Assembly: GCA_963666125.1 (NCBI GenBank) | Contig: OY762633.1 | Span: 1,139,249-1,203,248 of the forward strand | Direction: 5' to 3' | DNA from: Dehalococcoidia bacterium | GTDB taxonomy: Bacteria > Chloroflexota > Dehalococcoidia > Lucifugimonadales > CAJWER01 | DNA: 64,000 bases | In this document: positions 1 through 64,000 of the stretch, in pieces | Layout of the letters: each line of letters starts with the position of its first letter | How positions within the stretch are numbered: position 1 is the first letter of the stretch | Notes under the pieces: model-generated | The model's database searches: none | Seen by the model: only the letters and a program-made list of their open reading frames with translations | What the model was told of the DNA's origin: nothing | Made by a program: the position numbers and the translations under genes

Positions 1-48
1 CAGCGCGCCGTAGTCCCGATAGACCACCTCAACCTACTTGCACTTGCG

Positions 49-140
49 GAGCACTGTGCTTCGACAAGCTCAGCACGAACGAGTAGCGAGCCCAGCACGT
101 GAAAGTACGTTCGGCCTGAGCCTGTCGAAGGCCAGTGCTC
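49..140. repeat. Inverted pair of a dispersed intergenic repeat (core CTTCGACAGGCTCAGGGCGAACG family)
   Basis: Arm 49-81 (GAGCACTGTGCTTCGACAAGCTCAGCACGAACG) is a near reverse complement of arm 108-140. The same 23-nt core recurs at 7557, 8935 and 21220. Confidence 0.7.
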
Positions 141-201
141 TCCAACCATCAAACTTACGCCGCGCGACCGTGCCGGGGTGTCAGTAACTACCACGCAGTT
201 A

Positions 202-1029
202 CTAGACAATCGCTCTAGTGGGCTGGCGCCAGGGCATGCCTTCGGTGCGGCGCATGAACTCGGAGTGCAGGGCCCTGTTCGATGCCACGATGCCGTCGCT
301 GTATAGCCCTGCCCTGCTGCCCGTCCGGTCGGTGATGACGCCGCCCGCCTCCTCGACGAGCAGCAGCGCGGCGACCTGGTCCCACGGTTCAAGCTGGTGG
401 TGGAAGTAGAGGTCGGTCCGGCCCGCGGCCGCGTAGGACAGCCCCAGGGCAGCCGAGCCCATGATGCGCGCCGTCTGCATTCCCGGCCAGATCTCCCGGA
501 TCACCTCGAGGCCGTTGGCCGCGCCCTGGTTGTTGTAGCTCAGGTCCGTGCCGATGATGCACTCGGAGAGCTCCGTCCGCTCCGACACGGCGACGCGCTG
601 CCCGTTCAGGAATGCGCCGCCGCCCCGCTCGGCCTCGAACAGGTCGCCTCGGACCGGGTCGTAGTTCACGCCGACCAGCACCTCGCCGTCGAGGGCCATG
701 CCGATCACCGTCGAGAAGAAGGGTATGCCCGACGCGTAGTTGCGGGTCCCGTCCAGCGGATCGACGATCCAGACGTAGCCCGAGTCGGCGCGCGTGCCGG
801 CCGACTCCTCGCCGAGCAGGCCCATGTCCGGGTACTCGCTCCGCAGGATGCCGAGCACCTCCTCCTCGACCTCGGTATCCACGTCGGTGACAATATTGCC
901 GCGGCCCTTGTAGGAGACGGTGAGGGACGTGCGGAAACGTTCGACGAGTATCTCCCCTGCCCTGAGGGCGGCTTCCCGCGCAACCCGCATGGCGGATTTG
1001 CCCGACGCACTGTGGGGTATTTCAGTCAT
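202..1029 (-). CDS. Inositol monophosphatase family protein (SuhB-like)
   Basis: 275-aa ORF with IMPase motifs GLLGEES and WIVDPLDGTRNY and a C-terminal WDxAA-like motif (PWDQVAALLL). Confidence 0.85.
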   Translation of the reverse strand: MTEIPHSASGKSAMRVAREAALRAGEILVERFRTSLTVSYKGRGNIVTDVDTEVEEEVLGILRSEYPDMGLLGEESAGTRADSGYVWIVDPLDGTRNYASGIPFFSTVIGMALDGEVLVGVNYDPVRGDLFEAERGGGAFLNGQRVAVSERTELSECIIGTDLSYNNQGAANGLEVIREIWPGMQTARIMGSAALGLSYAAAGRTDLYFHHQLEPWDQVAALLLVEEAGGVITDRTGSRAGLYSDGIVASNRALHSEFMRRTEGMPWRQPTRAIV

Positions 1030-1090
1030 GACGACGCGCCGCTAGTGCGGCGGGTTCCAGATGTGCATGGTTGAATTGCGTCCTCCTCGA

Positions 1091-1161
1091 GGGCGGGTTT
1101 GAAACCCGCCCCTACGTCACCGTGTGCCTGGCCCTGTGCGGGCGGACACGTGGGTCCGCCC
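1091..1161 (-). terminator. Two tandem GC-rich hairpins downstream of the enolase-family gene, both ending in CGCCCCTAC
   Basis: GGGCGGGTTTGAAACCCGCCC at 1091-1111 and GGCGGAC-ACGTGG-GTCCGCC at about 1140-1161. They lie between the stop of the 1200-2345 gene and the start of the 202-1029 gene. No T-tract. Confidence 0.35.
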
Positions 1162-1199
1162 CTACCGTGGTCGTTGCCCTTCAACGCCATGCGCGGCCG

Positions 1200-2345
1200 C
1201 TAGTAGTTTGTGTAGGAGCCGTCGCGGCGGTGGAGGTGCTGCGCCTCCCAGAACTCGAAGGGCGCGGATGCGGACTCCTCGTTGAACTCCACGCCAAGTC
1301 CGGGGCCTGTCGGCACCGGGAAGCGTGTGCCGTCGATCTGCGGCTGCACCGGGAACATCTCCGGGCCGAAGACCAGGTCCTGCGTCCGCTCCTCGAGCCA
1401 GGCGTAGTTGGGCACCGCCGCGGCGAAGTGGAGGTTGGCCGCCGTACTGATGGGGCCCAGCGGGTTGTGGGGCATCATGTCGATGTAGTGGGCCTCGCAC
1501 CAGCCCGCGACCTTCATGGCCTCGGTGAAGCCGCCCACGTTGCAGATGTCGATGCGAGCGAAGTTGACTATCCCGCCCTCGATGTACGGGAGGAACTGCC
1601 ACTTGCTGGCGAACTCCTCGCCGATGGCGAAGGGCACGTCGGTCATGCGCCTGAGGGCCTCGTAAGCGGCGGGAGCCTCGTCGCGGATCGGCTCCTCCAG
1701 GAAGTCGAGGGTGCCCGAGGGCATCCGCTGGCAGAACGAAGCCGCCTCCGCGACGCTGAGCCTGTGGTGGTACTCCATGCCCAGCACGGGGGCGCTCCCG
1801 ACGGCCTGTCTCATCTTCACCATCCACTCGGCGGTCATGGCTATCGACTCGCGGGGCTCGAAGAGGGCCGGGTCTCCCCCCGTGTCGGGCACGCCGAAGG
1901 TGAACCTGATGGAGGGCCAGTCGTCGGCGACGAGCCTCTTGGCGTCCTCGACGGCGGCCGGCCCCATGGGCGCGTGGGACGTGGTGAAGCAGGGCACACA
2001 GTCACGCTGCGCCCCACCGAGGAGCTGGTAGACGGGCACGTCGAGGCTGCGTGCTACCACGTCGTGCAGGGCCAGGTCGATCGCCGAGATGGCCGCCGTG
2101 AGCACACGCCCGCCCTCGAAGTACTGGCTCCGGTACATCTCCTGCCATAGCGCGCCGATCCTGCGCGGGTCCCTTCCGATGAGGAACTCGCGATAGTGCT
2201 GTACTGCGCCCCTGACGGCAAGCTCCCGGCCCACCAGGCCCGATTCGCCCCAGCCGTAGTAGCCGGCGTCCGTCTCGATCTTGACGATCATCATGTTGCG
2301 CACTGCGCCCCGGGCAATGAGGGGCTTCACGTCAGTAATCTTCAT
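1200..2345 (-). CDS. Enolase-superfamily dehydratase (mandelate racemase/muconate lactonizing family, D-galactonate dehydratase-like)
   Basis: 381 aa. N-terminus MKITDVKPL...VKIETDAGYYGWGE is typical of the MR/MLE capping domain, and the barrel region has EEP and acidic metal-ligand patterns. Confidence 0.8.
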   Translation of the reverse strand: MKITDVKPLIARGAVRNMMIVKIETDAGYYGWGESGLVGRELAVRGAVQHYREFLIGRDPRRIGALWQEMYRSQYFEGGRVLTAAISAIDLALHDVVARSLDVPVYQLLGGAQRDCVPCFTTSHAPMGPAAVEDAKRLVADDWPSIRFTFGVPDTGGDPALFEPRESIAMTAEWMVKMRQAVGSAPVLGMEYHHRLSVAEAASFCQRMPSGTLDFLEEPIRDEAPAAYEALRRMTDVPFAIGEEFASKWQFLPYIEGGIVNFARIDICNVGGFTEAMKVAGWCEAHYIDMMPHNPLGPISTAANLHFAAAVPNYAWLEERTQDLVFGPEMFPVQPQIDGTRFPVPTGPGLGVEFNEESASAPFEFWEAQHLHRRDGSYTNY

Positions 2346-2349
2346 GTTC

Positions 2350-3441
2350 CTATGTCCTGATCCGCGCCCAGCGGGTATGTGAGACGCCGTCTCTCGTGCC
2401 CCAGTAGAAGACGAGCAGATCGCCGTCGGGCAGCAGCCTGCCGCCGGGACGACCGAATCCCTGGGCCATGTTGAGGGCGAGGCTGGTGTCGTCCGGGCTG
2501 CCCAGGATAGCCTCGTCGCCGGCGTCGAATACCACGGTCTCGTTCGTGTAGTGCTTCAGATCCTCCGTGACCGCGACCCTGATGCCCTGGGGTTCGCGGC
2601 GGTAGGCATATATCGCGGCGACCCTGCCGTCGGGGAGGGCGACCGGAGCGCACATCTGGCCCATCAGGTTGGTCGGACGCGGAGCAGACCACGTGCGGCC
2701 CTGGTCTTCCGAGATGATCCAGTGGTTCGGGAGGTCCCTCACCTCCCGGTAGACGTGGGCCCAGACCGTCTCGTATATCCGGCCGTCGGGCAGGATGGTC
2801 CCGACGTGGTCCCACCAGTTCATCTCGCCACTGGTGTCGTCCGCCACGACGGTCAAGTCGCCCCACGTGGCGCCCTGGTCGGACGAGAATAGGGCGAGGG
2901 CTTTCTGGTCGGGTGGGCCGCCGTAGCCGACGGGCTTCCAGGTCTCCAGCGGGTACATCCATCGGTCCGGGGCTATCTGGAGCAGGTCGCCCGAGCCGTT
3001 GGCGGTGAGCTTCGACAGGTCGATGGGGACATCGACGAGCTGCGGAGCGGACCACGTGCGTCCGGCGTCGTAGGACCACAGGATGATGTTCTCGGGCTGC
3101 TGGAGGGTCTCGGACGCGGCGTCGAAGGTCTGGGAGATCCGGCCCGTATCGAAGCGCGTCGTCTTCATGAGGAGCCGCCCGCCGGGAACCTGGTATATCC
3201 GGGCGCCCCTGTACGACCACCCCTCTTCGGCTGCTCCCGGGCCCTTGATCTCGCCCTCGTTCGTCCAGGTCGATAGCCCGTCCGTGGAGCGCAGTATCTC
3301 GATCTTCGCGTCGGACGCCGTGAAGTGGGACGCGGTGAACTGGCAGGCGATGAACGAGCCGTCGGGCAGCGGCTCTATCCCTGGCATGTACGCGTTGCGC
3401 CCGGTGCGCCGTGAGATTATTCCCTGATCTACTATACGCAA
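2350..3441 (-). CDS. BNR/Asp-box repeat protein (sialidase-like beta-propeller), no signal peptide seen
   Basis: Four Asp-box motifs: STDGLSTWT, SYDAGRTWS, SSDQGATWG, SEDQGRTWS. Confidence 0.7.
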   Translation of the reverse strand: MRIVDQGIISRRTGRNAYMPGIEPLPDGSFIACQFTASHFTASDAKIEILRSTDGLSTWTNEGEIKGPGAAEEGWSYRGARIYQVPGGRLLMKTTRFDTGRISQTFDAASETLQQPENIILWSYDAGRTWSAPQLVDVPIDLSKLTANGSGDLLQIAPDRWMYPLETWKPVGYGGPPDQKALALFSSDQGATWGDLTVVADDTSGEMNWWDHVGTILPDGRIYETVWAHVYREVRDLPNHWIISEDQGRTWSAPRPTNLMGQMCAPVALPDGRVAAIYAYRREPQGIRVAVTEDLKHYTNETVVFDAGDEAILGSPDDTSLALNMAQGFGRPGGRLLPDGDLLVFYWGTRDGVSHTRWARIRT

Positions 3442-3473
3442 CTGCTCACCTCGAATCGCACGATCTGCACCGG

Positions 3474-5231
3474 CTACCGCGTGCCGGGAGGGCCGACCTG
3501 GACCGTAATGATGTCGGCGTCGTGGTACTGCTGGTGGCGGACGGACGAGGCGTACTGCCGCAGCAGCCGCAGCGAGATCTCGCTCTCCGCCGGGGTCTCT
3601 TCGTCGTGCTGCTGGAGCTGTCGTATCCGGTCCTCGAGGTTCTCGTCGTCGCCGCCTCCGATGAACTCCAGGTCGGCCACAGGGCCATCGCTGGAGGCCA
3701 GGACGACCAGCCGACGGCCGTCGTCTTCTTCGTCATCATCCGCGAGGAGGTCCAGTGGCGCGAGGGTCAGGAGGGTCTCCTCGGCGACGGCGCTCAGCCG
3801 GTCTTTCATGTCACTATCCCAGCCCCTGCGATCGGCGAACTCGGCGATGAATTCGTTTAGCTCGGGCAGGACGTCGGCATGCAGCCGCGACTGGAAGCGC
3901 ATACTCCGGCGGCTGGTGATCTCCAGGAAGAGCAGCATCACGATGGCGGCGATGCCCCCGGTCGTTATGCCGCTCTTGAGCAACCCGTCCAGTATCTCAC
4001 CGCCCCAGATCGATTTGACATCCGGCAGGGTGAAGAGCTTGAACTGGAACGGCGCGGCAATCCAGAAGGCGACGCCCGCGACGATGAGCCTCTGCCTGAC
4101 CTGCTCGGTACTTATCACCGTTCGAGCGCCGTCGACGAACAGGGTCCCCGTGACCATGATCAGGTACCCGGTCATCACCGGCCCGGGCAGCGTGCTGAGC
4201 AGGCCGGACACCTTGGGGAGGAAGGCCACCGCGATGAACATGAGGCCGATGCAGTAGCCGATCATGCGGGAAGCGACACCGGTGACCTGGGTGAAGGCGA
4301 CTATGCCCGGGTGGGCCGCGTTGGGCACCGCCCCGAAGGCCCCGGCGATCAGATTGCAGATCGCCGCCCCCGAAAGGGCGCCCTGGACTTCGCGGAACTC
4401 TATGGCCCGGGCCTCACGCGTCGCGACGCGCTGCAGGGCGATGGACTCCCCGTTCACCTGGATGGAGATGATCACGCCAAGGAACAGGAAAGAGGGCATG
4501 AGCGCCCAGAAAGTGACGCCGAAGTCGAGCTCCAGACCCCACGTCTCCTGCGGCAGCCCTATCCAGGGCGCCTGCAAGACCCTGTCGATGTCGTAGATGC
4601 CGAAGGCGGCGGCAACAGCGCATCCGACCGCTATGCCGATCATCGGCGCCCAGAGGCGCAGCACGGGCGTGCCGCGGAGCATGAGCGCTCCAACGACCAC
4701 CAGCGTGGCCAGGGCGGTGAGCGGGGCAGCCGTGGGCTCTTCCTGGGATGTCTCGTCCAATAGGTGGAAGACGACTGAGGCCAGCGTGATGGAGAGGATC
4801 ATCATCACAATGCCGCCCAGTGTCGGCGTGACGATTCGCCTGAGGATGAAGAGCCACTTGGAGATGACCAGCTGCAGCACCGCACAGACCAGGACGAGGG
4901 TTGTCAGCGTCGCCGGTCCTCCGTCGGCAACGGCAGAGATGCAGAAGGGTATGGAGAAGGCCGCCGTGAACATGGGCAGCACGGCTCGCGACCCGATGGG
5001 CCCGATACCCCGTACCTGCACCAGGGTGGAGAGGCCCACGACGACCAGGGAGGCAAAGACCATCCACGACAGGTAGTCGTCCCCCAGCCCGGACTGCTTG
5101 GCCACGATGACGGGGGTCACCAGCAGGGCGGCTGACGCTATCAGGCTGAACTGGGAGCCGAGACCCAGGGTGGTCCGCAGAGGCGGGTTCTCGTGCGCCT
5201 CGTAGCGGGGATTCTGAGATGCGGTCGTCAC
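3474..5231 (-). CDS. Nucleobase/cation symporter-2 (xanthine/uracil permease)-like transporter with an extra C-terminal cytoplasmic domain
   Basis: 585 aa. About 430 aa of multi-TM hydrophobic segments with a permease-like pattern, then a ~150-aa acidic soluble tail. Confidence 0.55.
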   Translation of the reverse strand: MTTASQNPRYEAHENPPLRTTLGLGSQFSLIASAALLVTPVIVAKQSGLGDDYLSWMVFASLVVVGLSTLVQVRGIGPIGSRAVLPMFTAAFSIPFCISAVADGGPATLTTLVLVCAVLQLVISKWLFILRRIVTPTLGGIVMMILSITLASVVFHLLDETSQEEPTAAPLTALATLVVVGALMLRGTPVLRLWAPMIGIAVGCAVAAAFGIYDIDRVLQAPWIGLPQETWGLELDFGVTFWALMPSFLFLGVIISIQVNGESIALQRVATREARAIEFREVQGALSGAAICNLIAGAFGAVPNAAHPGIVAFTQVTGVASRMIGYCIGLMFIAVAFLPKVSGLLSTLPGPVMTGYLIMVTGTLFVDGARTVISTEQVRQRLIVAGVAFWIAAPFQFKLFTLPDVKSIWGGEILDGLLKSGITTGGIAAIVMLLFLEITSRRSMRFQSRLHADVLPELNEFIAEFADRRGWDSDMKDRLSAVAEETLLTLAPLDLLADDDEEDDGRRLVVLASSDGPVADLEFIGGGDDENLEDRIRQLQQHDEETPAESEISLRLLRQYASSVRHQQYHDADIITVQVGPPGTR

Positions 5232-5462
5232 GGGCCGAATTGCCTCCCAGGCTCAACTGCGCAGCGGGTTGCTCCTACGGGAACATTCTAGCGGGGCAGC
5301 GCCGCCGTGAACAGTACATTGAAGTCCCCTGCCGGGGCAAGCCTCGCGGCGGGATACGGGACGGGGCTGGGCTGCTCCGGTTGAGGGCGAACATCGGCCT
5401 AATGTATCGTAGGACGTATGGTGCCCTCTCGGGCGTCAAGCCCCAGCCGCATTCATGAACGG

Positions 5463-6467
5463 ATGAGAATCCCGCTCCATACGCTGAGGTCCGCGATCCG
5501 GCGGCGTCCCCTGGTCACGTATGCCCTGCTGGCCACCAACCTGCTGGTGTTCGCCGCCGCACGGCGCGCCGGGGCCGGGGACGATCCCGAGGTCCTGCTG
5601 GACTACGGGGCGATGTTCAGCCCGCTGATTGCGGACGGACAGTACTGGCGCCTCTTCACGGCGATTTTTCTACACGCCGACGTTCCGCACATGCTGTTCA
5701 ACGGGCTCGGCCTACTCTTCTTCGGCAGCCTGGTAGAGAAGACGTACGGGCATCTGCCGTTCATGGTGGTATACGTCGTTGCGGGCCTGTCGGGGAGCGT
5801 ACTCAGCTTTTCGCTGAACACGGAAGTCATCGGGGCGGGAGCGAGCGGCGCAATATTCGGAGTGCTGGGCGCGCTGGGAGCATTCTTCGGCGTGCAGGGG
5901 AGGACCGTTGGGGCGCTGGCCAGGATAAATCTCGCCGCGGTCGCGGTTATGGCCGGTATCGGCCTGGGCTACGGCCTCGTGACTCCACGCATAGACAACT
6001 GGGCGCACCTGGGCGGCCTGGCAGGAGGCGCAGCGATGGGGCTGGCGCTCTCTCCGACCTTCAGCCCCGTGTTCGACACCGCCGGCCAGCGCGTGGGGTT
6101 TCGATGGAAGCTGGCGCCCCGGTTCAGATGGTGGGCGGTCCCCGCCGCAGCAGCGGTACTGGCGGTCGGGACGGCGATAGGCGTAATCACCCAGCCGGAC
6201 AATCCGTACACTCATCTCCTCATGGCCGAGCGCCACATCGACGCAGGCGACAGCGACGGCGCCTTCTCCAGGCTGAGCGATGCCATACGCATGGAGAGGT
6301 CCCTGGCAAGGGCATACTACCTGCGCGGGATCATCCTTGCCGAGCGGGGCGACATCGACGGCGCGGTCTCCGATCTTGGCGCGGCCATCAGGTACAGCCG
6401 GCCCGGCGACCGAACGACCCGCTCCAAGGCCCTGGCCCTGATGATCGAGCTCCGTGGACGCCGCTAG
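5463..6467 (+). CDS. Rhomboid family intramembrane serine protease with C-terminal TPR-like repeats
   Basis: Motifs WRLFTAIFLHADVPHMLFNG, catalytic GASGAIFG and WAHLGG. Start at ATG 5463 was chosen by alignment with the downstream paralog; the track ORF begins at 5418. Confidence 0.8.
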   Translation: MRIPLHTLRSAIRRRPLVTYALLATNLLVFAAARRAGAGDDPEVLLDYGAMFSPLIADGQYWRLFTAIFLHADVPHMLFNGLGLLFFGSLVEKTYGHLPFMVVYVVAGLSGSVLSFSLNTEVIGAGASGAIFGVLGALGAFFGVQGRTVGALARINLAAVAVMAGIGLGYGLVTPRIDNWAHLGGLAGGAAMGLALSPTFSPVFDTAGQRVGFRWKLAPRFRWWAVPAAAAVLAVGTAIGVITQPDNPYTHLLMAERHIDAGDSDGAFSRLSDAIRMERSLARAYYLRGIILAERGDIDGAVSDLGAAIRYSRPGDRTTRSKALALMIELRGRR

Positions 6468-6494
6468 ACCCGACACGGACGCCGGGGGGCCGCC

Positions 6495-7493
6495 TTGCTG
6501 ATCTCCAGGTGGACACTGCCGGGGGCAGACCGCACGCCGTTCGCGACGTACATTCTGCTTGTCGCGAACCTCGTCGTGTTCGCCCTAATGGAGCGCGCCG
6601 GAGGCTCCCAGGACCCAACCGTGCTGGACAGGTTCGGCGCCCTCTTCGGCCCGCTGGTCGCCGAGGGGCAGTACTGGCGGCTGCTCACCGCCATCTTCCT
6701 CCACGTCGGCTTCGTCCACGTCGCCTTCAACAGCCTGGGGCTGTTCGTGTTCGGGACGGCGTTCGAGCGCGCCTGCGGCCCCCTTCGGATGATGGCGGTC
6801 TACGTCGGATCGGGGCTGGCGGGAAGCGCCCTCAGCTACCTGGCAAGTCCTGCCGTACGCTCAGCCGGTGCCAGTGGGGCGATATTCGGAGTCCTGGGCG
6901 CGCTCGCCGTCTACCTCGTCGCGAACAGGCAGGAATTCGGCAAGCTGGGCCAGCGCGAGATCACAACCGTCCTCTTCCTCGCCGCCATGAACCTGCTGAA
7001 CGGACTCACCACCCCCGGCGTCGACAACTGGGCCCACGTCGGCGGCCTGATCGGAGGGGCGGCGCTGGGACTGGCAGTCATACCGCGACACACCTTAGCC
7101 CGGAACGTCTCCGCCCATTCCTGGACGGCGGGCTGGATCTCCCGCCGGAGGATCATAGTCCCGGCCGCAGTGTGCGTCATAGCCATTGCGGGGATACTTG
7201 TCGCAACGCTGACGCTGCCCGACAACGCAAGCTCGCATATCTACGAAGCGGAGCGGCTGTACGCGCAGGGCGACTTGGTGTCCGCGCTCGCCGAGCTAGA
7301 CATTGCGGTGGAGCTGGACCCACTCAGCGGCGAGGCTCACCTGCTCCGGGGTCAGATCTACGCGAGGATGGGTAATATAGAGGCTGCGCTGGCCGACCTG
7401 GGGATAGCGCTCAACTTTGGACACCCGGCGGTCCGGGAACGCGCGCTCGAACTCATACCCGAGGTGGGGAACAACAGGGGCCTGAGCCGGTAG
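6495..7493 (+). CDS. Rhomboid family intramembrane serine protease with C-terminal TPR-like repeats (tandem paralog)
   Basis: Motifs WRLLTAIFLHVGFVHVAFNS, GASGAIFG and WAHVGG. TTG start. Same architecture as the upstream gene. Confidence 0.8.
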   Translation: MLISRWTLPGADRTPFATYILLVANLVVFALMERAGGSQDPTVLDRFGALFGPLVAEGQYWRLLTAIFLHVGFVHVAFNSLGLFVFGTAFERACGPLRMMAVYVGSGLAGSALSYLASPAVRSAGASGAIFGVLGALAVYLVANRQEFGKLGQREITTVLFLAAMNLLNGLTTPGVDNWAHVGGLIGGAALGLAVIPRHTLARNVSAHSWTAGWISRRRIIVPAAVCVIAIAGILVATLTLPDNASSHIYEAERLYAQGDLVSALAELDIAVELDPLSGEAHLLRGQIYARMGNIEAALADLGIALNFGHPAVRERALELIPEVGNNRGLSR

Positions 7494-7527
7494 AGAATAC
7501 TTCAAGACAGTCTGCGTTGCCAGGACA

Positions 7528-7553
7528 CTGCCCCCGTATCGAGTACGGGGCAG
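7528..7553. terminator. Hairpin between convergent rhomboid and clpX genes (possible bidirectional terminator)
   Basis: CTGCCCCCGTA-TCGAG-TACGGGGCAG, a 10-bp stem with one bulge. Confidence 0.45.
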
Positions 7554-7556
7554 GCT

Positions 7557-7579
7557 CTTCGACAGGCTCAGGGCGAACG
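7557..7579 (+). repeat. Dispersed intergenic repeat copy
   Basis: CTTCGACAGGCTCAGGGCGAACG, identical to the copy at 8935-8957. Confidence 0.7.
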
Positions 7580-7590
7580 AGCTTCCCTAT

Positions 7591-8889
<1,299 letters not shown>

Positions 8890-8934
8890 ATCCTCTTGTT
8901 GGCCTCCGGCTGTTTGTGGCTTCTGAGAAGTGCC

Positions 8935-8957
8935 CTTCGACAGGCTCAGGGCGAACG
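8935..8957 (+). repeat. Dispersed intergenic repeat copy (clpP-clpX spacer)
   Basis: CTTCGACAGGCTCAGGGCGAACG, followed by a CGTTCGTGC segment at about 8973 that could pair with its 3' end. Confidence 0.7.
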
Positions 8958-8985
8958 ATCCTGGTATAAGTCCGTTCGTGCTTGC

Positions 8986-9609
8986 TTAGTCCGCGGCCTG
9001 CTCCTGCTCTCCGGCCCGGGTCGGAAGCACGTCGTCGATCAGGCCGTACTCCTTGGCGCCTTCGGCGCTGAGGAAGAAGTCGCGGTCGGAGTCTGCGGCG
9101 ATCTTCTCGTAGGGCTGGCCGGTCCTTTCGGCGATGATCTTGCAGAGAGCGGCCTCCAGCCTGAGGACCTCCTTGGCGTGTATCTCGATGTCGGCTGCCT
9201 GGCCCTGCACGCCCCCCATCACCTGGTGCATGTGGATGGTGGCGTTCGGGAGGGCGTACCTCTTACCCTTGGTACCGGCGCAGAGCAGGACGGTGCCGAA
9301 GCTGGCGGCGGTCCCCACGCAGTAGGTCGCCACGTCGGGCCGTATCATCTGCATCGTGTCGTATATCGCCAGACCCGCGTACACCGACCCGCCTGGCGAG
9401 TTGATGTAGAGCTCGATGTCCCTGTCCGGGTCCTCGCGCTGCAGGAACAGGAGCTGGGCGATGATGGCGTTGGCGACCTGGTCGTTGATGGCCGTGCCCA
9501 GGAAGATGATGCGCTCCTTGAGCAGCAGAGAGTAGATGTCGTACGCCCTCTCGCCCCTTGCGCCGCTCTCCACGACCATGGGGATGATATTGCTCACGTT
9601 GGGAATCAT
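8986..9609 (-). CDS. clpP: ATP-dependent Clp protease proteolytic subunit ClpP
   Basis: 207 aa with [18 protein letters not shown] and GTAASFG (active-site Ser region). Overlaps the tig stop by 4 nt. Confidence 0.97.
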
Positions 9610-10946
9610 TGGGCTTCTCCTTCGCTGTCTGTGGGTTCTTCTTCCATAGCTGTCGTGCCGTCCGTCTGGCCCCCGGCAATCTCGACCAGCCGATCCATGG
9701 CCTTCTGGACCAGCATGGACTCGCGAATCGTGGCCCTGGCTTCGGGGCTGTCGAGTCTGCTCTCATCCACGCCACCACCATCACCGGAGGCGGCCTCCCG
9801 CAGGTCGGCGATCCTCTGCTCGATCTCCTCGTCCGAGACCTCGATGCCCTCGGCCCTGGCAAGATTGAACAGCGCGTGGGTCCGGCTGAACCGGTCGACC
9901 GCCTGCTCCCTCATCTCCTCAAGCTGCTCCTCCTCAGACTTGCCCGTGAACTTGTAGTACTCGTCGAGCGTGACGTTCATCTGGCTGACGAATTGGTCGC
10001 GCCTCTCGGTCATGTGTTCGATTTCATGGTCGATCAGTAGCGGGGGAATGTCGAACTCCGCGCCCTCGACCAGCTTATCCAGGGCATCCTCCCTCAGCTT
10101 GGTGTCGCGGGCCCCCTCGGCTTCGGTCACCATACGTGACCGAACGGACTCCCTGAGCTCTTCGAGAGTGTCGTAGCCGTCCCCCACGCCCTTGGCGAAC
10201 TCGTCGTCGAGGTCAGGCAGGCTGCGCTCCTTGATCTCCTTCACGGTGATGCGGAAGTGGGCCTCCTTGCCGGCAATGGAGGTGTTGAAGTAGTCGCCCG
10301 GTATGGGCAGGTGGAACTCGAAGGGCGAGCCTATCTCCGCGCCGACGATCTCCCTGGCGAACCCGTCGAACGGGAGGGCGGCCTCCTCATCTACAGGGTA
10401 TTCGGTGTCGTCGGCATCGATGATGGACTCCTCGCCCACGTGCCCCAGGGCCGACATGGTGATACGGTCGCCGAATTCGACGGCCCGCTCGACAGGCTCC
10501 CAGACCGCCGCGCCCTGACGGAGGCTCTCGATCTCCGCGTCGAGGTCCTCGTCGGAAATCTCGACCCGATCCTCCTCCACCCTTATATCCCGGTAGCCGC
10601 CCAAGTCTACGGCGGGCGTGAGGGGGACGGTGGCCTTCAAGGTTACGGGCGCGAGGGCGACAAGCTCCACGCTGGGTGTGCCCGCGACGTCCAGCTCCTG
10701 CTCGGAGATCGCCTGGTGCGTGACCGCGGGGAGTACGTCGTCGAGAGACTCGGACACGAGGGTCTCCCTGCCGAGGATGCCCTCGATTATCGAGCGGGGG
10801 GCCTTCCCCTTGCGGAAGCCGGGAACGTTCGTCCTCTGGACGACCCGGCGATAAGCCCGTTCGAGATAGGGTGCCATGTCCTCGTCCTCTAGCTCTATCT
10901 GGAGAACGGCCTGGCGGTCCACCACCTCTTCCTGGGTTATCTTCAC
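9606..10946 (-). CDS. tig: Trigger factor
   Basis: 446 aa with the ribosome-binding signature [11 protein letters not shown] start with GGAG 6 nt upstream. Classic tig-clpP-clpX order. Confidence 0.95.
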
Positions 10947-10981
10947 TCAGCGCTCCGCGTGGGGTCTACATACTGAGGACA

Positions 10982-10990
10982 ATTATATCA
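10982..10990 (-). promoter_or_regulatory. Extended -10 element (TGATATAAT on minus strand) upstream of tig
   Basis: The reverse complement of ATTATATCA gives TGaTATAAT, about 36 nt upstream of the tig GTG. Confidence 0.35.
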
Positions 10991-11091
10991 CCACCCTCCC
11001 GCGTCACTGCAACGAAACCGCGCACCGTATTCGCCCAAATCCAGCACTGCCAGAGGCCGGATTCGCGCCAATGACAGGCGCGTCGGGCCAG

Positions 11092-11100
11092 TGTTATGAT
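11092..11100 (+). promoter_or_regulatory. Extended -10 element (TGTTATGAT) placed for a leaderless ABC-ATPase mRNA
   Basis: The -10 ends 6 nt before ATG 11107. No Shine-Dalgarno sequence lies in between. Confidence 0.3.
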
Positions 11101-11106
11101 TGGCGC

Positions 11107-12000
11107 ATGTCGTTCTTGCTGGAAGCGCAGGCGCTGACGAAGCACTACGGGGCGGTCGTCGCTCTCGATGGCGTGGACTTCCAGGTTGGGAAGGGCGTCA
11201 CGGGGCTGCTGGGGCCGAACGGCGCGGGCAAGAGCACGGCCATCAAGCTCTTCCTCGGGCTCATCGAGCCCACCTCCGGCTCGGCCCAGGTGCTGGGCGA
11301 GCGTCCCTACGAGTCGATAGAGGTCCGCGCCCGGCTCGGCTACATGCCGGAGCACGACTGCCTCCCGATGTCGCTGACGGCGTCGGAGTTCCTGACCCAC
11401 ATGGCCCAGGTGAGCGGCCTTCCTCCCGCCCACGCCCGGACACGCGCGGCGGACACGCTCCGGCACGTCGGGCTCGACGAGGAGCGCTACCGGTCGATAG
11501 GCGAGTACTCCACCGGCATGAAGCAGCGCGTCAAGCTCGCCCAGGCCCTCGTCCACGACCCGGTCCTGGTCCTGCTCGACGAGCCGACGGCCGGGCTGGA
11601 TCCCCTGGGACGCGAGGAGATGCTGGCCCTGATACGGCGCACCGGGAGCGAGTTCGGCATCAGCATCATGCTCTCGTCGCACCTGATGGGCGACGTGGAG
11701 AGCACCTGCGACAGGATCGTGGTGCTGGAGGGCGGCAGGGTGGTCGAGGACGACACCGTGTCGCACCTCACCCAGGAGACGGAGACCCTGTACGTGGAGG
11801 TGGACGACCGGCGCGACGAGCTTCTCGCCCTGATGCAACGCAACGGGCTCGACGCCAGCCTCGAAGGTATGTCGATCGTGATAGACGGCGTGGACGACGA
11901 GGGCTACGACACCGTCCGGGACGCCGTGGTCGAGTCCGGCGCGAGGCTGCGGCGTATGGCACCGCAGCGCCACCGTCTGACGGAGATATTCAGGAGATAG
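11107..12000 (+). CDS. ABC transporter ATP-binding protein
   Basis: Walker A GPNGAGKST, signature YSTGMKQR, Walker B LVLLDEPTAGLD. The track ORF starts at 10876 but homology begins at MSFLLEAQ. Confidence 0.9.
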   Translation: MSFLLEAQALTKHYGAVVALDGVDFQVGKGVTGLLGPNGAGKSTAIKLFLGLIEPTSGSAQVLGERPYESIEVRARLGYMPEHDCLPMSLTASEFLTHMAQVSGLPPAHARTRAADTLRHVGLDEERYRSIGEYSTGMKQRVKLAQALVHDPVLVLLDEPTAGLDPLGREEMLALIRRTGSEFGISIMLSSHLMGDVESTCDRIVVLEGGRVVEDDTVSHLTQETETLYVEVDDRRDELLALMQRNGLDASLEGMSIVIDGVDDEGYDTVRDAVVESGARLRRMAPQRHRLTEIFRR

Positions 12001-12003
12001 CGC

Positions 12004-12963
12004 TTGGCGGTTCAGCCCCGGGGCGAAGTCTACGACATCGGGTACCGGCATTACGAGGGGCCGCGCGAGGGCCGCGACCGCGCCCGCTTCGCCCTGTGGA
12101 CGAACGGCGTCCGCACCGCGCTGGGCTTGGGCCGCGGCACGCGCGCCAAGATCCTGCCGATACTGCTGTTCGCTTCGACCATGGTCCCGGCGGCGGTGTT
12201 CGTGCTCATGGCGTCCCTGGCGGAGGACTTCGGCGTGTCCGAGGTCGTAGACGTGCCGGGCCACGCCGACTACTACGACATCGTCTCGATTCTCGTGCTG
12301 GTATTCTCCGCGATCATCGCGCCGGAGCTTCTGTGCGCGGACAGGCGCAGCCAGGTGCTCCAGCTATACCTGGTGAGGCCGCTGACCCCGACGGACTACG
12401 TTGCGGGGCGCTGGCTGGCGTTCTTCACCATAGTGCTGGCGCTGGTCTACTCGGGCCAGATCGTGATGTTCGTCGGGTTCACCTTCGCGGCGCAGGAGCC
12501 CCTCGATTACATCCGGGAGAACTGGCTCGACGTGCCTCGATTCCTAGCGGCCGGGGCGGCGGTGGCCGTCTTCGTGACGACGATCCCGCTTGCCGTATCC
12601 GGCTTCACGGCCCGCAGGGCCTACGCCGCGGGATTCGTCATCGGCCTGTTCATCATATCCACATCGGCCGCAAACGCGCTCACCACCTGCACGGAACGCG
12701 AGATGCGTATCGAGAACGGTGTAACCGTCGTGGACCGCTGCGAGGCCGTTACGGGCAGGTGGGCCAAGTGGATCGGGCTTGCCGACTTCGGCAGCGTTCC
12801 CTCGTACGTCAGCGACAGGATCTTCGGCGAGGTCCCCGACTCTTCGGACGCGGTGCAGCAGGTGAACCAGCTCAATGAAGCCATCCCCATCGCATGGTAC
12901 ATCCTGCTGACGGCGGGGCCGGCCGCCATACTGCTGCGGCGCTACCAGAAGGCGGCGCTGTAG
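12004..12963 (+). CDS. ABC-2 type transporter permease (membrane protein)
   Basis: 319 aa with multiple hydrophobic helices, immediately downstream of the ATPase. TTG start. Confidence 0.6.
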   Translation: MAVQPRGEVYDIGYRHYEGPREGRDRARFALWTNGVRTALGLGRGTRAKILPILLFASTMVPAAVFVLMASLAEDFGVSEVVDVPGHADYYDIVSILVLVFSAIIAPELLCADRRSQVLQLYLVRPLTPTDYVAGRWLAFFTIVLALVYSGQIVMFVGFTFAAQEPLDYIRENWLDVPRFLAAGAAVAVFVTTIPLAVSGFTARRAYAAGFVIGLFIISTSAANALTTCTEREMRIENGVTVVDRCEAVTGRWAKWIGLADFGSVPSYVSDRIFGEVPDSSDAVQQVNQLNEAIPIAWYILLTAGPAAILLRRYQKAAL

Positions 12964-13874
12964 TGGCGTCCATATCGCTGCGTTCGGTCTCGAAGTGGTA
13001 CGGCAACGTGGTCGCGGTCAACGACGTGTCGCTGGAGGTGGAGCCGGGCATCACGGGGCTGCTTGGCCCGAACGGCGCGGGCAAGACGACGGTGCTGCAC
13101 ATGATGGCCGGTCTCGCCGGCTGCTCGGAGGGTGAGATCGAGGTGCTGGGCCAGCCGACGCGCGACAACCCCGACCTGTACCGCAGGCTCGGCATGATGT
13201 CGGAGCGCGAGGCGGTCTACCACTTCTACAGCGGGCGCAAGTTCGTCGAGCTGGCGGCGAGGCTCCACGGCCTCGCCGACGCCGCGTCCGCAGTCGACAG
13301 GGCCATAGAGTACGTGGGGCTATCGGAGGTGCAGGGCCGCTCCCTGGGCACCTACTCCCGGGGGATGAGGCAGCGCATGAGACTGGCGGCGTCCCTCGTC
13401 CACGACCCGGAGGTGCTGCTGCTGGACGAGCCGCTGAACGGCACCGACCCGCGCCAGCGAATCGAGTTCCACGACATGATGAGGCGGCTGGCGTCGGAGG
13501 GCAGGACGATCCTGATCTCGTCCCACATCCTGGAGGAGGTGGAGACGGTCGCCGACCGCCACCTGCTCATGGTGAGCGGCAAGCTGGCGGCGTCCGGGGA
13601 CTTCCGCGCGATCCGCGAGAAGCTGGACGAGCAGCCGTACAAGGTGCGCATCCTCTGCGAGGAGCCTCGGTCGATGGCGTCGGCGTTGATGCGCCTGGAG
13701 TCGGTGGAGTCGGTATCGATGGACGACGGGGCCGTGCTGGTTCTCAGCCGAAACGTGGCAGCGCTCCAGAGGGCCGTGCCGCTGACGGCCAGGGAGATGG
13801 GGCTCCGCCTCCTGCGGGTCGAGCCCATGGACGAGTCGCTGGAGAGCGTCTTCAGCTACGTGGTGGAGGGGTAG
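12963..13874 (+). CDS. ABC transporter ATP-binding protein (second copy)
   Basis: Walker A GPNGAGKTT, signature YSRGMRQR, Walker B VLLLDEPLNGTD. GTG 12963 overlaps the upstream stop. Confidence 0.9.
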   Translation: MASISLRSVSKWYGNVVAVNDVSLEVEPGITGLLGPNGAGKTTVLHMMAGLAGCSEGEIEVLGQPTRDNPDLYRRLGMMSEREAVYHFYSGRKFVELAARLHGLADAASAVDRAIEYVGLSEVQGRSLGTYSRGMRQRMRLAASLVHDPEVLLLDEPLNGTDPRQRIEFHDMMRRLASEGRTILISSHILEEVETVADRHLLMVSGKLAASGDFRAIREKLDEQPYKVRILCEEPRSMASALMRLESVESVSMDDGAVLVLSRNVAALQRAVPLTAREMGLRLLRVEPMDESLESVFSYVVEG

Positions 13875-13876
13875 GC

Positions 13877-14611
13877 TTGGGGCCGATCTTCCAGCTATCC
13901 ATGCGCCAGCTAACCGGGAAGTGGCGTCTCGCGATCATAATCCTCGTGGCGGCCATACCGGTCGCCGTGGCGCTGGCGTTCCGTATCACAGGAGACGCGG
14001 GCGACAGGTCGGCGAACGACATCCAGGACGCCGCCAGGGTGTTCCTGGACGGGATGATCGTCGCCGCAGTGCTGCCCATCGTCGTCATGACCTTCGCCAC
14101 GGCCAGCTTCGGAAACGAGGTCGAGGACGGCACGCTGGGCTACCTGGTGCTGAACCCCGTCTCCCGGTGGTCGATTGCCCTGGGGAAGATTCTTGCCCCG
14201 GTCGCGATAGCGGCCCCTGTGCTGATCGTAAGCGGCATCGCCGTCACGCTGATAGGGCTGGACGGCGACGCCCGAACGGCTGCGGCCGTCGGAGTTGGCC
14301 TCTTCGCCGGCGTCGTGGGCTACTCGGTGATATTCGCGTGGCTGGGCCTCGTGACCAACCACCCGTTGGGGTTCGCATTGGTGTACGTGTTCCTCTGGGA
14401 GGGCCTGCTCAGCTCGCTGCTGGGAGGCATACGGTACCTGAGCATACGCGCGTACACCCTGACGCTGATGGAAGGCATCGACGACTCGCGGCTGGACGCC
14501 TTCCAGGAGCTGACGATTGAGCTGCCGGCGGCCATAGCGGGCGTAGTGTTGGTGTCGGCAGCCTTCTACTGGCTGACGGTGCGCCGCCTGCGCCGCATGG
14601 ACGTGCCCTAG
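13877..14611 (+). CDS. ABC-2 type transporter permease (second copy)
   Basis: 244 aa, about 6 TM segments, TTG start 2 nt after the ATPase stop. Confidence 0.6.
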   Translation: MGPIFQLSMRQLTGKWRLAIIILVAAIPVAVALAFRITGDAGDRSANDIQDAARVFLDGMIVAAVLPIVVMTFATASFGNEVEDGTLGYLVLNPVSRWSIALGKILAPVAIAAPVLIVSGIAVTLIGLDGDARTAAAVGVGLFAGVVGYSVIFAWLGLVTNHPLGFALVYVFLWEGLLSSLLGGIRYLSIRAYTLTLMEGIDDSRLDAFQELTIELPAAIAGVVLVSAAFYWLTVRRLRRMDVP

Positions 14612-14728
14612 ACTGGACACGCAAGGGGGCGTTGGGTAGTATTGCGCCCAATAACCCGGAGCCGCTCCACAGGCCCTGAACGGCTTCGGGCACGAATCCA
14701 CCAGAACAATCAGGTTCGTATCTGCGAG

Positions 14729-14744
14729 CAAGCCGTACGGCTTG
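14729..14744. promoter_or_regulatory. Perfect 16-bp palindrome upstream of the MoxR operon (candidate operator)
   Basis: CAAGCCGTACGGCTTG, 22 nt upstream of the TTG start and just before AAAGGAG. Confidence 0.25.
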
Positions 14745-14766
14745 TGTCGACTAAAGGAGCAATGAG

Positions 14767-15738
14767 TTGCAGGCAGTTGAGGTCGAAAGAGGCGAAGCCA
14801 ACCGGATAGTAGACAACATCAACAGGGTCATCATAGGCAAGGAAGCGTCGGTCGAACTCGCGGTCGTCGCCCTGGTATGCCAGGGGCACATCCTGATCGA
14901 GGACGTACCGGGCGTGGGCAAGACGATGCTGGCCCGCAGCCTCGCCAGGTCGACGGGGTGCGACTACAGCCGGATCCAGTTCACGCCCGACCTGCTGCCC
15001 AGCGACATCACCGGGGTGTCGATCTACAACCAGAAGTCGGGCGACTTCGAGTTCAAGCAGGGACCCGTGCTGGCGCAGATCGTGCTGGCCGACGAGATAA
15101 ACAGAGCGACCCCCAAGACCCAGTCGGCGCTGCTTGAGGCCATGGACGAGCGCCAGGTGACCGTCGAAGGCGTGACCCACCCGCTGCCCAGGCCCTTCAT
15201 GGTGATGGCCACCCAGAACCCCATCGAGTACGAGGGGACCTTCCCGCTGCCCGAGGCCCAGCTGGACCGCTTCTTCCTCAAAGTCGAGCTTGGCTACCCT
15301 ACCATGGAGGAGGAGCTCGCCATCGTCACGAGCCAGGAGAGGGCCCATCCCATCGACTCGCTGGAGTCCGTCGTGAACGAGGACGACATCGTCAACGTGC
15401 AGGAGGCGGTCAAGGACGTGTACGTCGACGACCTGATCCGCCAGTACGTGGTGTCCGTCGTGGATGCGACGCGCGAGCACGAGGACATCTCCCTGGGCAG
15501 CTCGCCGCGCGGGTCCCTGTCCATGTTCAGGGGGGCGCAGGCGCTGGCGATGATCCGGGGACGCGACTACGTACTGCCGGACGACGTCAAGGAGCTGGCC
15601 GTGCCGATGCTGGCGCACCGCATAATCGCCTCGGCATCGGCCAGGATGCGGGGCGCCACGGCCGAGAGCATCGTGGCCAAGCTGGTCGAGGACATGCCGG
15701 TCCCGGGAGCGCAGGCTCGGGGCTGGCTCCGGGGGTAG
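14767..15738 (+). CDS. MoxR-family AAA+ ATPase
   Basis: Walker A EDVPGVGKT, Walker B LADEINRATPKTQSALLEAM, and the MoxR-type C-terminal lid. Confidence 0.92.
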   Translation: MQAVEVERGEANRIVDNINRVIIGKEASVELAVVALVCQGHILIEDVPGVGKTMLARSLARSTGCDYSRIQFTPDLLPSDITGVSIYNQKSGDFEFKQGPVLAQIVLADEINRATPKTQSALLEAMDERQVTVEGVTHPLPRPFMVMATQNPIEYEGTFPLPEAQLDRFFLKVELGYPTMEEELAIVTSQERAHPIDSLESVVNEDDIVNVQEAVKDVYVDDLIRQYVVSVVDATREHEDISLGSSPRGSLSMFRGAQALAMIRGRDYVLPDDVKELAVPMLAHRIIASASARMRGATAESIVAKLVEDMPVPGAQARGWLRG

Positions 15739-15747
15739 GCGGCAAGG

Positions 15748-17004
15748 ATGAACCTAGGCGTTAGACCCAGGGCGAGGTTCTACCTGATCGTCGTGCTCGC
15801 GGTCGTAACGACCGTGACCGGCATGGCGACGGGATTCGGCCTCTTCTACAGACTCCTCTACCTGCTGATCGGGACTGCCATCGTCGGCTACTTCTGGAAC
15901 TGGCTGTCCATGCGCAGGCTGGGCGCGAGCGCGGAGCGCGGCACGCGCCAGGCGCTCGTGGGCGACCTGCTGAAAGAGGAGATCACGATCAGGAACGACA
16001 GCCACGTGCCCAAGCACGCCCTGGAAGTCCGGGACCTTACGAACATGCCCGGCCACTCCGGGGGAAACGTGGTGAGCCTGTACGGCGGCAACTCCCAGAC
16101 GTGGCCGCTGGAGATACGCGCCCGCAAGAGGGGCGCATATTCGGTCGGCCCCGTCGAAGTCGCGAACGGCGACCCGTTCGGGCTGTTCAGGCGGGAGCGC
16201 CGGTTCGGCGAGGCCGAGGAAGTGCTGATATTCCCCAGGACCCACAGCCTGCCGGAGTTCGAGATACCGCCGGCCGACATCAGCGGCGACAGCTCGGTGC
16301 GCAGGCGCAGCCACACGGTTACGCCCCACGCATCCTCGGTCAGGGAGTACGCGCCAGGCGACAGCCTCAGCCGCGTTCATTGGGCCAGCTCCGCGAAGAT
16401 GGGGAAGCTGATGTCCAAGGAGTTCGACCTCGGCCGGGCCGCCGAGGTCTGGGTGCTGGTCGACCTGGAGCAGGGCATCCACGCCGGCGAGCTGGAGGAG
16501 AGCACGGACGAGTACGCCGTCTCCATAGGGGCCTCGCTGGCGAAGCGGTACCTGGAGGCCAACCTGCCGGTTGGCCTGCTGGCGTACGGGGACAAGCGCT
16601 ACTTCCTGGCGGCCGAAACGGGCACGGGCCAGTACCAGAGGATCATGGAGTATCTAGCACTGAGCAAGGCCGAGGGCAGCACACCGCTGGAGGACAACCT
16701 CCCCCAGGACGAGCCCCTGTGGACCCACCTGAGCACGGTCATAGTAATCACGTCGTCGCCCCGCATCGAGTGGACTACGGCGCTGAGGGCCATGATGCGG
16801 CGCGGCATAAAGCTCGTGGTCGTGCTGGTGGACGCGGCGTCGTTCGGGGCGGACTTCGAGACCACGGAGGTCCTGGGCCCACTTGCCGAGAGCGGTCTGG
16901 CCGCATATGTGGTGCGAAAGGGCGACGACATTTCGACCGCGCTTGGTAGCGGGCGCTGGGTCAGAGGCCCGCAGCCCGGGATAGCCGCGGCGGTGGAAGC
17001 ATGA
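15748..17004 (+). CDS. DUF58 domain protein (vWA-like MoxR partner) with N-terminal TM helices
   Basis: VREYAPGDSLSRVHWASSAK is the DUF58 signature. Canonical position after moxR. Confidence 0.85.
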   Translation: MNLGVRPRARFYLIVVLAVVTTVTGMATGFGLFYRLLYLLIGTAIVGYFWNWLSMRRLGASAERGTRQALVGDLLKEEITIRNDSHVPKHALEVRDLTNMPGHSGGNVVSLYGGNSQTWPLEIRARKRGAYSVGPVEVANGDPFGLFRRERRFGEAEEVLIFPRTHSLPEFEIPPADISGDSSVRRRSHTVTPHASSVREYAPGDSLSRVHWASSAKMGKLMSKEFDLGRAAEVWVLVDLEQGIHAGELEESTDEYAVSIGASLAKRYLEANLPVGLLAYGDKRYFLAAETGTGQYQRIMEYLALSKAEGSTPLEDNLPQDEPLWTHLSTVIVITSSPRIEWTTALRAMMRRGIKLVVVLVDAASFGADFETTEVLGPLAESGLAAYVVRKGDDISTALGSGRWVRGPQPGIAAAVEA

Positions 17005-19580
17005 GCACCGCGGACGTAGCCGTAGGGCTCCCCGCCGCCGAGAGCGGATACCCCGAGCGCGGCCCCCTGCTCAGGTTCGTGCAGCGGTACACCCCGGCCC
17101 AGGGGTGGGACACGTTCCTTCTCATACTCGGCGCGGCTGTCATCACAGGCTTCACGGTCCTGGAGGCCGACTGGGTGGAGACTCCCGGGCTTCTCGCGCT
17201 GATCGTCTGGTCGAGCGTCACGGGGCTCGTGCTGGCCAAGATACGGCTGCCGTGGCCCATTCTCCACGCCGCCGGCCTTGGCCTGGGACTCGTGGCCGTG
17301 CTGTGGCAGGCCTCCACTCTCGCCGACGCCCGCGACATCGGACGGCTCGGCGAGGTCTGGGAGCGGCTTGCCGAATGGTACGCCGCCGCAACTTCAGGCG
17401 GCATCAGCACGGATCTGTTGCCGTTCTCCCTGGTGCTTCTCTCCCTGGCCTGGGTGCTTGGCTACGCGAGCACCTGGTTCCTGTTCAGGTCGAACAACAT
17501 ATGGGTCGGCCTGGTGCTGTGCGGCGTGGCCATACTGACCAACCTCAGCTTCCTGCCCGAGGGATTCGAGACGCGGTTCTTCGCTTTCATCTTCCTGGCC
17601 ATGCTCCTGGTGATCAGGATGACGTACGTGCAGCGGCTCGCCGACTGGCGCGAGGGTGGGTTCAGCTTCATGGCCACCGGGCGCTGGCTCTCCATACAGG
17701 TCGGCGTGGGCCTGTGCGTGGTCGTCGTGCTGGCCACGGCGCTGCTGCCTCTCAACGTGTACGTCTGGAGGACTGCCGTAGACATATGGAATGCCGCGCG
17801 CTCCCCCATAGGGAACATGGAGGACGAGTTCGCCCGCCTATTCTCGCCCATCGCGTCGCGCAAGGACGTGGCGGGACGCTACTTCGGCGACACCCTGGCC
17901 TTCAAGGGCCCCGTCTCCCTGGGCGGCGATATCGTCATGCAGGCGAGGTCGGAGTACCCGGCCTACTGGCTCAACCGCACCTACAGCGAGTACACGCCGC
18001 AGGGCTGGATCGCGGGAGACCGCGAAAACACGGCGGTCGGCCCGAACGGCCTCCCGCCCCCTCCCCACGAGTCCTTCAAGAGGACGGAGGTGAACCAGAC
18101 TGTCATCGTGCAATTCGACACGAACAACCTCTGGATGGGCGGTAACGTCGAGTGGATCAGCCGGGACGCGATAGTGGAGACCCTGAAGCCCAAGAGCTTC
18201 ACGATAGACATTCGGGGTACCGACGACCGGGGCCTGCCCGAAGACGTAAGAACCATAGCCCAGGACCTGAGGCGCATGCTGAACCCGCTCAGCACCGTAT
18301 TCGTGGAGGCGGAGATAGCCCAGATGCTGCCCCAGGACCTGTCGCTGGTCGGCGTCTCGCCCGGCATCGAGGCCACGAACAGGACCAGGATCGATACGGT
18401 GACCATCGCCCGCAAGGAGCCTACCATCCCCGACGTGGTCGGCTGGCGTACGCAGAACCGCCTCAATGAGGGCCAGTCGTACTCGATGACCGGCTACGTC
18501 TCCCTCGCGACGGTCGAAGAGCTTCGCGAGGCCCCCGCGGTGTACGGCGGCTACATGAAGGACCACTACCTTCAGCTTCCCGCGGACCTGCCCCAGCGGG
18601 TCCGCGACTTCGCGGCTGAGGTGACCGCGGGCGCGGACAATCCGATGGACATGGCCCTTGCGGTCCAGGACTACCTCAGGAGCGACGCCTTCGAGTACAC
18701 CCAGGACATAGAGAGGCCCCCAAGGGGCGCAGACGGCGTGGACCACTTCCTCTTCAACACCAGGGCCGGGTACAGCGACTACTACGCGTCCTCGATGGCG
18801 GTGATCATGAGGGCGTCCGGGGTGCCGGCCAGGCTCGCGGCCGGCTATGCCCCGGGAGTAGATATCGAGGGAACCGACTTCCGGGCCGTCAAGGACGCCG
18901 ACAGCCATAGCTGGGTGCAGGTCTACTTCCCCGGACACGGGTGGATCGACTTCGAGCCCACGCCCGCCTGGCCGCTCCAGCCGAGGGGCGAGGCCCTGGT
19001 GGAAGAAGAGGCCGCGGCCCTGGTGGAGGAAGAACAACCCGCCGAGGGCTCCGGCAACCCGGCCGTGGAGGACCCCTGCCTTGGCATCGTGGACGAGGAC
19101 GAGGCCTTCATGCTGGAGGACGAGGACTGCATCGGGGACATAGACAGGCCCGAGGGCCAGCCGCGCTCGTCGTCACTGGCATCCGGGCTGGAGCTCAGCC
19201 TGCGCATGGCCGCCATAGCGGCGGCCGCCGCCGTCCTGGCCCTGCTGGCGTGGGGCGTCTGGAGGCTCGGCTTCGCCGGGTCCGTATACCCCGAAACCCT
19301 GTACAAGAAGATGGGAAGGCTCGGCAAGCTCGCGGGAGTCCCGAGGCGCCCCCACCAGACACCCAACGAGTACGGCAGCGCCATAGCCGCCGCAGTGCCC
19401 TCGGCATCCGACGCCGCCATGGCGGTGACGGCGGCCTTCTCGGCCCAGCGCTACGGCAACCATGAACCTTCGGAGGATCACGGGCAGGAGCTCGCCCGGC
19501 TCTGGAGATCCCTGAGAGGCGGACTGACCGGGCGGGCCTTCAGGCGGCTCCTGCCCATGGGAGGCGAACCCGTAGCATGA
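17001..19580 (+). CDS. Transglutaminase-like domain membrane protein (TgpA-like)
   Basis: 859 aa. N-terminal multi-TM region, transglutaminase core (GYSDYYASSMAVIMRASGVPARL...DSHSWVQVYFPGHGWIDFEPTP), and a C-terminal TM plus DUF4129-like tail. Confidence 0.85.
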   Translation: MSTADVAVGLPAAESGYPERGPLLRFVQRYTPAQGWDTFLLILGAAVITGFTVLEADWVETPGLLALIVWSSVTGLVLAKIRLPWPILHAAGLGLGLVAVLWQASTLADARDIGRLGEVWERLAEWYAAATSGGISTDLLPFSLVLLSLAWVLGYASTWFLFRSNNIWVGLVLCGVAILTNLSFLPEGFETRFFAFIFLAMLLVIRMTYVQRLADWREGGFSFMATGRWLSIQVGVGLCVVVVLATALLPLNVYVWRTAVDIWNAARSPIGNMEDEFARLFSPIASRKDVAGRYFGDTLAFKGPVSLGGDIVMQARSEYPAYWLNRTYSEYTPQGWIAGDRENTAVGPNGLPPPPHESFKRTEVNQTVIVQFDTNNLWMGGNVEWISRDAIVETLKPKSFTIDIRGTDDRGLPEDVRTIAQDLRRMLNPLSTVFVEAEIAQMLPQDLSLVGVSPGIEATNRTRIDTVTIARKEPTIPDVVGWRTQNRLNEGQSYSMTGYVSLATVEELREAPAVYGGYMKDHYLQLPADLPQRVRDFAAEVTAGADNPMDMALAVQDYLRSDAFEYTQDIERPPRGADGVDHFLFNTRAGYSDYYASSMAVIMRASGVPARLAAGYAPGVDIEGTDFRAVKDADSHSWVQVYFPGHGWIDFEPTPAWPLQPRGEALVEEEAAALVEEEQPAEGSGNPAVEDPCLGIVDEDEAFMLEDEDCIGDIDRPEGQPRSSSLASGLELSLRMAAIAAAAAVLALLAWGVWRLGFAGSVYPETLYKKMGRLGKLAGVPRRPHQTPNEYGSAIAAAVPSASDAAMAVTAAFSAQRYGNHEPSEDHGQELARLWRSLRGGLTGRAFRRLLPMGGEPVA

Positions 19581-20095
19581 GCGAACTCGTCTTCGACATA
19601 TTCGAGACGCCGTTCGGCTGGGTGGGCGCCGCCGCATCCGAGCGCGGCCTCCGCCGCACGACGCTCCCCCAGGAGTCTCCGGACGAGTGCGCCGCCATCC
19701 TGGATGGGTACGCCGAGGGAGCAAAGCAGGACCCCGGTCGCTTCTCCGGCCTGGTCGAACTGCTGTCACAGTACTTCGAGGGGGCCGCCGTGGATTTTGC
19801 CAGCCAGCCCCTAGACGTGGGAGATGCGCCGGCGTTCCAGCAGGCCGCGTGGACGGCGTGCATGACGATACCGTACGGCGAGACGCGCCCGTACAAGTGG
19901 CTCGCCGCCCGCGCGGGGCGCCCCAGCGCGCCCAGGGCCGCCGGACAGTCGATGGCCCGGAACAGGCTGCCCCTTGTAGTACCGTGCCACCGGGTGGTCG
20001 CGAGCGACGGCAGCCTGCGCGGCTTCGGAAGGGGCTCAGTGCAGCTGGATCTCAAGCAGCGCCTGCTCGACCTGGAGTCCGGGCGCCTGCTCTAG
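19577..20095 (+). CDS. ogt: Methylated-DNA--protein-cysteine methyltransferase
   Basis: Active-site PCHRVV and the YGETRPY...A helix-turn-helix region. Start overlaps the upstream stop (ATGA). Confidence 0.9.
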   Translation: MSELVFDIFETPFGWVGAAASERGLRRTTLPQESPDECAAILDGYAEGAKQDPGRFSGLVELLSQYFEGAAVDFASQPLDVGDAPAFQQAAWTACMTIPYGETRPYKWLAARAGRPSAPRAAGQSMARNRLPLVVPCHRVVASDGSLRGFGRGSVQLDLKQRLLDLESGRLL

Positions 20096-20156
20096 ACCGC
20101 CGGGCGCGCGACCCCGGTACCGCCTCGAAGGCACGATCACGAGGTACGAAGCTCCC

Positions 20157-21182
20157 GTGAAGATACTAGGCATAGAGACGTCCTGCGACGAGACCGCCGC
20201 CGCCGTGATAGAGGACGGCCGCCACATCCACTCGAACGTGGTGGCTTCCCAGGCGCAGCTTCACGCGGAATACGGCGGGATAGTCCCGGAGGTGGCGTCC
20301 CGGCAGCACTTGGTGACGCTCGTGCCGGTGGTGCGCCAAGCGCTCGGCGACGCGGGTACGCGGCTGGGGGAACTGGACGGCATCGCCGTCACGAACGGCC
20401 CCGGGCTCGCGGGGTCGTTGCTCGTGGGCGTGAACGCCGCGAAGGGGCTGGCCCTGGCCGAGGGGCTCCCGCTGATCGGGATCAATCACCTCGAGGGGCA
20501 CGTGTACGCGGCCTGGCTCGACGACGCCAACCCGGAGGCCGAGCCCGGGTTCCCGCTCCTCTGCCTGATCGCGTCGGGCGGACACACGGACTTGGTCCTC
20601 ATGCGCGGGCATGGCCGGTACACGCTTGTGGGGCGTACGCGGGACGACGCAGCGGGGGAGGCGTTCGACAAGGCCGCCCGAGTGCTGCGGCTGGGATTTC
20701 CCGGCGGCCCGGCCATCCAGAAGGCCGCCGAGTCCAGCCTCGGCACCGAGCCCAAGCTGCCCAGGCCGCGCGTCAGGGACTCGCTGGACTTCAGCTTCAG
20801 CGGCCTCAAGACGGCGCTGGTGAGAAGGGCCGAGGAGCGGGGCTGGTACCCGCCCGCGGAGGGCTCGGAGCTAGACGCCGGAGAGGTGGCCGAGATGGCC
20901 GCGGCGTTCCAGGATGCCGTTGTGGATTCGATCGTAATGCGCGTCGTCGAGGCCGCGCGCAAGTACCGCGTCAGGGGCGTCATCCTGGGCGGGGGCGTCG
21001 CGGCCAACACCGCCCTCAGGCGCGAGTTGATGGCGGCGTCCCCCGTGCCGGTGGTCGTCCCGGCTCCGGCGCTGTGCACCGACAACGGGGCGATGATCGG
21101 CGCGGCGGGGTGGTTTCACCTGCGTGGCGGCTCGGAGTACCAGTGGGGCATGGACGTGGAGCCCCGCCTCCGGTTGGGCTGA
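20157..21182 (+). CDS. tsaD: tRNA N6-adenosine threonylcarbamoyltransferase TsaD
   Basis: MKILGIETSCDETAAAV, GINHLEGH, and the ASKHA fold pattern throughout. Confidence 0.95.
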   Translation: MKILGIETSCDETAAAVIEDGRHIHSNVVASQAQLHAEYGGIVPEVASRQHLVTLVPVVRQALGDAGTRLGELDGIAVTNGPGLAGSLLVGVNAAKGLALAEGLPLIGINHLEGHVYAAWLDDANPEAEPGFPLLCLIASGGHTDLVLMRGHGRYTLVGRTRDDAAGEAFDKAARVLRLGFPGGPAIQKAAESSLGTEPKLPRPRVRDSLDFSFSGLKTALVRRAEERGWYPPAEGSELDAGEVAEMAAAFQDAVVDSIVMRVVEAARKYRVRGVILGGGVAANTALRRELMAASPVPVVVPAPALCTDNGAMIGAAGWFHLRGGSEYQWGMDVEPRLRLG

Positions 21183-21219
21183 GAGGCGATCTAAGACTAT
21201 CTGAACGCGGACCACTGCC

Positions 21220-21242
21220 CTTCGACAGGCTCAGGACGAACG
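21220..21242 (+). repeat. Dispersed intergenic repeat copy
   Basis: CTTCGACAGGCTCAGGACGAACG between convergent tsaD and the 21252-21818 gene. Confidence 0.7.
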
Positions 21243-21251
21243 TGCTTCCCC

Positions 21252-21818
21252 TCAGCGCGGAGCGAACTTCCTTACGTCAGGCTCCGCCGCGCCCTTGAGC
21301 TCGAAGAGGCGGTTGGCGAGGGTCTTGATCTGGGCATCGGCCTCGCCCCCGGCGTCCTTGACGGAGATGCCGATCTGCTCCTCGGCCGAGTGGAACGTGG
21401 CCCGGACACTGTCGTGCCCCCACAGCCTGTCGATGGCCAGGTATATGCCCATCCCTGCCAGCACCGCGGCCGCGACGGACGAGAACACCATGTGATCCCA
21501 CGTGGACCACACGATGGCCGCGACGAGCAGCGCCGCAGCGGCCCAGGCCAGGCCGATCAGGCTCCGGCGCCTCGTGCTCGTCACCTCCACGGATGTCACG
21601 TCGTCGATGGACACGAAGGACGCGGTCCGGCTCCGTCCGGCGGCGCCGACGTGTATCAGCCGCCTGTCGGTCAGGACCAGGGTGCCGGATCCGTCGCTGC
21701 CGATCACGCCATTCAGGTATATGGTAGAGTCGACGCTCTCCCCCTGGATCAGGGAGATACCGCCGATGGTGTGTGAGTCTTGCGCCACTGTGCCGCAACC
21801 CAGGTCCGTATGCTGCAT
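21252..21818 (-). CDS. Hypothetical membrane protein with N-terminal bacterial PH-like domain
   Basis: LVLTDRRLIHV-type PH/GRAM-like segment followed by two hydrophobic helices. Start uncertain (ATG 21818 or upstream). Confidence 0.45.
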   Translation of the reverse strand: MQHTDLGCGTVAQDSHTIGGISLIQGESVDSTIYLNGVIGSDGSGTLVLTDRRLIHVGAAGRSRTASFVSIDDVTSVEVTSTRRRSLIGLAWAAAALLVAAIVWSTWDHMVFSSVAAAVLAGMGIYLAIDRLWGHDSVRATFHSAEEQIGISVKDAGGEADAQIKTLANRLFELKGAAEPDVRKFAPR

Positions 21819-21959
21819 GGATGGTAACACGCGGCACGACACAGGCCAACGGCCCCGATGGACTGCGCCGAAGCCGGTGTGCTATTCTCTAGCCCGCCCT
21901 GCAAGCCCACTTGAGTAGAGATGGCAGGGCGTCTGAATTTCCGTTGGAGCGGCAACTTC

Positions 21960-23066
21960 ATGGAACGACCTATATTCAAGCCGATTGGGACCCCGGAGGT
22001 GGAGCTGGACACCCCGGCCTTCGTCGTCGACGTCGATAAGCTGGACCGGAACATCGAGACGGCGGCGGCATTCTTCCGAGACGGCGTCGCGGGCCTGCGG
22101 CCTCACGTCAGCGGGCACGGCAGCCCGGCCATAGCCCACAGGCAGCTTGCGACGGGCGGGACCGTCGGAGGCATCGCCACGGCGACCGTGGGCCAGGCGG
22201 AGGTGTTCGCGAGGTACGGGTTTGGGGACATATCCGTCGCCAACGTGGTCTCCACCCCGCTCAAGGCCAGGCGGCTGTGCGCTTTGGCCAGGACGGCGAA
22301 GGTTACCGTCGCAGCCGATAGCGCCGCGGCGGTCGACGTCCTGGCCGAGGCCGCATCGGCGGCGTCGGCCACACTCAACGTGGTCGTCTACGTCCGAACC
22401 GGCCAGAACGGCATGGGTGTGGAACCGGGGGACGCTGTCGATCTGGCGCGGGCGGTGGACGGGGCCGACGGGCTCGCTTTCGCCGGCCTGATGACGTACG
22501 AGGGCACGATTCTCCGCGACAGCCGGGACGAGCTCGAGTCCGAGTCGCTCAAGTGGGCCGGAGTCATGGTCGACACGAGGGAGGCCGTGGAAGCCGCGGG
22601 CATGAGCGTCGAGGTCCTCAGCATCGGCGGCACCCACAACTACGAGATAGTCGGCGCGGTCGACGGCGTGACCGAGGTGCCGGCGGGCTCGTATGCCCTG
22701 ATGGACGAGAAGTACAGGGCGCACCGTCCGCAGCTCGAGAATGCCGGTAGGGTCATGACCTGCGTGACGAGTATGCCGGAGCCCGGCAACATCATCACGG
22801 ACGGAGGGCGCAAGGCCATCGGCGGCGACGCGGGCAACCCGGGGATCGAGGGCGTCGAGGGCGCGGTGTGCCGCGGGCTCAGCGCCGAGCACGGCGGCAT
22901 ACAGGTGCCCGAGGACCTCGACCACGGGCTGAAGCTGGGCGACCGGATATGGTGCGTACCGATGGACGTCGGGGGCTCCGTCAACGTCCACGACTACCTG
23001 TTCGCCATTCGGGACGGCGCGCTCGAGGCGATCTGGGACCTGCCCGCGCGAGGCCACTACCGCTAG
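21960..23066 (+). CDS. DSD1/D-threonine aldolase-like protein (alanine racemase N-terminal fold plus D-serine dehydratase-like C-domain)
   Basis: TPAFVVDVDKLDRNI opening and the C-terminal GDRIWCVPMDVGGSVNVHD pattern. The expected PLP-lysine motif reads RPHVSGHG. Confidence 0.65.
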   Translation: MERPIFKPIGTPEVELDTPAFVVDVDKLDRNIETAAAFFRDGVAGLRPHVSGHGSPAIAHRQLATGGTVGGIATATVGQAEVFARYGFGDISVANVVSTPLKARRLCALARTAKVTVAADSAAAVDVLAEAASAASATLNVVVYVRTGQNGMGVEPGDAVDLARAVDGADGLAFAGLMTYEGTILRDSRDELESESLKWAGVMVDTREAVEAAGMSVEVLSIGGTHNYEIVGAVDGVTEVPAGSYALMDEKYRAHRPQLENAGRVMTCVTSMPEPGNIITDGGRKAIGGDAGNPGIEGVEGAVCRGLSAEHGGIQVPEDLDHGLKLGDRIWCVPMDVGGSVNVHDYLFAIRDGALEAIWDLPARGHYR

Positions 23067-23081
23067 AGGGGGAGCACGCCG

Positions 23082-23429
23082 ATGAAGTCATACGGGATGG
23101 CCCTGGACCTGAAGGACGACCCGGCCGTCATCGAGGAGTACCTGGAGTACCACCGGAACGTGTGGCCCGACGTGATCGAGGGGCTCAGGGGCCTCGGCAT
23201 CACGAAGATGAAGATCTACATCACCGGCAACCGGCTCTTCATGCACCTGGAGACGCCGGACGACTTCGAGCCCGTGCGCGACTTCGCCAAGTACATGGAG
23301 ACGGGCAGTGCCAAGAAGTGGGACGAGCTGATGCGGACGTTCCAGCAGAGGGCGCCGGCCGCCAGGCCGGGCGAGTGGTGGACCTCGATGGAGGAGGCGT
23401 TCGACATCGACTGGTTCGACGGGGAGTGA
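23082..23429 (+). CDS. L-rhamnose mutarotase family protein (RhaM/DUF718)
   Basis: 115 aa. YLEYHRNVWPDV...MKIYITGNRLFMHLE is typical of the family. Confidence 0.8.
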   Translation: MKSYGMALDLKDDPAVIEEYLEYHRNVWPDVIEGLRGLGITKMKIYITGNRLFMHLETPDDFEPVRDFAKYMETGSAKKWDELMRTFQQRAPAARPGEWWTSMEEAFDIDWFDGE

Positions 23430-23433
23430 CCGC

Positions 23434-24276
23434 ATGTCCCAGGTAACCGTAGACAGCCACCATCACCTGTGGGACCTGGAAAAGCTCCACTACGCCTGGA
23501 TGCCGCCCGGCGACAACGTCCTGAAGCATAGCTACCTGCCCGACGACATGCGCCCCCTCCTCGAGCGGAACGGCATAGAGAGGACGGTCATCGTTCAGGC
23601 CCACGAGTCCCTTGACGAGGCCAGATGGCTGCTCGATCTCACCGAGACGGAGGACTACATCGCAGGGGCCGTAGTATGGGTGGACCTTGTCGATCCCGGG
23701 GTAGGCAAGGTGCTGGACGAGCTCATGCAGCGGCCCGGACTCGTCGGCGTCCGCCATGGGGTGGAGCACGACCCCGACCAGGAGTGGCTCACCCGCCCGG
23801 CGTCGATCCGGGGACTCAGGGAGCTTTCGGAGCGCGGCATCAGGTACGACGTCCTGACCAGGCCACACCAGCTGCCCCAGGTCCCTCCCATCGCGGACAA
23901 GGTGCCGGGCCTGAAGATGGTGATCGACCACATCTCGAAGCCGCCGATAGCGAGCGGCGGGATGGAGCCCTGGGCAACCGACATCGCCAGGGTCGCCGAG
24001 ATACCCGGGGTCTACTGCAAGGTCTCCGGCATGGTGACGGAGGCCGACCACGACAACTGGAAGTACGACGACCTGAAGCCGTACGTCCGCCACGTGGTGG
24101 ACATCTTCGGCTTCGACAGGCTCATGTTCGGCAGCGACTGGCCCGTGTGCCTGCTCGCTTCGAGCTATGACGACGTGGTGAATTCCGCCCTGGAGGCCGT
24201 CGGCGACATCGGCGACGAAGAGCGGGCCAAGCTCATGGGCGGGAACGCCATCGACTTCTACGGGCTGGCCGTATAG
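23434..24276 (+). CDS. Amidohydrolase-2 family protein (L-fucono/rhamnono-lactonase-like)
   Basis: N-terminal VDSHHHLWD metal motif, FGSDWPV near the C-terminus, and the sugar-acid gene context. Confidence 0.75.
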   Translation: MSQVTVDSHHHLWDLEKLHYAWMPPGDNVLKHSYLPDDMRPLLERNGIERTVIVQAHESLDEARWLLDLTETEDYIAGAVVWVDLVDPGVGKVLDELMQRPGLVGVRHGVEHDPDQEWLTRPASIRGLRELSERGIRYDVLTRPHQLPQVPPIADKVPGLKMVIDHISKPPIASGGMEPWATDIARVAEIPGVYCKVSGMVTEADHDNWKYDDLKPYVRHVVDIFGFDRLMFGSDWPVCLLASSYDDVVNSALEAVGDIGDEERAKLMGGNAIDFYGLAV

Positions 24277-24283
24277 CTCCAGG

Positions 24284-24748
24284 ATGGGCAAGACCGTCTA
24301 CTTGGCCAACCCCTACGGCTTCTCGACCCAGCAGAAGCAGCTCCTCCTGCCGCTCATCGTGGCAGCGCTGGAGGCCCTTGGACTGGAGGTGTGGGAGCCC
24401 TTCGCCCGCAACAACCAGGTCGACTTCCTGGAGGCGGGCTGGGCCTACCGGGTCGGCCAGAGCGACTTCAGGGACGTGGAGGCGGCGGACGCCATCTTCG
24501 CCGTCGTCAACGGCGTTCCACCGGACGAGGGCGTGATGGTCGAGCTGGGCATGGCGGTCGCGCTCAGGAAGCCCACCTTCCTGTTCCGGGACGACTTCCG
24601 CCGCGTCGTCGAGAGCGAGACGTACCCCCTCAACCTGATGCTGTTCACGGGTATGCCAAGGGACGGCTGGGAGGACTACTACTACACGTCCGTGGAGGAG
24701 ATAGCCAACCCGGACAAGGCCCTGGCGCGCTGGGCTAGGAGTCCCTAA
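24284..24748 (+). CDS. Nucleoside 2-deoxyribosyltransferase family protein
   Basis: VYLANPYGFS opening and DEGVMVELGMAVALRKP (catalytic Glu region). Confidence 0.75.
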   Translation: MGKTVYLANPYGFSTQQKQLLLPLIVAALEALGLEVWEPFARNNQVDFLEAGWAYRVGQSDFRDVEAADAIFAVVNGVPPDEGVMVELGMAVALRKPTFLFRDDFRRVVESETYPLNLMLFTGMPRDGWEDYYYTSVEEIANPDKALARWARSP

Positions 24749-26652
24749 ACTCGCGCCACCGCTCCCTCGATAGCCCCGCGGGGCGGCGCCTCAGGGAAGA
24801 ATACGCTCAGGACCTGGTCCACGATGCCCTGGGCGTCCAGCTGCAGCCTGCGCCGCTGGTCGGCTGCGGTGCCGTGCTCGATGAAGGAGTCCGGCATACC
24901 GATGCGGTGGACTGCCACGTCCTCCAGACCCGCTTCCGAGAGGGCTTCCAGTACGGCCGAGCCAAACCCTCCGGCGAGCACGTTCTCTTCCACAGTGACT
25001 ATGCGGCCGCAGCTTCGCGCCGCGTCCAGCAGCAGCTCCATGTCCAGGGGCTTCACGAATATGGGGTTCACCACGCGGCACGAGACGCCGTGCTCGGCAA
25101 GTATCTCCGCCGCCTCGACCGCTGCACTGGCAGGCTTGCCCAGGGCGAAGACGGCCACGTCGCCGCCCTCCCGGACCACCCTGCCCTTGCCGAGGGGCAG
25201 ATCCCTGAGCTCGTCGTCGAGGGGAGCGCCGACGGCGGCTCCCCTGGCTATGCGTATGGCGAAGGGGCCATTGTGCCTGTAGGCGGTGTAGACGAGGTGC
25301 TGCAGCTCGTTCTCGTCCATCGGCGCGGCTACCACGGCGTTGGGGAGGCAGCGCAGGTACGAGATGTCGAACGCGCCGTGGTGCGTCTTGCCGTCCTCGC
25401 CGACGATGCCGGCGCGGTCCGCGATCAGCGTGACGGGCAGGTTCTGGAGGCAGATGTCGTGGACCACCTGGTCGAAAGCGCGCTGCATGAAGGTGGAGTA
25501 GATCGAGACGAAGGGGTTGAGCCCGTTCGAGGCCATGCCCGCCGCCATGCTGACGGCGTGCTGCTCCGCGATGCCGACGTCGAAGACCCTGTCCGGGAAA
25601 TCGCGCTGCACCTCCGCCAGGCCGGTGCCTTCCAGCATGGCCGCGCTGATGCCGACGACGGAATCGTCCTGGCCCATGAGCCTTGAGATCGTCTGGGCGA
25701 AGACCTTCGAGTAGGTGGGGGCGCCCGAGGCGTCTCCCAGCGGTGAGCTTGGCTGGTGGAACTTGACGGGGTCGTCCTCGGCGGGCTCGTACCCGTGCCC
25801 CTTATGGGTAACGACGTGGATCAGCGGCACGGAGCCAGTCGGCGTCCTGGCCTGGCGAAGCGTCTCCTCCAGCTGCTTGAAATCGTGGCCGTCCACGGGC
25901 CCCAGGTAGTGGAATCCCATCTCCGTCCAGAACGTCGTGGGGACGATGAGCCCGTCGAGGCCCGTGTTGAGCCTCTTGGCCAGCCTGTACATCAGCTCCC
26001 CGGTCGGCACCTTCCTCGAGAGGGCCTTCATCCGCTCGACCATCGCGGTGTATTCCGGGTGTGTGATGACGCGCTTGCGCCAGTTGGTGAGGAATCCGAT
26101 ATTCTCGGAGATGGACATCCCGTTGTCGTTGAGGACGACGATGAGCTTCTCCGGGTTCAGGTGGACGATGTTGTTCAGCGCCTCGAAGCTGGAGCCTGAG
26201 GTCATCGCCCCGTCACCGACGACCGCGATGGTCCAGGAGTCCATCCTGCGGTTGGAGGAAGCTTCGGCGATGCCGAGGGCGATGGAGAGTCCGGTGCCCG
26301 CGTGGCCCGCGCAGAGTGTGTCATGGGGGCTCTCCATCGGCTCCCCGAAACCGGAAAGCCCGCCCTCCAGCCGGATGTTCTGGAAGTCGTCCCGCCGCCC
26401 CGTCACCAGCTTGTGAGTGTAGGTCTGGTTGGTCGTGTCCCAGACGATGCTGTCCCTGGGACTGTCGAAGATGCGGTGCAGGGCCAGCGTGAGCTCGACG
26501 ACTCCGAGGTTCGACGCCAGGTGGCCGCCGCGCTCGGTTATCACGGATATGATCGTGTCGCGCGCCTCTTGAGCGACCTGCTCGAGCTCTTCGAGAGTGA
26601 GTGTCTTCAGGCCGCTGGGTTCGTCGATCCGGTCCAGGATACGGGGAGCCAT
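24745..26652 (-). CDS. dxs: 1-deoxy-D-xylulose-5-phosphate synthase
   Basis: GGHLASNLGVVELTLALH, GHAGTGLS, GDGAMTSG (ThDP motif), and the transketolase-like C-terminus. ATG 26652 preferred over 26709. Confidence 0.95.
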   Translation of the reverse strand: MAPRILDRIDEPSGLKTLTLEELEQVAQEARDTIISVITERGGHLASNLGVVELTLALHRIFDSPRDSIVWDTTNQTYTHKLVTGRRDDFQNIRLEGGLSGFGEPMESPHDTLCAGHAGTGLSIALGIAEASSNRRMDSWTIAVVGDGAMTSGSSFEALNNIVHLNPEKLIVVLNDNGMSISENIGFLTNWRKRVITHPEYTAMVERMKALSRKVPTGELMYRLAKRLNTGLDGLIVPTTFWTEMGFHYLGPVDGHDFKQLEETLRQARTPTGSVPLIHVVTHKGHGYEPAEDDPVKFHQPSSPLGDASGAPTYSKVFAQTISRLMGQDDSVVGISAAMLEGTGLAEVQRDFPDRVFDVGIAEQHAVSMAAGMASNGLNPFVSIYSTFMQRAFDQVVHDICLQNLPVTLIADRAGIVGEDGKTHHGAFDISYLRCLPNAVVAAPMDENELQHLVYTAYRHNGPFAIRIARGAAVGAPLDDELRDLPLGKGRVVREGGDVAVFALGKPASAAVEAAEILAEHGVSCRVVNPIFVKPLDMELLLDAARSCGRIVTVEENVLAGGFGSAVLEALSEAGLEDVAVHRIGMPDSFIEHGTAADQRRRLQLDAQGIVDQVLSVFFPEAPPRGAIEGAVARV

Positions 26653-26822
26653 GTACACCTCCCTACCATACGGGAAATAACCGTGTCGTGACGCGCGGGA
26701 ACTCTTCAAGTAGCGTAAGTTACACCCCGCAAGGCGTCAAGTGCTACGACCCGCCCGTTCCTGCCATCTGGCTTTGCATGAGCCGTATAGCGATCAGGGC
26801 CATTATAACGCGGCGTCCTCTG

Positions 26823-26831
26823 TGCTAGAAT
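26823..26831 (+). promoter_or_regulatory. Extended -10 element (TGCTAGAAT) upstream of dprA
   Basis: Ends 11 nt before ATG 26843, implying a leader of only a few nt. Confidence 0.3.
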
Positions 26832-26842
26832 CTGTGGCCGTC

Positions 26843-27961
26843 ATGAAACCCGATGAGCTGAAGTACTGGCTGGCCTTCAACAAGGTCCCTCGTATCGGCA
26901 GGGTGCGTATCCAGATGCTGGAGGCGCACTTCGGCACGCTGGCGCAGGCCTGGGGGGCAGGACTTGCCGAGCTCAGGGCCGCCGGCCTGGACAGCAGGAC
27001 CGCCACGACCGTAGCCTCCAGGAAGCTCAGCATCGATCCCGACGCCGAGCTGGAGCAGGTCGTGAATGCGGGAATACGGGCGTACACCTGGCACGACGAC
27101 GAGTTCCCCGCCCGCCTGAAGGAGATCTACGACGTGCCGCCGGTGCTGTACGTCCGAGGCGAGCTGTCTCCGGATGACGAGCGCTCAATAGCCGTGGTCG
27201 GCACACGCAAGCCGTCGGCGTATGGACGAGAGGCGGCATACAATCTCGCGCAGGATATGGCGAAGTCGGGCGTCACCATTGTCAGCGGACTCGCCCTGGG
27301 AATAGACGGGGTTGCGCACCGGGCGGCACTGGAAGCCGGGTGCCGGACCGTCGCCGTGCTCGGCAGCGGCGTCGACGTCATATACCCGCCGTCACACGCC
27401 AAGCTCGCCGAGAGGGTCGTCGAGAACGGCGCGCTCGTATCCGAGCACCCGCTGGGGACGCGGCCCAGCGCTCAGCACTTCCCGCGCAGAAACCGGATAA
27501 TGAGCGGCATGACCCTGGGCACCGTCGCAATCGAGGCCGGTGAGAAGAGCGGCGCGCTCCTGACGGCCCACCACGCGCTGGAGCAGAACCGGGAGGTGTT
27601 CGCGGTGCCCGGCAACATCTTCGCGCCCACAAGCCGCGGAACCAACCGGCTCATCAGGGACTCGGCGGCCAAGCTGGTGATAGACTACAGGGACGTGCTG
27701 GAGGAGTTGAACCTCTCGTACGTGGGCGAGCAGATCGAGATGGCCGCCCACTTCCCGGAGGACGAGAACGAGAAGGCGCTGCTGGGGTTCGTCACCTACG
27801 ACCCGGTGCACATCGACGAGGTGGTCCGCACGAGCGGCATGGACATTTCCCTCGTCAGCGGCGCGCTGGCGATGATGGAGCTGAAGGGGGTCGTCCGGCA
27901 GGTGGGCGGGATGAACTACATTAGAATCAAGGAGACGCCTGCAGAGTATCAGGCTGTTTAG
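26843..27961 (+). CDS. dprA: DNA-processing protein DprA
   Basis: GTRKPSAYG...SGLALGIDGVAHRAAL Rossmann core and the C-terminal winged-helix DML1-like region. Classic dprA-topA pairing. Confidence 0.92.
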   Translation: MKPDELKYWLAFNKVPRIGRVRIQMLEAHFGTLAQAWGAGLAELRAAGLDSRTATTVASRKLSIDPDAELEQVVNAGIRAYTWHDDEFPARLKEIYDVPPVLYVRGELSPDDERSIAVVGTRKPSAYGREAAYNLAQDMAKSGVTIVSGLALGIDGVAHRAALEAGCRTVAVLGSGVDVIYPPSHAKLAERVVENGALVSEHPLGTRPSAQHFPRRNRIMSGMTLGTVAIEAGEKSGALLTAHHALEQNREVFAVPGNIFAPTSRGTNRLIRDSAAKLVIDYRDVLEELNLSYVGEQIEMAAHFPEDENEKALLGFVTYDPVHIDEVVRTSGMDISLVSGALAMMELKGVVRQVGGMNYIRIKETPAEYQAV

Positions 27962-27967
27962 GAGACA

Positions 27968-30121
<2,154 letters not shown>

Positions 30122-30156
30122 TGGACTCTGGTGGGGATAGATTCCCGCCCAGACTG

Positions 30157-31167
30157 CTAGAGATCGAGGATGTTCAGCACGGTGTTCCGTGCCAAAGCCT
30201 CGAAGTCATCGTAGGCCGCGGCGGCCGCGGCGGCATGGCTGCCCAGTGCTCCATCGGCAGCCGTGAGCTTGAAGATGGGCTTGCGCGCTTCCTGGGCCAT
30301 CGGCACGAGGCTCCTGTAGTGCTTGACCGTAGCTAGCGAGTGTTGGTCCCGATCGGGTGAAGGTGGATAAGGCCCCACTCCGTCTTCAAGCAGATTGACG
30401 GCGTATTCCTCGGGCATGCGGTTGACCCACTTGTCGTATGCCCTTACCGGACGGCCCAGACGGACGCTATGCTGCTGAACGACGTAGCCAGCGGGCCGAA
30501 TTGCGCCATCAGGAAGGCCAGCAGGAAGGCCAGCAGGAAAAGAGATTTTCGGGCTGCGTTCGAGGCGGTCCTGCCATCCCTGCCGCCAATCCCGCAGGGT
30601 TGGACCAAGGTTGCGGAGGCCCTGGAGAGAGAACATGTCCGCCGCGAGGGGCACGACTACGTAGTCGGTAGCAACCAGTACCGCCCTGTTCAATGCTCCG
30701 AGGTTCGGTCCCACGTCCACCAAGACGAGCTGCGCCTCGCTCTCTTCCACTGCCGCCTGCATAATGCGCCACAAGGCCGATATGACAAGAAACGCCCTGG
30801 GCTGGTGATCCAAGCAAGCGGGCCACTGGCTAGAGAGTTCATCTTCGACGGCAGACAGCTTGAGGTCTCCAACGATGAGGGACAGGCGCTCTTCCGGCCT
30901 CTCGAGGTGAGGCGACTCAATATAACCCGTTCCCTCCAGGAGTGGCTGGAGAGCGCCGTAGACCGTTTTCCTTCTCCCATGCTCCACCCAGAGTGTTTCC
31001 AGGTAATCTTCGTCTAGGAACATGCCGGTCAGGTTCGCCTGGGGATCGAGGTCCGCAGCAACGACACTTATCCCAAGGTCGGCGTACATCCATGCCAGGT
31101 GATAGACGAGCGAAGTCTTGCCGACTCCACCCTTGTTGTTGAAGAAGGTGATGACGGGAACGGTCAT
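30157..31167 (-). CDS. ParA/MinD-superfamily P-loop ATPase with long C-terminal extension
   Basis: Deviant Walker A FNNKGGVGKTS and Walker B-like LVLVDVGP. 336 aa. Start overlaps the upstream stop (ATGA). Confidence 0.8.
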   Translation of the reverse strand: MTVPVITFFNNKGGVGKTSLVYHLAWMYADLGISVVAADLDPQANLTGMFLDEDYLETLWVEHGRRKTVYGALQPLLEGTGYIESPHLERPEERLSLIVGDLKLSAVEDELSSQWPACLDHQPRAFLVISALWRIMQAAVEESEAQLVLVDVGPNLGALNRAVLVATDYVVVPLAADMFSLQGLRNLGPTLRDWRQGWQDRLERSPKISFPAGLPAGLPDGAIRPAGYVVQQHSVRLGRPVRAYDKWVNRMPEEYAVNLLEDGVGPYPPSPDRDQHSLATVKHYRSLVPMAQEARKPIFKLTAADGALGSHAAAAAAAYDDFEALARNTVLNILDL

Positions 31168-32390
31168 TCCAGGCCTCCTTCGCGGTACAAGGCCGTTCTT
31201 ATGGTTGCCAATACGCCGCTCTGATCGACGATAAACTCCGCTTCAGGGTGCCTGGCATCCTTCAGGAGGCGCTGGGCAGTGGTTATACCCAGACCGAAGC
31301 GCTGGACGAAGCCCAGTGTCTTCATGGCGTCGGCCAAGTTGGGGTTGCGATAGTCCAATGCTCCCGTGAGACCGAAGTTGTCGGCGGTCACTCTCCCGAA
31401 GGGCCCCCCGGGACTCATGATGTCAATTCGATCCTCGAACCAGTGGACGTGGACCGGCGCGTTGGTCGCCTCGTACGCGCGATGCATCACCGCGTTGCGA
31501 GTGATCTGCTGAATGGCGGGTATGGGATAGAGGCTTGTTCGTTTTTCGAGCGGAGCGGAGACGAAGTCCACGGCAGTCCTGTTATGGCTCTTCAGCTTCT
31601 CATCCAGGCGGCGCAGTACGTCCGGTACGGAGCCGCGGATGTCCTCGTCGTCAACTATGTCGGCGACGGGTTCCGCACCATCGAACTTGAGGAACTGTAC
31701 GTATGCGCCTGGCAGAAAGTCCTGCGGGTTCTTTCCCAGTACGAGAATTCCCAGGACGGTGGGAGTTGGATCGTCGGCTGAGGCGACCATTTTTGCGGCT
31801 GCCATCTGCTCTTCCCGGCTGCGCTCATTGGCTTCCAGCACCTCGCGCGCAAAGGCTTGCCTGAGATATTGGTACTCGAAGAAGCTCAGATCGATATCCT
31901 CCAGCCTGGCCGAGGGTATGGGGTGTATATCGAAGGGGATGTCCCGGTAGCGCCGCTTTTCGTTCAGAATGCGCTCGTCCTGCGGGGTTGCTATGCCGCG
32001 CCGGGGCCCTATCCGGATCTGTACCGTTCCCCTGAGGCGCACCGGCGGCGAGTCCGATGGCTGCACGCTGATTACTGCGACGTCCTTGCCCCGCAGAGAG
32101 CGCTTCTCGACAGTGATGGACGGAGGCGGAAGGATGTTGCCGTCGGTCTTCATGTCCCCCAGCTGCTGGAGCAGCCTATCCGTTATGGGGAGGCCCGTGA
32201 CCGTGCCATCGTCCCTGGCGCCCACAATCACGACGCCGGACCGGCGACGGTCGGGCAGGTCGTTGGCGAAGGCGCAGATCGCTTCCCGGATCTTCGTGGG
32301 CGCGTCACCCGACAAAGACTCCTTGAACTCTACCAAGTCCGACTCAAAGTCGCTCAGGAGTTCTGCCAGATCGGCGTCTTCAATGGTCAT
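31164..32390 (-). CDS. AlbA_2 (Schlafen-like) DNA/RNA-binding domain protein with HATPase_c_4-like C-terminal domain
   Basis: ESDLVEFKESL...ICAFANDL N-terminal AlbA_2 signature and C-terminal NAVMHRAY...YRNPNLADAM pattern. ATG 32390 preferred over the 32597 extension. Confidence 0.7.
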   Translation of the reverse strand: MTIEDADLAELLSDFESDLVEFKESLSGDAPTKIREAICAFANDLPDRRRSGVVIVGARDDGTVTGLPITDRLLQQLGDMKTDGNILPPPSITVEKRSLRGKDVAVISVQPSDSPPVRLRGTVQIRIGPRRGIATPQDERILNEKRRYRDIPFDIHPIPSARLEDIDLSFFEYQYLRQAFAREVLEANERSREEQMAAAKMVASADDPTPTVLGILVLGKNPQDFLPGAYVQFLKFDGAEPVADIVDDEDIRGSVPDVLRRLDEKLKSHNRTAVDFVSAPLEKRTSLYPIPAIQQITRNAVMHRAYEATNAPVHVHWFEDRIDIMSPGGPFGRVTADNFGLTGALDYRNPNLADAMKTLGFVQRFGLGITTAQRLLKDARHPEAEFIVDQSGVLATIRTALYREGGLE

Positions 32391-32575
32391 TGCGCTCCAC
32401 TCCCAACCAACAGCACTCGCACCTGTGGCGAACCAATGTCTCGTCAAAGCATGATACCATCGTGAAGCCCTAGTGGTCAGCGGCCCTGTGCATGGTCCAT
32501 TTCCATCATTGGGGGGAAAGTGCGCCCGGTTAGCCTTCCAAGTTGGGGCGGGCGCGGTGTACAAAATCTCCCGTG

Positions 32576-33508
32576 ATGAATGGCACCGAATGGGCATCGC
32601 TCCTCGACCGGTTCACGACGCACCTGGAGGCCGAAAGGGGTCTTGCGCCGCTGACGGTCAGGAACTACAGGACCGACCTGAAGCCCCTCTTCGACTACAT
32701 GGAGGGGCGCGGTATCTCCGACCTGAGGGCGCTGGACAGGTACGGGCTGCGTAGCTACCTGGCGTGGCTGGTGGAGCTTGGGTACGAGCGGTCGAGCGTC
32801 GTGCGGAAGCTGAGCGCCCTGCGCTCGTTCCTACGCTGGCTGCTGGCCGAGAAGCTGATCGACAAGGACCCGCTGCCCAGGCGCGGGGTTATGAAGCGGG
32901 ACAAGCGCCTGCCACGCTTCCTGTCCCAGGACGAGGCCGAGACGCTCGTATCGTCGCCGGACACGAGCGACGACTTGGGCGTCCGTGACCGGGCGCTGCT
33001 GGAGCTGGTGTACGCGGCCGGGCTCCGGGTCAGCGAGGTACACGACCTGGACGTCCACGACCTGAACCTGCACAGCAGGGAGCTGCGGGTGGTCGGCAAG
33101 GGAGCCAAGGAGCGCGTGGTGCTCATCGGGTCGGCGGCCCACGACGCCATTGCGCTGTACCTGAGGGACGTGCGCCCGGGTCTGTCGCAGCCCGGAAGCG
33201 GCGCGGCGCTGTTCCTGAACCGGTTCGGCACGCGCCTCAGCCGGCGCAGCATCCAGGAGAAGGTGCGCCGGTACGCGGCAAGGGCGGGCCTGGCGTCGGG
33301 CGTACATACCCACACGCTCCGCCACTCCTTCGCCACGCATCTCCTGGACGGCGGGGCCGACCTGCGGGTCGTGCAGGAGCTGCTGGGGCACTCCAGCCCG
33401 GCGACCACGCAGATATATACTCACGTAACACAGTCGAAGGCGCGAGAGGTGTACCTGTCGTCGCATCCGCGGGCCAGGGCCGGCGTGGAGGAAGAGCAAG
33501 AGCCATGA
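32576..33508 (+). CDS. Tyrosine recombinase, XerC/XerD family
   Basis: RNYRTDL core-binding domain, ARLSR, HTLRHSFATHLL, and LGHSSPATTQIYTHV (catalytic Tyr). Confidence 0.9.
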   Translation: MNGTEWASLLDRFTTHLEAERGLAPLTVRNYRTDLKPLFDYMEGRGISDLRALDRYGLRSYLAWLVELGYERSSVVRKLSALRSFLRWLLAEKLIDKDPLPRRGVMKRDKRLPRFLSQDEAETLVSSPDTSDDLGVRDRALLELVYAAGLRVSEVHDLDVHDLNLHSRELRVVGKGAKERVVLIGSAAHDAIALYLRDVRPGLSQPGSGAALFLNRFGTRLSRRSIQEKVRRYAARAGLASGVHTHTLRHSFATHLLDGGADLRVVQELLGHSSPATTQIYTHVTQSKAREVYLSSHPRARAGVEEEQEP

Positions 33509-33954
33509 AGATACTCGTCATCAACGGACCGAACCTGAACATGCTGGGCAGGCGCGACCCGGGCGCCTATGGAACCACCTCGCTCACGGAGATCGAGGGG
33601 CGCATCATGGAGACTGCCGGCGAGCTTGGGGTCGAGGTCGAGCTGTTCCAGAGCAACCACGAGGGGGCCATCGTCGACTTCGTGCAGCAGTCTGCGGACG
33701 AAGCCTCGGGTATAATCATCAACGCCGGGGCGTTGACCCACTACGGGCTGTCGATACGCGACGCCCTGGCCGACGCGGGCCTGCCGGTGGTCGAGGTCCA
33801 CATATCGAACATCCACGCCCGCGAGGAGTTCCGGCGCCACTCGGTCATCGCCCCCCTGGCGATCGGGCAGATCGCCGGGCTGGGCTGGCGCGGGTACGAA
33901 TACGGGCTCAGGTTCATAGTCGAGGAGATCGAGGAGGGCGAACAGGGCAGATGA
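33505..33954 (+). CDS. aroQ: Type II 3-dehydroquinate dehydratase
   Basis: MKILVINGPNLNMLGRRDP, SNHEG, THYG, and HISNIHAREEFR. Confidence 0.95.
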   Translation: MKILVINGPNLNMLGRRDPGAYGTTSLTEIEGRIMETAGELGVEVELFQSNHEGAIVDFVQQSADEASGIIINAGALTHYGLSIRDALADAGLPVVEVHISNIHAREEFRRHSVIAPLAIGQIAGLGWRGYEYGLRFIVEEIEEGEQGR

Positions 33955-35033
33955 ACACGGCGGCGAGGATCGAAAGGCTCCGGCAAGGGCTGGGCGAGAA
34001 CGAGATCGACGCGATGCTGGTCTCCAGCGCGGAGAACCGGCGCTACCTGTCCGGCTTCACGGGCTCGGCGGGGTACCTGCTGATCAGCGAGAGGGACCAG
34101 GTGCTGGTGACGGACTTCCGGTACACGGAGCAGGCCGAGAGGCAGTCGCCCGGCTACCGGGTGGAGCGGATGACGCCCGGGCAGGCGTGGAAGTGGCTGC
34201 CCGAGCTGGCGGCGGAGACGGCGGTCGGCCGCATCGGATTCGAGGCCAGCGACGTCACGGTCGCGACCCACTCGGCCTTCAAGAAGGCAATCGACGAACA
34301 CGAGGAATCGACGGACCTGACCCTCGTGGAGACGAGCGAGGTCGTCGACAAGATGAGGTCCGTGAAGGACCGGGACGAGCTCGAAATCCTGACGAAGGCC
34401 GTGGAGGTCACCGACAGGGCATTGGAGGAGGTGTCGGCGGCGGTCGAACCGGGTGTGACCGAGGTCGAGGTAGCGTGGGAGCTGGAGAAGTCGATGAGGG
34501 AGCAGGGGGCCGAGGGCCTGGCCTTCGAGACCATCGTCGCGGCGGGCCCAAACGGCGCGCTGCCCCACCATCTCGCCGACGAGACGCCCATCCAAGAAGG
34601 CCAGGCTGTCGTGATCGACATGGGGGCCAAGTACGACGGCTACTGCGCCGACCTGACCCGCACCATAGTCGTGGGGGAGCCGGACGAGAAGTTCGCCGAG
34701 GTCTACGGCACGGTGCTGCGGGCGCAGATCGAGGCCGAGGAGCGGGTCAGGCCCGGCATGACCGGCAAGGAGGTCGACGCCATAGCGCGCGACATCATCT
34801 CGGAGGCGGGCTACGAGGACAACTTCGGCCACAGCCTGGGCCACGGCGTGGGCCTCGCCGTCCACGAGTACCCGCGCGTCGGCCCGACCGGCGAGGACCC
34901 CATCGAGGACGGCATGGTGTTCACCGTCGAGCCCGGCATCTACCTGTCAGGCTGGGGCGGCGTGAGAATCGAGGACATCGTGGTCATGGAGAATGGCCGC
35001 GCCCGTGTCCTCAGCCGCGCCCCGAAGATATAG
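33951..35033 (+). CDS. M24 family Xaa-Pro aminopeptidase/dipeptidase
   Basis: Creatinase-like N-domain plus the pita-bread metal ligands (DMGAKYDGYCAD, HGVGLAVHE, EPGIY, IED). Confidence 0.9.
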   Translation: MNTAARIERLRQGLGENEIDAMLVSSAENRRYLSGFTGSAGYLLISERDQVLVTDFRYTEQAERQSPGYRVERMTPGQAWKWLPELAAETAVGRIGFEASDVTVATHSAFKKAIDEHEESTDLTLVETSEVVDKMRSVKDRDELEILTKAVEVTDRALEEVSAAVEPGVTEVEVAWELEKSMREQGAEGLAFETIVAAGPNGALPHHLADETPIQEGQAVVIDMGAKYDGYCADLTRTIVVGEPDEKFAEVYGTVLRAQIEAEERVRPGMTGKEVDAIARDIISEAGYEDNFGHSLGHGVGLAVHEYPRVGPTGEDPIEDGMVFTVEPGIYLSGWGGVRIEDIVVMENGRARVLSRAPKI

Positions 35034-35048
35034 CAGGCGCTTGCCGTC

Positions 35049-35068
35049 ATTCCCGCGCAGGCGGGAAT
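35049..35068 (+). terminator. Hairpin downstream of the M24 peptidase gene
   Basis: ATTCCCGC-GCAG-GCGGGAAT, an 8-bp stem and 4-nt loop, 16 nt after the stop. No T-tract. Confidence 0.4.
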
Positions 35069-35128
35069 CCATCCCGATAGTGCGAGACGGCGGCGTTCGC
35101 GCTACAATAGAGGTTCAGCCGCGCACAA

Positions 35129-35204
35129 GCCCCTGTAGCTCAGGCGGATAGAGCAACGGTTTCCTAAACCGTGTGCCCCGGTTCGAGTCCGGGCAGGGGT
35201 ACCA
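35129..35204 (+). tRNA. tRNA-Arg (anticodon CCT), CCA encoded
   Basis: Hand-folded cloverleaf: acceptor GCCCCTG/CAGGGGT, D-arm GCTC..GAGC, anticodon stem ACGGT/ACCGT with loop TTCCTAA, T-arm CCCGG-TTCGAGT-CCGGG, discriminator A, then CCA. Confidence 0.9.
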
Positions 35205-35217
35205 GGCTTGTCTTCCT

Positions 35218-35246
35218 TTGACTTCCCATTTGCCTGCCGTTATACT
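35218..35246 (+). promoter_or_regulatory. Near-consensus sigma70-type promoter (TTGACT-17 nt-TATACT) for hsdM
   Basis: The -10 ends 6 nt before ATG 35253, with no SD in between, which predicts a leaderless hsdM transcript. Confidence 0.45.
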
Positions 35247-35252
35247 GCAAAC

Positions 35253-37106
35253 ATGGCAAATATAGCAGAACGGCAGGCTATCGCGCCGACCCTCCAGGCC
35301 ATCCGCGCCAGGCTGGACCTGACGCAGGAGCAGCTTGCCGAGCGGCTTGGCGTGTCGTTCGCCACGGTGAACCGCTGGGAGGGCGGCGCGACCACGCCCC
35401 AGAGGGCGGCGCGGACGGCCATCGCCGCGCTGGCTGCCGAGGCCGGAGTCGACGCAGCCGGGCCGGGCGTCGACGAGGCGGAGTCCGCCGCCCGCGTGAC
35501 CCGGCGGCGGTCCCGGCGGCGGCAGGCCGAAGTCCCGTCCACCAAGCCCATGGAGCAGATGCTGTGGGACGCGGCCTGCTCCATCCGGGGCGCAAAGGAC
35601 GCGGCCAAGTTCAAGGACTACCTGCTGCCCCTCCTCTTCCTCAAGCGCCTCTCGGACGTGTTCGACGACGAGATCGACCGGCTGGCCCAGGAGTTCGGGG
35701 ACCGGGCGATCGCGCAGGAGATCGCGGAGAGCGACCACGGCCTGCTCCGCTTCTACCTGCCGCCGGAGGCCCGCTGGGGCGTGGTCAACGGCCGGGAGGC
35801 CCACGACTGGCCCCTCGACGCCGGGGGCCGCAGCACCCGCCCCCGCGACGTCGGCGAGCACCTGACCATGGCCGTGCGCGCCGTCGTGCGCTACAACCCC
35901 ACCCTCTCAGGCGTCATCGACCTGGTGGACTTCGCCTCGGAGCGCAACGGGGAGCGCGACCTCAACCCGGCCCGCCTCGCCGCCGTCGTCGAGACCTTCT
36001 CCGACCCACGCTACCGCCTGGGGCTCGCCGACGTGCAGCCCGACTTCCTGGGTCGCGCCTACGAGTACCTTCTCAGAAAATTCGCCGAGGGCTCCGGCCA
36101 GAGCGCGGGCGAGTTCTTCACCCCCACCGAGGTCGGCTTCCTCATGGCCCACCTGATGCGCCCCCGGCCCGGCGAGACGTGCCACGACTACGCCTGCGGC
36201 TCGGCCGGGCTGCTCATCAAGCTCCAGCTCGTCGCCCGGGAGGCCGACCCCACCAGCCGCGTTCCCCTCAGGCTCTACGGGCAGGAGCTGCAGGCCGACA
36301 GCTACGCCGTCGCCCACATGAACGCCATCATCCACGACATGGAGGTCGAGATAGAGCGCGGCGACACGATGATCAACCCCAAGTTCAAGGACGCCGCCGG
36401 GCGGATATCCGGCCACGACATCGTGGTCGCCAATCCCATGTGGAACCAGGACTTCAACCCGGACATCTTCGAGAACGACCCCTTCGACCGCTTCCGGGCC
36501 GCCGGGGGCGTCACCACCGGCAGGGGCGACTGGGCATGGCTCCAGCACACTCTCGCCTGCCTGAACGAGCGCGGGCGCGCCGCCGTGGTGCTGGACACGG
36601 GCGCGGTGACCCGGGGCTCGGGCGCAAGGCACGAGGACAGGGAGCGAAACATCCGCAAGTGGTTCGTGGAGCGGGACCTGGTCGACGGCGTGATCCTGCT
36701 GCCGGACAACCTCTTCTACAACACCAGCGCCGCCGGCATCATCGTCGTCCTGTCCAGGCGCAAGCCGGAGGCCCGCAAAGGCAAGATCGTGCTCGTCAAC
36801 GCCGGCAGGCGCGTCGGCAAGGGCCGCCCCAAGAATTTCATACCGGACGACGACATCCAGCCGGTGGCGGCGATGTTCCTGGAGGGCGAGCCGGTGGAGG
36901 GCGAGGTCGCCGTCATCACGCGAGAGCAGGCGGCGGAGGCCGACTACAACCTCAGCCCGAGCCGGTGGGTGGGGCAGACGAGCTCGACAGAGGTGGGTTC
37001 GGTTCGTGACCTGCTAGCGGAGCTTGCCACACTTGACAGGGAAGCCCACCAGCTTTCGGCGTCGCTGCACAAACTCCTGGCTGGAGTTGCTGATGAGTCT
37101 GCTTGA
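35253..37106 (+). CDS. hsdM: Type I restriction-modification system methyltransferase subunit with N-terminal XRE-type HTH
   Basis: N-terminal [23 protein letters not shown]. HsdM_N region ([14 protein letters not shown]), SAM motif [10 protein letters not shown], and catalytic NPMW (NPPF-type). Confidence 0.92.
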
Positions 37107-38403
37107 TACTGAACTTGCCGAAGGTCGCCAGTGGCTGCGGTTGGGTGACGCGTACGAAGTCACGAAGAAGCCTCGTGGACTTGATATGGCTTCGTTGCCT
37201 GCGGTCCCGTTCGTACCGATGGACGCCATCCCTCAAGGCGGTGCATATACAGCCGACTACACGATGAGGCCCCCAGGTGAAATCAGGAGTGGGACCTACT
37301 TCGAGCGCGGCGACGCCCTGATTGCCAAGATTACGCCGTCGTTTGAAAACGGCAAGCAGGCTCTCGCGACCGGGCTACCGACACCCTTCGGCATTGCCAC
37401 TACCGAGGTTATCCCGCTTCGACCGTGCAAGGAAGGGCAAGACAGGCGATTGTTGTTCTTCTACTTGCTGCATCCCGATGTCCGCCATCATGTCGCTGAG
37501 CGCATGGAGGGCGCGACCGGGCGACAGCGCATACCCGCCGACGTACTCCTTGATCTGCCGTTCCCAAAGTTCGATTCCGAAGAACAAACGACTGTCTCAG
37601 ACATCTTAGAGATGATTCAACAGCTAATGGCTGTTGAGACACAATCGATTGAGACGACTCAAACCCTCAAGCGCGCCGCGATGCGGACGCTGTTCACGCG
37701 CGGGCTGAGGGGCGAGGCGCAGAAGGAGACGGAGATCGGGCCGGTGCCGGAGAGTTGGGAGATGGTGCACATCGGCGACATTTTCGAGATTGAGCAGGGT
37801 CTATCGCTCAAGGGCAATCTGGCCACCAACGGAGACGGGACACCATTTCTCCGAACGTCGAACGTCTATTGGGGAGAGATTGACCTTCAGGCGGTCAGCC
37901 GGATGCATCTCAAACGTGACCCCGTACAGGAGAAGCTGTTGACAGCGGGCGACCTGCTTGTCTGCGAGGGTGGAGATATAGGCCGCGCGGCGGTGTGGGA
38001 TGGCGAGATAGAACATTGCCTGTTTCAGAATCATCTCCATTGTCTGCGTCCCATCGACGCCTCCCGAACGGAACCTCGTTTCGTGATGGCATGGCTCGAA
38101 GAGGGCTTCAAGCATCGCAACGCGTACGAGGGCGCCGGCAACCGTACAACTATCCCCAACCTCTCCCGATCACGCCTGGCGGGGTTGTCGATCCCCCATC
38201 CATCCGCAGACGAGCAACGTGAGGTCGTGAGCATCCTGGACGCCATCGACCGCAAGATTGACCTGCACCGCCGCAAGCGTGCTATAATGGATCAGCTGTT
38301 CAAGACGCTGCTACACAAACTGATGACGGGGGATATACGTGTGGGGGAGTTGGGTATTGCAATGTTGCACGACGACACTGCAGAAGTCACTGCAGACAGA
38401 TAG
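37093..38403 (+). CDS. hsdS: Type I restriction-modification system specificity subunit
   Basis: Two target-recognition domains separated by a conserved spacer helix ([14 protein letters not shown]) and a matching C-terminal helix ([15 protein letters not shown]). Overlaps the hsdM end. Confidence 0.88.
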
Positions 38404-38417
38404 CAGGGAATTGGGTT

Positions 38418-40007
38418 ATGAGAATCAAGAGCGCCACAATCAAGGATTTCAAGCGTTTCACAGATATGACCGTCCAGGGCATACCGGAAACTACTCGCCT
38501 CATTATGCTTGCTGGACCGAACGGTTCCGGTAAGTCGTCATTCTTTGATGCGCTTCACACTTGGCATAGATGGGCATCTCAAAAAAGACCGATATGGTCA
38601 GCGGACTACCATGTCAAAGCTGGCAGGCCTGACCTGGGAGGATGGGACAATAGTCTCTCGGCGGTGCAGTTCCATGACTCACAGTCCCATCCGGTAAAGA
38701 AGTCCCTCTACGTAAGGTCAGCCTACCGAAATGATCCTGAATTCAGAATCACTACGCTTCAAAGACAGGGAGACCTGCTGGATCTAACTCCATTCGGCCG
38801 AATGATTGACAATGACGCGGCAGTTGGGAGGAATTATCAACGGTTGGCCAGTCAGGGTCTGGTTGACTTGTATGGAGGTGGCTCCACAACATTCGATGAA
38901 TACCTAGAGCAGAGTATCGGTGCAGTACGGGGTCCATTGCTTAGGTTGTTCCCAGACCTCGCACTGGACAGTCTTGGAAATCCTTTGGAGAATGGAACCT
39001 TCCATTTTTCTAAGGGCACCAGTACAGGTTTTGCTTTCATGAATCTATCGGGTGGAGAGAAGGCTGCCTTTGACCTAATTCTAGATCTTGCTATTGCTAG
39101 GCGTTCCTACGACGATACGTTGTTCTGTATCGACGAGCCTGAATCTCATATGAATGCTCGTCTTCAAGCGGAATTGTTGTCTGTGCTGTATGAGCTAATC
39201 CCTGAGACCTGTCAACTAATGCTGGCGACTCACTCTGTAGGCATGATGCGCCGTGCCCGAGATATAGAAGCGCAACAGCCCGGAACTGTCATCTTCCTTG
39301 ATTTCGGTGAACGCGACTTTGATCAACCTCAGGTGATTGAGCCTACGGTTACCAACCGAGCGTTCTGGCAAAGAGCTTACGAAGTGGCGCTAGACGACCT
39401 CGCAGCACTGCTCGTACCTGAGAGGGTGGTGATCTGCGAGGGCGAGCCAATGAATTCATACTCGGGACAGAACTATTCTCACGATGCTCGTTGCTACCAG
39501 CGTACCTTTCAGACCGAATTCCCAGAAACGCAGTTCATTCCTGGAGGCAATGCATCAGAAGTCGCTGGTGACAAGCGTGGTATCGCGTATGCCTTAGGTA
39601 TGTTGACGCAGGGTACGCATGTCGTAAGGCTCGTTGACCGCGACGCAAGGTCACCACAAGAAGTTGACGAGTTGAAGAGGATCGGCGTGCGGGTACTATC
39701 GCGCCGCAATCTTGAATCCTACCTATTCGACAACGAAGTTCTACAGATATTAGCTCATTCAGTAGGAAGGTCCAATAAGGTCAATGACCTCTTAGCTGAA
39801 AAGCAGCGCATCATTATCCAGAGGACTGGAGATGCTCCTGACGACCTAAAGCCATCCAGTGGTGACATCTACAACGCATGCAAATCCATACTTGAACTCA
39901 CCAATCCCGGGAACAACACTAAGACCTTTATGCGCGACACCCTCGCTCCGCTCGTTCAGCCGGGGATGGCCGTGTACGACGAACTGAAGCGTGACATCTT
40001 CGGGTAG
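38418..40007 (+). CDS. ABC/SMC-type ATPase fused to a Toprim/DUF4435-like C-terminal domain (OLD-family / PARIS AriA-AriB-like)
   Basis: Walker A GPNGSGKSS, signature LSGGEK, Walker B LFCIDEPESHM, H-loop LATHS. The C-terminal domain carries VVICEGE, LVDRDARS and RRNLESYL, which resemble Toprim/DUF4435 motifs. Confidence 0.6.
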   Translation: MRIKSATIKDFKRFTDMTVQGIPETTRLIMLAGPNGSGKSSFFDALHTWHRWASQKRPIWSADYHVKAGRPDLGGWDNSLSAVQFHDSQSHPVKKSLYVRSAYRNDPEFRITTLQRQGDLLDLTPFGRMIDNDAAVGRNYQRLASQGLVDLYGGGSTTFDEYLEQSIGAVRGPLLRLFPDLALDSLGNPLENGTFHFSKGTSTGFAFMNLSGGEKAAFDLILDLAIARRSYDDTLFCIDEPESHMNARLQAELLSVLYELIPETCQLMLATHSVGMMRRARDIEAQQPGTVIFLDFGERDFDQPQVIEPTVTNRAFWQRAYEVALDDLAALLVPERVVICEGEPMNSYSGQNYSHDARCYQRTFQTEFPETQFIPGGNASEVAGDKRGIAYALGMLTQGTHVVRLVDRDARSPQEVDELKRIGVRVLSRRNLESYLFDNEVLQILAHSVGRSNKVNDLLAEKQRIIIQRTGDAPDDLKPSSGDIYNACKSILELTNPGNNTKTFMRDTLAPLVQPGMAVYDELKRDIFG

Positions 40008-40022
40008 GAAATGTGTGTGTAG

Positions 40023-40200
40023 ATGAACATTGAGCGAATCGCAGCCCTAGCCGCATCCGGTGAATCCGAGATGTTGGAGTTCAAGGAGGCTACCGGGACG
40101 CACCGCGAGGCGGCCATGAACTGTCTGCGCTCTTTCTGAACTAGGGCGACGAGTGCCGTTCGGTGTGACACGGACCGGCGTTTGATTGGAGAGCAAATGA
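40023..40200 (+). pseudogene. Decayed 5' fragment of an AlbA_2-domain gene
   Basis: A 38-codon ORF (MNIERIAALAASGESEMLEFKEATGTHREAAMNCLRSF*) parallels the N-terminus of the 41804 gene (IEALVASGESETLELKATTGTRREAAMTVCAFLN). Similarity continues out of frame (FLN*G.., VPFGVTRTG) and then is lost. Confidence 0.6.
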
Positions 40201-40219
40201 GTTCAATGAGAAAGACTAA

Positions 40220-40441
40220 ATGACCGAGCTTCTTCAGCAAGCCTTTGAGAGGGCTTCCGAACTCTCGGAGACGGAACAGGACAAGTTCGCTCGCTTCCTG
40301 CTGGCTGAACTGGAGTCGGCGCGGCAGTGGGCAGAGTTGTTCAGCAGTCCCGAATCGGAGGACCTGCTGGGGCGGCTGGCAGATGAGGCGATGTCGGAGC
40401 ACCGCGCAGGCCGAACTCGGCCCTTCTCATGCGGCGCATGA
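40220..40441 (+). CDS. Small acidic antitoxin-like protein (no adjacent toxin)
   Basis: 73 aa. The MTELLQQAFERASELSETEQDKFARFLLAELES... pattern matches small antitoxin-type proteins I recognise from TA loci. Family assignment is not verifiable here. Confidence 0.4.
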   Translation: MTELLQQAFERASELSETEQDKFARFLLAELESARQWAELFSSPESEDLLGRLADEAMSEHRAGRTRPFSCGA

Positions 40442-40464
40442 GGGCGCATGAGAAGGATAGGAAG

Positions 40465-40665
40465 ATGAGAAACACGCCCAATTTCCCGCCGGGATGGAAC
40501 GAAGAGCGCGTCCAGCGCGTCCTTCGGCACTATGATTCGCTGACCGAGGACGAGGAGGTTGCCGGGGACGAGGCCGCATTCGAGGACTCCACACAGGCTA
40601 TAATGGAGATTCCAAAGGAGCTTGTGCCTTCCGTGCGAGCGCTGCTTGCGGAGCGTGCCGGGTAG
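40465..40665 (+). CDS. Small acidic hypothetical protein (antitoxin-like)
   Basis: 66 aa from ATG 40465, preceded by GGATAGGAAG. PPGWNEERVQRVLRHYDSLTEDEE pattern, with no catalytic motifs. Confidence 0.35.
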   Translation: MRNTPNFPPGWNEERVQRVLRHYDSLTEDEEVAGDEAAFEDSTQAIMEIPKELVPSVRALLAERAG

Positions 40666-40677
40666 TAGGAGACGGCA

Positions 40678-41004
40678 ATGAACTCACAGGTATCGATCCC
40701 AAGAGACGCCCTCCCGGGCTTCTGCCGGAAGCACGGGATACGGCGTCTGTCGGTCTTCGGCTCGGCGCTGCGGGAGGACTTCGGGCCGGAGAGCGACGTG
40801 GACGTGCTGGTGGAGTTCGAGGAGGGACGGACTCCCGGCCTGTTTGGCCTTGCCGCCATGGAGCTGGAGTTGTCCGCGCTTTTCTCGGGGCGCAAGGTCG
40901 ATCTGCGAACTCCCGAGGACCTGAGCCGCTACTTCAGGCAAGAGGTGCTGGACACGGCGGAGGTGCAGTACAGTGCTATCTTGGGCGGGCCAGCCGATGA
41001 ATGA
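40678..41004 (+). CDS. Minimal nucleotidyltransferase (MntA-like, pol-beta superfamily)
   Basis: FGSALREDFGPESDVDVLVEF (GS...DxD NTase motif) and GRKVDLRTPEDL. This family is normally paired with a HEPN/DUF86 toxin. Confidence 0.8.
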   Translation: MNSQVSIPRDALPGFCRKHGIRRLSVFGSALREDFGPESDVDVLVEFEEGRTPGLFGLAAMELELSALFSGRKVDLRTPEDLSRYFRQEVLDTAEVQYSAILGGPADE

Positions 41005-41659
41005 GCGCGTGTACGTATTCCTGGACGAGTCGGGGAACCTAGACTTCAGTCCCAGTGGGACCCGCTACTTTGTTTTGACCAGCGTGAGCATGAAGCGGCC
41101 ATTCCAGATGAACGACGCGCTGGACGGTTACAAGTATGACTGCATCGAGTACGGTTTGGAGCAGGAGCATTTCCACTGCGCCAATGACAACACGCATGTA
41201 CGCAACAGGGTTTTCGGCCTGATACAACACCGACTCGACGGCATGGAGATCGACAGTCTACGTGTGGAGAAAGCCAAGACCAGCCCTGCCCTAACGGTCG
41301 AGAGTCGTTTCTACCCGGAAATGCTTGGCTATCTTCTCAAGTACGTCCTAGCGAGACCGTCTCATGCCCAGTCCCAGGAGATCATCATCATCACGGACAC
41401 CATCCCGCTGCAAAAGCGGCGCCGTGCCATCGAAAAGGTCATCAAGTCCACTTTGGCGAATATGCTGCCCAAGGGCTCACGGTACCGGATCCTGCACCAC
41501 GATTCCCGCTCCCACTGCGGCCTGCAGGTCGCGGACTACTGCTGTTGGGCGGTCTTCAGGAAGCATGAGAAAGGGGATAGCGCCTACTTCGACCTCATTG
41601 GGCCTGCAGTGCGCAGCGATTTCGATATCTTCCGAACCGGAACGACGTACTACTACTGA
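40997..41659 (+). CDS. DUF3800 domain protein
   Basis: N-terminal VYVFLDESGN and C-terminal GLQVADYCCWAV, both DUF3800 hallmarks. ATG 40997 overlaps the MNT stop (ATGAATGA). Confidence 0.7.
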   Translation: MNERVYVFLDESGNLDFSPSGTRYFVLTSVSMKRPFQMNDALDGYKYDCIEYGLEQEHFHCANDNTHVRNRVFGLIQHRLDGMEIDSLRVEKAKTSPALTVESRFYPEMLGYLLKYVLARPSHAQSQEIIIITDTIPLQKRRRAIEKVIKSTLANMLPKGSRYRILHHDSRSHCGLQVADYCCWAVFRKHEKGDSAYFDLIGPAVRSDFDIFRTGTTYYY

Positions 41660-41681
41660 TGCCCGCCGGGAAACAAAACGA

Positions 41682-41738
41682 CCCCCCCAACTACTCCGTC
41701 TCCGGAGAGAGCCCCTTGGGCTCTTGTCATCGGGGGGG
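41682..41738 (+). terminator. Nested GC hairpin structure downstream of the DUF3800 gene
   Basis: C7 (41682-41688) can pair with G7 (41732-41738), enclosing AGAGCCC-CTT-GGGCTCT (41708-41724). Confidence 0.3.
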
Positions 41739-41787
41739 AACCTTTGACCGAATGATAGCAAGCCGTCCGTTGGCTGTCAAACGATTC

Positions 41788-41793
41788 TATAAT
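41788..41793 (+). promoter_or_regulatory. Consensus -10 hexamer TATAAT upstream of the AlbA_2 regulator gene
   Basis: TATAAT ends 10 nt before ATG 41804. It overlaps the first in-frame ATG (41792), which argues for the downstream start. Confidence 0.3.
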
Positions 41794-41803
41794 GGATTCG
41801 CCA

Positions 41804-43207
41804 ATGAAATCCGATGAGATAGAGGCCCTGGTCGCCTCCGGCGAGTCTGAGACGCTGGAGCTCAAGGCCACTACCGGGACGCGCCGGGAGGCGGCGATGA
41901 CGGTGTGCGCCTTCCTGAACCAGCGCGGCGGGCAGGTGCTGTTCGGCGTGAGGCCGGACGGGGTCGTGGCTGGCCAGCAGGTCGGCGAGCGCACCATCGA
42001 GGAGCTGAGCGCCGAGCTTGGGCGAATCGACCCTCCGGCGTTCCCGACGGTGGAGCGGATCCCGGTGAGCGGCGACCGCGAGGTGATCGTGGTGACCGCA
42101 ACCCAGGGCACGTCGAGGCCGTACACCTACCGGGGCAGCGCCTACCGGCGGGTGGGGAACACGACGGTGGCAATGTCGTCCGACGAGTACAACCGGATGC
42201 TGTTCGAGCGGATGCACAGCGAGCAGCGCTGGGAGAACCGGCCCGCCGACGGGTGGTCGGTCGACGACCTGGACGCGGCGGAGATCCGCCGCACGGTCGC
42301 TGAGGCGGTCCGCCGGGGGCGGCTCGAGGAGCCCGTGAGCGGGGAGCCGCCGGACCTGCTGCGCGGGCTGGGCCTCCTGCGAGACGGGGTGCTGCTCCGG
42401 GCGGCCGCGGTGCTGTTCGGCAGTGCGGAGCGGCTGGAGTTCGAGATGCCCCAGTGCCTGCTCCGCGTCGCCCGTTTTCGCGGGGCCGACCGGATGGAGT
42501 TCCTGGACAATCGCCAGTTCACGGGCAACGCCTTCACGCTCCTGGCGAACGCGGAGCGCTTCCTGCGCGACACCCTGCCCATCGCCGGGCGGTTCGAGGC
42601 GAACCGATTCGAGCGGATCGACGAGCCGCTGTACCCGCCCCTGGCCACGCGCGAGGCGCTGGCGAATGCCCTGTGCCACCGGGACTACTCCATCGGGGGC
42701 GGCTCGGTGGGCATAGCGGTCTACGACGACCGCCTGGAGGTCACGTCCTCGGGGTCGCTGCACTTCGGCCTGACGCCGGAGAAGCTGTTCGTCCCCCACG
42801 AGTCGCGGCCCTGGAACCCGCTGATCGCCCGCACCTTCTACCGGCGCGGGATTATCGAGGAGTGGGGGAGCGGGACGCTGAAGATGGCGGACCTGTCGAG
42901 CAGCGCCGGGCTTCCGGTCCCGGAGATCGAGGACGACGGCGGGGCGGTGACCGTGCGCTTCCGGCACGGCGTGCCGGTCCCGGAGCGGCCCAACCGCGCG
43001 CCCAGTCCCGCCGAGCGGCGGGAGATGATACTCGCGCTGCTGGACGGCGCGGAGGAGGGACTGCCGAGGCGAGAGATTCACGCACGCTTGGGTTCCGGAG
43101 TTAGCGAGCGCCAGGTGCGAAGGACGCTGGAGGAGTTGAGAGAGCGCGGACTGGCCATGTCTACGAATCGCGGGACGCTGACGCGCTGGCGGCACATTGG
43201 GGCATGA
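41804..43207 (+). CDS. AlbA_2 (Schlafen-like) domain protein with HATPase_c_4-like domain and C-terminal winged-helix
   Basis: ESETLELK...VCAFLNQRGG, ALANALCHRDY...SRPWNPLIARTF, and a C-terminal ILALLDGAEEGLPRREIHARLG..SERQVRRTLEELRERG wHTH. Confidence 0.75.
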   Translation: MKSDEIEALVASGESETLELKATTGTRREAAMTVCAFLNQRGGQVLFGVRPDGVVAGQQVGERTIEELSAELGRIDPPAFPTVERIPVSGDREVIVVTATQGTSRPYTYRGSAYRRVGNTTVAMSSDEYNRMLFERMHSEQRWENRPADGWSVDDLDAAEIRRTVAEAVRRGRLEEPVSGEPPDLLRGLGLLRDGVLLRAAAVLFGSAERLEFEMPQCLLRVARFRGADRMEFLDNRQFTGNAFTLLANAERFLRDTLPIAGRFEANRFERIDEPLYPPLATREALANALCHRDYSIGGGSVGIAVYDDRLEVTSSGSLHFGLTPEKLFVPHESRPWNPLIARTFYRRGIIEEWGSGTLKMADLSSSAGLPVPEIEDDGGAVTVRFRHGVPVPERPNRAPSPAERREMILALLDGAEEGLPRREIHARLGSGVSERQVRRTLEELRERGLAMSTNRGTLTRWRHIGA

Positions 43208-43316
43208 TAGCGGCACGATACTGGCACGATAGGGGCGCGATAGGGGCGCGGTAGGGGCGCGGTAGGGGCGCGATAGGGGCGCGATAGGCGATACTGGCAC
43301 GATGGCGGCGCGTAGG
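43206..43316. repeat. Tandem degenerate 11-bp repeat array, block 1 (about 10 units, GATAGGGGCGC consensus)
   Basis: Units: GATAGCGGCAC GATACTGGCAC GATAGGGGCGC GATAGGGGCGC GGTAGGGGCGC GGTAGGGGCGC GATAGGGGCGC GATAGGC GATACTGGCAC GATGGCGGCGC. The array starts inside the stop codon of the upstream gene. Confidence 0.9.
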
Positions 43317-43351
43317 AGTGGCGAGTGAGACCCCTCGGGGCCTAAGGGGGT

Positions 43352-43493
43352 CTATAGGGGGCCTATGGGGGCGTTATGGGGGCGCGATACCGGCGCGATG
43401 GGTGCGCGATACTGCGCGATAGGGGCGCGATGGGTGCGCGATACTGCGCGATAGGGGCGAGGTAGGGGCGTTATGGGGGCGATATAAGGGGCG
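43352..43493. repeat. Tandem degenerate 11-bp repeat array, block 2 (about 13 units) with a 32-bp higher-order duplication
   Basis: CGATGGGTGCG-CGATACTGCG-CGATAGGGGCG occurs at 43396-43427 and again at 43428-43459. The array ends 3 nt before the hsdR ATG. Confidence 0.9.
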
Positions 43494-43496
43494 TCC

Positions 43497-46490
43497 ATGA
43501 CTGAGCTCAGGATTACCGAAGCAGGCTCCGTCCAGTTCCCGATGGTCCGCCACGCGGCGGAGGTCGGCTGGACGCCGCTGTCGCCATCGAACGCCCTCGC
43601 CATGCGAGGGGGCGAGGCCGGGCTGCTGTTTCGCGGCGTGCTGGAAGGGGCGCTGCGACGCTTCAACCCCTGGCTGACGGACGATGCCGTCCGCTCGGTG
43701 GTCGAGAACATCCAGGCGCTCCCGCCGACGGTCGAGGGCAACCGCCGGATGCTGGCCTGGCTGCGGGGCGAGCGGCAGTGGTACGACGAGGCCGAGAACC
43801 GCCAACGGCAGGTCCGGCTCATCGACTTCGACGAACCGGGCGCCAACGTCCTGCACGTGACCTGGGAGTGGCGGCTCAAGCCGCCCGCCCGCAAGGGCAA
43901 CCGAGCCGACGTGATGTTCGTGGTCAACGGCGTGCCGGCCGCCATCGTCGAGCACAAGAACCCGACGGACGCCGACGCCATAGAGCGGGGCGTCACGCAG
44001 CTGCGCCGCTACGAGGTCGAGACGCCGGAGCTGATGGGAGCGGCCCAGCTCTTCAACGTGACCCACCTGCTCGACTACTGGTACGGCGTCACCTGGAACC
44101 TGTCGCGCCGCTACATGGCGCGGTGGAAGGAGAGCCCGGAGGAGAGCTACCGGTTCGCCGTCCAGTCCTTCTTCGAGCCGACGGACTTCCTGCGCACCCT
44201 GCGCGACTGGATCCTCTTCTACGTGGAGGACGGCGAGACGCGGAAGACCGTGCTGCGCCAGCACCAGCGCCGCGCGGTGGACCGCATCGTCGAGCGGTGC
44301 GCCGAGACCGTGAAACGCCGAGGGCTCGTCTGGCACACCCAGGGGGCCGGCAAGACTTTTACCCTGCTCACCGCCGCCCGGCTGGTCCTGGAGGCCAGGG
44401 AGGAATTCGGCAACCCGACGGTAGTCGTCGTAGTGGACCGCACGGAGCTGGAGGGCCAGCTTGCGGGCTGGGTCGAGCGGCTGCTCGGGGAGATGCAGCA
44501 GCAGGACATCGACGTCCAGCGCGCCGGCTCGAAGGAAGAGCTGCGGGGAATGCTGGCCGCCGACAGGAGAGGGCTGATCATCTCGATGATCCACAAGTTC
44601 GAGGGCATCGAGAAGGACGCCAACCCCCGGGACAACATCTACGTGTTCATCGACGAGGCCCACCGCTCCGTGGCCAGGGAGCTTGGGACGTACCTGATGG
44701 CCGCGCTGCCCAACTCGACCATCGTCGGGTTCACCGGCACGCCCATCGCGCGAACGGAGCACGGGGAGGGGACATTCAAGATATTCGGGGCCGACGACGA
44801 GCAGGGCTACCTGGACAAGTACTCGATAGCCGAGTCCATCGAGGACGAGACGACGCTGCCGATCCGGCACACGATGGCGCCCAGCGAGATGAGGGTGCCG
44901 GCGGAGCAGCTCGACCGGGAGTTCTTCGCCCTGGCGGAGATGGAGGGCGTCACCGACGTCGACGAGCTCAACCGCGTGCTGGACCGGGCCGTGGGCCTGC
45001 GCACCTTTCTCTCAGCCGACGACAGGATCGAGAAGGTCGCGGCGTTCGTAGCCAGGCACTTGCAGGATAACGTGCTGCCCCTCGGCTACAAGGCGTTCCT
45101 GGTAGCGGTCAACCGGGAGGCCTGCGCCAAGTACAAGCGGGCGCTGGACAAGCTGCTGCCCCCCGAGTGGACCGTGCCCGTGTACTCGGAGAACACCAAC
45201 GACGTTGTTGAGAGGCCCCTCGTCGCCGAGCTTCAGCTTTCTGAGGAGCGGGAGAAGGACGTCCGCCTGACGTTCAAGAAGGCGAGCGAGGACCCGAAGC
45301 TGCTCATCGTCACCGACAAGCTGCTGACCGGCTTCGACGCGCCGCTGCTGTACTGCATGTACCTGGACAAGCCGATGCGCGACCACGTCCTCCTGCAGGC
45401 GATTGCGCGAGTGAACCGGCCGTACGTGGACGCGAAGGGAATCGGCAAGCCCATCGGCCTCGTCGTGGACTTCGTGGGCGTGCTGCGGGACCTGAGGAAG
45501 GCGCTGCAGTTCGACTCGTCCGACGTGAGCGGCGTGATCGAGGACCTCGAGCTGCTGATGCGCGACTTCCACGACAAGATTGCCGAGGCGAAGGCAAGAT
45601 ACCTGGACAACGCGACCGGCGGCGGAGTGGCCGAGACGCGGGCAGCCTATGCCGCCGCCGGAGGAGGCGCGGACGAGCGATTGGAGCAGGTCGTGTACAC
45701 GCGGTTTCTCGATCCCGATGCTCGCAAGGGGTTCTTCGAGGCGTACAAGGACATCGAGGCGTTGTGGGAGATACTCTCGCCATCCTCGGAGCTGCGCGAC
45801 CACATCGACACTTTCAGGCGTCTAACCCGTCTCTACGCCGTCGTCCGCAATGCCTACGCCGACCGTCCCGACTTCGTGGCGGATCTGGCGCACAAGACCC
45901 AGCGTCTCGTTGAAGAGTCGGCTACGATACACGGCCTGGGCAACCTCACCAAGGCAGTGAACTTCGACCTGCGCACCCTCACCGCTCTGCGGAACGAGTC
46001 GGGGCCGGACGAGGCCAAGGTGTTCAACCTGGTGCGCGGCCTCCAGGCGGAGGTGGAGAGCGAGCCGGAGCTGGAGTCCGTACTACGGCCTCTCAAGGAA
46101 CGCGCGGAGTCCGTGCTGAAGGGCCTCGAAGAGCGCACGACAACCGGGCTCGCGGCGATGGACATACTGGAGGCCCTCGCCAGGGAGAAGGAGGCTGCCG
46201 TCGCCGCCGCGAGGGACAGCACGCTGTCACCCAGGGCGTTCGGGGTGTACTGGACGCTGAAGGACGACCCCGCACTCGAAGCGGCCGGGGTGAGCGCAAC
46301 GGAGTTCGCGGAGGAGGCCCAGGCACTCGTGGACCGCTTTCCCAACGCCGCCGTCAACGCCGACGAGCAGCGACGGCTAAGGACTTCGCTGTACAACCCG
46401 TTGCTGAGGGTGGAAGGCGGCGAGCGGGGCCGGATCGTGGACCAGACCCTGGCGATACTGCTGGGCGGAGACGCCGATGCCGAGGCATGA
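43497..46490 (+). CDS. hsdR: Type I restriction enzyme R subunit
   Basis: HsdR_N nuclease region ([18 protein letters not shown]), helicase motif I TQGAGKT, motif [10 protein letters not shown], and later SF2 motifs. 997 aa. Confidence 0.93.
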
Positions 46491-46791
46491 CGACAGGTCC
46501 GGGGGCCTGCGACAGCGAGTGGAGTGCTGGGCAGAGCGCCTCCACGTCCCAGCGCCGCGCGTGCGAGTCCGGGACATGACCCGAAAGTGGGGTTCCTGCT
46601 CGACGGCCGGCACGATCACCCTTGCGACCGACCTGGGCAGCCAGGCCGTCGAGTTCCAGGACTTCGTTATCGCTCACGAGCTGCTGCACCTGCGGGTCCC
46701 GAACCACGGGAAGCTCTTCAAGGCTCTGATGAGTGCTCATGTCCCTGATTGGAGAAAGCACGACATCAGAAGAAAGATATCACCTGTATAA
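46477..46791 (+). CDS. Short DUF45/YgjP-like zinc metallopeptidase-fold protein
   Basis: [14 protein letters not shown] and [12 protein letters not shown] (HExxH). Overlaps the hsdR end by 14 nt. It is shorter than the typical roughly 230-aa family members as I recall them. Confidence 0.65.
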
Positions 46792-46801
46792 TCATAGATT
46801 C

Positions 46802-48202
46802 ATGCTGCTCACCATTTCCACGACATACCAGCCTGCTACGGATATTGGGTTCCTGTTGCACAAGAACCCGCTACGATTCCAGTCGTTCGACCTCCCGTTC
46901 GGGCGGGCGGATGTCTTGTACCCGGAAGCAGACGGCCATCGCTGCACGGCGGCGCTCCTGCTGAGCATCGATCCGGTGGGTCTTGTACGGTCGAAGCCCG
47001 GTGCCCCCGGTGCCGGGGACTGGCTTGGGCAATACGTGAACGACCGTCCCTACGTGGCGTCGTCACACCTGAGCGTGGCGATCTCCTCGGTATTCGGCAG
47101 CGCGCTCGCGGGGAAAAGCAGGGACCGGCCGGACCTCGCGGAAACGGCCATCCCGCTGGAAGCACATCTCCCCGTGGCGCCATCCCGTGAAGGTGCCGAC
47201 CTCATCAGGAGGTTGTTCGAGCCGCTTGGCTACAGCGTCGAGGTCGAGGAGCTCCGGCTGGATGAGCGTTTCCCCGAGTGGGGCGCCAGCCCATACTTCG
47301 GCGTGCGCCTCGCGTCGACGGCCCGGCTCCGCGACCTGCTCGCCCACCTGTACGTGCTGCTGCCCGTCCTCGACGACGAAAAGCACTACTGGATCAGCGA
47401 CGACGAGGTGGCCAAGCTGCTGCGCTTCGGCGAGGGGTGGCTGGCCAGCCATCCGCTGCGAACCCTCATATCCAGGCGATACCTGAAGCACCAGCGCAGC
47501 CTCGTCGACCAGGCGCTGGTCCAACTGCTCGACGCCGGGCCGGCCGACCCAGGCGCCGCTGCCACGCGGCACGAACGGGAAGAGGAGCAGCTCGAAGCCA
47601 CCCTTCGACTGGGTGAGCAGCGTACGCGGGCAGTGCTGGCCGCGCTCCGCGACGCCGGCGCTTCCAGGGTGCTCGATCTCGGGTGCGGCGAGGGCAGGCT
47701 GATCGGGGGACTGCTCGAGGAGCCTTCGATCCGGTCGATAACCGGCCTCGACGTCTCACACCGGGCGCTGGAAACGGCGCGCAGGCGTTTGCGCCTCGAT
47801 AGGCTGCCCACCCAGCAGCGGGACCGCGTCACCCTGCTGCACGGCTCCCTCACCTACACGGACGGACGGCTCTCGGGCCACGACGCCGCGGTGGCCATGG
47901 AGGTGATCGAGCACATAGACCCGACGCGGCTCGACGCCTTCGAGGAGGCCGTATTCGGGACCGCGAAACCCGACAGTGTCATCGTCACCACGCCCAATGC
48001 GGAGTACAACGTGCTATTCGAGGGGCTGCCCGACGGGGCGTTCAGGCACGGGGACCACCGCTTCGAGTGGACGCGGGGGGAATTCCAGGACTGGTCGAGC
48101 CGGGTCGCGGACCGGCGCAAGTGCGACGTACGCTTCCAGGGCATCGGCCCGGCCCATCCCGCCCATGGCGCACCGACCCAGATGGCCGTCTTTACCCGAT
48201 GA
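46802..48202 (+). CDS. hen1: 3'-terminal RNA ribose 2'-O-methyltransferase Hen1 (bacterial RNA repair)
   Basis: N-terminal MLLTISTTYQPATDIGFLLHKNP (Pnkp-ligase-activating domain) and a C-terminal SAM MTase with VLDLGCGEGRL and MEVIEHID. Confidence 0.88.
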   Translation: MLLTISTTYQPATDIGFLLHKNPLRFQSFDLPFGRADVLYPEADGHRCTAALLLSIDPVGLVRSKPGAPGAGDWLGQYVNDRPYVASSHLSVAISSVFGSALAGKSRDRPDLAETAIPLEAHLPVAPSREGADLIRRLFEPLGYSVEVEELRLDERFPEWGASPYFGVRLASTARLRDLLAHLYVLLPVLDDEKHYWISDDEVAKLLRFGEGWLASHPLRTLISRRYLKHQRSLVDQALVQLLDAGPADPGAAATRHEREEEQLEATLRLGEQRTRAVLAALRDAGASRVLDLGCGEGRLIGGLLEEPSIRSITGLDVSHRALETARRRLRLDRLPTQQRDRVTLLHGSLTYTDGRLSGHDAAVAMEVIEHIDPTRLDAFEEAVFGTAKPDSVIVTTPNAEYNVLFEGLPDGAFRHGDHRFEWTRGEFQDWSSRVADRRKCDVRFQGIGPAHPAHGAPTQMAVFTR

Positions 48203-50769
48203 AGATCACCATTCCCGAGCTATGTCTCGTCGCGCTCGTCGGGCCCACGGGCTCGGGTAAGTCCCACTTCGCCTCCCGCCACTTCAAGCCCACGGAAGTG
48301 ATCTCCTCGGACGCCTGCAGGGCGATGGTTGCGGATGACGCCACCGACCAGGCCGCAACGCCCGATGCCTTTGCGGTGCTCGAATTCATCGCGGCTACAC
48401 GCCTGCGCGCCGGTCGCCTCACCGTCATCGATGCCACCAGCGTACAGCCGCAGGCGCGGAAGTCCCTGGTGGACCTAGCCAGGGAGCATGACTGCCCTGC
48501 GGTGGCCATCGTGCTGAACATGCCGGAGGCCCTGTGCCTGGCCCGCAACAGGGAGCGCCCCGACCGGTCGTTCGGGCGCCGGGTCGTATACCAGCAGGCT
48601 TCGCAGCTTAGGCGGTCCCTGCGCGGGCTGAAGCGCGAAGGCTTCCGGTACGTGTTCATGCTCGATTCCCCTGAGGAGGCTGAAGCGGTCACCATCGAGC
48701 GGGCGCCCATGTGGACCAACCTCCGGCACGAGCGCGGTCCATTCGACATCATCGGCGACGTGCACGGCTGTTTCGACGAGCTCGTCACCCTCCTGGAACG
48801 CCTGGAGTATCGGGTGGAGACCCGCGCCGACGCCTCCGGGGAGACCCTGTTCTCCGTAACGCATCCCCAGGGGCGAAAGGCCGTATTCGTCGGCGACCTC
48901 GTGGACCGCGGCCCGGGCGTCCCCAACGTGCTCAGACTCGTGATGTCCATGACGGCGGACGGCGTAGGGCTCTGCGTGGCGGGCAATCACGAGTCCAAGC
49001 TCGTCCGCAAGCTTCAGGGCAGGAACGTGCAGGTATCCCACGGACTGGCGGAATCCCTTGAGCAATTGGAGACGGAGTCCCGGGGGTTCCGACAACGGGC
49101 CACCGAGTTCCTGGACGGACTGATAAGCCACTACGTGCTCGACGACGGGAACCTGGTGGTGGCCCACGCGGGGATAAAGGCTGAGTACCAGGGCCGCGCG
49201 TCAGCCCGCGTCCGGGACTTCTGCCTGTATGGCGAGACCACCGGGGAGACGGACGAGTTCGGACTCCCAATACGCGCCAACTGGGCGGCCGGCTATCGCG
49301 GGAAAGCCATGGTCGTCTACGGCCATACCGCGGTCGTGGAGCCCGCCTGGCTCAACCGCACCATCAACATCGACACGGGCTGTGTATTCGGCGGCAAGCT
49401 GACCGCGCTGCGGTACCCCGAAAGGGAGCTCGTGTCGGTTCCGGCGGCGCGGGTCTACTACGCTCCGGTGAGACCCCTCGCCGAGGCCGCCCAGCCGGGA
49501 GAGGCCACCGCTACGGACGGTGCTCGCCCGGCGAACGTCCTCGACATAGGCGACGTGATCGGGAAGCGCGTCGTTGCTACGCGGCTCCGCGGCAACATCA
49601 CCGTGCGAGAAGAGAACGCGGCGGCGGCCCTCGAAGTGATGAGCCGCTTCGCCCTGGACCCCCGCTGGCTGGTCTACCTTCCGCCCACAATATCCCCATG
49701 TGAGACATCGGAGCTCCCCGGCCTGCTCGAACATCCAGCCGAGGTGTTCGCCTACTTCCGCAACAACGGCGTGTCCAGCGTGGTCTGCGAAGAGAAGCAC
49801 ATGGGTTCACGGGCCGTCGTCGTGGTTGGGCAAGACGCCGATGCCATCGAGCGGCGCTTCGGCATCGCCGAGGGTATCGGCGCCTGCTACACGCGGACAG
49901 GGCGAAGGTTCTTCGAAGACCGCGACCTCGAGGCGCAGCTCCTGGAACGCGTCCGTGCGGGTATTTCGCACGCCGGGCTCTGGGACGAGCTGGGGACCGA
50001 CTGGGTGGTGCTGGACAGCGAGCTCATGCCGTGGTCCCTCAAGGCGCAAGAGCTGCTCCGCGAACAGTACGCCGCTGTCGGTGCGGCTGCGCAGACCGGC
50101 CTCACGGTCGCCGAGTCCCTCCTCCGCCAGACGGCGGAGCGCGGCATCGACGACGCCGGTGCTCTGGCCAGGGTCAAAGATCGGCTCAGCCTCGCCCAGC
50201 TCTACAGAGCCTCCTACGCACGGTATTGCTGGCCGGTGACGTCGCTCGCCGACATCCGGTTTGCGCCCTTCCACCTGCTCGCGAGCGAAGGCCGGCTGCA
50301 CACCGACAAGGACCACCTGTGGCACATGAAAGTGGCCGCGCGCCTGCACGAAGCCGATCCGGCGTTCTTCCGGAATACCGAGCACAGGGTCGTGCGCCTG
50401 GACACGTCCGATGAGTCCGAGGCCACGCGCTGGTGGGAGGAGCTGACGGGCAAGGGAGGTGAGGGCATGGTCGTGAAGCCGACGGCCTTCGTCTCGAAGG
50501 GCAAGCGCGGCCTGGTACAGCCCGCCATGAAGTGCAGGGGAGCCGAATACCTGCGCATCATCTACGGACCGGAGTACACCCTGCCGGAGAACCTGGATCG
50601 TCTGCGAAACAGGGGCATTTCCGCAAAGAGGTCTCTCGCCCTTCGGGAGTTCGCACTGGGCGTAGAGGGCCTACAGCGCTTCGTGGAACGAGAGCCGCTC
50701 TACCGGGTGCATGAGTGCGCCTTCGGGGTACTCGCTCTCGAGAGCGAGCCGGTCGACCCAAGGCTATGA
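48199..50769 (+). CDS. pnkp: Polynucleotide kinase-phosphatase-ligase Pnkp (bacterial RNA repair)
   Basis: P-loop kinase GPTGSGKSH. Calcineurin-type phosphatase GDVHGC, GDLVDRGP, GNHE. C-terminal adenylyltransferase with the EEKHMGSR lysine motif. ATG overlaps the hen1 stop (ATGA). Confidence 0.88.
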   Translation: MKITIPELCLVALVGPTGSGKSHFASRHFKPTEVISSDACRAMVADDATDQAATPDAFAVLEFIAATRLRAGRLTVIDATSVQPQARKSLVDLAREHDCPAVAIVLNMPEALCLARNRERPDRSFGRRVVYQQASQLRRSLRGLKREGFRYVFMLDSPEEAEAVTIERAPMWTNLRHERGPFDIIGDVHGCFDELVTLLERLEYRVETRADASGETLFSVTHPQGRKAVFVGDLVDRGPGVPNVLRLVMSMTADGVGLCVAGNHESKLVRKLQGRNVQVSHGLAESLEQLETESRGFRQRATEFLDGLISHYVLDDGNLVVAHAGIKAEYQGRASARVRDFCLYGETTGETDEFGLPIRANWAAGYRGKAMVVYGHTAVVEPAWLNRTINIDTGCVFGGKLTALRYPERELVSVPAARVYYAPVRPLAEAAQPGEATATDGARPANVLDIGDVIGKRVVATRLRGNITVREENAAAALEVMSRFALDPRWLVYLPPTISPCETSELPGLLEHPAEVFAYFRNNGVSSVVCEEKHMGSRAVVVVGQDADAIERRFGIAEGIGACYTRTGRRFFEDRDLEAQLLERVRAGISHAGLWDELGTDWVVLDSELMPWSLKAQELLREQYAAVGAAAQTGLTVAESLLRQTAERGIDDAGALARVKDRLSLAQLYRASYARYCWPVTSLADIRFAPFHLLASEGRLHTDKDHLWHMKVAARLHEADPAFFRNTEHRVVRLDTSDESEATRWWEELTGKGGEGMVVKPTAFVSKGKRGLVQPAMKCRGAEYLRIIYGPEYTLPENLDRLRNRGISAKRSLALREFALGVEGLQRFVEREPLYRVHECAFGVLALESEPVDPRL

Positions 50770-50791
50770 GCGCGCCCACCGGGGCAGCGTG

Positions 50792-53308
50792 TCATCTCCC
50801 GCTGGGGATACTGCCGTTGCGCTTGCCGTTGGCGGACACCTTGATCTCGCCCGTCGCGGAGGCGGGGACCTCCAACTCGCCGACGCAGGCTATCGAGGCC
50901 ACGGAGTCGCCCTGGTCCAGCTTGAATATCGTGACGCCCTGTGCCGCCCTGCCCGTGCTCCGGATCTCGGAGAGGTTCGTCCTGAGCACCTTGGCCTTCG
51001 AGGAGACGACGTAGAGCTCGTCGCTGTCCGTTATCACCTGTGCGGCGGCGACCTGTCCGGTCTTTCTCGTGACCTTCAGCGTCTTGACGCCCTGACCGCC
51101 TCGCCCCTGGGGACGGTACCGATTGAGGTCCGTCAGCTTGCCGTACCCCTTCCTGCTGATCACGAGAAGCTTGCTGTTCGGCACCACCACGTCCATGGCG
51201 ATGACGACGTCCCGGGCGAGGAGCTCCATGCCCTTCACGCCGCCGGCAGCCCTGAGGCGGGGCGTGACTTCGGCCAGGGCGAAGCGGATGGACTGCCCCT
51301 GCCGCGTGACCATCATCACGTCGTCTTCCTCGGAGGCCAGGCGCGCCGTGACAAGCTCGTCGTCGTCGCGGAGGTTCATGATGATGAGCCCGGCCCGGCG
51401 AACGTTGGCGATCTGGTCGACCGTGACACGCTTGACCAGCGCCTTCCTCGTGGCCAGGACGAGATAGCGCCCCTCCACGCCCAAGTCCGGCACCGCCACT
51501 ACGGCGTTCACGTGCTCCCTGTCGGTGAGGGGTATGACGTTGACCACCGGCACGCCGCGCGAATTCCTCGTCGTGTCGGCCCTTAGCTCGTACGACTTCA
51601 GGGGCAGCACCCGCCCCGTATTGGTGAAGAAGAGCAGTGTGTCGTGGGTGTCGCAGACCAAGATGTGCTCGACGGGGTCGTCCTCGCGGGTCGCCATGCT
51701 GACGACGCCCTTGCCTCCCCTGTGCTGGTTGCGGTACGTGCTGGCGGGGATGCGCTTCACGTAGCCGCCCTGGCTGAGGGTGATCACGATCTGCTCGTGG
51801 GGCTCCAGGTCCTCACGCCTGAAGTCGCGTACGTCCTCACCGATGATGGTGCGACGCTCGCCCCCGTGCTTCTTCTTGAGCGCCATCGTCTCCTTCTTGA
51901 TCTCGGCGTCGACCTTCTCGGGGTCCTCCAGCAACTCCTCCAGGCCCTTGATCGTGGCCTGAAGCTCCCTGTACTCGCTCTCGATCTTCTCGCGCTCCAG
52001 AGCGGCGATCCGCCTGAGCTGCATGTCCAGGATGGCCTGGGCCTGCAGGTCGGACAGGTCGTACCACTCCATGAGCTGGCTCTTGGCCGTCTCGGCGTCC
52101 GGCGCGTTCCGGATCAGCGCGATGACGGCGTCCAGGTTCGACAGCGCGACCCTGAGGCCCTCCAGTATGTGGGACCGCTCCTGCGCCTTTCGCAGCTGGA
52201 ACTGCGCCCTGCGCCTGATGACCACCCGGCGGAAATCTATGAACTCCATGAGCGCGTCGCGCAGGGTGATCACCCTGGGCGTGCCATCGACCAGCGCCAG
52301 CATGTTGGCCGAGAAGGTGCTCTGCATCGCGGTCATCTTGAAGAGCTTGTTCAGGATCACCAGGCCTTGAGCGCCGGACCTCAGCTCCATCACGATCCGC
52401 ATGCCCCGGCGATCCGACTCGTCCCGGATCTCGGATATGCCCTCCAGCCGCTTGCCCTTGACGAGCCCGGCGATCTTCTCGATCAGCGTGGCCTTGTTGA
52501 CCTGGTACGGCAGCTCCGTGACGACGATCTGCATCCGGCCTGACCGCTTCATCGGCTCGATGGTCGCGGTGCCCCGGACGACGATCTGGCCGCGCCCGGT
52601 CTCGTAGGCCTCACGGATGCCCTCGGTGCCCATGATGGTCGCGCCGGTCGGGAAGTCCGGCCCATGAACGCGCCGCATGAGCTCGGAAGTCGTAGGTTCG
52701 GGATTCCTGAGCAGCAGGTATATCGCGTCGCACAGCTCCGACAGGTTGTGGGGCGGGATGTTCGTCGCCATCCCCACGGCAATCCCGGCCGCCCCGTTGA
52801 GCAGCAGGTTCGGGAGCCTTGCGGGAAGGAGCACCGGCTCCGTAAGGCTCGCGTCGAAGTTGTCTATGAAGTCGACGGTCTCCTCGTCGAGGTTGGCGAG
52901 CATCTCCTCGGCGGGGGAGCTCAGGCGCGCCTCCGTATATCGCATGGCAGCCGGCGGGTCGTTGTCGATACTGCCGAAGTTCCCTTGGCCGTCGACCAGC
53001 GGCACACGCATCGAGAAGTCTTGGGCCATGCGTACCATGGCGTCGTAGACGGCGGCCTCGCCGTGGGGGTGGTACTTGCCCAGCACCTCACCGACGAGCC
53101 TGGCGCTCTTCTTGTAGGAGGAGTTGGACCTCATGCCAAGCTCCTGCATCGCGTAGAGGATCCGGCGCTGCACGGGCTTGAGACCGTCCCGCACGTCCGG
53201 CAACGCCCGGGCGACGATGACGCTCATGGCGTAGTCCATGTAGGACGAGCGCATCTCCTCCTCGAGCTGCTTGGGCATGATGAAACCGTATTCGGTCTTG
53301 GTTACCAT
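50792..53308 (-). CDS. gyrA: DNA gyrase subunit A
   Basis: [35 protein letters not shown] (active-site Tyr), and the C-terminal beta-pinwheel repeats. Confidence 0.97.
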
Positions 53309-53365
53309 GAGGCGCTCCCGTTAGAGGTCGGTGCGACGGCGTGGGGCCGGTACAACACACGTACG

Positions 53366-53374
53366 ATTATACCA
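53366..53374 (-). promoter_or_regulatory. Extended -10 element (TGGTATAAT on minus strand) upstream of gyrA
   Basis: The reverse complement of ATTATACCA, about 58 nt upstream of the gyrA ATG. Confidence 0.4.
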
Positions 53375-53423
53375 TATTTTTGACTTGTCCGAAGAGGTAG
53401 GGCAGGCCATCCGGTCCCCTTCG

Positions 53424-53452
53424 TTGACAGGTCAATCGTCGCGGCATAGACT
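53424..53452 (+). promoter_or_regulatory. Sigma70-type promoter candidate (TTGACA-17 nt-TAGACT) for sixA-CHAD-trpCF
   Basis: Perfect -35, 17-nt spacer and 4/6 -10. It lies about 55 nt upstream of ATG 53507, which has a CAGGAG SD. Confidence 0.35.
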
Positions 53453-53506
53453 TCCGCGTGAGGTCGGGCCGGGTAAGTATTGGAGCGGCGCAGGAGTCGA
53501 GACCAG

Positions 53507-54010
53507 ATGGATCTGTACGTGCTCAGGCACGGGCTTGCGGGGGACCGTGGCAGCGCCGAGTACACCAACGACGACGAACGCCCGCTCACCCCGAAGGGCG
53601 TACGGAGGATGGCTCGACAGGTCCGAGGACTCCGCTCGCTGGGGCTGTCCGTCGACGTCATCGTGAGCAGTCCCCTTGTACGGGCCGCCCAGACGGCCGA
53701 GATAGTCCACGAGGGTCTGCAGATGACCGGTCGGCTGGTGACCTCGGACGCCTTGGCGCCGAACGGGAGCCCGTCACGGCTAGTCAGCCAGCTTGCCACC
53801 GGATATTCGTCGACAGGCGGCGTGATGATCGTGGGCCACGAACCGTACCTGAGCGGCCTCATATCCATCCTCACCACGGGGAACGCGGAGCCGGTGATCC
53901 GTCTCCGCAAGGGCGCCCTGTGCAAGCTGCGCTTGCCTGCGCCCAGATACGGGCGATGCGGCTGGGTCGAGTGGTCGATGACGCCGAAGCAGATGGTGAA
54001 CCTGAGTTGA
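53507..54010 (+). CDS. sixA: Phosphohistidine phosphatase SixA-like (histidine phosphatase superfamily)
   Basis: MDLYVLRHG (RHG catalytic motif), and a later GHEP motif. About 167 aa. Confidence 0.8.
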   Translation: MDLYVLRHGLAGDRGSAEYTNDDERPLTPKGVRRMARQVRGLRSLGLSVDVIVSSPLVRAAQTAEIVHEGLQMTGRLVTSDALAPNGSPSRLVSQLATGYSSTGGVMIVGHEPYLSGLISILTTGNAEPVIRLRKGALCKLRLPAPRYGRCGWVEWSMTPKQMVNLS

Positions 54011-54999
54011 CCAAGGGCAGGCATCACGAGTCCAACGGCTGGCACGGGCCCGTCAGTCTGCTCGCCGCGAGCGCCGTCGACCGGCGGCTGAAGCGTGTTG
54101 CCAGGCTCCTCCCGCGCGCGGCGAAGCACCCTGAGCGAGACGTGGAGTACGTCCACGACCTCCGCGTGGCATCCCGCCGAGCCGCGGCGACCCTGCGGCT
54201 CTTCGAGCCCTGGCTCCCGCAGACCGCATCCAGGAAGATGCAGACACGCCTGAACCGGATTCGCAGGGCCGCCGGCCCCGCACGAGACTTGGACGTCATT
54301 GAGGAGAGGCTGTCGCGCCTCGCGGCCGCAGGGGGCGCCACCGCCCAGCTTGTCGCCGCGGTCGACCGTGTACAAGTCCAGCGCGCCAAGGCCCAGAAAC
54401 CCATCAGGCGGTCCCACAGGAAGGCCAGGAAGCAGGATTGGCTTGGCCGGCGTGCACGGTCGCTGTCGGAGCGGGTGGAGTGGCGCGGGCAGGGTCCCGA
54501 ACCCCTGCTCCAGGACTGGGCTGGTACCGCCCTTCTGCCATCGCTTCAACGATTCGTAGACCGTTCGTTCGACGACCTCACCGACCCCAAGGCCCTGCAC
54601 AGGATGAGGATCGCCGAGAAGCGCGTTCGCTACTCCCTGGAAGCGCTCGACGGCGCCCCGGAGTCCCCCTTCGACGACGTTATGCCCGTGCTCACCGAGC
54701 TCCAGAAGCGGCTGGGCGAGATAAACGACCACCGGTCCGCCCATTTCCTGATGCTGCGCTGGCGGGACAGGTCGGGAGACGAGGGCATGAGGGAGGTCTT
54801 CGCGCATCTCGCAGCCTTCGAGCGGTGGCTGGGCAGCTATGCGCACGACAAGTTCCTGGAGTGGTGGACCCCGGCGAGGCGGCTCGACTTCCACGTACAA
54901 TTGAGCACGCTGTGCGCGAGCATGAACGGGCCCGGCATCGATTCACAAGCCGAGGCGCTCCGAGGGGGCCTTTGGAACCTGACACGCCCGACATACTGA
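54007..54999 (+). CDS. CHAD domain protein
   Basis: VHDLRVASRRAAATLRLF and HRMRIAEKRVRYSLE helices, typical of CHAD. Start uncertain: TTG 54007 overlapping the sixA stop, or ATG 53956. Confidence 0.65.
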   Translation: MTKGRHHESNGWHGPVSLLAASAVDRRLKRVARLLPRAAKHPERDVEYVHDLRVASRRAAATLRLFEPWLPQTASRKMQTRLNRIRRAAGPARDLDVIEERLSRLAAAGGATAQLVAAVDRVQVQRAKAQKPIRRSHRKARKQDWLGRRARSLSERVEWRGQGPEPLLQDWAGTALLPSLQRFVDRSFDDLTDPKALHRMRIAEKRVRYSLEALDGAPESPFDDVMPVLTELQKRLGEINDHRSAHFLMLRWRDRSGDEGMREVFAHLAAFERWLGSYAHDKFLEWWTPARRLDFHVQLSTLCASMNGPGIDSQAEALRGGLWNLTRPTY

Positions 55000-55766
55000 A
55001 GAAGATCGTCGTCGTGGAGCGGGAGGACCTCGAACGGCGCAGGGCCTCTGCGCCTATGGGCGACCTCGAACGGCGGATACGGGACGCCGGACGCCGGACG
55101 CCGCTCAATCTCGCCGGCTCGCTCATGGGCGTCGAGACGAGGGTCATCGCCGAGGTGAAGCGCGCCACACCATCCAAGGGGGTACTGCGCGGCGACATCG
55201 ACGCGGCGGGCCTCGCTGGGGCCTACGCCGACAACGGCGCGGCGGCGATCTCCGTCCTCACCAACGGGCCATTCTTCCAGGGCAGCCTAGCCGACATGGC
55301 GTCGGTACGCGGCGCTCTCCAACAGGTGCCGGTACTGCGAAAGGACTTCCTGTTCGACCCGTACCAGGTGTGGGAGGCCCGCGCCCACGGCGCCGACGCG
55401 GTGCTGCTCATAGTGGCGATGCTCTCTCGATCCCAGATATCCGAGCTCATGGACGCCGCGAAGAAGCTCTGGCTGCAGTGCCTGGTCGAGGTGCATACGG
55501 ACCGCGAGCTCGAAACGGCCCTCGAGGCAGGCGCGGAGATAGTCGGGATCAACAACAGGGACCTGCACACGTTCAGGACCGACCTGGCGGTCACCGAGCG
55601 CCTCGCTCCAAACGTCCCGCCGGACCGCATCGTGGTCAGCGAGAGCGGGATCAACTCCAGGGAGGACGTAGCGAGGGTGGCCCGGGCGGGCGCTCACGCA
55701 ATCCTCGTGGGCGAGGCGCTGGTCACGTCCGATGACCCGGGGGCGAAGCTGAGGGAGCTGGTGTGA
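54972..55766 (+). CDS. trpC: Indole-3-glycerol phosphate synthase
   Basis: ILKKIV, VIAEVKRATPSKG, LRKDF, LVEVH, GINNRDL, and SESGI. The TTG 54972 start is inferred. Confidence 0.9.
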   Translation: MEPDTPDILKKIVVVEREDLERRRASAPMGDLERRIRDAGRRTPLNLAGSLMGVETRVIAEVKRATPSKGVLRGDIDAAGLAGAYADNGAAAISVLTNGPFFQGSLADMASVRGALQQVPVLRKDFLFDPYQVWEARAHGADAVLLIVAMLSRSQISELMDAAKKLWLQCLVEVHTDRELETALEAGAEIVGINNRDLHTFRTDLAVTERLAPNVPPDRIVVSESGINSREDVARVARAGAHAILVGEALVTSDDPGAKLRELV

Positions 55767-56419
55767 CCAAGTTCAAGATATGCGGCCTCCGCGACGCGGA
55801 CAACGCGCTGGTCGCCGCGAACGCCGGCGCAGATTTCCTGGGCTTGAACTTCGTGCCGGGCGTCCGGCGCATGATCACGCCGGAACAGGCCCTGTCCATC
55901 GTCGGGCGCCTCCGCAGCACACTTGGGGAGCGCGTACCCACGCTCGTGGGCCTCTTCGCCAACCAGCGAGTCGACGAGGTCAACCGCATCGTGGACCAGT
56001 GCGGCCTCGAGCTTGCGCAGCTCTGCGGCGACGAGCCACGGGAGTACTGGGATGAGGTCGCCGCGCCCGTCATACGGCAGATCAAGGTTCGCGACGACGT
56101 CCCGACGGAAGCCGCTGTCGAGACAGCGGCGCGGCAGATCGAGGAGGTCATCGGCTCCGGCCACACGCCCATGCTCGACAAGTACGAGCGGGGCGCACTG
56201 GGTGGAACGGGGCGCACCTTCGATTGGCGCGTCGCCAGCGAGCTTGCCGCACGTTACGACCTGGTGCTCGCGGGCGGGCTGACGCCCGACAACGTAGCCC
56301 GCGCCATCGCGGAGGTGGGCCCGTGGGTCGTCGACGTGTCCAGCGGGGTCGAGACCGACGGCGTGAAGGACGCCTCCAAGATACGCCGCTTCGCCCAGGA
56401 AGTGCGGAGGGCCGGCTGA
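55763..56419 (+). CDS. trpF: Phosphoribosylanthranilate isomerase
   Basis: KICGL, GADFLGLNF, LAGGLTPDNV, and VDVSSGVE. GTG start overlaps the trpC stop. Confidence 0.9.
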   Translation: MTKFKICGLRDADNALVAANAGADFLGLNFVPGVRRMITPEQALSIVGRLRSTLGERVPTLVGLFANQRVDEVNRIVDQCGLELAQLCGDEPREYWDEVAAPVIRQIKVRDDVPTEAAVETAARQIEEVIGSGHTPMLDKYERGALGGTGRTFDWRVASELAARYDLVLAGGLTPDNVARAIAEVGPWVVDVSSGVETDGVKDASKIRRFAQEVRRAG

Positions 56420-56427
56420 GCGGCGGG

Positions 56428-56991
56428 CTACTCACCCACCCACGGAATCACGACCGTCATGGGCTCGCCGGGCGGCAGATTCGGCGTGTCTCGGTGGCTG
56501 ACGTGCCTCAGCACCTGCACGCCGAGCGGCGTCAGTCTCACGACCCTCAGCTCGCTGCTCCCCAGCGGCCCCTTCTCCAGGCGCAGCTCCATCGACCCGC
56601 GCAGGGCTGCCTCGTCCACCGTGTACTCGACGGTCATGCTCACCCGGCGTCCACCCTCAGCGCCAGACCGCGCCTGGCCCAGGACCATGCCGCTCGTCGA
56701 CACGGCAACCTCATCGAGGCCGTCCGACGTGCTGACAAGCCGCACGGTCAGGACGTTGCCGGGCGTCGATATGTCAACCGCTGCCCTGTCCGACGTGGTG
56801 CTGAAAGTCATCTCGACGCGGTTCAGCGCGGCCGGGGGGAGCATGGCCTTCCCATCCGGCGCGGGGGCGTCCACCACGACCCAGGCTTCGGCGGGCGTGG
56901 GTGTCGAATCGGGCGGCGAACCGGGTCCACCGGCGCACGACAACACGAACGGCAGCGAGGCCGCGTAGACGAGAGCGATCAGGCGGGCCAT
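56428..56991 (-). CDS. Hypothetical lipoprotein
   Basis: Signal peptide with a lipobox (LPFVLSC-AGG). No recognisable domain. Confidence 0.5.
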   Translation of the reverse strand: MARLIALVYAASLPFVLSCAGGPGSPPDSTPTPAEAWVVVDAPAPDGKAMLPPAALNRVEMTFSTTSDRAAVDISTPGNVLTVRLVSTSDGLDEVAVSTSGMVLGQARSGAEGGRRVSMTVEYTVDEAALRGSMELRLEKGPLGSSELRVVRLTPLGVQVLRHVSHRDTPNLPPGEPMTVVIPWVGE

Positions 56992-57067
56992 GCACAGATT
57001 CTACCGTAACCCTGAGCGACCGGCCTGATGAGACGACGCAAAGCCACCGGGCTCGCGCCGGGGCTCA

Positions 57068-58330
57068 CTACGGCGATTCGTCAGGCTTGGTCTTGGTGAC
57101 GCGCAGACGCTTGACCCGCCGGCCAGCCGTCGAGAGCACCTCGATCTCCAGCCCGTCGTGGACGACCAGATCGCCGGTCTTGGCTATCCTGCCGAGGCGC
57201 TGGTACACGAACCCGCCCAGGGTGTCGAAGCCGTCGCCCTCCAGGTCGGTCGAGAGTATCTCGCCGGCTTCGTCGATGCCGATGCGGGCATCGAACATGA
57301 ACTCGTTCTCCCCTACCCGCTCGACCCCCGGGTCGGCGACGTCGAACTCGTCGGTGATCTCGCCGACGATCTCCTCAAGCAGGTCCTCGATGGTTACCAG
57401 GCCCGACACGCCCCCGTACTCGTCCACGACGATGGCGATGTGGCGCTGGGTCTCCTGGAACTCGGTCAGCAGCTCCTCCAGCGTCTTGTACTCCGGGATG
57501 AAGAGGGGCTTGCGCACCATGTCCATCGTCAACGTCCGGGGCGCCCTGTTCCCATCGCCCAGCAGCCCGAGGACATCCCTGGAGTGGACTATGCCCTCGA
57601 TGTGGTCCACGTCCCCCTGGGTGACCGGGATGCGGCTGTGGCCCGACTCCATCATCGTCCTCACGACCTCAGTCATGGGTGCGCCCAGCTGTACCGTGAC
57701 CATGTCCACTCTGGGCACCATTACCTCCCTGGCGATGGTGCGGTCGAGGTCGACCACTCCCCGGATCATTCGCGCCTCGTGCTCGTCCAGGATCTCCTCT
57801 TCGCCATCTATTCCGAGCCCCTCCGCCGGTCCGTTCGACGGCGGCGTGATCTCCTCGCCGAGGGGGGCCGTCAGGCTTCGCGCCGCCTTCTCCTCCAGGG
57901 TGAGCACCGGCGCCAGCAGTCTTGCCAGTACCCTGGCGGGCCTTGCCAGCCTGAGGGCCACCCGCTCTCCGTAGAGCATGGCCAGGCCCGAGGCCGCGAC
58001 GTGCAGGATCCCGGCCAAGCCGAGGGCGGCCCCGCCGGCGAGGTACGCCACCGCCCAGTGAACGTCGCCGATTGCCATGGCGAGGGCGACGCCGGATACC
58101 AGGGTCGCGCCGAGCAGCACGTACTTCAGGAGCGCCGCCGAGCCGGAAGGCCCGAGCGCGGTCGAGTGGAGGGCTTCGAGTGCGGCGGCCCCCGGCACTT
58201 CGTGGACGACGAGCCACTGGACGCGCTCGCGTCTTACCGAGGCGATGCTCGATTCGGCAAAGGATGCCAGGAAGAACCCTATCCCCGAGATGGCCAGGGC
58301 CACCCAGGGTAACGTACTGTCGCTCTCCAA
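57068..58330 (-). CDS. Hemolysin/CNNM family protein (DUF21-CBS pair-CorC_HlyC)
   Basis: N-terminal 4-TM DUF21, a CBS pair (REVMVPRVDM..., GIVHSRDVL), and the C-terminal CorC_HlyC pattern (DTLGGFVYQRLGRIAKTGD). Confidence 0.85.
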   Translation of the reverse strand: MESDSTLPWVALAISGIGFFLASFAESSIASVRRERVQWLVVHEVPGAAALEALHSTALGPSGSAALLKYVLLGATLVSGVALAMAIGDVHWAVAYLAGGAALGLAGILHVAASGLAMLYGERVALRLARPARVLARLLAPVLTLEEKAARSLTAPLGEEITPPSNGPAEGLGIDGEEEILDEHEARMIRGVVDLDRTIAREVMVPRVDMVTVQLGAPMTEVVRTMMESGHSRIPVTQGDVDHIEGIVHSRDVLGLLGDGNRAPRTLTMDMVRKPLFIPEYKTLEELLTEFQETQRHIAIVVDEYGGVSGLVTIEDLLEEIVGEITDEFDVADPGVERVGENEFMFDARIGIDEAGEILSTDLEGDGFDTLGGFVYQRLGRIAKTGDLVVHDGLEIEVLSTAGRRVKRLRVTKTKPDESP

Positions 58331-58331
58331 C

Positions 58332-59681
58332 TTAGAGTCTCTTCACGTCGCGCTCTCGGGCAGGCGCGCCGATGACGAGCGCCCCCCCGGGCACGTCTCG
58401 CGTTACGACTGCTCCTGCCCCCGTCCGGGCGTTCGCTCCCACTTCGACCGGGGCCACGAGCATGGTACCCGATCCGATGAACGCCCCATCGCCGATTCGC
58501 GTCCTGTGCTTGTCCGCTCCGTCGAAGTTGCAGGTAACCGTACCTGCACCCACGTTGACCCCGGCGCCCACGTCGGCGTCGCCGATGTAGCTGAAGTGGT
58601 GGACCCGCGCGCCCTTGCCTATGCGGCTTCCCTTGACCTCGGCCGACGTGCCGATGGTGGCATGTCCCTCCACGTGGGTGCCCGGCCTGATGTTGCTGAA
58701 AGGCCCAACCTCGACGCGGTCCTCGATCTTCGCGCCGGTGACCACCGAGGACTGGACATGGCAGTCGTCGCCTATGGTCGAGTCCGCGACCACGCTGTTG
58801 GGGCCTATCCTGCACCGGCGGCCGATGCGCGAACGCCCCGTGACGTGGGTGTTGGGCATGATCACCGTGTCCTCACCAATCTCGACGTCGACATCGACGT
58901 AGACCGACCCCGGATGCGGCATCGAAACACCTTTCAGCATCCACCGGTCGCGCAGGCGCCGACGCATGACGGCCTCCGCCTCCGCGAGCTGCACGCGGTT
59001 GTTCACGCCCATCACCTCCAAGGGCTCCCCGGCGACCACGGCCGCGACGCAGTCGCCCGACTCGACTGCCGCCTCTACCAGGTCGGTCAGGAGCACCTCG
59101 CCATTATCGGAGGGCGCGATCGACTCCAGGGCGGGCCAGAGCCACGACGTACGCATACGGTATATGCCGCTGTTCACCTCGCGAATCGCCAGGGTCTCGT
59201 GGTCCGCGGCCCCGTGCTCGACGACGGCGCTGACCCCGCTGCCGTTGCGTACTATCCTGCCCAGGTCGCCGGGTTCGTCCATCATGGCCGTCAGCAGGGT
59301 GAGGGCGGCACTGCTCCTGCGGTGCTCGTTCGCCACCGATTCGAGGGACTCCGGGCGCACGAGGGGTGCGTCGGCGGTCATCACCGTTATCTCGTCGACG
59401 CCTTCCAGGCTGTCCCGGGCCTGGAGGAGGGCGTGTCCGGTGCCCAGGGGCTCGGCCTGCTCCACGTACGCGACATGGCTGCCGAGGAGGTCCCTGAGGG
59501 CCGCCGCGCCCGGCGCGACTACGAGGACGACGCGGTCCAATCCCGCGGCCCGCGCGGATTCCGCCACGAGGACCACCATCTCCTTGCCGCAGACACGGTG
59601 GAGGGGCTTGGGCAACCCGGACCTCATCCGGTTGCCGCGTCCGGCGGCCAGGATAACGGCAGCCTGTCTGTCCATTGTCAT
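58332..59681 (-). CDS. glmU: Bifunctional UDP-N-acetylglucosamine diphosphorylase/glucosamine-1-phosphate N-acetyltransferase
   Basis: AVILAAGRGNRMRSGLPKPLH and the C-terminal left-handed beta-helix hexapeptide repeats. Confidence 0.93.
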   Translation of the reverse strand: MTMDRQAAVILAAGRGNRMRSGLPKPLHRVCGKEMVVLVAESARAAGLDRVVLVVAPGAAALRDLLGSHVAYVEQAEPLGTGHALLQARDSLEGVDEITVMTADAPLVRPESLESVANEHRRSSAALTLLTAMMDEPGDLGRIVRNGSGVSAVVEHGAADHETLAIREVNSGIYRMRTSWLWPALESIAPSDNGEVLLTDLVEAAVESGDCVAAVVAGEPLEVMGVNNRVQLAEAEAVMRRRLRDRWMLKGVSMPHPGSVYVDVDVEIGEDTVIMPNTHVTGRSRIGRRCRIGPNSVVADSTIGDDCHVQSSVVTGAKIEDRVEVGPFSNIRPGTHVEGHATIGTSAEVKGSRIGKGARVHHFSYIGDADVGAGVNVGAGTVTCNFDGADKHRTRIGDGAFIGSGTMLVAPVEVGANARTGAGAVVTRDVPGGALVIGAPARERDVKRL

Positions 59682-59811
59682 AAGGAAACGGAGCCCGCCA
59701 GCGCTCCTGGGCCAATGCTAGCAACGGGCACGAAAAAGTGTCAAGCCGAACCGGGTCGTCGTAGCCGGAAGCACCTATGATAAACTTGGGCAGCCAATCG
59801 CGGGGAGTGCG

Positions 59812-60456
59812 ATGAACTGGCTCGACTTCGTTCTGCTGGGCACGCTGGCGGTCTGTGCCGCCGTCGGTCTCAAGCTGGGCCTGATCAAAGCCGTCCTCGT
59901 AGCTGCGGCGGTCTACGTGGGTGGCCTGGTGGCAGGACGGCTGAGCGGCGGCGTCGGCGATTTTCTGAGCGGCCTGATCTCGATGGAAGGAGACGTCGGG
60001 GACCTGCTGAACAGGACAGTCCAGAACGAGACGATCCTCACCGTACTCACCTACGCCGTCATCATCGGCGCGTCCCTCCTGATCGCGCGGATGCTGTCCA
60101 AGCTCGCCTTCGTACTGAAGTTGGCGACGCTGGGGCTGTCCAGCGTGGTCGACCGCGGCGGAGGGCTGCTCCTCGGGTTCCTCATCGGCGTTGCGCTCAC
60201 CAGCGCCCTGGTCCTCGGCCTGGCCGCGCTCGCGTACGGGACAGGCTACGACGACGCCGTGGTCGGCGTCGCGTTCGAGCGGGTCGAAGGAGCGGTCGAG
60301 AGCCTTGAGGGCACACTGGTCGGCTCCCAGCTCGTTTCGGTACACTTGGAGGTGTTCGACAGGCTGCCCGGCAACGCGCTGGGCTATGTGCCGCCCAGCT
60401 TCAAACAGGCGGTCTCAAATCTTCAGTCGGAGATAGATCGAACCCAACAGCAATGA
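59812..60456 (+). CDS. cvpA: CvpA family membrane protein
   Basis: MNWLDFVLLG...GLKLGLIKAV opening, 4 TM helices, and a GGGGAG SD 6 nt upstream. Confidence 0.7.
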   Translation: MNWLDFVLLGTLAVCAAVGLKLGLIKAVLVAAAVYVGGLVAGRLSGGVGDFLSGLISMEGDVGDLLNRTVQNETILTVLTYAVIIGASLLIARMLSKLAFVLKLATLGLSSVVDRGGGLLLGFLIGVALTSALVLGLAALAYGTGYDDAVVGVAFERVEGAVESLEGTLVGSQLVSVHLEVFDRLPGNALGYVPPSFKQAVSNLQSEIDRTQQQ

Positions 60457-60965
60457 CCATGATCCACGCGCCCGTACTCGTCCTGAACCAGAACTACCAG
60501 CCTCTGAACATCTGCAACGTCCGCCGCGCCATGGTGCTGGTGGGGCTGGGCAAGGCGGAGTTGATGGCGAACGGCCGCGGCGACATACGCACGGTCTCGG
60601 CCACCTTCGCCGTGCCGTCCGTGATACGGCTGGTGTACATGGTGAAGCAGCCGATCATCCGGCGCAGGCTGTCGCGGCGCGCCATCTTCTACAGGGACGA
60701 CTTCGCGTGCCAATACTGCGGCGCGCGGGGCAAGACCCTGACCCTCGACCACATAGTCCCGCGCTCGCGCGGCGGGACCCACGAGTGGGACAACGTGGTG
60801 AGCGCCTGCGTGCAGTGCAACCACAGGAAGGCGGGGCTCACGCCGTCCGAGGCTCGAATGCGCCTGCGGAGGAAGCCGGCCGCGCCGCGCCCCGAGCCCT
60901 ACGCCCTCTTCCGCCACCGCCCCATCCTGGACGAGTGGCGCGAGTTCATCCCCTGGGTGACCTAG
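60453..60965 (+). CDS. HNH endonuclease family protein
   Basis: CQYCG...LTLDHIVPRSRGGTHEWDNVVSACVQCNHRK. Confidence 0.85.
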   Translation: MTMIHAPVLVLNQNYQPLNICNVRRAMVLVGLGKAELMANGRGDIRTVSATFAVPSVIRLVYMVKQPIIRRRLSRRAIFYRDDFACQYCGARGKTLTLDHIVPRSRGGTHEWDNVVSACVQCNHRKAGLTPSEARMRLRRKPAAPRPEPYALFRHRPILDEWREFIPWVT

Positions 60966-61945
60966 CCCGCGCCGTCGTACACCTCGGGGTTGACGCAGGT
61001 CAGCAGCCTCTCGCCCCGGATCCCGTTCAGCAGGTTGGTCGCCGATATACGCGACATCTCGCGCCGGGTTGCCACGCTCGCGCTCGCCAGGTGGGGCACG
61101 ATGACGCAGTTGTCCAGGGTGAGCAGCGGGTCGTCCATCGGTATGGGCTCAGGGTCGGTCACGTCCAGCCCGGCCGCGGCGATCTGACCTTCCGACAGCG
61201 CCCTGTACAGGGCCGCGGGATCGACGATGGGCCCCCTGGCGGCGTTCACCAGGACCGCGTTCGACTTCATCCTGGCCAGCGCGTCGTCGCTGATCAGGTG
61301 GTGGGTCGAGTCGTTCAGCACGGTGTGCAGCGACACGAAGTCCGACTCCCGCAGCAGCGTGTCCAGGTCCACGAACGTCAGGGGATACTCCGCCTCCAGG
61401 TCCTCCCGCCGGTTGAGGTCGTAGTAGAGGACCTTCATGTCGAACCCCAGGCAGCGCTTCGCCACCTCCAGCCCGATCCGCCCCATGCCGACGATACCCA
61501 GCGTCGCGCCGTACAGGTCGTGACCCAGGAAGTGGAGCGGGTGCCACGTCCGCCACTTGCCGGCGCGGACGGCCCGCTCTCCCTCGGTGATGCGCCGCGC
61601 CGCGGCCAGCATCAGGGCCAGCGTCGCGTCGGCCGTCGTCTGCGTCAGCACCTCCGGCGTGTAGCCCACCGGGATGCCCCGCCTCGTCGCCTCGTCGATG
61701 TCGATGTTGTTGTAGCCGACGGCGATCTGGCTGATGACCCTGAGCTGCGGCCCGGCCGCGTCCATCAGCTCCGCGTCTACGCCGTCGGTCAGCAGGCATA
61801 GCAGACCGTCGATCCCCCGGACCTTCTCCAGCAGCACGTCCCGGGGAGGCGGAAGCTCGTCCTCCCATATCTCCGCGTCCGTCTCGGTCCTGATCCGCTC
61901 GACGTACTCCGGGAATATCTCGCGCGAAACGAACGTACGGGCCAT
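60962..61945 (-). CDS. D-isomer-specific 2-hydroxyacid dehydrogenase (glyoxylate/hydroxypyruvate reductase-like)
   Basis: NAD motif GIVGMGRIGLEVAKR, VNAARGPIVD, and the catalytic His region VIVPHLASAS. ATG 61945 preferred. Confidence 0.88.
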   Translation of the reverse strand: MARTFVSREIFPEYVERIRTETDAEIWEDELPPPRDVLLEKVRGIDGLLCLLTDGVDAELMDAAGPQLRVISQIAVGYNNIDIDEATRRGIPVGYTPEVLTQTTADATLALMLAAARRITEGERAVRAGKWRTWHPLHFLGHDLYGATLGIVGMGRIGLEVAKRCLGFDMKVLYYDLNRREDLEAEYPLTFVDLDTLLRESDFVSLHTVLNDSTHHLISDDALARMKSNAVLVNAARGPIVDPAALYRALSEGQIAAAGLDVTDPEPIPMDDPLLTLDNCVIVPHLASASVATRREMSRISATNLLNGIRGERLLTCVNPEVYDGAG

Positions 61946-62116
61946 CTGAGGCGCCTCCAATTCAAGGGGTTCAGGACAATCCCGCCCTCTACACAAACGC
62001 GCCCCCACTTCCTCGGGGGCAACCCTCATTGTAGCACGCCGCCCGGCTTTGCCGTCGGAGCCCGATTGACTTGTGCGGCCAGCGTGCTACCGTATCGTCG
62101 AATCTCACGATGGAGG

Positions 62117-63205
62117 ATGGCGATGTCCGGCGCGAGAGCGGTCGTTCACTGGAGCAGGGTGATATGCAAGCAGCCCGAGAACTACCTGGGGTGGCCGACC
62201 ATTGGGCGCACCAGAGACGGCGAGCTGCTCGCCGTCTTCTCCGGCGAGCGGGAGACCCACGTCTGCCCCTACGGGGTGAACCAGCTAATACGTAGCACCG
62301 ACGGCGGCGAGACGTGGACCGAGCCCGAGACGGTCAACAATTCGCCCCTGGACGACCGGGACACGGGCCTGCTGGTGACTAGGACGGGCGCACTCGTCAT
62401 CACGTGGTTCACGGGCACGTCGTACTCCGACCCGGCCCGGTACAGGGAGCAGTACCCGGACGAGTACATGTCGTGGGTGAGGCACTGGCGGAAGATACCG
62501 CAGCGCGACAGGGACAGGTACCACGGCGTCTGGTCGAGGCGCTCGACCGACGGCGGCAGGACGTGGGAGCCCCAGGTCGACACCATCGTGACCGCGCCCC
62601 ACGGCCCGATACAGCTCAATGACGGCCGGCTCATGATGGTCGGCAACGCGAGGTTCGACGGCAGGCCCACCGTCGCGGCCGTAGAGTCCAAGGACGAGGG
62701 CCGCTCGTGGCAGCTAGCCGGAATCATCCCGATACCTGAGGAGAAGCTGCCGGACGCGAGGCACTTCAACGAGCCCCACCTGGTCGAGCTTCCCGACGGG
62801 CGGATCGTGACGCTGATCCGGTACGAGCCGACGAAGGAGCGGTACGACGAGTGGTACATGCACCAGTCCGAGAGCCTGGACGGCGGGAGGACGTGGACGT
62901 CGGCCCACGCCACGCCGATCTGGGGGTGGCCCCCACACCTGATCCGGCTGGCGAGCGGCGACGTTCTCGTCACATACGGCATCAGGAAGGAGCCCTTCGG
63001 GGAGCGTGCCTGCCTGAGCAGCGACGGCGGCGTCACCTGGGACATCGAGAACGAGATCGTGCTGCGCGACGACGCGCCCAACGGCGACCTGGGCTACCCG
63101 GCCACCGTCGAGATGGAGCCGGGCGAGCTACTGACGGTCTACTACCAGGTCGAGAACGAGGGCGAGAAGACCTGCATGATGGCCACGCGATGGAGCCTCC
63201 GGTAG
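62117..63205 (+). CDS. BNR/Asp-box repeat protein (sialidase-like beta-propeller), no signal peptide seen
   Basis: Asp-boxes: RSTDGGETWT, RSTDGGRTWE, SKDEGRSWQ, SLDGGRTWT, SSDGGVTWD. Confidence 0.7.
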   Translation: MAMSGARAVVHWSRVICKQPENYLGWPTIGRTRDGELLAVFSGERETHVCPYGVNQLIRSTDGGETWTEPETVNNSPLDDRDTGLLVTRTGALVITWFTGTSYSDPARYREQYPDEYMSWVRHWRKIPQRDRDRYHGVWSRRSTDGGRTWEPQVDTIVTAPHGPIQLNDGRLMMVGNARFDGRPTVAAVESKDEGRSWQLAGIIPIPEEKLPDARHFNEPHLVELPDGRIVTLIRYEPTKERYDEWYMHQSESLDGGRTWTSAHATPIWGWPPHLIRLASGDVLVTYGIRKEPFGERACLSSDGGVTWDIENEIVLRDDAPNGDLGYPATVEMEPGELLTVYYQVENEGEKTCMMATRWSLR

Positions 63206-63217
63206 GAAGGAGCGGCT

Positions 63218-64000
63218 ATGTACTTCAAGAGGGAGCTACCCGTATCGAGCGCCGTCTACCGGCCCCTGCCGGTGAAGCGGTACGTCATGACGACGATGGG
63301 CGGGTTCTGGCCCGCGCTCCAGAAGCTGCCGAACGGGCACCTGGGGGTCGTGACGCGCGACGGCGACTTTCACATAGGCGCGCGGGGGCGCCTCGTCTTC
63401 GTCTCCTCGCCGGACGGGGGGGAGTCCTGGAGCCATGCGTCCGTAATCTCGGACGTGGGCCCGGACGACCGCAACCCGGCGTTTGGCGTGGCCGCGGACG
63501 GCACGCTGCTCGCCTGCTTCATCAGGGCGGACAGGTACGTGGGCGGCAACTGGACGCCCGACAAGGACAAGGGCGGCTACACGGCCATGTGGATGTCCCG
63601 CTCGACCGACTGCGGCGCCACGTGGAGCGAGGCGGAGCTCGTGGAGGGCCAGGGCAACGAGGAGTGGAGCTACGCGGGCAGGACCGGGCCGGATGACGAC
63701 CACCGGTACGCGTCCGCCTTCAACAAGATGCTGACCCTGGACGGCGGCGAGATGCTGATGGGATACGCGATCAGCACGACCGGGCGGCCGCGGCAGGCGG
63801 GCGCTTCGTTCCTAGTCCGGTCCAGCGACCACGGCAGGACGTGGACGGACTGCGTCACCCTTGGCGAGGGCACCGGCGAGCCGGCCCTGTGCGACCTGGG
63901 CGGCGGACGGCTCATGGTCATGCTCCGGGGAACCCAGGAGGGTGCCACCGGGCTGTGGCAGATCGACTCCGGCGACAACGGGCGCACCTGGACCGAGCCC
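63218..64000 (+). CDS. BNR/Asp-box repeat protein, 3'-truncated by the window end
   Basis: ATG 63218 preceded by GGAAGGAG. Asp-boxes SSPDGGESWS, SRSTDCGATWS, SSDHGRTWT, SGDNGRTWT. It is absent from the ORF track because it has no stop in the window. Confidence 0.65.
   Translation, partial: MYFKRELPVSSAVYRPLPVKRYVMTTMGGFWPALQKLPNGHLGVVTRDGDFHIGARGRLVFVSSPDGGESWSHASVISDVGPDDRNPAFGVAADGTLLACFIRADRYVGGNWTPDKDKGGYTAMWMSRSTDCGATWSEAELVEGQGNEEWSYAGRTGPDDDHRYASAFNKMLTLDGGEMLMGYAISTTGRPRQAGASFLVRSSDHGRTWTDCVTLGEGTGEPALCDLGGGRLMVMLRGTQEGATGLWQIDSGDNGRTWTEP

Follow-up and report, generated by a model that had tools for sequence, protein, structure and literature searches.

The gene at positions 38418 to 40007 of the window analysed here, a stretch of 64,000 nt from a Dehalococcoidia bacterium, encodes, with a probability of about 0.72, a single-polypeptide relative of the PARIS defence system ("merged" AriAB), that is, a self-contained mobile cassette to which a nuclease function and a mechanism can be ascribed by analogy. 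Fused ariAB genes have already been described (PMC9122126, PMC11464382), and embedded PARIS was already proposed as a backup against Ocr (bioRxiv 10.1101/2024.01.29.577857); thus, the ariAB-like gene is a divergent member of a known system type and no new kind. The features of the gene and of the encoded protein are as follows.

38418..40007, plus strand: ariAB-like gene, ATG-start open reading frame of 529 aa, predicted fusion of an ABC ATPase with a DUF4435-type Toprim nuclease
38418..39347, plus strand: ABC/SMC-type ATPase domain, residues 1-310 (Pfam), predicted sensor and switch
38514..38537, plus strand: Walker A (P-loop) GPNGSGKS, G33-S40 (motif and conservation)
39045..39059, plus strand: ABC signature LSGGE, residues 210-214 (motif and conservation)
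39126..39143, plus strand: Walker B CIDEPE, residues 237-242, with D239 and E240 (motif and conservation)
39348..40004, plus strand: DUF4435-like domain with Toprim core (~335-440) and helical region (~440-529), predicted nuclease effector
39435..39446, plus strand: Toprim glutamate motif CEGE, C340-E343 (within VVICEGE), E341 after strand 1
39636..39644, plus strand: Toprim DxD, D407-R408-D409 (within LVDRD), after strand 3
39711..39725, plus strand: LESYL motif (within RRNLESYL), L432-L436, third acidic position of OLD/DUF4435-type Toprim

[quoted passage not shown] More than 3,700 clusters at 90% identity align with the full-length protein and the C-terminal 225 aa alone find matches in 582 clusters at 50% identity, which excludes a chance reading frame. 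The public annotation of the relatives reads only "AAA family ATPase", and the genome locus nearest to the protein (86%) is that of a Dehalococcoidia MAG.

The N-terminal domain matches Pfam AAA_21 (E 4.5e-19; 70.1 bits, cut-off 27), SMC_N (E 3e-13) and AAA_15 (E 1e-11; 45.6 bits, cut-off 32.1). The ABC/SMC-type motif set noticed there earlier is complete, with Walker A starting at residue 33, LSGGE at 210, Walker B at 237 and the H-loop (ATHS) at 270. Conservation was assessed in 66 distant full-length representatives, each from a different 50% cluster; residues G33, N35, G36, G38, and K39 of Walker A, L210, S211, G213, and E214 of the signature, and D239, E240, and P241 of Walker B are at least 97% conserved in this set. 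The most variable stretches of the family, residues 41-100 and 141-180, are also located in the ATPase domain, which spans ~310 aa and contains only a short, helical insert. A Foldseek search with the whole protein returned the ATPases of retron Eco8, PtuA, and GajA (E 1e-9 to 1e-8), retron Eco8 and GajA being on top; this ranking was dominated by the ATPase head and, because of that, the C-terminal domain was modelled on its own. Searches of PDB sequences with the whole protein and with a whole-family profile gave only Rad50/SMC/ABC matches, all for the ATPase.

That the C-terminal half (residues ~311-529) is a DUF4435-lineage Toprim domain is supported by profiles, relatives, acidic residues, and predicted structure. 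The segments VVICEGE, LVDRD, and RRNLESYL are present where the preliminary description had placed them and their acidic residues are conserved. Residues E341, D407, D409, E433, and L436 are invariant in 30 relatives of the domain (32-49% identical to it, matching it with E 1e-31 to 1e-93); in the 66 representatives, the conservation of E341, D407, D409, and E433 is at least 97%, and D356 and K478 reach the same level across very distant members. The AF2 model of the domain (pLDDT 90.9) has a beta-alpha-beta Toprim topology, with acidic residues at the places expected for this fold, a glutamate after strand 1 and DxD after strand 3. The three best PDB matches of this model in Foldseek were 8ux9_A, 6nk8_B (the C-terminal region of Bp OLD), and 8x5i_A (GajA). 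The first is a 306-residue chain of the PARIS complex 8UX9, which we take to be AriB on account of its AriB-like size; it ranks first of 350,542 chains but weakly (E 1.2e-2, probability 0.87, TM 0.34/0.26), and the matches to AriB, OLD, and GajA are all weak (E ~1e-2, TM 0.28-0.35). The structure prediction suggested earlier thus yielded a Toprim topology, while the match to AriB itself is a weak one. BFVD, a viral fold library, was uninformative, with a single RloB-like protein in fifth place (E 0.06). In AriB, segments 19-43, 80-87, and 109-115 make up the active site (PMC12409363), and the spacing between E341, D407/D409, and E433 is close to theirs.

Pfam and NCBIfam gave no meaningful match on the C-terminal 216 aa alone, and DUF4435 (PF14491) was absent at E <= 10 on these 216 aa and, in a version of 225 aa, at E <= 1; the DUF4435 link was therefore drawn through relatives. 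Twelve of the 30 match PF14491 (best E 2.4e-9), among them P0198 (37.8 bits) and P0234 (32.4 bits), both over the Toprim core and above the cut-off of 27 bits. None of the 30 matches Toprim_OLD (PF20469) at E <= 1, and none matches RloB (PF13707). Of the families proposed earlier for profile searches of the two halves, AAA_15/AAA_21 therefore match the N-terminal half and DUF4435, through the relatives, the C-terminal one; DUF4435 has no match on the protein itself and Toprim_OLD none among the relatives. PDB sequence searches with the C-domain profile and with P0198 returned noise for the C-domain, and AriB was never reached, either from a single sequence or from a profile. A stand-alone or two-gene version of the C-domain was also considered and rejected: proteins of ~250 aa carrying it mostly start inside or just past the C-terminal region of the ATPase, several at the THSIGMMR motif, and so look like truncated pieces of fused genes rather than AriB-like proteins in their own right.

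The best PADLOC model for the whole protein is AriAB PDLC02981 (81.3 bits, E 1.6e-23), followed by AriA (E 3.2e-20); the second AriAB model, PDLC02982, gives 44.1 bits (E 2.8e-12). The C-domain alone matches PDLC02982 (E 2.5e-7) and, as the only other model at E <= 1, the GajA Toprim region (E 0.006). AriAB is thus the top-scoring defence model both for the whole protein and for its C-domain, in line with the fused PARIS-like identity put forward in the preliminary description. The detection rule for fused AAA_15/21 and DUF4435 proteins uses profile scores of at least 80 or at least 20 (Rousset et al., 2022); the values of 81.3 and 44.1 bits lie above these limits, the first marginally, and PADLOC models may differ from the DefenseFinder profiles. 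Fused PARIS (ariAB; "PARIS merge" in DefenseFinder, AriAB in PADLOC, clades "merged 1 and 2" in Burman et al., 2024) has, like the protein, a single polypeptide in which a DUF4435-type Toprim domain comes after an AAA_15/AAA_21 ABC ATPase, and is likewise single-gene, mobile, located in defence islands, and phage-borne. The protein differs from it in its low scores (81 and 44 bits), in being itself unseen by Pfam DUF4435 and, in the clade of at least 64% identity, in a fixed address after hsdS. Since the AriAB scores are modest, the family is considered a remote branch, and neither of the "merged" clades (Burman et al.) may include it.

Two-gene PARIS of E. coli B185 (AriA and AriB; 8UX9) has the same two domain families and the same Toprim acidic residues at similar spacing, and AriB is the top, though weak, structural match of the C-domain; nevertheless, it is only a remote relative, and AriB is too dissimilar in sequence for HMMER against PDB sequences. 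AriA is ~55 kDa, has large inserts, and assembles into a hexameric scaffold from which AriB is released, whereas here an ATPase of ~310 aa is covalently joined to the nuclease domain. With an ATPase part far smaller than AriA and a short insert, the protein need not share the hexameric propeller architecture of PARIS.

Other systems with a related layout fit less well; Gabija, class 1 OLD, AbiL, MADS, and PrrC were all rejected. The OLD family (class 1, P2 Old; class 2, GajA; class 3, the retron Eco8 effector) and HEC-04 likewise have an ABC ATPase followed by Toprim in one chain. Against class 1 OLD stand the profile counts among the 30 relatives (Toprim_OLD in none, DUF4435 in 12). As for Gabija, the lack of a GajB-like helicase partner noted earlier was borne out: no UvrD/GajB-like helicase is encoded within 27968-53308, where the only helicase is HsdR, and GajA models score below AriAB. 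No retron partner (reverse transcriptase or ncRNA) was found near the gene, and HEC-04 is neither among the 25 best of 110 whole-protein PADLOC matches nor among those of the C-domain. AbiL/RloA-RloB and mad3-mad4 of MADS also combine an ABC ATPase with a Toprim-like partner, and RloA/B and mad3/4 occur in R-M-like operons too, but they are two-gene systems with an RloB-family Toprim. The grouping with RloA/AbiL-type ATPases that the preliminary description had named as a counter-case was not observed, AbiLi reaching E 9.5e-12 against 1.6e-23 for AriAB. For MADS, only mad2, mad3, and mad5 analogues match, and mad6-8 found no match in the HsdR, DUF3800, and AlbA_2 proteins. PrrC of the EcoprrI locus, which serves as backup to an inhibited restriction enzyme, also has an ABC-type NTPase and a C-terminal nuclease and lies between type I R-M genes. 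However, its nuclease is HEPN-like, while the C-domain here, modelled as a Toprim fold, has no HEPN match in PADLOC at E <= 1, and PrrC/RloC-type anticodon nucleases were rejected. The latency of PrrC, achieved by binding of the Hsd complex, would be only a candidate feature of the ariAB-like protein.

The operon has the order HTH-hsdM, hsdS, further genes including ariAB-like, hsdR, and YgjP-like, with the following components besides the ariAB-like gene.

35208..37106, plus strand: hsdM with N-terminal Xre-type HTH (Pfam HTH_3, HsdM_N, N6_Mtase; PADLOC MTase_I 2e-152)
37024..38403, plus strand: hsdS (Methylase_S 7e-21; Specificity_I 1e-89), start uncertain, the open reading frame overlaps the hsdM end
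40023..40139, plus strand: remnant (5' part) of a Schlafen-like AlbA_2 gene, 14 nt past the ariAB stop codon
40678..41004, plus strand: MNT-type nucleotidyltransferase, inserted cargo (NTP_transf_2 3e-11, Polbeta 9e-9)
40973..41659, plus strand: DUF3800 protein, inserted cargo (PF12686 8e-17; PADLOC DUF3800_VII 1e-7)
41792..43207, plus strand: AlbA_2/HATPase_c_4/HTH protein (Pfam)
43497..46490, plus strand: hsdR (HSDR_N, SWI2_SNF2, ResIII, T1R_D3-like; REase_I 4e-86)
46477..46791, plus strand: YgjP-like metallopeptidase-domain gene (PF01863 1e-26), conserved last operon gene

A promoter-like site lies at 35218-35246, near the hsdM 5' end, and the true hsdM start is probably downstream of 35246. 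The promoter and terminator scan of 34900-47000 gave counts as in shuffled sequence, with no terminator between hsdS, ariAB, and hsdR, and it is proposed that the ariAB-like gene is co-transcribed with the type I R-M system.

The mechanism that can be outlined is drawn from E. coli PARIS and from the general behaviour of ABC ATPases. The N-terminal AriA-like ATPase would act as infection sensor and switch and the C-terminal AriB-like Toprim domain as a two-metal nuclease, kept inactive by the ATPase head in the resting state. A phage protein might bind the ATPase at its variable inserts (residues ~41-100 and ~141-180). Anti-restriction proteins, Ocr and Stp, trigger PARIS; the location of the gene would suit such a trigger and makes an Ocr- or ArdA-like protein the obvious candidate. 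ATP-dependent engagement of the heads would then join two Toprim domains as an active dimer, which would cut nucleic acid of the host, the likeliest substrate being tRNA anticodon stem-loops, as for AriB, so that translation would stop and the infection be aborted. As the parts are fused, activation would have to be conformational and could not set the nuclease free in the way of two-gene PARIS. The "anti-anti-restriction guard" of the preliminary description, its Ocr trigger, and its tRNA cleavage are analogies of the same kind. To our knowledge, the trigger is known for no fused AriAB and a mechanism has been published for none.

The target is the first debatable issue. Other Toprim nucleases of the superfamily (OLD, GajA) cut DNA, and tRNA as the target is therefore an extrapolation. 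With the architecture unchanged, the effector might instead be an OLD/GajA-type nickase or exonuclease acting on phage or host DNA, as could be argued from the Bp OLD C-terminal region and GajA being second and third in Foldseek with scores equal to that of AriB, from the GajA Toprim region being the only non-PARIS PADLOC match of the C-domain, and from the modelling of HEC-04, another fused ABC-ATPase/Toprim defence protein, on OLD. We regard this as unlikely, although a real possibility: the profiles favour DUF4435/AriAB over Toprim_OLD, and AriB, the only biochemically studied DUF4435 nuclease, cleaves tRNA (PMC12409363). A more radical view makes the protein an ordinary RloA/AbiLi-like or "restriction-associated AAA" ATPase whose C-terminal extension is non-catalytic, helical or regulatory. 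The bare public annotation, the blank Pfam result on the C-terminal 216 aa, and the weak matches to AbiLi and to TIGR04435 (E 1e-5, far below the cut-off) would agree with it, but the conservation of E341, D356, D407, D409, E433, and K478, the confident C-domain model with Toprim topology, and the AriAB and DUF4435 matches, with no relative matching RloB, make it very improbable.

The second issue is whether the fused AriAB is independent cargo or a functionally coupled accessory of the type I enzyme. Coupling could take the form of a PrrC-style latent guard, kept inactive by its binding to the Hsd complex until an anti-restriction protein strikes this complex, or of an integral component, like mad3/mad4 in MADS. 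Precedent exists for both: a type I enzyme both hosts and silences PrrC, an ABC-ATPase nuclease (10.1101/2024.01.29.577857), the mad3 ATPase and mad4 are needed for MADS defence (10.1101/2023.03.30.534895), and mad4 is listed as a TOPRIM nuclease (PMC11464382). PADLOC moreover relates the ATPase to mad3 (E 4e-17), HsdM to mad2, and HsdS to mad5. In the clade of at least 64% identity, 8 of the 10 loci sampled have the gene immediately behind hsdS, mostly with a 4-nt ATGA stop/start overlap, which suggests translational coupling; at the present locus, however, 14 nt separate the two genes and there is no overlap. Two close relatives, L007 (64%) and L041 (68%), lie outside type I operons, as do all sampled members below 50% identity, and none of the proteins scanned matches mad6-8, which are mandatory in MADS. 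The composition of the gene (GC 0.51, GC3 0.53) is also sharply unlike that of hsdM and hsdR (GC3 0.90), and its divergence is decoupled from theirs, with identities between loci of 66-86% against 76-89% for hsdM/hsdR and with mosaic N- and C-terminal halves. A coupled accessory is therefore distinctly unlikely. Just as doubtful is its most specific form, in which the protein of the clade of at least 64% identity would be coupled translationally and physically to an HsdM2S core and would guard the integrity of this complex in the manner of PrrC, with a Toprim nuclease and without binding the phage anti-restriction protein directly; the discordant reassortment of the sensor (N) and nuclease (C) halves between operons would then be the outcome of an arms race over the sensed signal.

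The preferred reading, autonomous mobile cargo, follows from the solitary position of distant members in varied contexts, from the viral location of some of them (10 full-length family members on IMG/VR viral contigs), and from the contrast in GC3 with the hsd genes. In each of the 15 further loci tested, too, the gene has a lower GC content than the locus around it, in one of them by only 0.01. At least six distant loci adjoin other restriction or R-M genes. A horizontally mobile cassette that settled directly downstream of hsdS in the clade of at least 64% identity is proposed.

Fused AriAB is predicted in many genomes, and its covalent fusion rules out the nuclease-release switching of two-gene PARIS. 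The clade of at least 64% identity offers a natural test bed, with a small (529 aa), self-contained gene in a fixed position after hsdS within a conserved operon, in which the "guard of restriction" idea is directly testable. As Pfam DUF4435 misses most of the family, thousands of its proteins are annotated only by their ATPase, and a family-specific profile would improve the annotation of defence systems.

Around the cassette, the operon itself varies between loci. The YgjP-like gene occupies the equivalent position in L001, L003, L004, L042, and L043. The AlbA_2/HATPase_c_4/HTH gene is a frequent second embedded gene, found in L001, L003, L004, and L040 but not in L043. The AlbA_2 remnant just past the ariAB stop codon shares 62% identity with the full AlbA_2 gene at 41792 over residues 5-38 of the latter, and an equivalent fragment of 67-69 aa is also present in L001, L002, L003, and L042.

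The open reading frame at 38418-40007 (+), described earlier as a fused PARIS-like gene, was confirmed: it starts with ATG and runs for 529 codons without interruption, the preceding hsdS stops at 38403, leaving the 14-nt spacer that had been noted, and every motif quoted in the preliminary description is found in the protein. At full length the protein matched >3,700 clusters (90% identity), the best 120 of them with 65-87% identity, and its C-terminal 225 aa as a lone query matched 582 clusters (50% identity). Judged from sequence, the frame is a genuine gene and not a chance one.

Motifs of the ariAB-like protein
GPNGSGKS, residue 33
LSGGE, residue 210
CIDEPE, residue 237
ATHS, residue 270
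VVICEGE, containing E341
LVDRD, containing D407 and D409
RRNLESYL, containing E433

The profiles expected for the N-terminal half, AAA_21 and AAA_15, were matched together with SMC_N by residues 1-310, all above Pfam cut-offs. This region has an ABC head fold, for which retron Eco8, Septu PtuA, and Gabija GajA provide the closest ATPase structures. In 66 full-length representatives, each from a different 50% cluster, conservation is 97% or higher for the Walker A, signature, and Walker B residues and for E341, D407, D409, E433, D356, and K478 of the C-terminal half; it is lowest at residues 41-100 and 141-180.

Nothing in Pfam or NCBIfam was matched by the C-terminal 216-225 aa as a lone query. 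Five lines of evidence identify this domain as a DUF4435-type Toprim: PADLOC models, Pfam matches of relatives, conserved residues, the predicted model, and its fold. In PADLOC, the top model for the whole protein was fused PARIS AriAB (PDLC02981, 81 bits, E 1.6e-23), with AriA, mad3, PtuA, GajA, and AbiLi all ranking below it; the C-terminal domain alone matched a second AriAB model (PDLC02982, E 2.5e-7), and its sole other match was the Toprim region of a GajA model (E 0.006). DUF4435 (PF14491), anticipated for this half, was matched by 12 of 30 relatives with 32-49% identity, each scanned singly, and none of the 30 matched Toprim_OLD or RloB in Pfam. Two of these distant relatives, P0198 (37.8 bits) and P0234 (32.4 bits), exceed the gathering score of 27 bits over profile positions 5-119, the Toprim core. 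E341, D407, D409, and E433 are invariant in the alignment of the 30 relatives. In the AlphaFold model of the domain (pLDDT 90.9, pTM 0.84), strands alternate with helices, and a bundle of helices comes after them; the glutamate lies directly behind strand 1 and the DxD directly behind strand 3, which is the classical Toprim arrangement. In the Foldseek search of this model against the PDB, the PARIS complex ranked first but weakly: 8UX9 chain A, the B. pseudomallei OLD C-terminal region, and GajA were the top three, with E ~1e-2 and TM 0.28-0.35. Chain A of 8UX9 has 306 residues, the size of AriB (35 kDa), and we take it to be AriB; the ranking of the model is consistent with an AriB-like domain but does not decide the matter. 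In their spacing, the acidic residues resemble the AriB active-site segments (19-43, 80-87, and 109-115), in which E26 is catalytic (PMC12409363). Profiles, conserved residues, and predicted topology support the fused PARIS-like reading, with ATPase and Toprim in one polypeptide.

The surrounding genes form, as had been proposed, a type I restriction-modification (R-M) operon.

Genes around the ariAB-like gene
35208-37106 (+), hsdM with N-terminal Xre-type HTH
37024-38403 (+), hsdS
40023-40139 (+), AlbA_2 5' stub, 14 nt past the ariAB-like stop codon
40220-40441 and 40429-40665 (+), two small ORFs without Pfam match, cargo
40678-41004 (+), MNT nucleotidyltransferase, cargo
40973-41659 (+), DUF3800 protein, cargo
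43497-46490 (+), hsdR
46477-46791 (+), YgjP-like short gene
46733-48202 (+), Hen1: Hen1_L (E 1e-106) and methyltransferase domain
48067-50769 (+), Pnkp: kinase, phosphatase, PNKP_ligase (E 1e-176)

Since no terminator-like site was found between the R-M genes and the ariAB-like gene, they probably share one transcript. The HTH_3-HsdM fusion (35208-35400, +) is conserved wherever a related hsdM product is annotated (L001-L004, L040, L042, L043), which hints at a methyltransferase that autoregulates its operon. At 35218-35246 the mechanically called hsdM frame contains a promoter-like site (TTGACT-17-TATACT), so the true hsdM start is probably farther downstream. Behind the ariAB-like gene, the stub is followed by the inserted cargo and then by an intact AlbA_2 gene. 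The stub is also present in L001, L002, L003, and L042, with ~35-70 codons kept in several operons (L001 9604-9813, L003 9619-9828, L042 8623-8826); the cargo that separates it from the next complete gene varies, and insertions seem to recur at the 5' end of AlbA_2. For the DUF3800 protein, PADLOC gave a weak match to DUF3800_VII (E 1e-7), a model whose name suggests effectors of type VII retrons; no reverse transcriptase was found next to this gene.

Of ten sampled loci from the clade of close relatives (≥64% identity), eight (L001/L005, L002, L003, L004, L006, L040, L042, L043) have the gene directly behind hsdS in the same operon family, most with an ATGA overlap of the hsdS stop and ariAB-like start; L007 (64%) and L041 (68%) depart from this arrangement. 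At its smallest, the operon consists of HTH-hsdM, hsdS, ariAB-like, hsdR, and YgjP-like genes (L043), and an AlbA_2/HATPase_c_4 gene is a frequent second embedded gene (e.g., L004). Distant members (26-47% identity, at least 10 phyla) are solitary genes; several adjoin GmrSD_C, BsuBI/PstI R-M, Mrr, AlwI R-M, an Eco57I-type helicase-methylase, or other type I systems, and others have housekeeping or conjugation genes as neighbours. IMG/VR viral contigs carry ten full-length members. GC3 of the window gene is 0.53 versus 0.90-0.91 in hsdM, hsdR, and AlbA_2, and its GC is below that of the locus in 15 of 15 other loci, with a margin of just 0.01 in one. Between operons, AriAB-like proteins diverge more (66-86% identity) than HsdM/HsdR (76-89%). 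The halves are also discordant (L001 versus L004: N 67%, C 89%; L004 versus L042: N 86%, C 73%), a pattern of sequence identity suggesting alleles that recombine at the domain junction. Context, solitary distant members, composition, and divergence together indicate that the gene behaves like a self-contained defence cassette open to exchange, with a preferred berth behind hsdS in one clade.

In every operon examined (window, L001, L003, L004, L006), GC3 is 0.61-0.68 in hsdS and 0.53-0.61 in ariAB versus 0.72-0.91 in hsdM, hsdR, and AlbA_2, and hsdS and ariAB may be swapped together, as one segment between conserved flanks. The related operons lie within defence islands: L001 carries a CBASS-like set (SMODS, bacHORMA, AAA) with DUF6602 just upstream (1679-4827) and a TIR protein just downstream (15915-16778), and L003 has ThsB-like TIR genes upstream (3001-4681). 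In L040 (8872-14662), hsdM seems to be interrupted; between ariAB and AlbA_2 there are another AAA_15/AAA_21 ATPase and a protein of 1,067 aa that matches nothing in Pfam. In L008, from a Proteobacteria MAG, a 46%-identical member (11593-13323, +) overlaps a downstream 576-aa ORF without Pfam match, which could be an unrecognised partner gene of that branch.

The ariAB genes are known from two-gene cassettes and also "as a single-gene fusion" (Rousset et al. 2022), two "merged" clades are defined (Burman et al. 2024), and PARIS is named explicitly among the defence genes that type I R-M, BREX, and Hma systems carry embedded within them (Payne et al. 2024). DarTG2, TgvAB, and PrrC are other known cargos between hsdS and hsdR. 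Because both fused ariAB and embedded PARIS are published, the gene is not a new kind; it is a divergent member of the described fused/embedded PARIS, and its novelty is modest. What is new is a very large clade invisible to Pfam DUF4435 and labelled publicly just "AAA family ATPase," its fixed and apparently translationally coupled position behind hsdS, and the apparent reassortment of its halves between operons. The gene was also compared with class 1 OLD, Gabija, AbiL/RloAB, PrrC, and MADS, and for each of them it lacked a defining feature.

The protein fuses an intact ABC ATPase to an intact Toprim active site and is related to PARIS. By analogy, a phage protein would be sensed by the variable inserts of the ATPase (PMC11464382; PMC12409363), ATP-dependent engagement of the heads would render the nuclease active as a dimer, and cleavage of tRNA would halt translation and abort infection. 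Activation by nuclease release, as in two-gene PARIS, is impossible, since the ATPase and nuclease are covalently fused. A serious alternative is that DNA, as with OLD and GajA, is the target instead of tRNA. With the PARIS-like reading, and given where the gene lies, the natural candidate for the trigger would be an anti-restriction protein like Ocr or ArdA, an idea already proposed for embedded PARIS (10.1101/2024.01.29.577857). Physical coupling to the Hsd complex, as for PrrC, seems unlikely.

Immediately downstream of the locus lies a bacterial Hen1-Pnkp RNA repair operon (46733-50769, +). A tRNA-repair module beside a predicted tRNA-targeting nuclease is striking, yet it may be coincidence, because the operon is absent from the retrieved flanks of five related operons (L001, L003, L004, L042, L043). 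On the other side, upstream, ~2 kb separate the R-M operon from a XerC/D-type tyrosine recombinase (32543-33508, +), and a second AlbA_2/HATPase_c_4 gene (31164-32597, -) adjoins a ParA-like ATPase (30157-31167, -).

Follow-up and report, generated by a model that had tools for sequence, protein, structure and literature searches.

A hen1-pnkp RNA-repair cassette beside a type I restriction-modification operon in a soil Chloroflexota genome looks like a chance join within a defence island

Between a tRNA-Arg(CCT) gene and gyrA (35.2-50.8 kb of the window, the whole 64,000-nt stretch of DNA that was analysed), a soil Chloroflexota genome carries the genes of a type I restriction-modification (R-M) system and, immediately 3′ of them, the two genes of a Hen1-Pnkp RNA-repair system. 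The segment in which the two meet is made up as follows.

43497-46490, + strand: hsdR (Pfam HSDR_N, SWI2_SNF2/ResIII and T1R_D3; TIGR00348)
46477-46791, + strand: mini-YgjP (DUF45), zinc-metallopeptidase-like, 104 aa, with an HELLH motif (Pfam YgjP-like, E 1.4e-26)
46777-46801, + strand: YgjP/hen1 junction, with TATAAT at 46787-46792 and an overlapping AATCAT at 46790-46795
46802-48202, + strand: hen1, predicted RNA 3′-terminal 2′-O-methyltransferase with a Pnkp-ligase-activating N-terminal domain (Pfam, TIGR04074)
48199-50769, + strand: pnkp, predicted 5′ kinase, 2′,3′ phosphatase and RNA ligase (Pfam, TIGR04075)

The original prediction, which took these four genes for one apparent operon, was exact in its coordinates and spacings, and its gene identities hold by Pfam and NCBIfam matches. 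The hsdR stop (TGA, 46488-46490) lies beyond the YgjP-like ATG at 46477, giving an overlap of 14 nt; the YgjP-like stop (TAA, 46789-46791) is separated by 10 nt from the hen1 ATG at 46802; and an ATGA at 48199-48202 serves both the hen1 stop and the pnkp start, a 4-nt overlap. The reading frames around the 10-nt gap are both intact, with a clean end and a clean start. The same 14-nt overlap of hsdR and YgjP is present in four related loci (L161, L166, L168 and L169), and the ATGA overlap in 29 of 61 relatives of the hen1-pnkp pair. The tight hsdR/YgjP and hen1/pnkp junctions are family traits and only the 10-nt junction between YgjP and hen1 is specific to the window.

The R-M genes upstream of hsdR, with the gene inserted among them, are the following.

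35218-35246, + strand: promoter-like TTGACT-17-TATACT (consensus scan, 10/12), ending 6 nt before the hsdM ATG
35253-37106, + strand: hsdM with an N-terminal HTH domain (Pfam N6_Mtase, HsdM_N, HTH_3)
37024-38403, + strand: hsdS (Pfam Methylase_S)
38418-40007, + strand: fused ABC ATPase-Toprim putative nuclease, PARIS AriAB-like and in a PrrC-like position (Pfam, PADLOC, Foldseek)

HsdM, HsdS and HsdR are encoded together (Pfam, NCBIfam, PADLOC REase_I), and the order is the same in 80 relatives, the best 80 of more than 590 HsdR matches. HsdM has 86% protein identity to its counterparts in L161-L163, with DNA homology beginning at 35253, and HsdR has 89% to those of L161 and L162, which are the closest R-M relatives among the matches listed (88% DNA identity over 43473-46756). 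The YgjP-like gene is directly 3′ of hsdR in 72 of the 80, the remaining 8 loci being cut at or within hsdR. Its HELLH motif is invariant and its conserved core stops near residue 98-100 in alignments of relatives, so that, as far as such comparison goes, mini-YgjP is a fixed partner of the HsdR family found here. The Pfam match covers profile positions 116-200 only, and a sequence search found no solved relative of the protein. Truncation of the 104-aa protein by an insertion was considered and rejected, as the protein is just as short in each of the 72 relatives and nothing is missing from its conserved core.

The gene between hsdS and hsdR, with a GC content of 51%, merits separate description. 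Its product matches Pfam AAA_21 (E 4.5e-19), AAA_15 (E 1e-11) and SMC_N, which points to an ABC ATPase of the AAA_15/AAA_21 type, and its best PADLOC models are AriAB and AriA, with AriAB at E 1.6e-23 over residues 204-456 and AriAB models also matching 350-472. Pfam finds nothing in the C-terminal 250 residues, but the residues expected of a Toprim catalytic centre, E341-G342 (the E-G motif) and D407xD409 (DxD), are invariant among relatives. When the C-terminal domain was folded separately, the top Foldseek match of the model was PARIS AriB (8ux9_A, probability 0.95), weak at a TM of 0.31, and a second weak match was the OLD Toprim 6nk8; with the full-length model the matches are dominated by PtuA, GajA and SMC heads, and the ABC-Toprim profile, searched against PDB sequences, retrieved ABC ATPase heads only. 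On sequence and modelled structure the protein is closest to PARIS AriAB. PARIS consists of the ABC ATPase AriA and the Toprim/DUF4435 tRNase AriB, with single-polypeptide AriAB forms known (PMC9122126), and the protein encoded here likewise appears to join an ABC ATPase and a Toprim-like domain in a single polypeptide; it differs in having no Pfam DUF4435 match even at E 10, in the low structural score just given, and in that its gene is inside an R-M operon whereas PARIS occupies satellite hotspots as a free cassette. The ABC ATPase plus Toprim architecture is also that of class 1 OLD-family nucleases and Gabija GajA, and the ATPase domain has structural matches to GajA, PtuA and Eco8, but in PADLOC the matches to OLD and GajA models are weaker than those to AriAB and are confined to the ATPase part. 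The gene was between hsdS and hsdR in 5 of 5 sampled homologue look-ups, seven places altogether, and is translationally coupled to hsdS in relatives. Its position recalls EcoprrI, a type IC R-M locus with the embedded anticodon nuclease PrrC (PMC12707154, PMC12409363), where the slot between hsdS and hsdR likewise holds a P-loop/ABC-type ATPase-nuclease gene. However, the embedded protein here has a Toprim-like C-terminal domain and gave no Pfam AAA_13/PrrC or anticodon-nuclease match. PARIS and PrrC are recognised as R-M guardians (PMC12707154), and the conservation of the ABC-Toprim gene as an insert between hsdS and hsdR lends support to an ‘R-M guardian’ role for it. The effector postulated by the original prediction at 38418-40007 is thus upheld as a putative nuclease in a PrrC-like slot; the repair circuit with which it was paired is not supported.

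The remaining parts of the island and its edges are these.

35129-35204, + strand: tRNA-Arg(CCT), left island edge (ARAGORN; Rfam 63 bits)
40023-40139, + strand: pseudogene fragment left from a Schlafen/AlbA_2 N-terminus, in direct repeat with 41825-41900 at 80% identity
40678-41004, + strand: MNT-type nucleotidyltransferase (Pfam NTP_transf_2; PADLOC PDC-S09; NCBIfam MntA below cut-off)
40973-41659, + strand: DUF3800 protein (Pfam DUF3800, E 8e-17)
41792-43207, + strand: Schlafen AlbA_2 - HATPase_c_4 - HTH protein (Pfam)
43206-43493, no strand assigned: degenerate tandem array of the 11-nt unit GATAGGGGCGC, about 27 copies (Tandem Repeats Finder; repeat families D1/D2)
50792-53308, - strand: gyrA, convergent core gene that closes the island, 22 nt beyond the stop of pnkp (ORF translation)

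The open frame of hsdM starts 3 nt after the tRNA gene, and no att-like repeat of the 3′ end of tRNA-Arg was found at the YgjP/hen1 junction or after pnkp. The full Schlafen protein is 85% identical to its equivalent in L161, and the same 69-aa Schlafen fragment is called in L161 and L166. No HEPN partner was seen for the nucleotidyltransferase. The GATAGGGGCGC repeat fills the gap before hsdR and occurs nowhere else in the window; the same gap in L161 has a few copies. Homology to L161 stops at 46756 for DNA and near 46776 for protein, and GC3 steps at the junction, from 0.90 in hsdR and 0.76 in YgjP to 0.84 in hen1 and pnkp, with core genes, gyrA among them, at 0.91.

Taken by themselves hen1 and pnkp, an adjacent and co-oriented two-gene unit, are unexceptional. 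Hen1 has a Pfam Hen1_L match (E 1.3e-106) together with a methyltransferase domain, scores 672 bits on TIGR04074 against a cut-off of 340, and matches the solved structures 4dqz and 4e6n (N-terminal domain) and 3jwh (methyltransferase). Pnkp has Pfam AAA_33, Metallophos and PNKP_ligase, scores 1386 bits on TIGR04075 (cut-off 750), residues 1-856 spanning all 851 positions of the model (1-851), and matches 4mde (kinase), 4j6o (phosphatase), and 3ty5 and 4drf (ligase); the P-loop GPTGSGKS, GDVHGC, GDLVDRG, GNHE and the ligase motif KHMG can all be read in its sequence. The predicted proteins are accordingly full-length ordinary members of the bacterial RNA-repair families, identical to known Pnkp-Hen1 systems in domain content, gene order and the family-typical ATGA overlap; nothing intrinsic sets them apart, and what is unusual is only the hsdR-YgjP neighbour 10 nt upstream and the missing -35 element considered below. 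Carriage of the pair by phage as a counter-defence was considered and rejected, with 0 matches in 50,697 phage records and one, of 37% identity, among 2.9 million viral contigs. Burroughs and Aravind (2016) reportedly assign RNA-repair systems to conflict contexts in general. Pnkp-Hen1 repair is known from Clostridium thermocellum and Anabaena variabilis (Martins and Shuman; Chan, Zhou and Huang; PMC4411300, PMC3675462), whose enzymes heal, 2′-O-methylate and seal ribotoxin-cleaved RNA, the methylation being protective through loss of the 2′-OH nucleophile used by transesterifying ribotoxins (PMC4411300).

If repair and restriction formed one system, their genes should be found together elsewhere, and the original prediction looked to enrichment of hen1 and pnkp near hsd or other defence genes. 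None is apparent from either side. Among the best 80 of more than 575 Hen1 matches, from many phyla and with upstream sequence of at least 400 nt in 77 and at least 3.5 kb in 65, no locus has hsdR, YgjP, ABC-Toprim or Schlafen within 10 kb, even at E 1e-3; hsdM is present in only 2 and DUF3800 in 1, and the only neighbours conserved across these loci are hen1 and pnkp themselves. Conversely, of 48 metagenome loci that belong to this HsdR family and extend 1.5 kb or more beyond YgjP, 0 have hen1 or pnkp, nor was either seen downstream in five further genomic contexts of the family (L161/L162 and L166-L169). The slot after YgjP holds a TIR gene in L161 and L162, a Schlafen gene, a dehydrogenase and a transposase in L166, L168 and L169, and unrelated genes in the 48 relatives. 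Since the pairing occurs nowhere else among the sampled loci, it is best read as a chance join inside a defence island. The 13 closest hen1-pnkp cassettes are flanked by IS21, IS110 and DDE transposases, resolvases and integrases, tRNA genes are nearby in L002, L011 and L014, and Pnkp is encoded on 19 plasmids, one of them mobilizable and of 25.6 kb. In two of these 13 loci, L001 and L013, a type I hsdM follows within 10 kb; with the window as a further case, this hints at a tendency of the cassette to settle in defence or variable islands, and a loose ‘island’ association may exist. The original statement that no R-M-linked Pnkp/Hen1 system had been described agrees with a literature search, in which no such paper was found.

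The packing of the genes had been taken to leave no room for terminators or promoters. As regards terminators this is correct: from hsdR to the pnkp stop there is no terminator-like hairpin except for one weak match inside hen1, and a scan of the region gave 7 matches against 7.5 expected by chance. As regards promoters it is not, as a perfect TATAAT is 9 nt 5′ of the hen1 ATG, in a stretch (46752-46801) that at 64% AT belongs to the top 0.04% of 50-nt stretches in the window. The + strand of the window has only 5 TATAAT hexamers, 3 of the others being just 5′ of the starts of other island modules. No Shine-Dalgarno sequence precedes hen1. From about 46785 onwards the window aligns with the -10 region of hen1 relatives, and in these a TANNNT box 5-9 nt before the hen1 start is present in 29 of 79 loci (background 2.5%) and a full -35/-10 pair in 11 of 79 (background 0.2%), including 10 of the 15 closest relatives. 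The promoter-like element upstream of hsdM has the same leaderless geometry as that at hen1. An independent hen1 promoter of predicted leaderless type is therefore likely present, and the original prediction had itself named an independent promoter with unrelated expression as evidence against coupling. The conserved -35 element of the relatives is, however, absent from the window in the alignment, and so the internal promoter may be weak. Read-through from hsdR to pnkp is at the same time possible because no terminator intervenes and, with a gap of only 10 nt, a single hsdR-pnkp transcript likely exists irrespective of the internal promoter. The co-transcription proposed for hsdR-DUF45-hen1-pnkp thus fits the packing, though probably not as the sole means of expression, as hen1 likely has a promoter of its own.

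The most serious alternative, though an unlikely one, starts from this missing -35 element. The insertion would have destroyed the promoter of the cassette, leaving hen1-pnkp as the tail of the hsdR-YgjP transcript with its translation coupled to termination on YgjP; there would in fact be one operon, its joint expression an accident with no adaptation or mechanistic link. The 10-nt gap with no terminator fits, and the YgjP stop is at a distance from the ATG that permits reinitiation. What speaks against it is that the TATAAT is perfect, at leaderless distance and within the most AT-rich 0.04% of the window, that hsdM of the same island shows the same geometry, and that hen1 is devoid of a Shine-Dalgarno sequence, as expected of a leaderless gene.

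A dedicated guardian-and-repair circuit, close to what was originally proposed, is distinctly improbable. Phage inhibition of the type I enzyme would lead the ABC-Toprim protein to cut tRNA and arrest growth, and Hen1-Pnkp, co-transcribed with hsdR, would reseal the tRNA to make the arrest reversible or would buffer a leaky nuclease. Apart from the tight packing without a terminator, the idea draws on the resemblance of the ABC-Toprim protein, integral to the R-M operon family, to the recognised guardian PARIS. AriB cleavage is hydrolytic and leaves 3′-OH and 5′-P ends, which a ligase could seal without end healing, and PrrC is countered by the Pnk and Rnl1 of phage T4 (PMC12409363), so that an RNA heal-and-seal system is found within the same biological setting as EcoprrI (PMC12707154, PMC12409363). 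But the T4 repair genes are phage-side and those here host-side, and the linkage here is not conserved: there is no second example among about 53 R-M relatives and the 80 best Hen1 loci, the nearest relatives have a TIR gene in the slot, and the cassette has its own promoter in relatives with the -10 box kept here. The chemistry is also awkward. With 3′-OH/5′-P ends the kinase and phosphatase modules of Pnkp would be left without a task, and 2′-O-methylation is not expected to stop a hydrolytic two-metal Toprim nuclease; as AriB hydrolyses (PMC12409363) and Hen1 protects by removing the 2′-OH nucleophile of transesterification (PMC4411300), the step in which repaired tRNA was to be ‘immunised’ is unsupported for such a nuclease. 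In addition, the target of the putative nuclease may be tRNA or DNA, and repair of the damage runs counter to the logic of abortive infection unless it is tightly timed.

It is very improbable, too, that an accidental join has since become functional, with read-through co-expressing Hen1-Pnkp and a PARIS-like Toprim tRNase and the ligase resealing 3′-OH/5′-P nicks in tRNA. If that were true, abortive infection would be turned into reversible dormancy, or the self-toxicity of the nuclease would be buffered, and an R-M guardian system would, for the first time, have a repair arm encoded by the host; a cell able to undo its own tRNA-cleaving immunity would bear on whether such responses are truly ‘abortive’. 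That the YgjP-hen1 join is a chimera of a metagenome-assembled chromosome is scarcely credible: the junction is unique among sampled relatives and composition shifts across it, but the proteins of the window belong to a contig of 3.03 Mb, the junction has no repeat or IS sequence to favour a misjoin, and the flanking reading frames are both intact and clean within 10 nt.

The segment from tRNA-Arg(CCT) to gyrA is probably a mosaic defence island of independently mobile modules in which the juxtaposition of hen1-pnkp with the R-M operon is a one-off, and not a new coupled system. One module would be a widespread type I R-M operon of HTH-hsdM, hsdS, an ABC-Toprim ‘guardian-like’ nuclease, an optional Schlafen gene, hsdR and mini-YgjP. 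The other would be an autonomous hen1-pnkp cassette, which in relatives stands alone as two genes under a leaderless-type promoter of their own, in transposase-rich variable regions, beside tRNA genes or on plasmids. An insertion would have joined the two, with only about 25 nt between the end of conserved YgjP and the hen1 ATG; either hen1-pnkp was already resident and the R-M module entered upstream of it, at the tRNA gene, or the R-M module was there first and received the cassette at its 3′ edge. The cassette would have retained its -10 box (TATAAT or AATCAT) and lost its -35 box, and Hen1-Pnkp would probably be expressed from the leaderless promoter together with unterminated read-through from hsdR. 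Its most likely activity would be to heal the 2′,3′-cyclic-P/5′-OH breaks made by transesterifying ribotoxins, to methylate the 2′-OH at the break and to seal.

Defence islands of this kind would consist of self-contained modules docked end to end, tightly enough to mimic operons, and where mRNAs are leaderless a lack of intergenic space is compatible with an internal promoter. Of wider use, though a by-product, may be the recognition of a PARIS-like ABC-Toprim protein that is fixed and translationally coupled in a widespread type I R-M family, in the position of PrrC and in the company of mini-YgjP.

The right-hand end of the island, which is 15.6 kb in size, is formed by four genes whose coordinates in the original prediction were exact on re-reading and which are, as it held, tightly packed:

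43497-46490, plus strand, hsdR
46477-46791, plus strand, YgjP-like (DUF45) gene, 104 aa
46802-48202, plus strand, hen1
48199-50769, plus strand, pnkp

The first two overlap by 14 nt, 10 nt separate the YgjP stop from the hen1 start, hen1 and pnkp share an overlapping ATGA, and a terminator scan found nothing convincing inside the run. Judged by their Pfam, NCBIfam and PDB sequence matches there is no doubt about the identities of Hen1 and Pnkp: full-length alignments score 672 bits against TIGR04074 (NCBIfam cut-off 340) and 1386 bits against TIGR04075 (cut-off 750), and the solved domains of the characterised Hen1 and Pnkp are all matched. The window, from a Chloroflexota genome, has a GC content of ~66%, and among the loci sampled the closest Hen1 relatives are in Dehalococcoidia-class MAGs. 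To the left of hsdR the features are:

35129-35204, tRNA-Arg(CCT), with the island beginning 3 nt after its end
left part of the island, HTH-hsdM, then hsdS
38418-40007, ABC ATPase with a C-terminal domain, 529 aa (ABC-Toprim below)
following it in this order, a Schlafen fragment, MNT, DUF3800 and Schlafen/AlbA_2-HATPase_c_4-HTH genes
43206-43493, 11-nt repeat array, 288 nt, before hsdR

At the right edge pnkp meets the convergent core gene gyrA, their stops 22 nt apart (50767-50794) with no terminator-like hairpin between, so each gene's transcripts should continue into the other as antisense RNA. A search for att-type repeats of the tRNA-Arg(CCT) 3' end, at the YgjP/hen1 junction and after pnkp, gave none.

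The reading favored here, with fair though not full confidence, is of a mosaic island in which insertion next to the tRNA gene would have brought together a stand-alone hen1-pnkp cassette and a self-sufficient type I restriction-modification (R-M) operon. From the cassette side, 80 genome loci (the best of more than 575 Hen1 matches, 55-78% identity, many phyla, up to 10 kb of flank per side) extend at least 400 nt upstream of hen1 in 77 cases and at least 3.5 kb in 65, and in none did proteins related to HsdR, YgjP, ABC-Toprim or Schlafen of the window appear, even at E 1e-3; hsdM lies 3-6 kb downstream in two, and a DUF3800 gene is present in one. Clustering of the flanking ORFs left only hen1 and pnkp common across lineages. 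Transposases, resolvases and integrases abound around the 13 closest cassettes, three of which have tRNA genes nearby, and Pnkp is found on 19 plasmids, one of them 25.6 kb and mobilizable; no Pnkp was found in phage records, and 2.9 million viral contigs gave one distant Hen1 match.

Six of the Hen1 loci (L015, L025, L033, L052, L053 and L079) have an RlaP-family (PF10127) nucleotidyltransferase gene between hen1 and pnkp that is absent from the window. On two small plasmids with recombinase or transposase genes nearby, hen1-pnkp lies within a few kb of genes for a 'ribonuclease domain' protein and an Imm8 immunity protein (L164, pAMS5b, 2903-12804) or of BrnT (L165, 4933-12091); such RNase-type toxin neighbors, though anecdotal, would fit an anti-ribotoxin role.

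From the R-M side, 80 metagenome loci (the best of more than 590 HsdR matches, 47-81% identity) keep the order hsdM-hsdS-(variable insert)-hsdR, and an equally short YgjP gene directly follows hsdR in 72, the other eight ending at or within hsdR. Neither Hen1 nor Pnkp is encoded downstream of YgjP in any of the 48 loci with at least 1.5 kb beyond it; instead the genes there vary, among them AriA/OLD/GajA-like ATPases, Abi_2, Mrr, type II methyltransferases, recombinases and housekeeping genes. The nearest R-M relatives, L161 and L162 (88% DNA identity over 43473-46756; HsdR 89% identical), have a TIR-domain gene where the window has hen1-pnkp, and a CBASS system upstream, and hen1-pnkp is likewise absent beyond YgjP in the further relatives L166, L168 and L169. 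Because the pairing is absent from the loci of both sides, there is no enrichment of hen1-pnkp near R-M genes within this sample, an outcome that the original prediction had named as refuting it.

Of the Pfam YgjP-like profile the short YgjP, ~100-125 aa in the window and the 72 loci, matches just the C-terminal half with the HExxH motif, and it follows hsdR in every relative long enough to show it. Four relatives have gene calls (L161, L166, L168 and L169), and all share the window's 14-nt overlap unchanged. No solved relative of this protein was found by sequence.

DNA homology to the R-M relatives extends to 46756 and the conserved part of YgjP to about residue 98-100 (~46776), with tails beyond it that differ in all relatives, and from ~46785 the window aligns with the region just upstream of the relatives' hen1, so the modules meet within ~10 nt. 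That upstream region reads by its sequence as a clear promoter of leaderless-mRNA geometry: TTGnnn and TAnnnT are spaced by 16-19 nt, the latter stops 5-9 nt short of the ATG, and a Shine-Dalgarno sequence is lacking. A -10 element at leaderless distance is present in 29 of 79 hen1 loci (background 2.5%); the full -35/-10 pair is found in 11 of the 79 (background 0.2%), and 10 of the 15 closest relatives have it. In the window a perfect TATAAT (46787-46792) overlaps AATCAT, and it is the latter that aligns with the relatives' TACCAT; their -35 element is missing. The AT content of the 50 nt preceding the ATG is 64%, which places this stretch in the window's top 0.04%. The claim that the run leaves no room for promoters was thus incorrect, and an internal promoter before hen1 is likely. 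Read-through from hsdR is also likely since nothing stops transcription, and hen1-pnkp would probably be expressed from both the retained leaderless -10 box and this read-through. The hsdM layout (TTGACT-17-TATACT with the ATG 6 nt later, within 35129-35253) suggests that leaderless mRNAs are usual in this genome. GC3 steps from 0.90 in hsdR to 0.76 in YgjP and 0.84 in hen1 and pnkp (core genes 0.91), consistent with separate histories of the modules.

TATAAT occurs only five times on the plus strand of the 64 kb, four times (38283, 40599, 41788 and 46787) at the starts of the ABC-Toprim, MNT, Schlafen and hen1 genes or no more than 135 nt ahead of them, so each inserted module may have brought its own promoter. 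The array before hsdR consists of ~27 degenerate tandem copies of GATAGGGGCGC, one helical turn in length, filling the whole gap from the Schlafen-HTH gene and ending 3 nt before the hsdR ATG; L161 has a few copies in the same gap (14267-14448). It looks like an expanded operator array that might be bound by the Schlafen-HTH protein encoded upstream or by HsdM with its HTH fusion. The Schlafen/AlbA_2 N-terminal fragment after ABC-Toprim (40023-40139; L161 11604-11813; L166 8619-8828) repeats, in the window, the beginning of the complete Schlafen gene at 41792 with 80% identity, and is probably a recombination scar at a cargo insertion site, the cargo here being MNT and DUF3800. Upstream of aroQ-pepP and next to topA, 30157-33508 possibly forms a further small patch of mobile or defence genes: a ParA-like ATPase gene and a second Schlafen/AlbA_2-HATPase_c_4 gene lie on the minus strand, together with one for a XerC/D-type recombinase.

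The original prediction suggested that the R-M locus and the repair genes form one circuit, in which a guardian nuclease cleaves tRNA that Hen1-Pnkp then repairs and immunises. Its effector part is supported by position and fold, with RNA or tRNA targeting putative only. The head of the 38418-40007 protein is an ABC ATPase (Pfam AAA_21, AAA_15, SMC_N), and Pfam matches nothing in the C-terminal domain of 250 residues; the best PADLOC models are fused AriAB (E 1.6e-23, residues 204-456) and AriA. E341-G342 and D407xD409, a Toprim signature, are invariant in a 34-homologue alignment. Folded alone, the domain is predicted (pLDDT 80) to have beta-alpha repeat topology, with AriB of the PARIS complex as best PDB match (8ux9_A, probability 0.95, TM only 0.31) and an OLD-family Toprim domain next. 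The protein is read as a candidate OLD/PARIS-type ATPase-Toprim nuclease, closest to fused AriAB but not assigned to PARIS proper. More than 3,700 homologues have E <1e-5, the best 120 all at least 65% identical. All five sampled homologue look-ups, covering seven places, put the gene between hsdS and hsdR of the same R-M family; at five of these places it starts before hsdS has ended (by ~50 nt in L163). This is the position held by the anticodon nuclease PrrC, and both PrrC and PARIS are seen as guardians of restriction (PMC12707154). The gene has a GC content of 51% against 66% for the genome. A fused protein of ~530 aa is a fixed part of this widespread operon family (window, L084, L161-L163, L166-L169), and no paper was found that describes a PARIS-like gene as part of an R-M operon.

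AriB is a two-metal hydrolytic nuclease leaving 3'-OH and 5'-phosphate ends (PMC12409363), nicks that the Pnkp ligase could in principle seal with no need of its kinase or phosphatase. Hen1, however, immunises by methylating the 2'-OH, the nucleophile of transesterifying ribotoxins (PMC4411300), and this would not be expected to block a hydrolytic Toprim enzyme. A metal-independent RNase such as HEPN is not evident in the island, nor was a HEPN partner for its MNT gene seen. With the linkage not conserved, 2'-OH methylation not expected to protect against a hydrolytic nuclease and no HEPN-type RNase evident, the loop lacks comparative or clear mechanistic support; a dedicated R-M/guardian-repair circuit is improbable, though there is a slim chance of a lineage-specific accident turned useful. 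Under the mosaic reading the components are of known kinds throughout, the YgjP-hen1 junction is a one-off in the sample, and the role of Hen1-Pnkp here would most likely be that of its family, the general repair of ribotoxin-damaged RNA.
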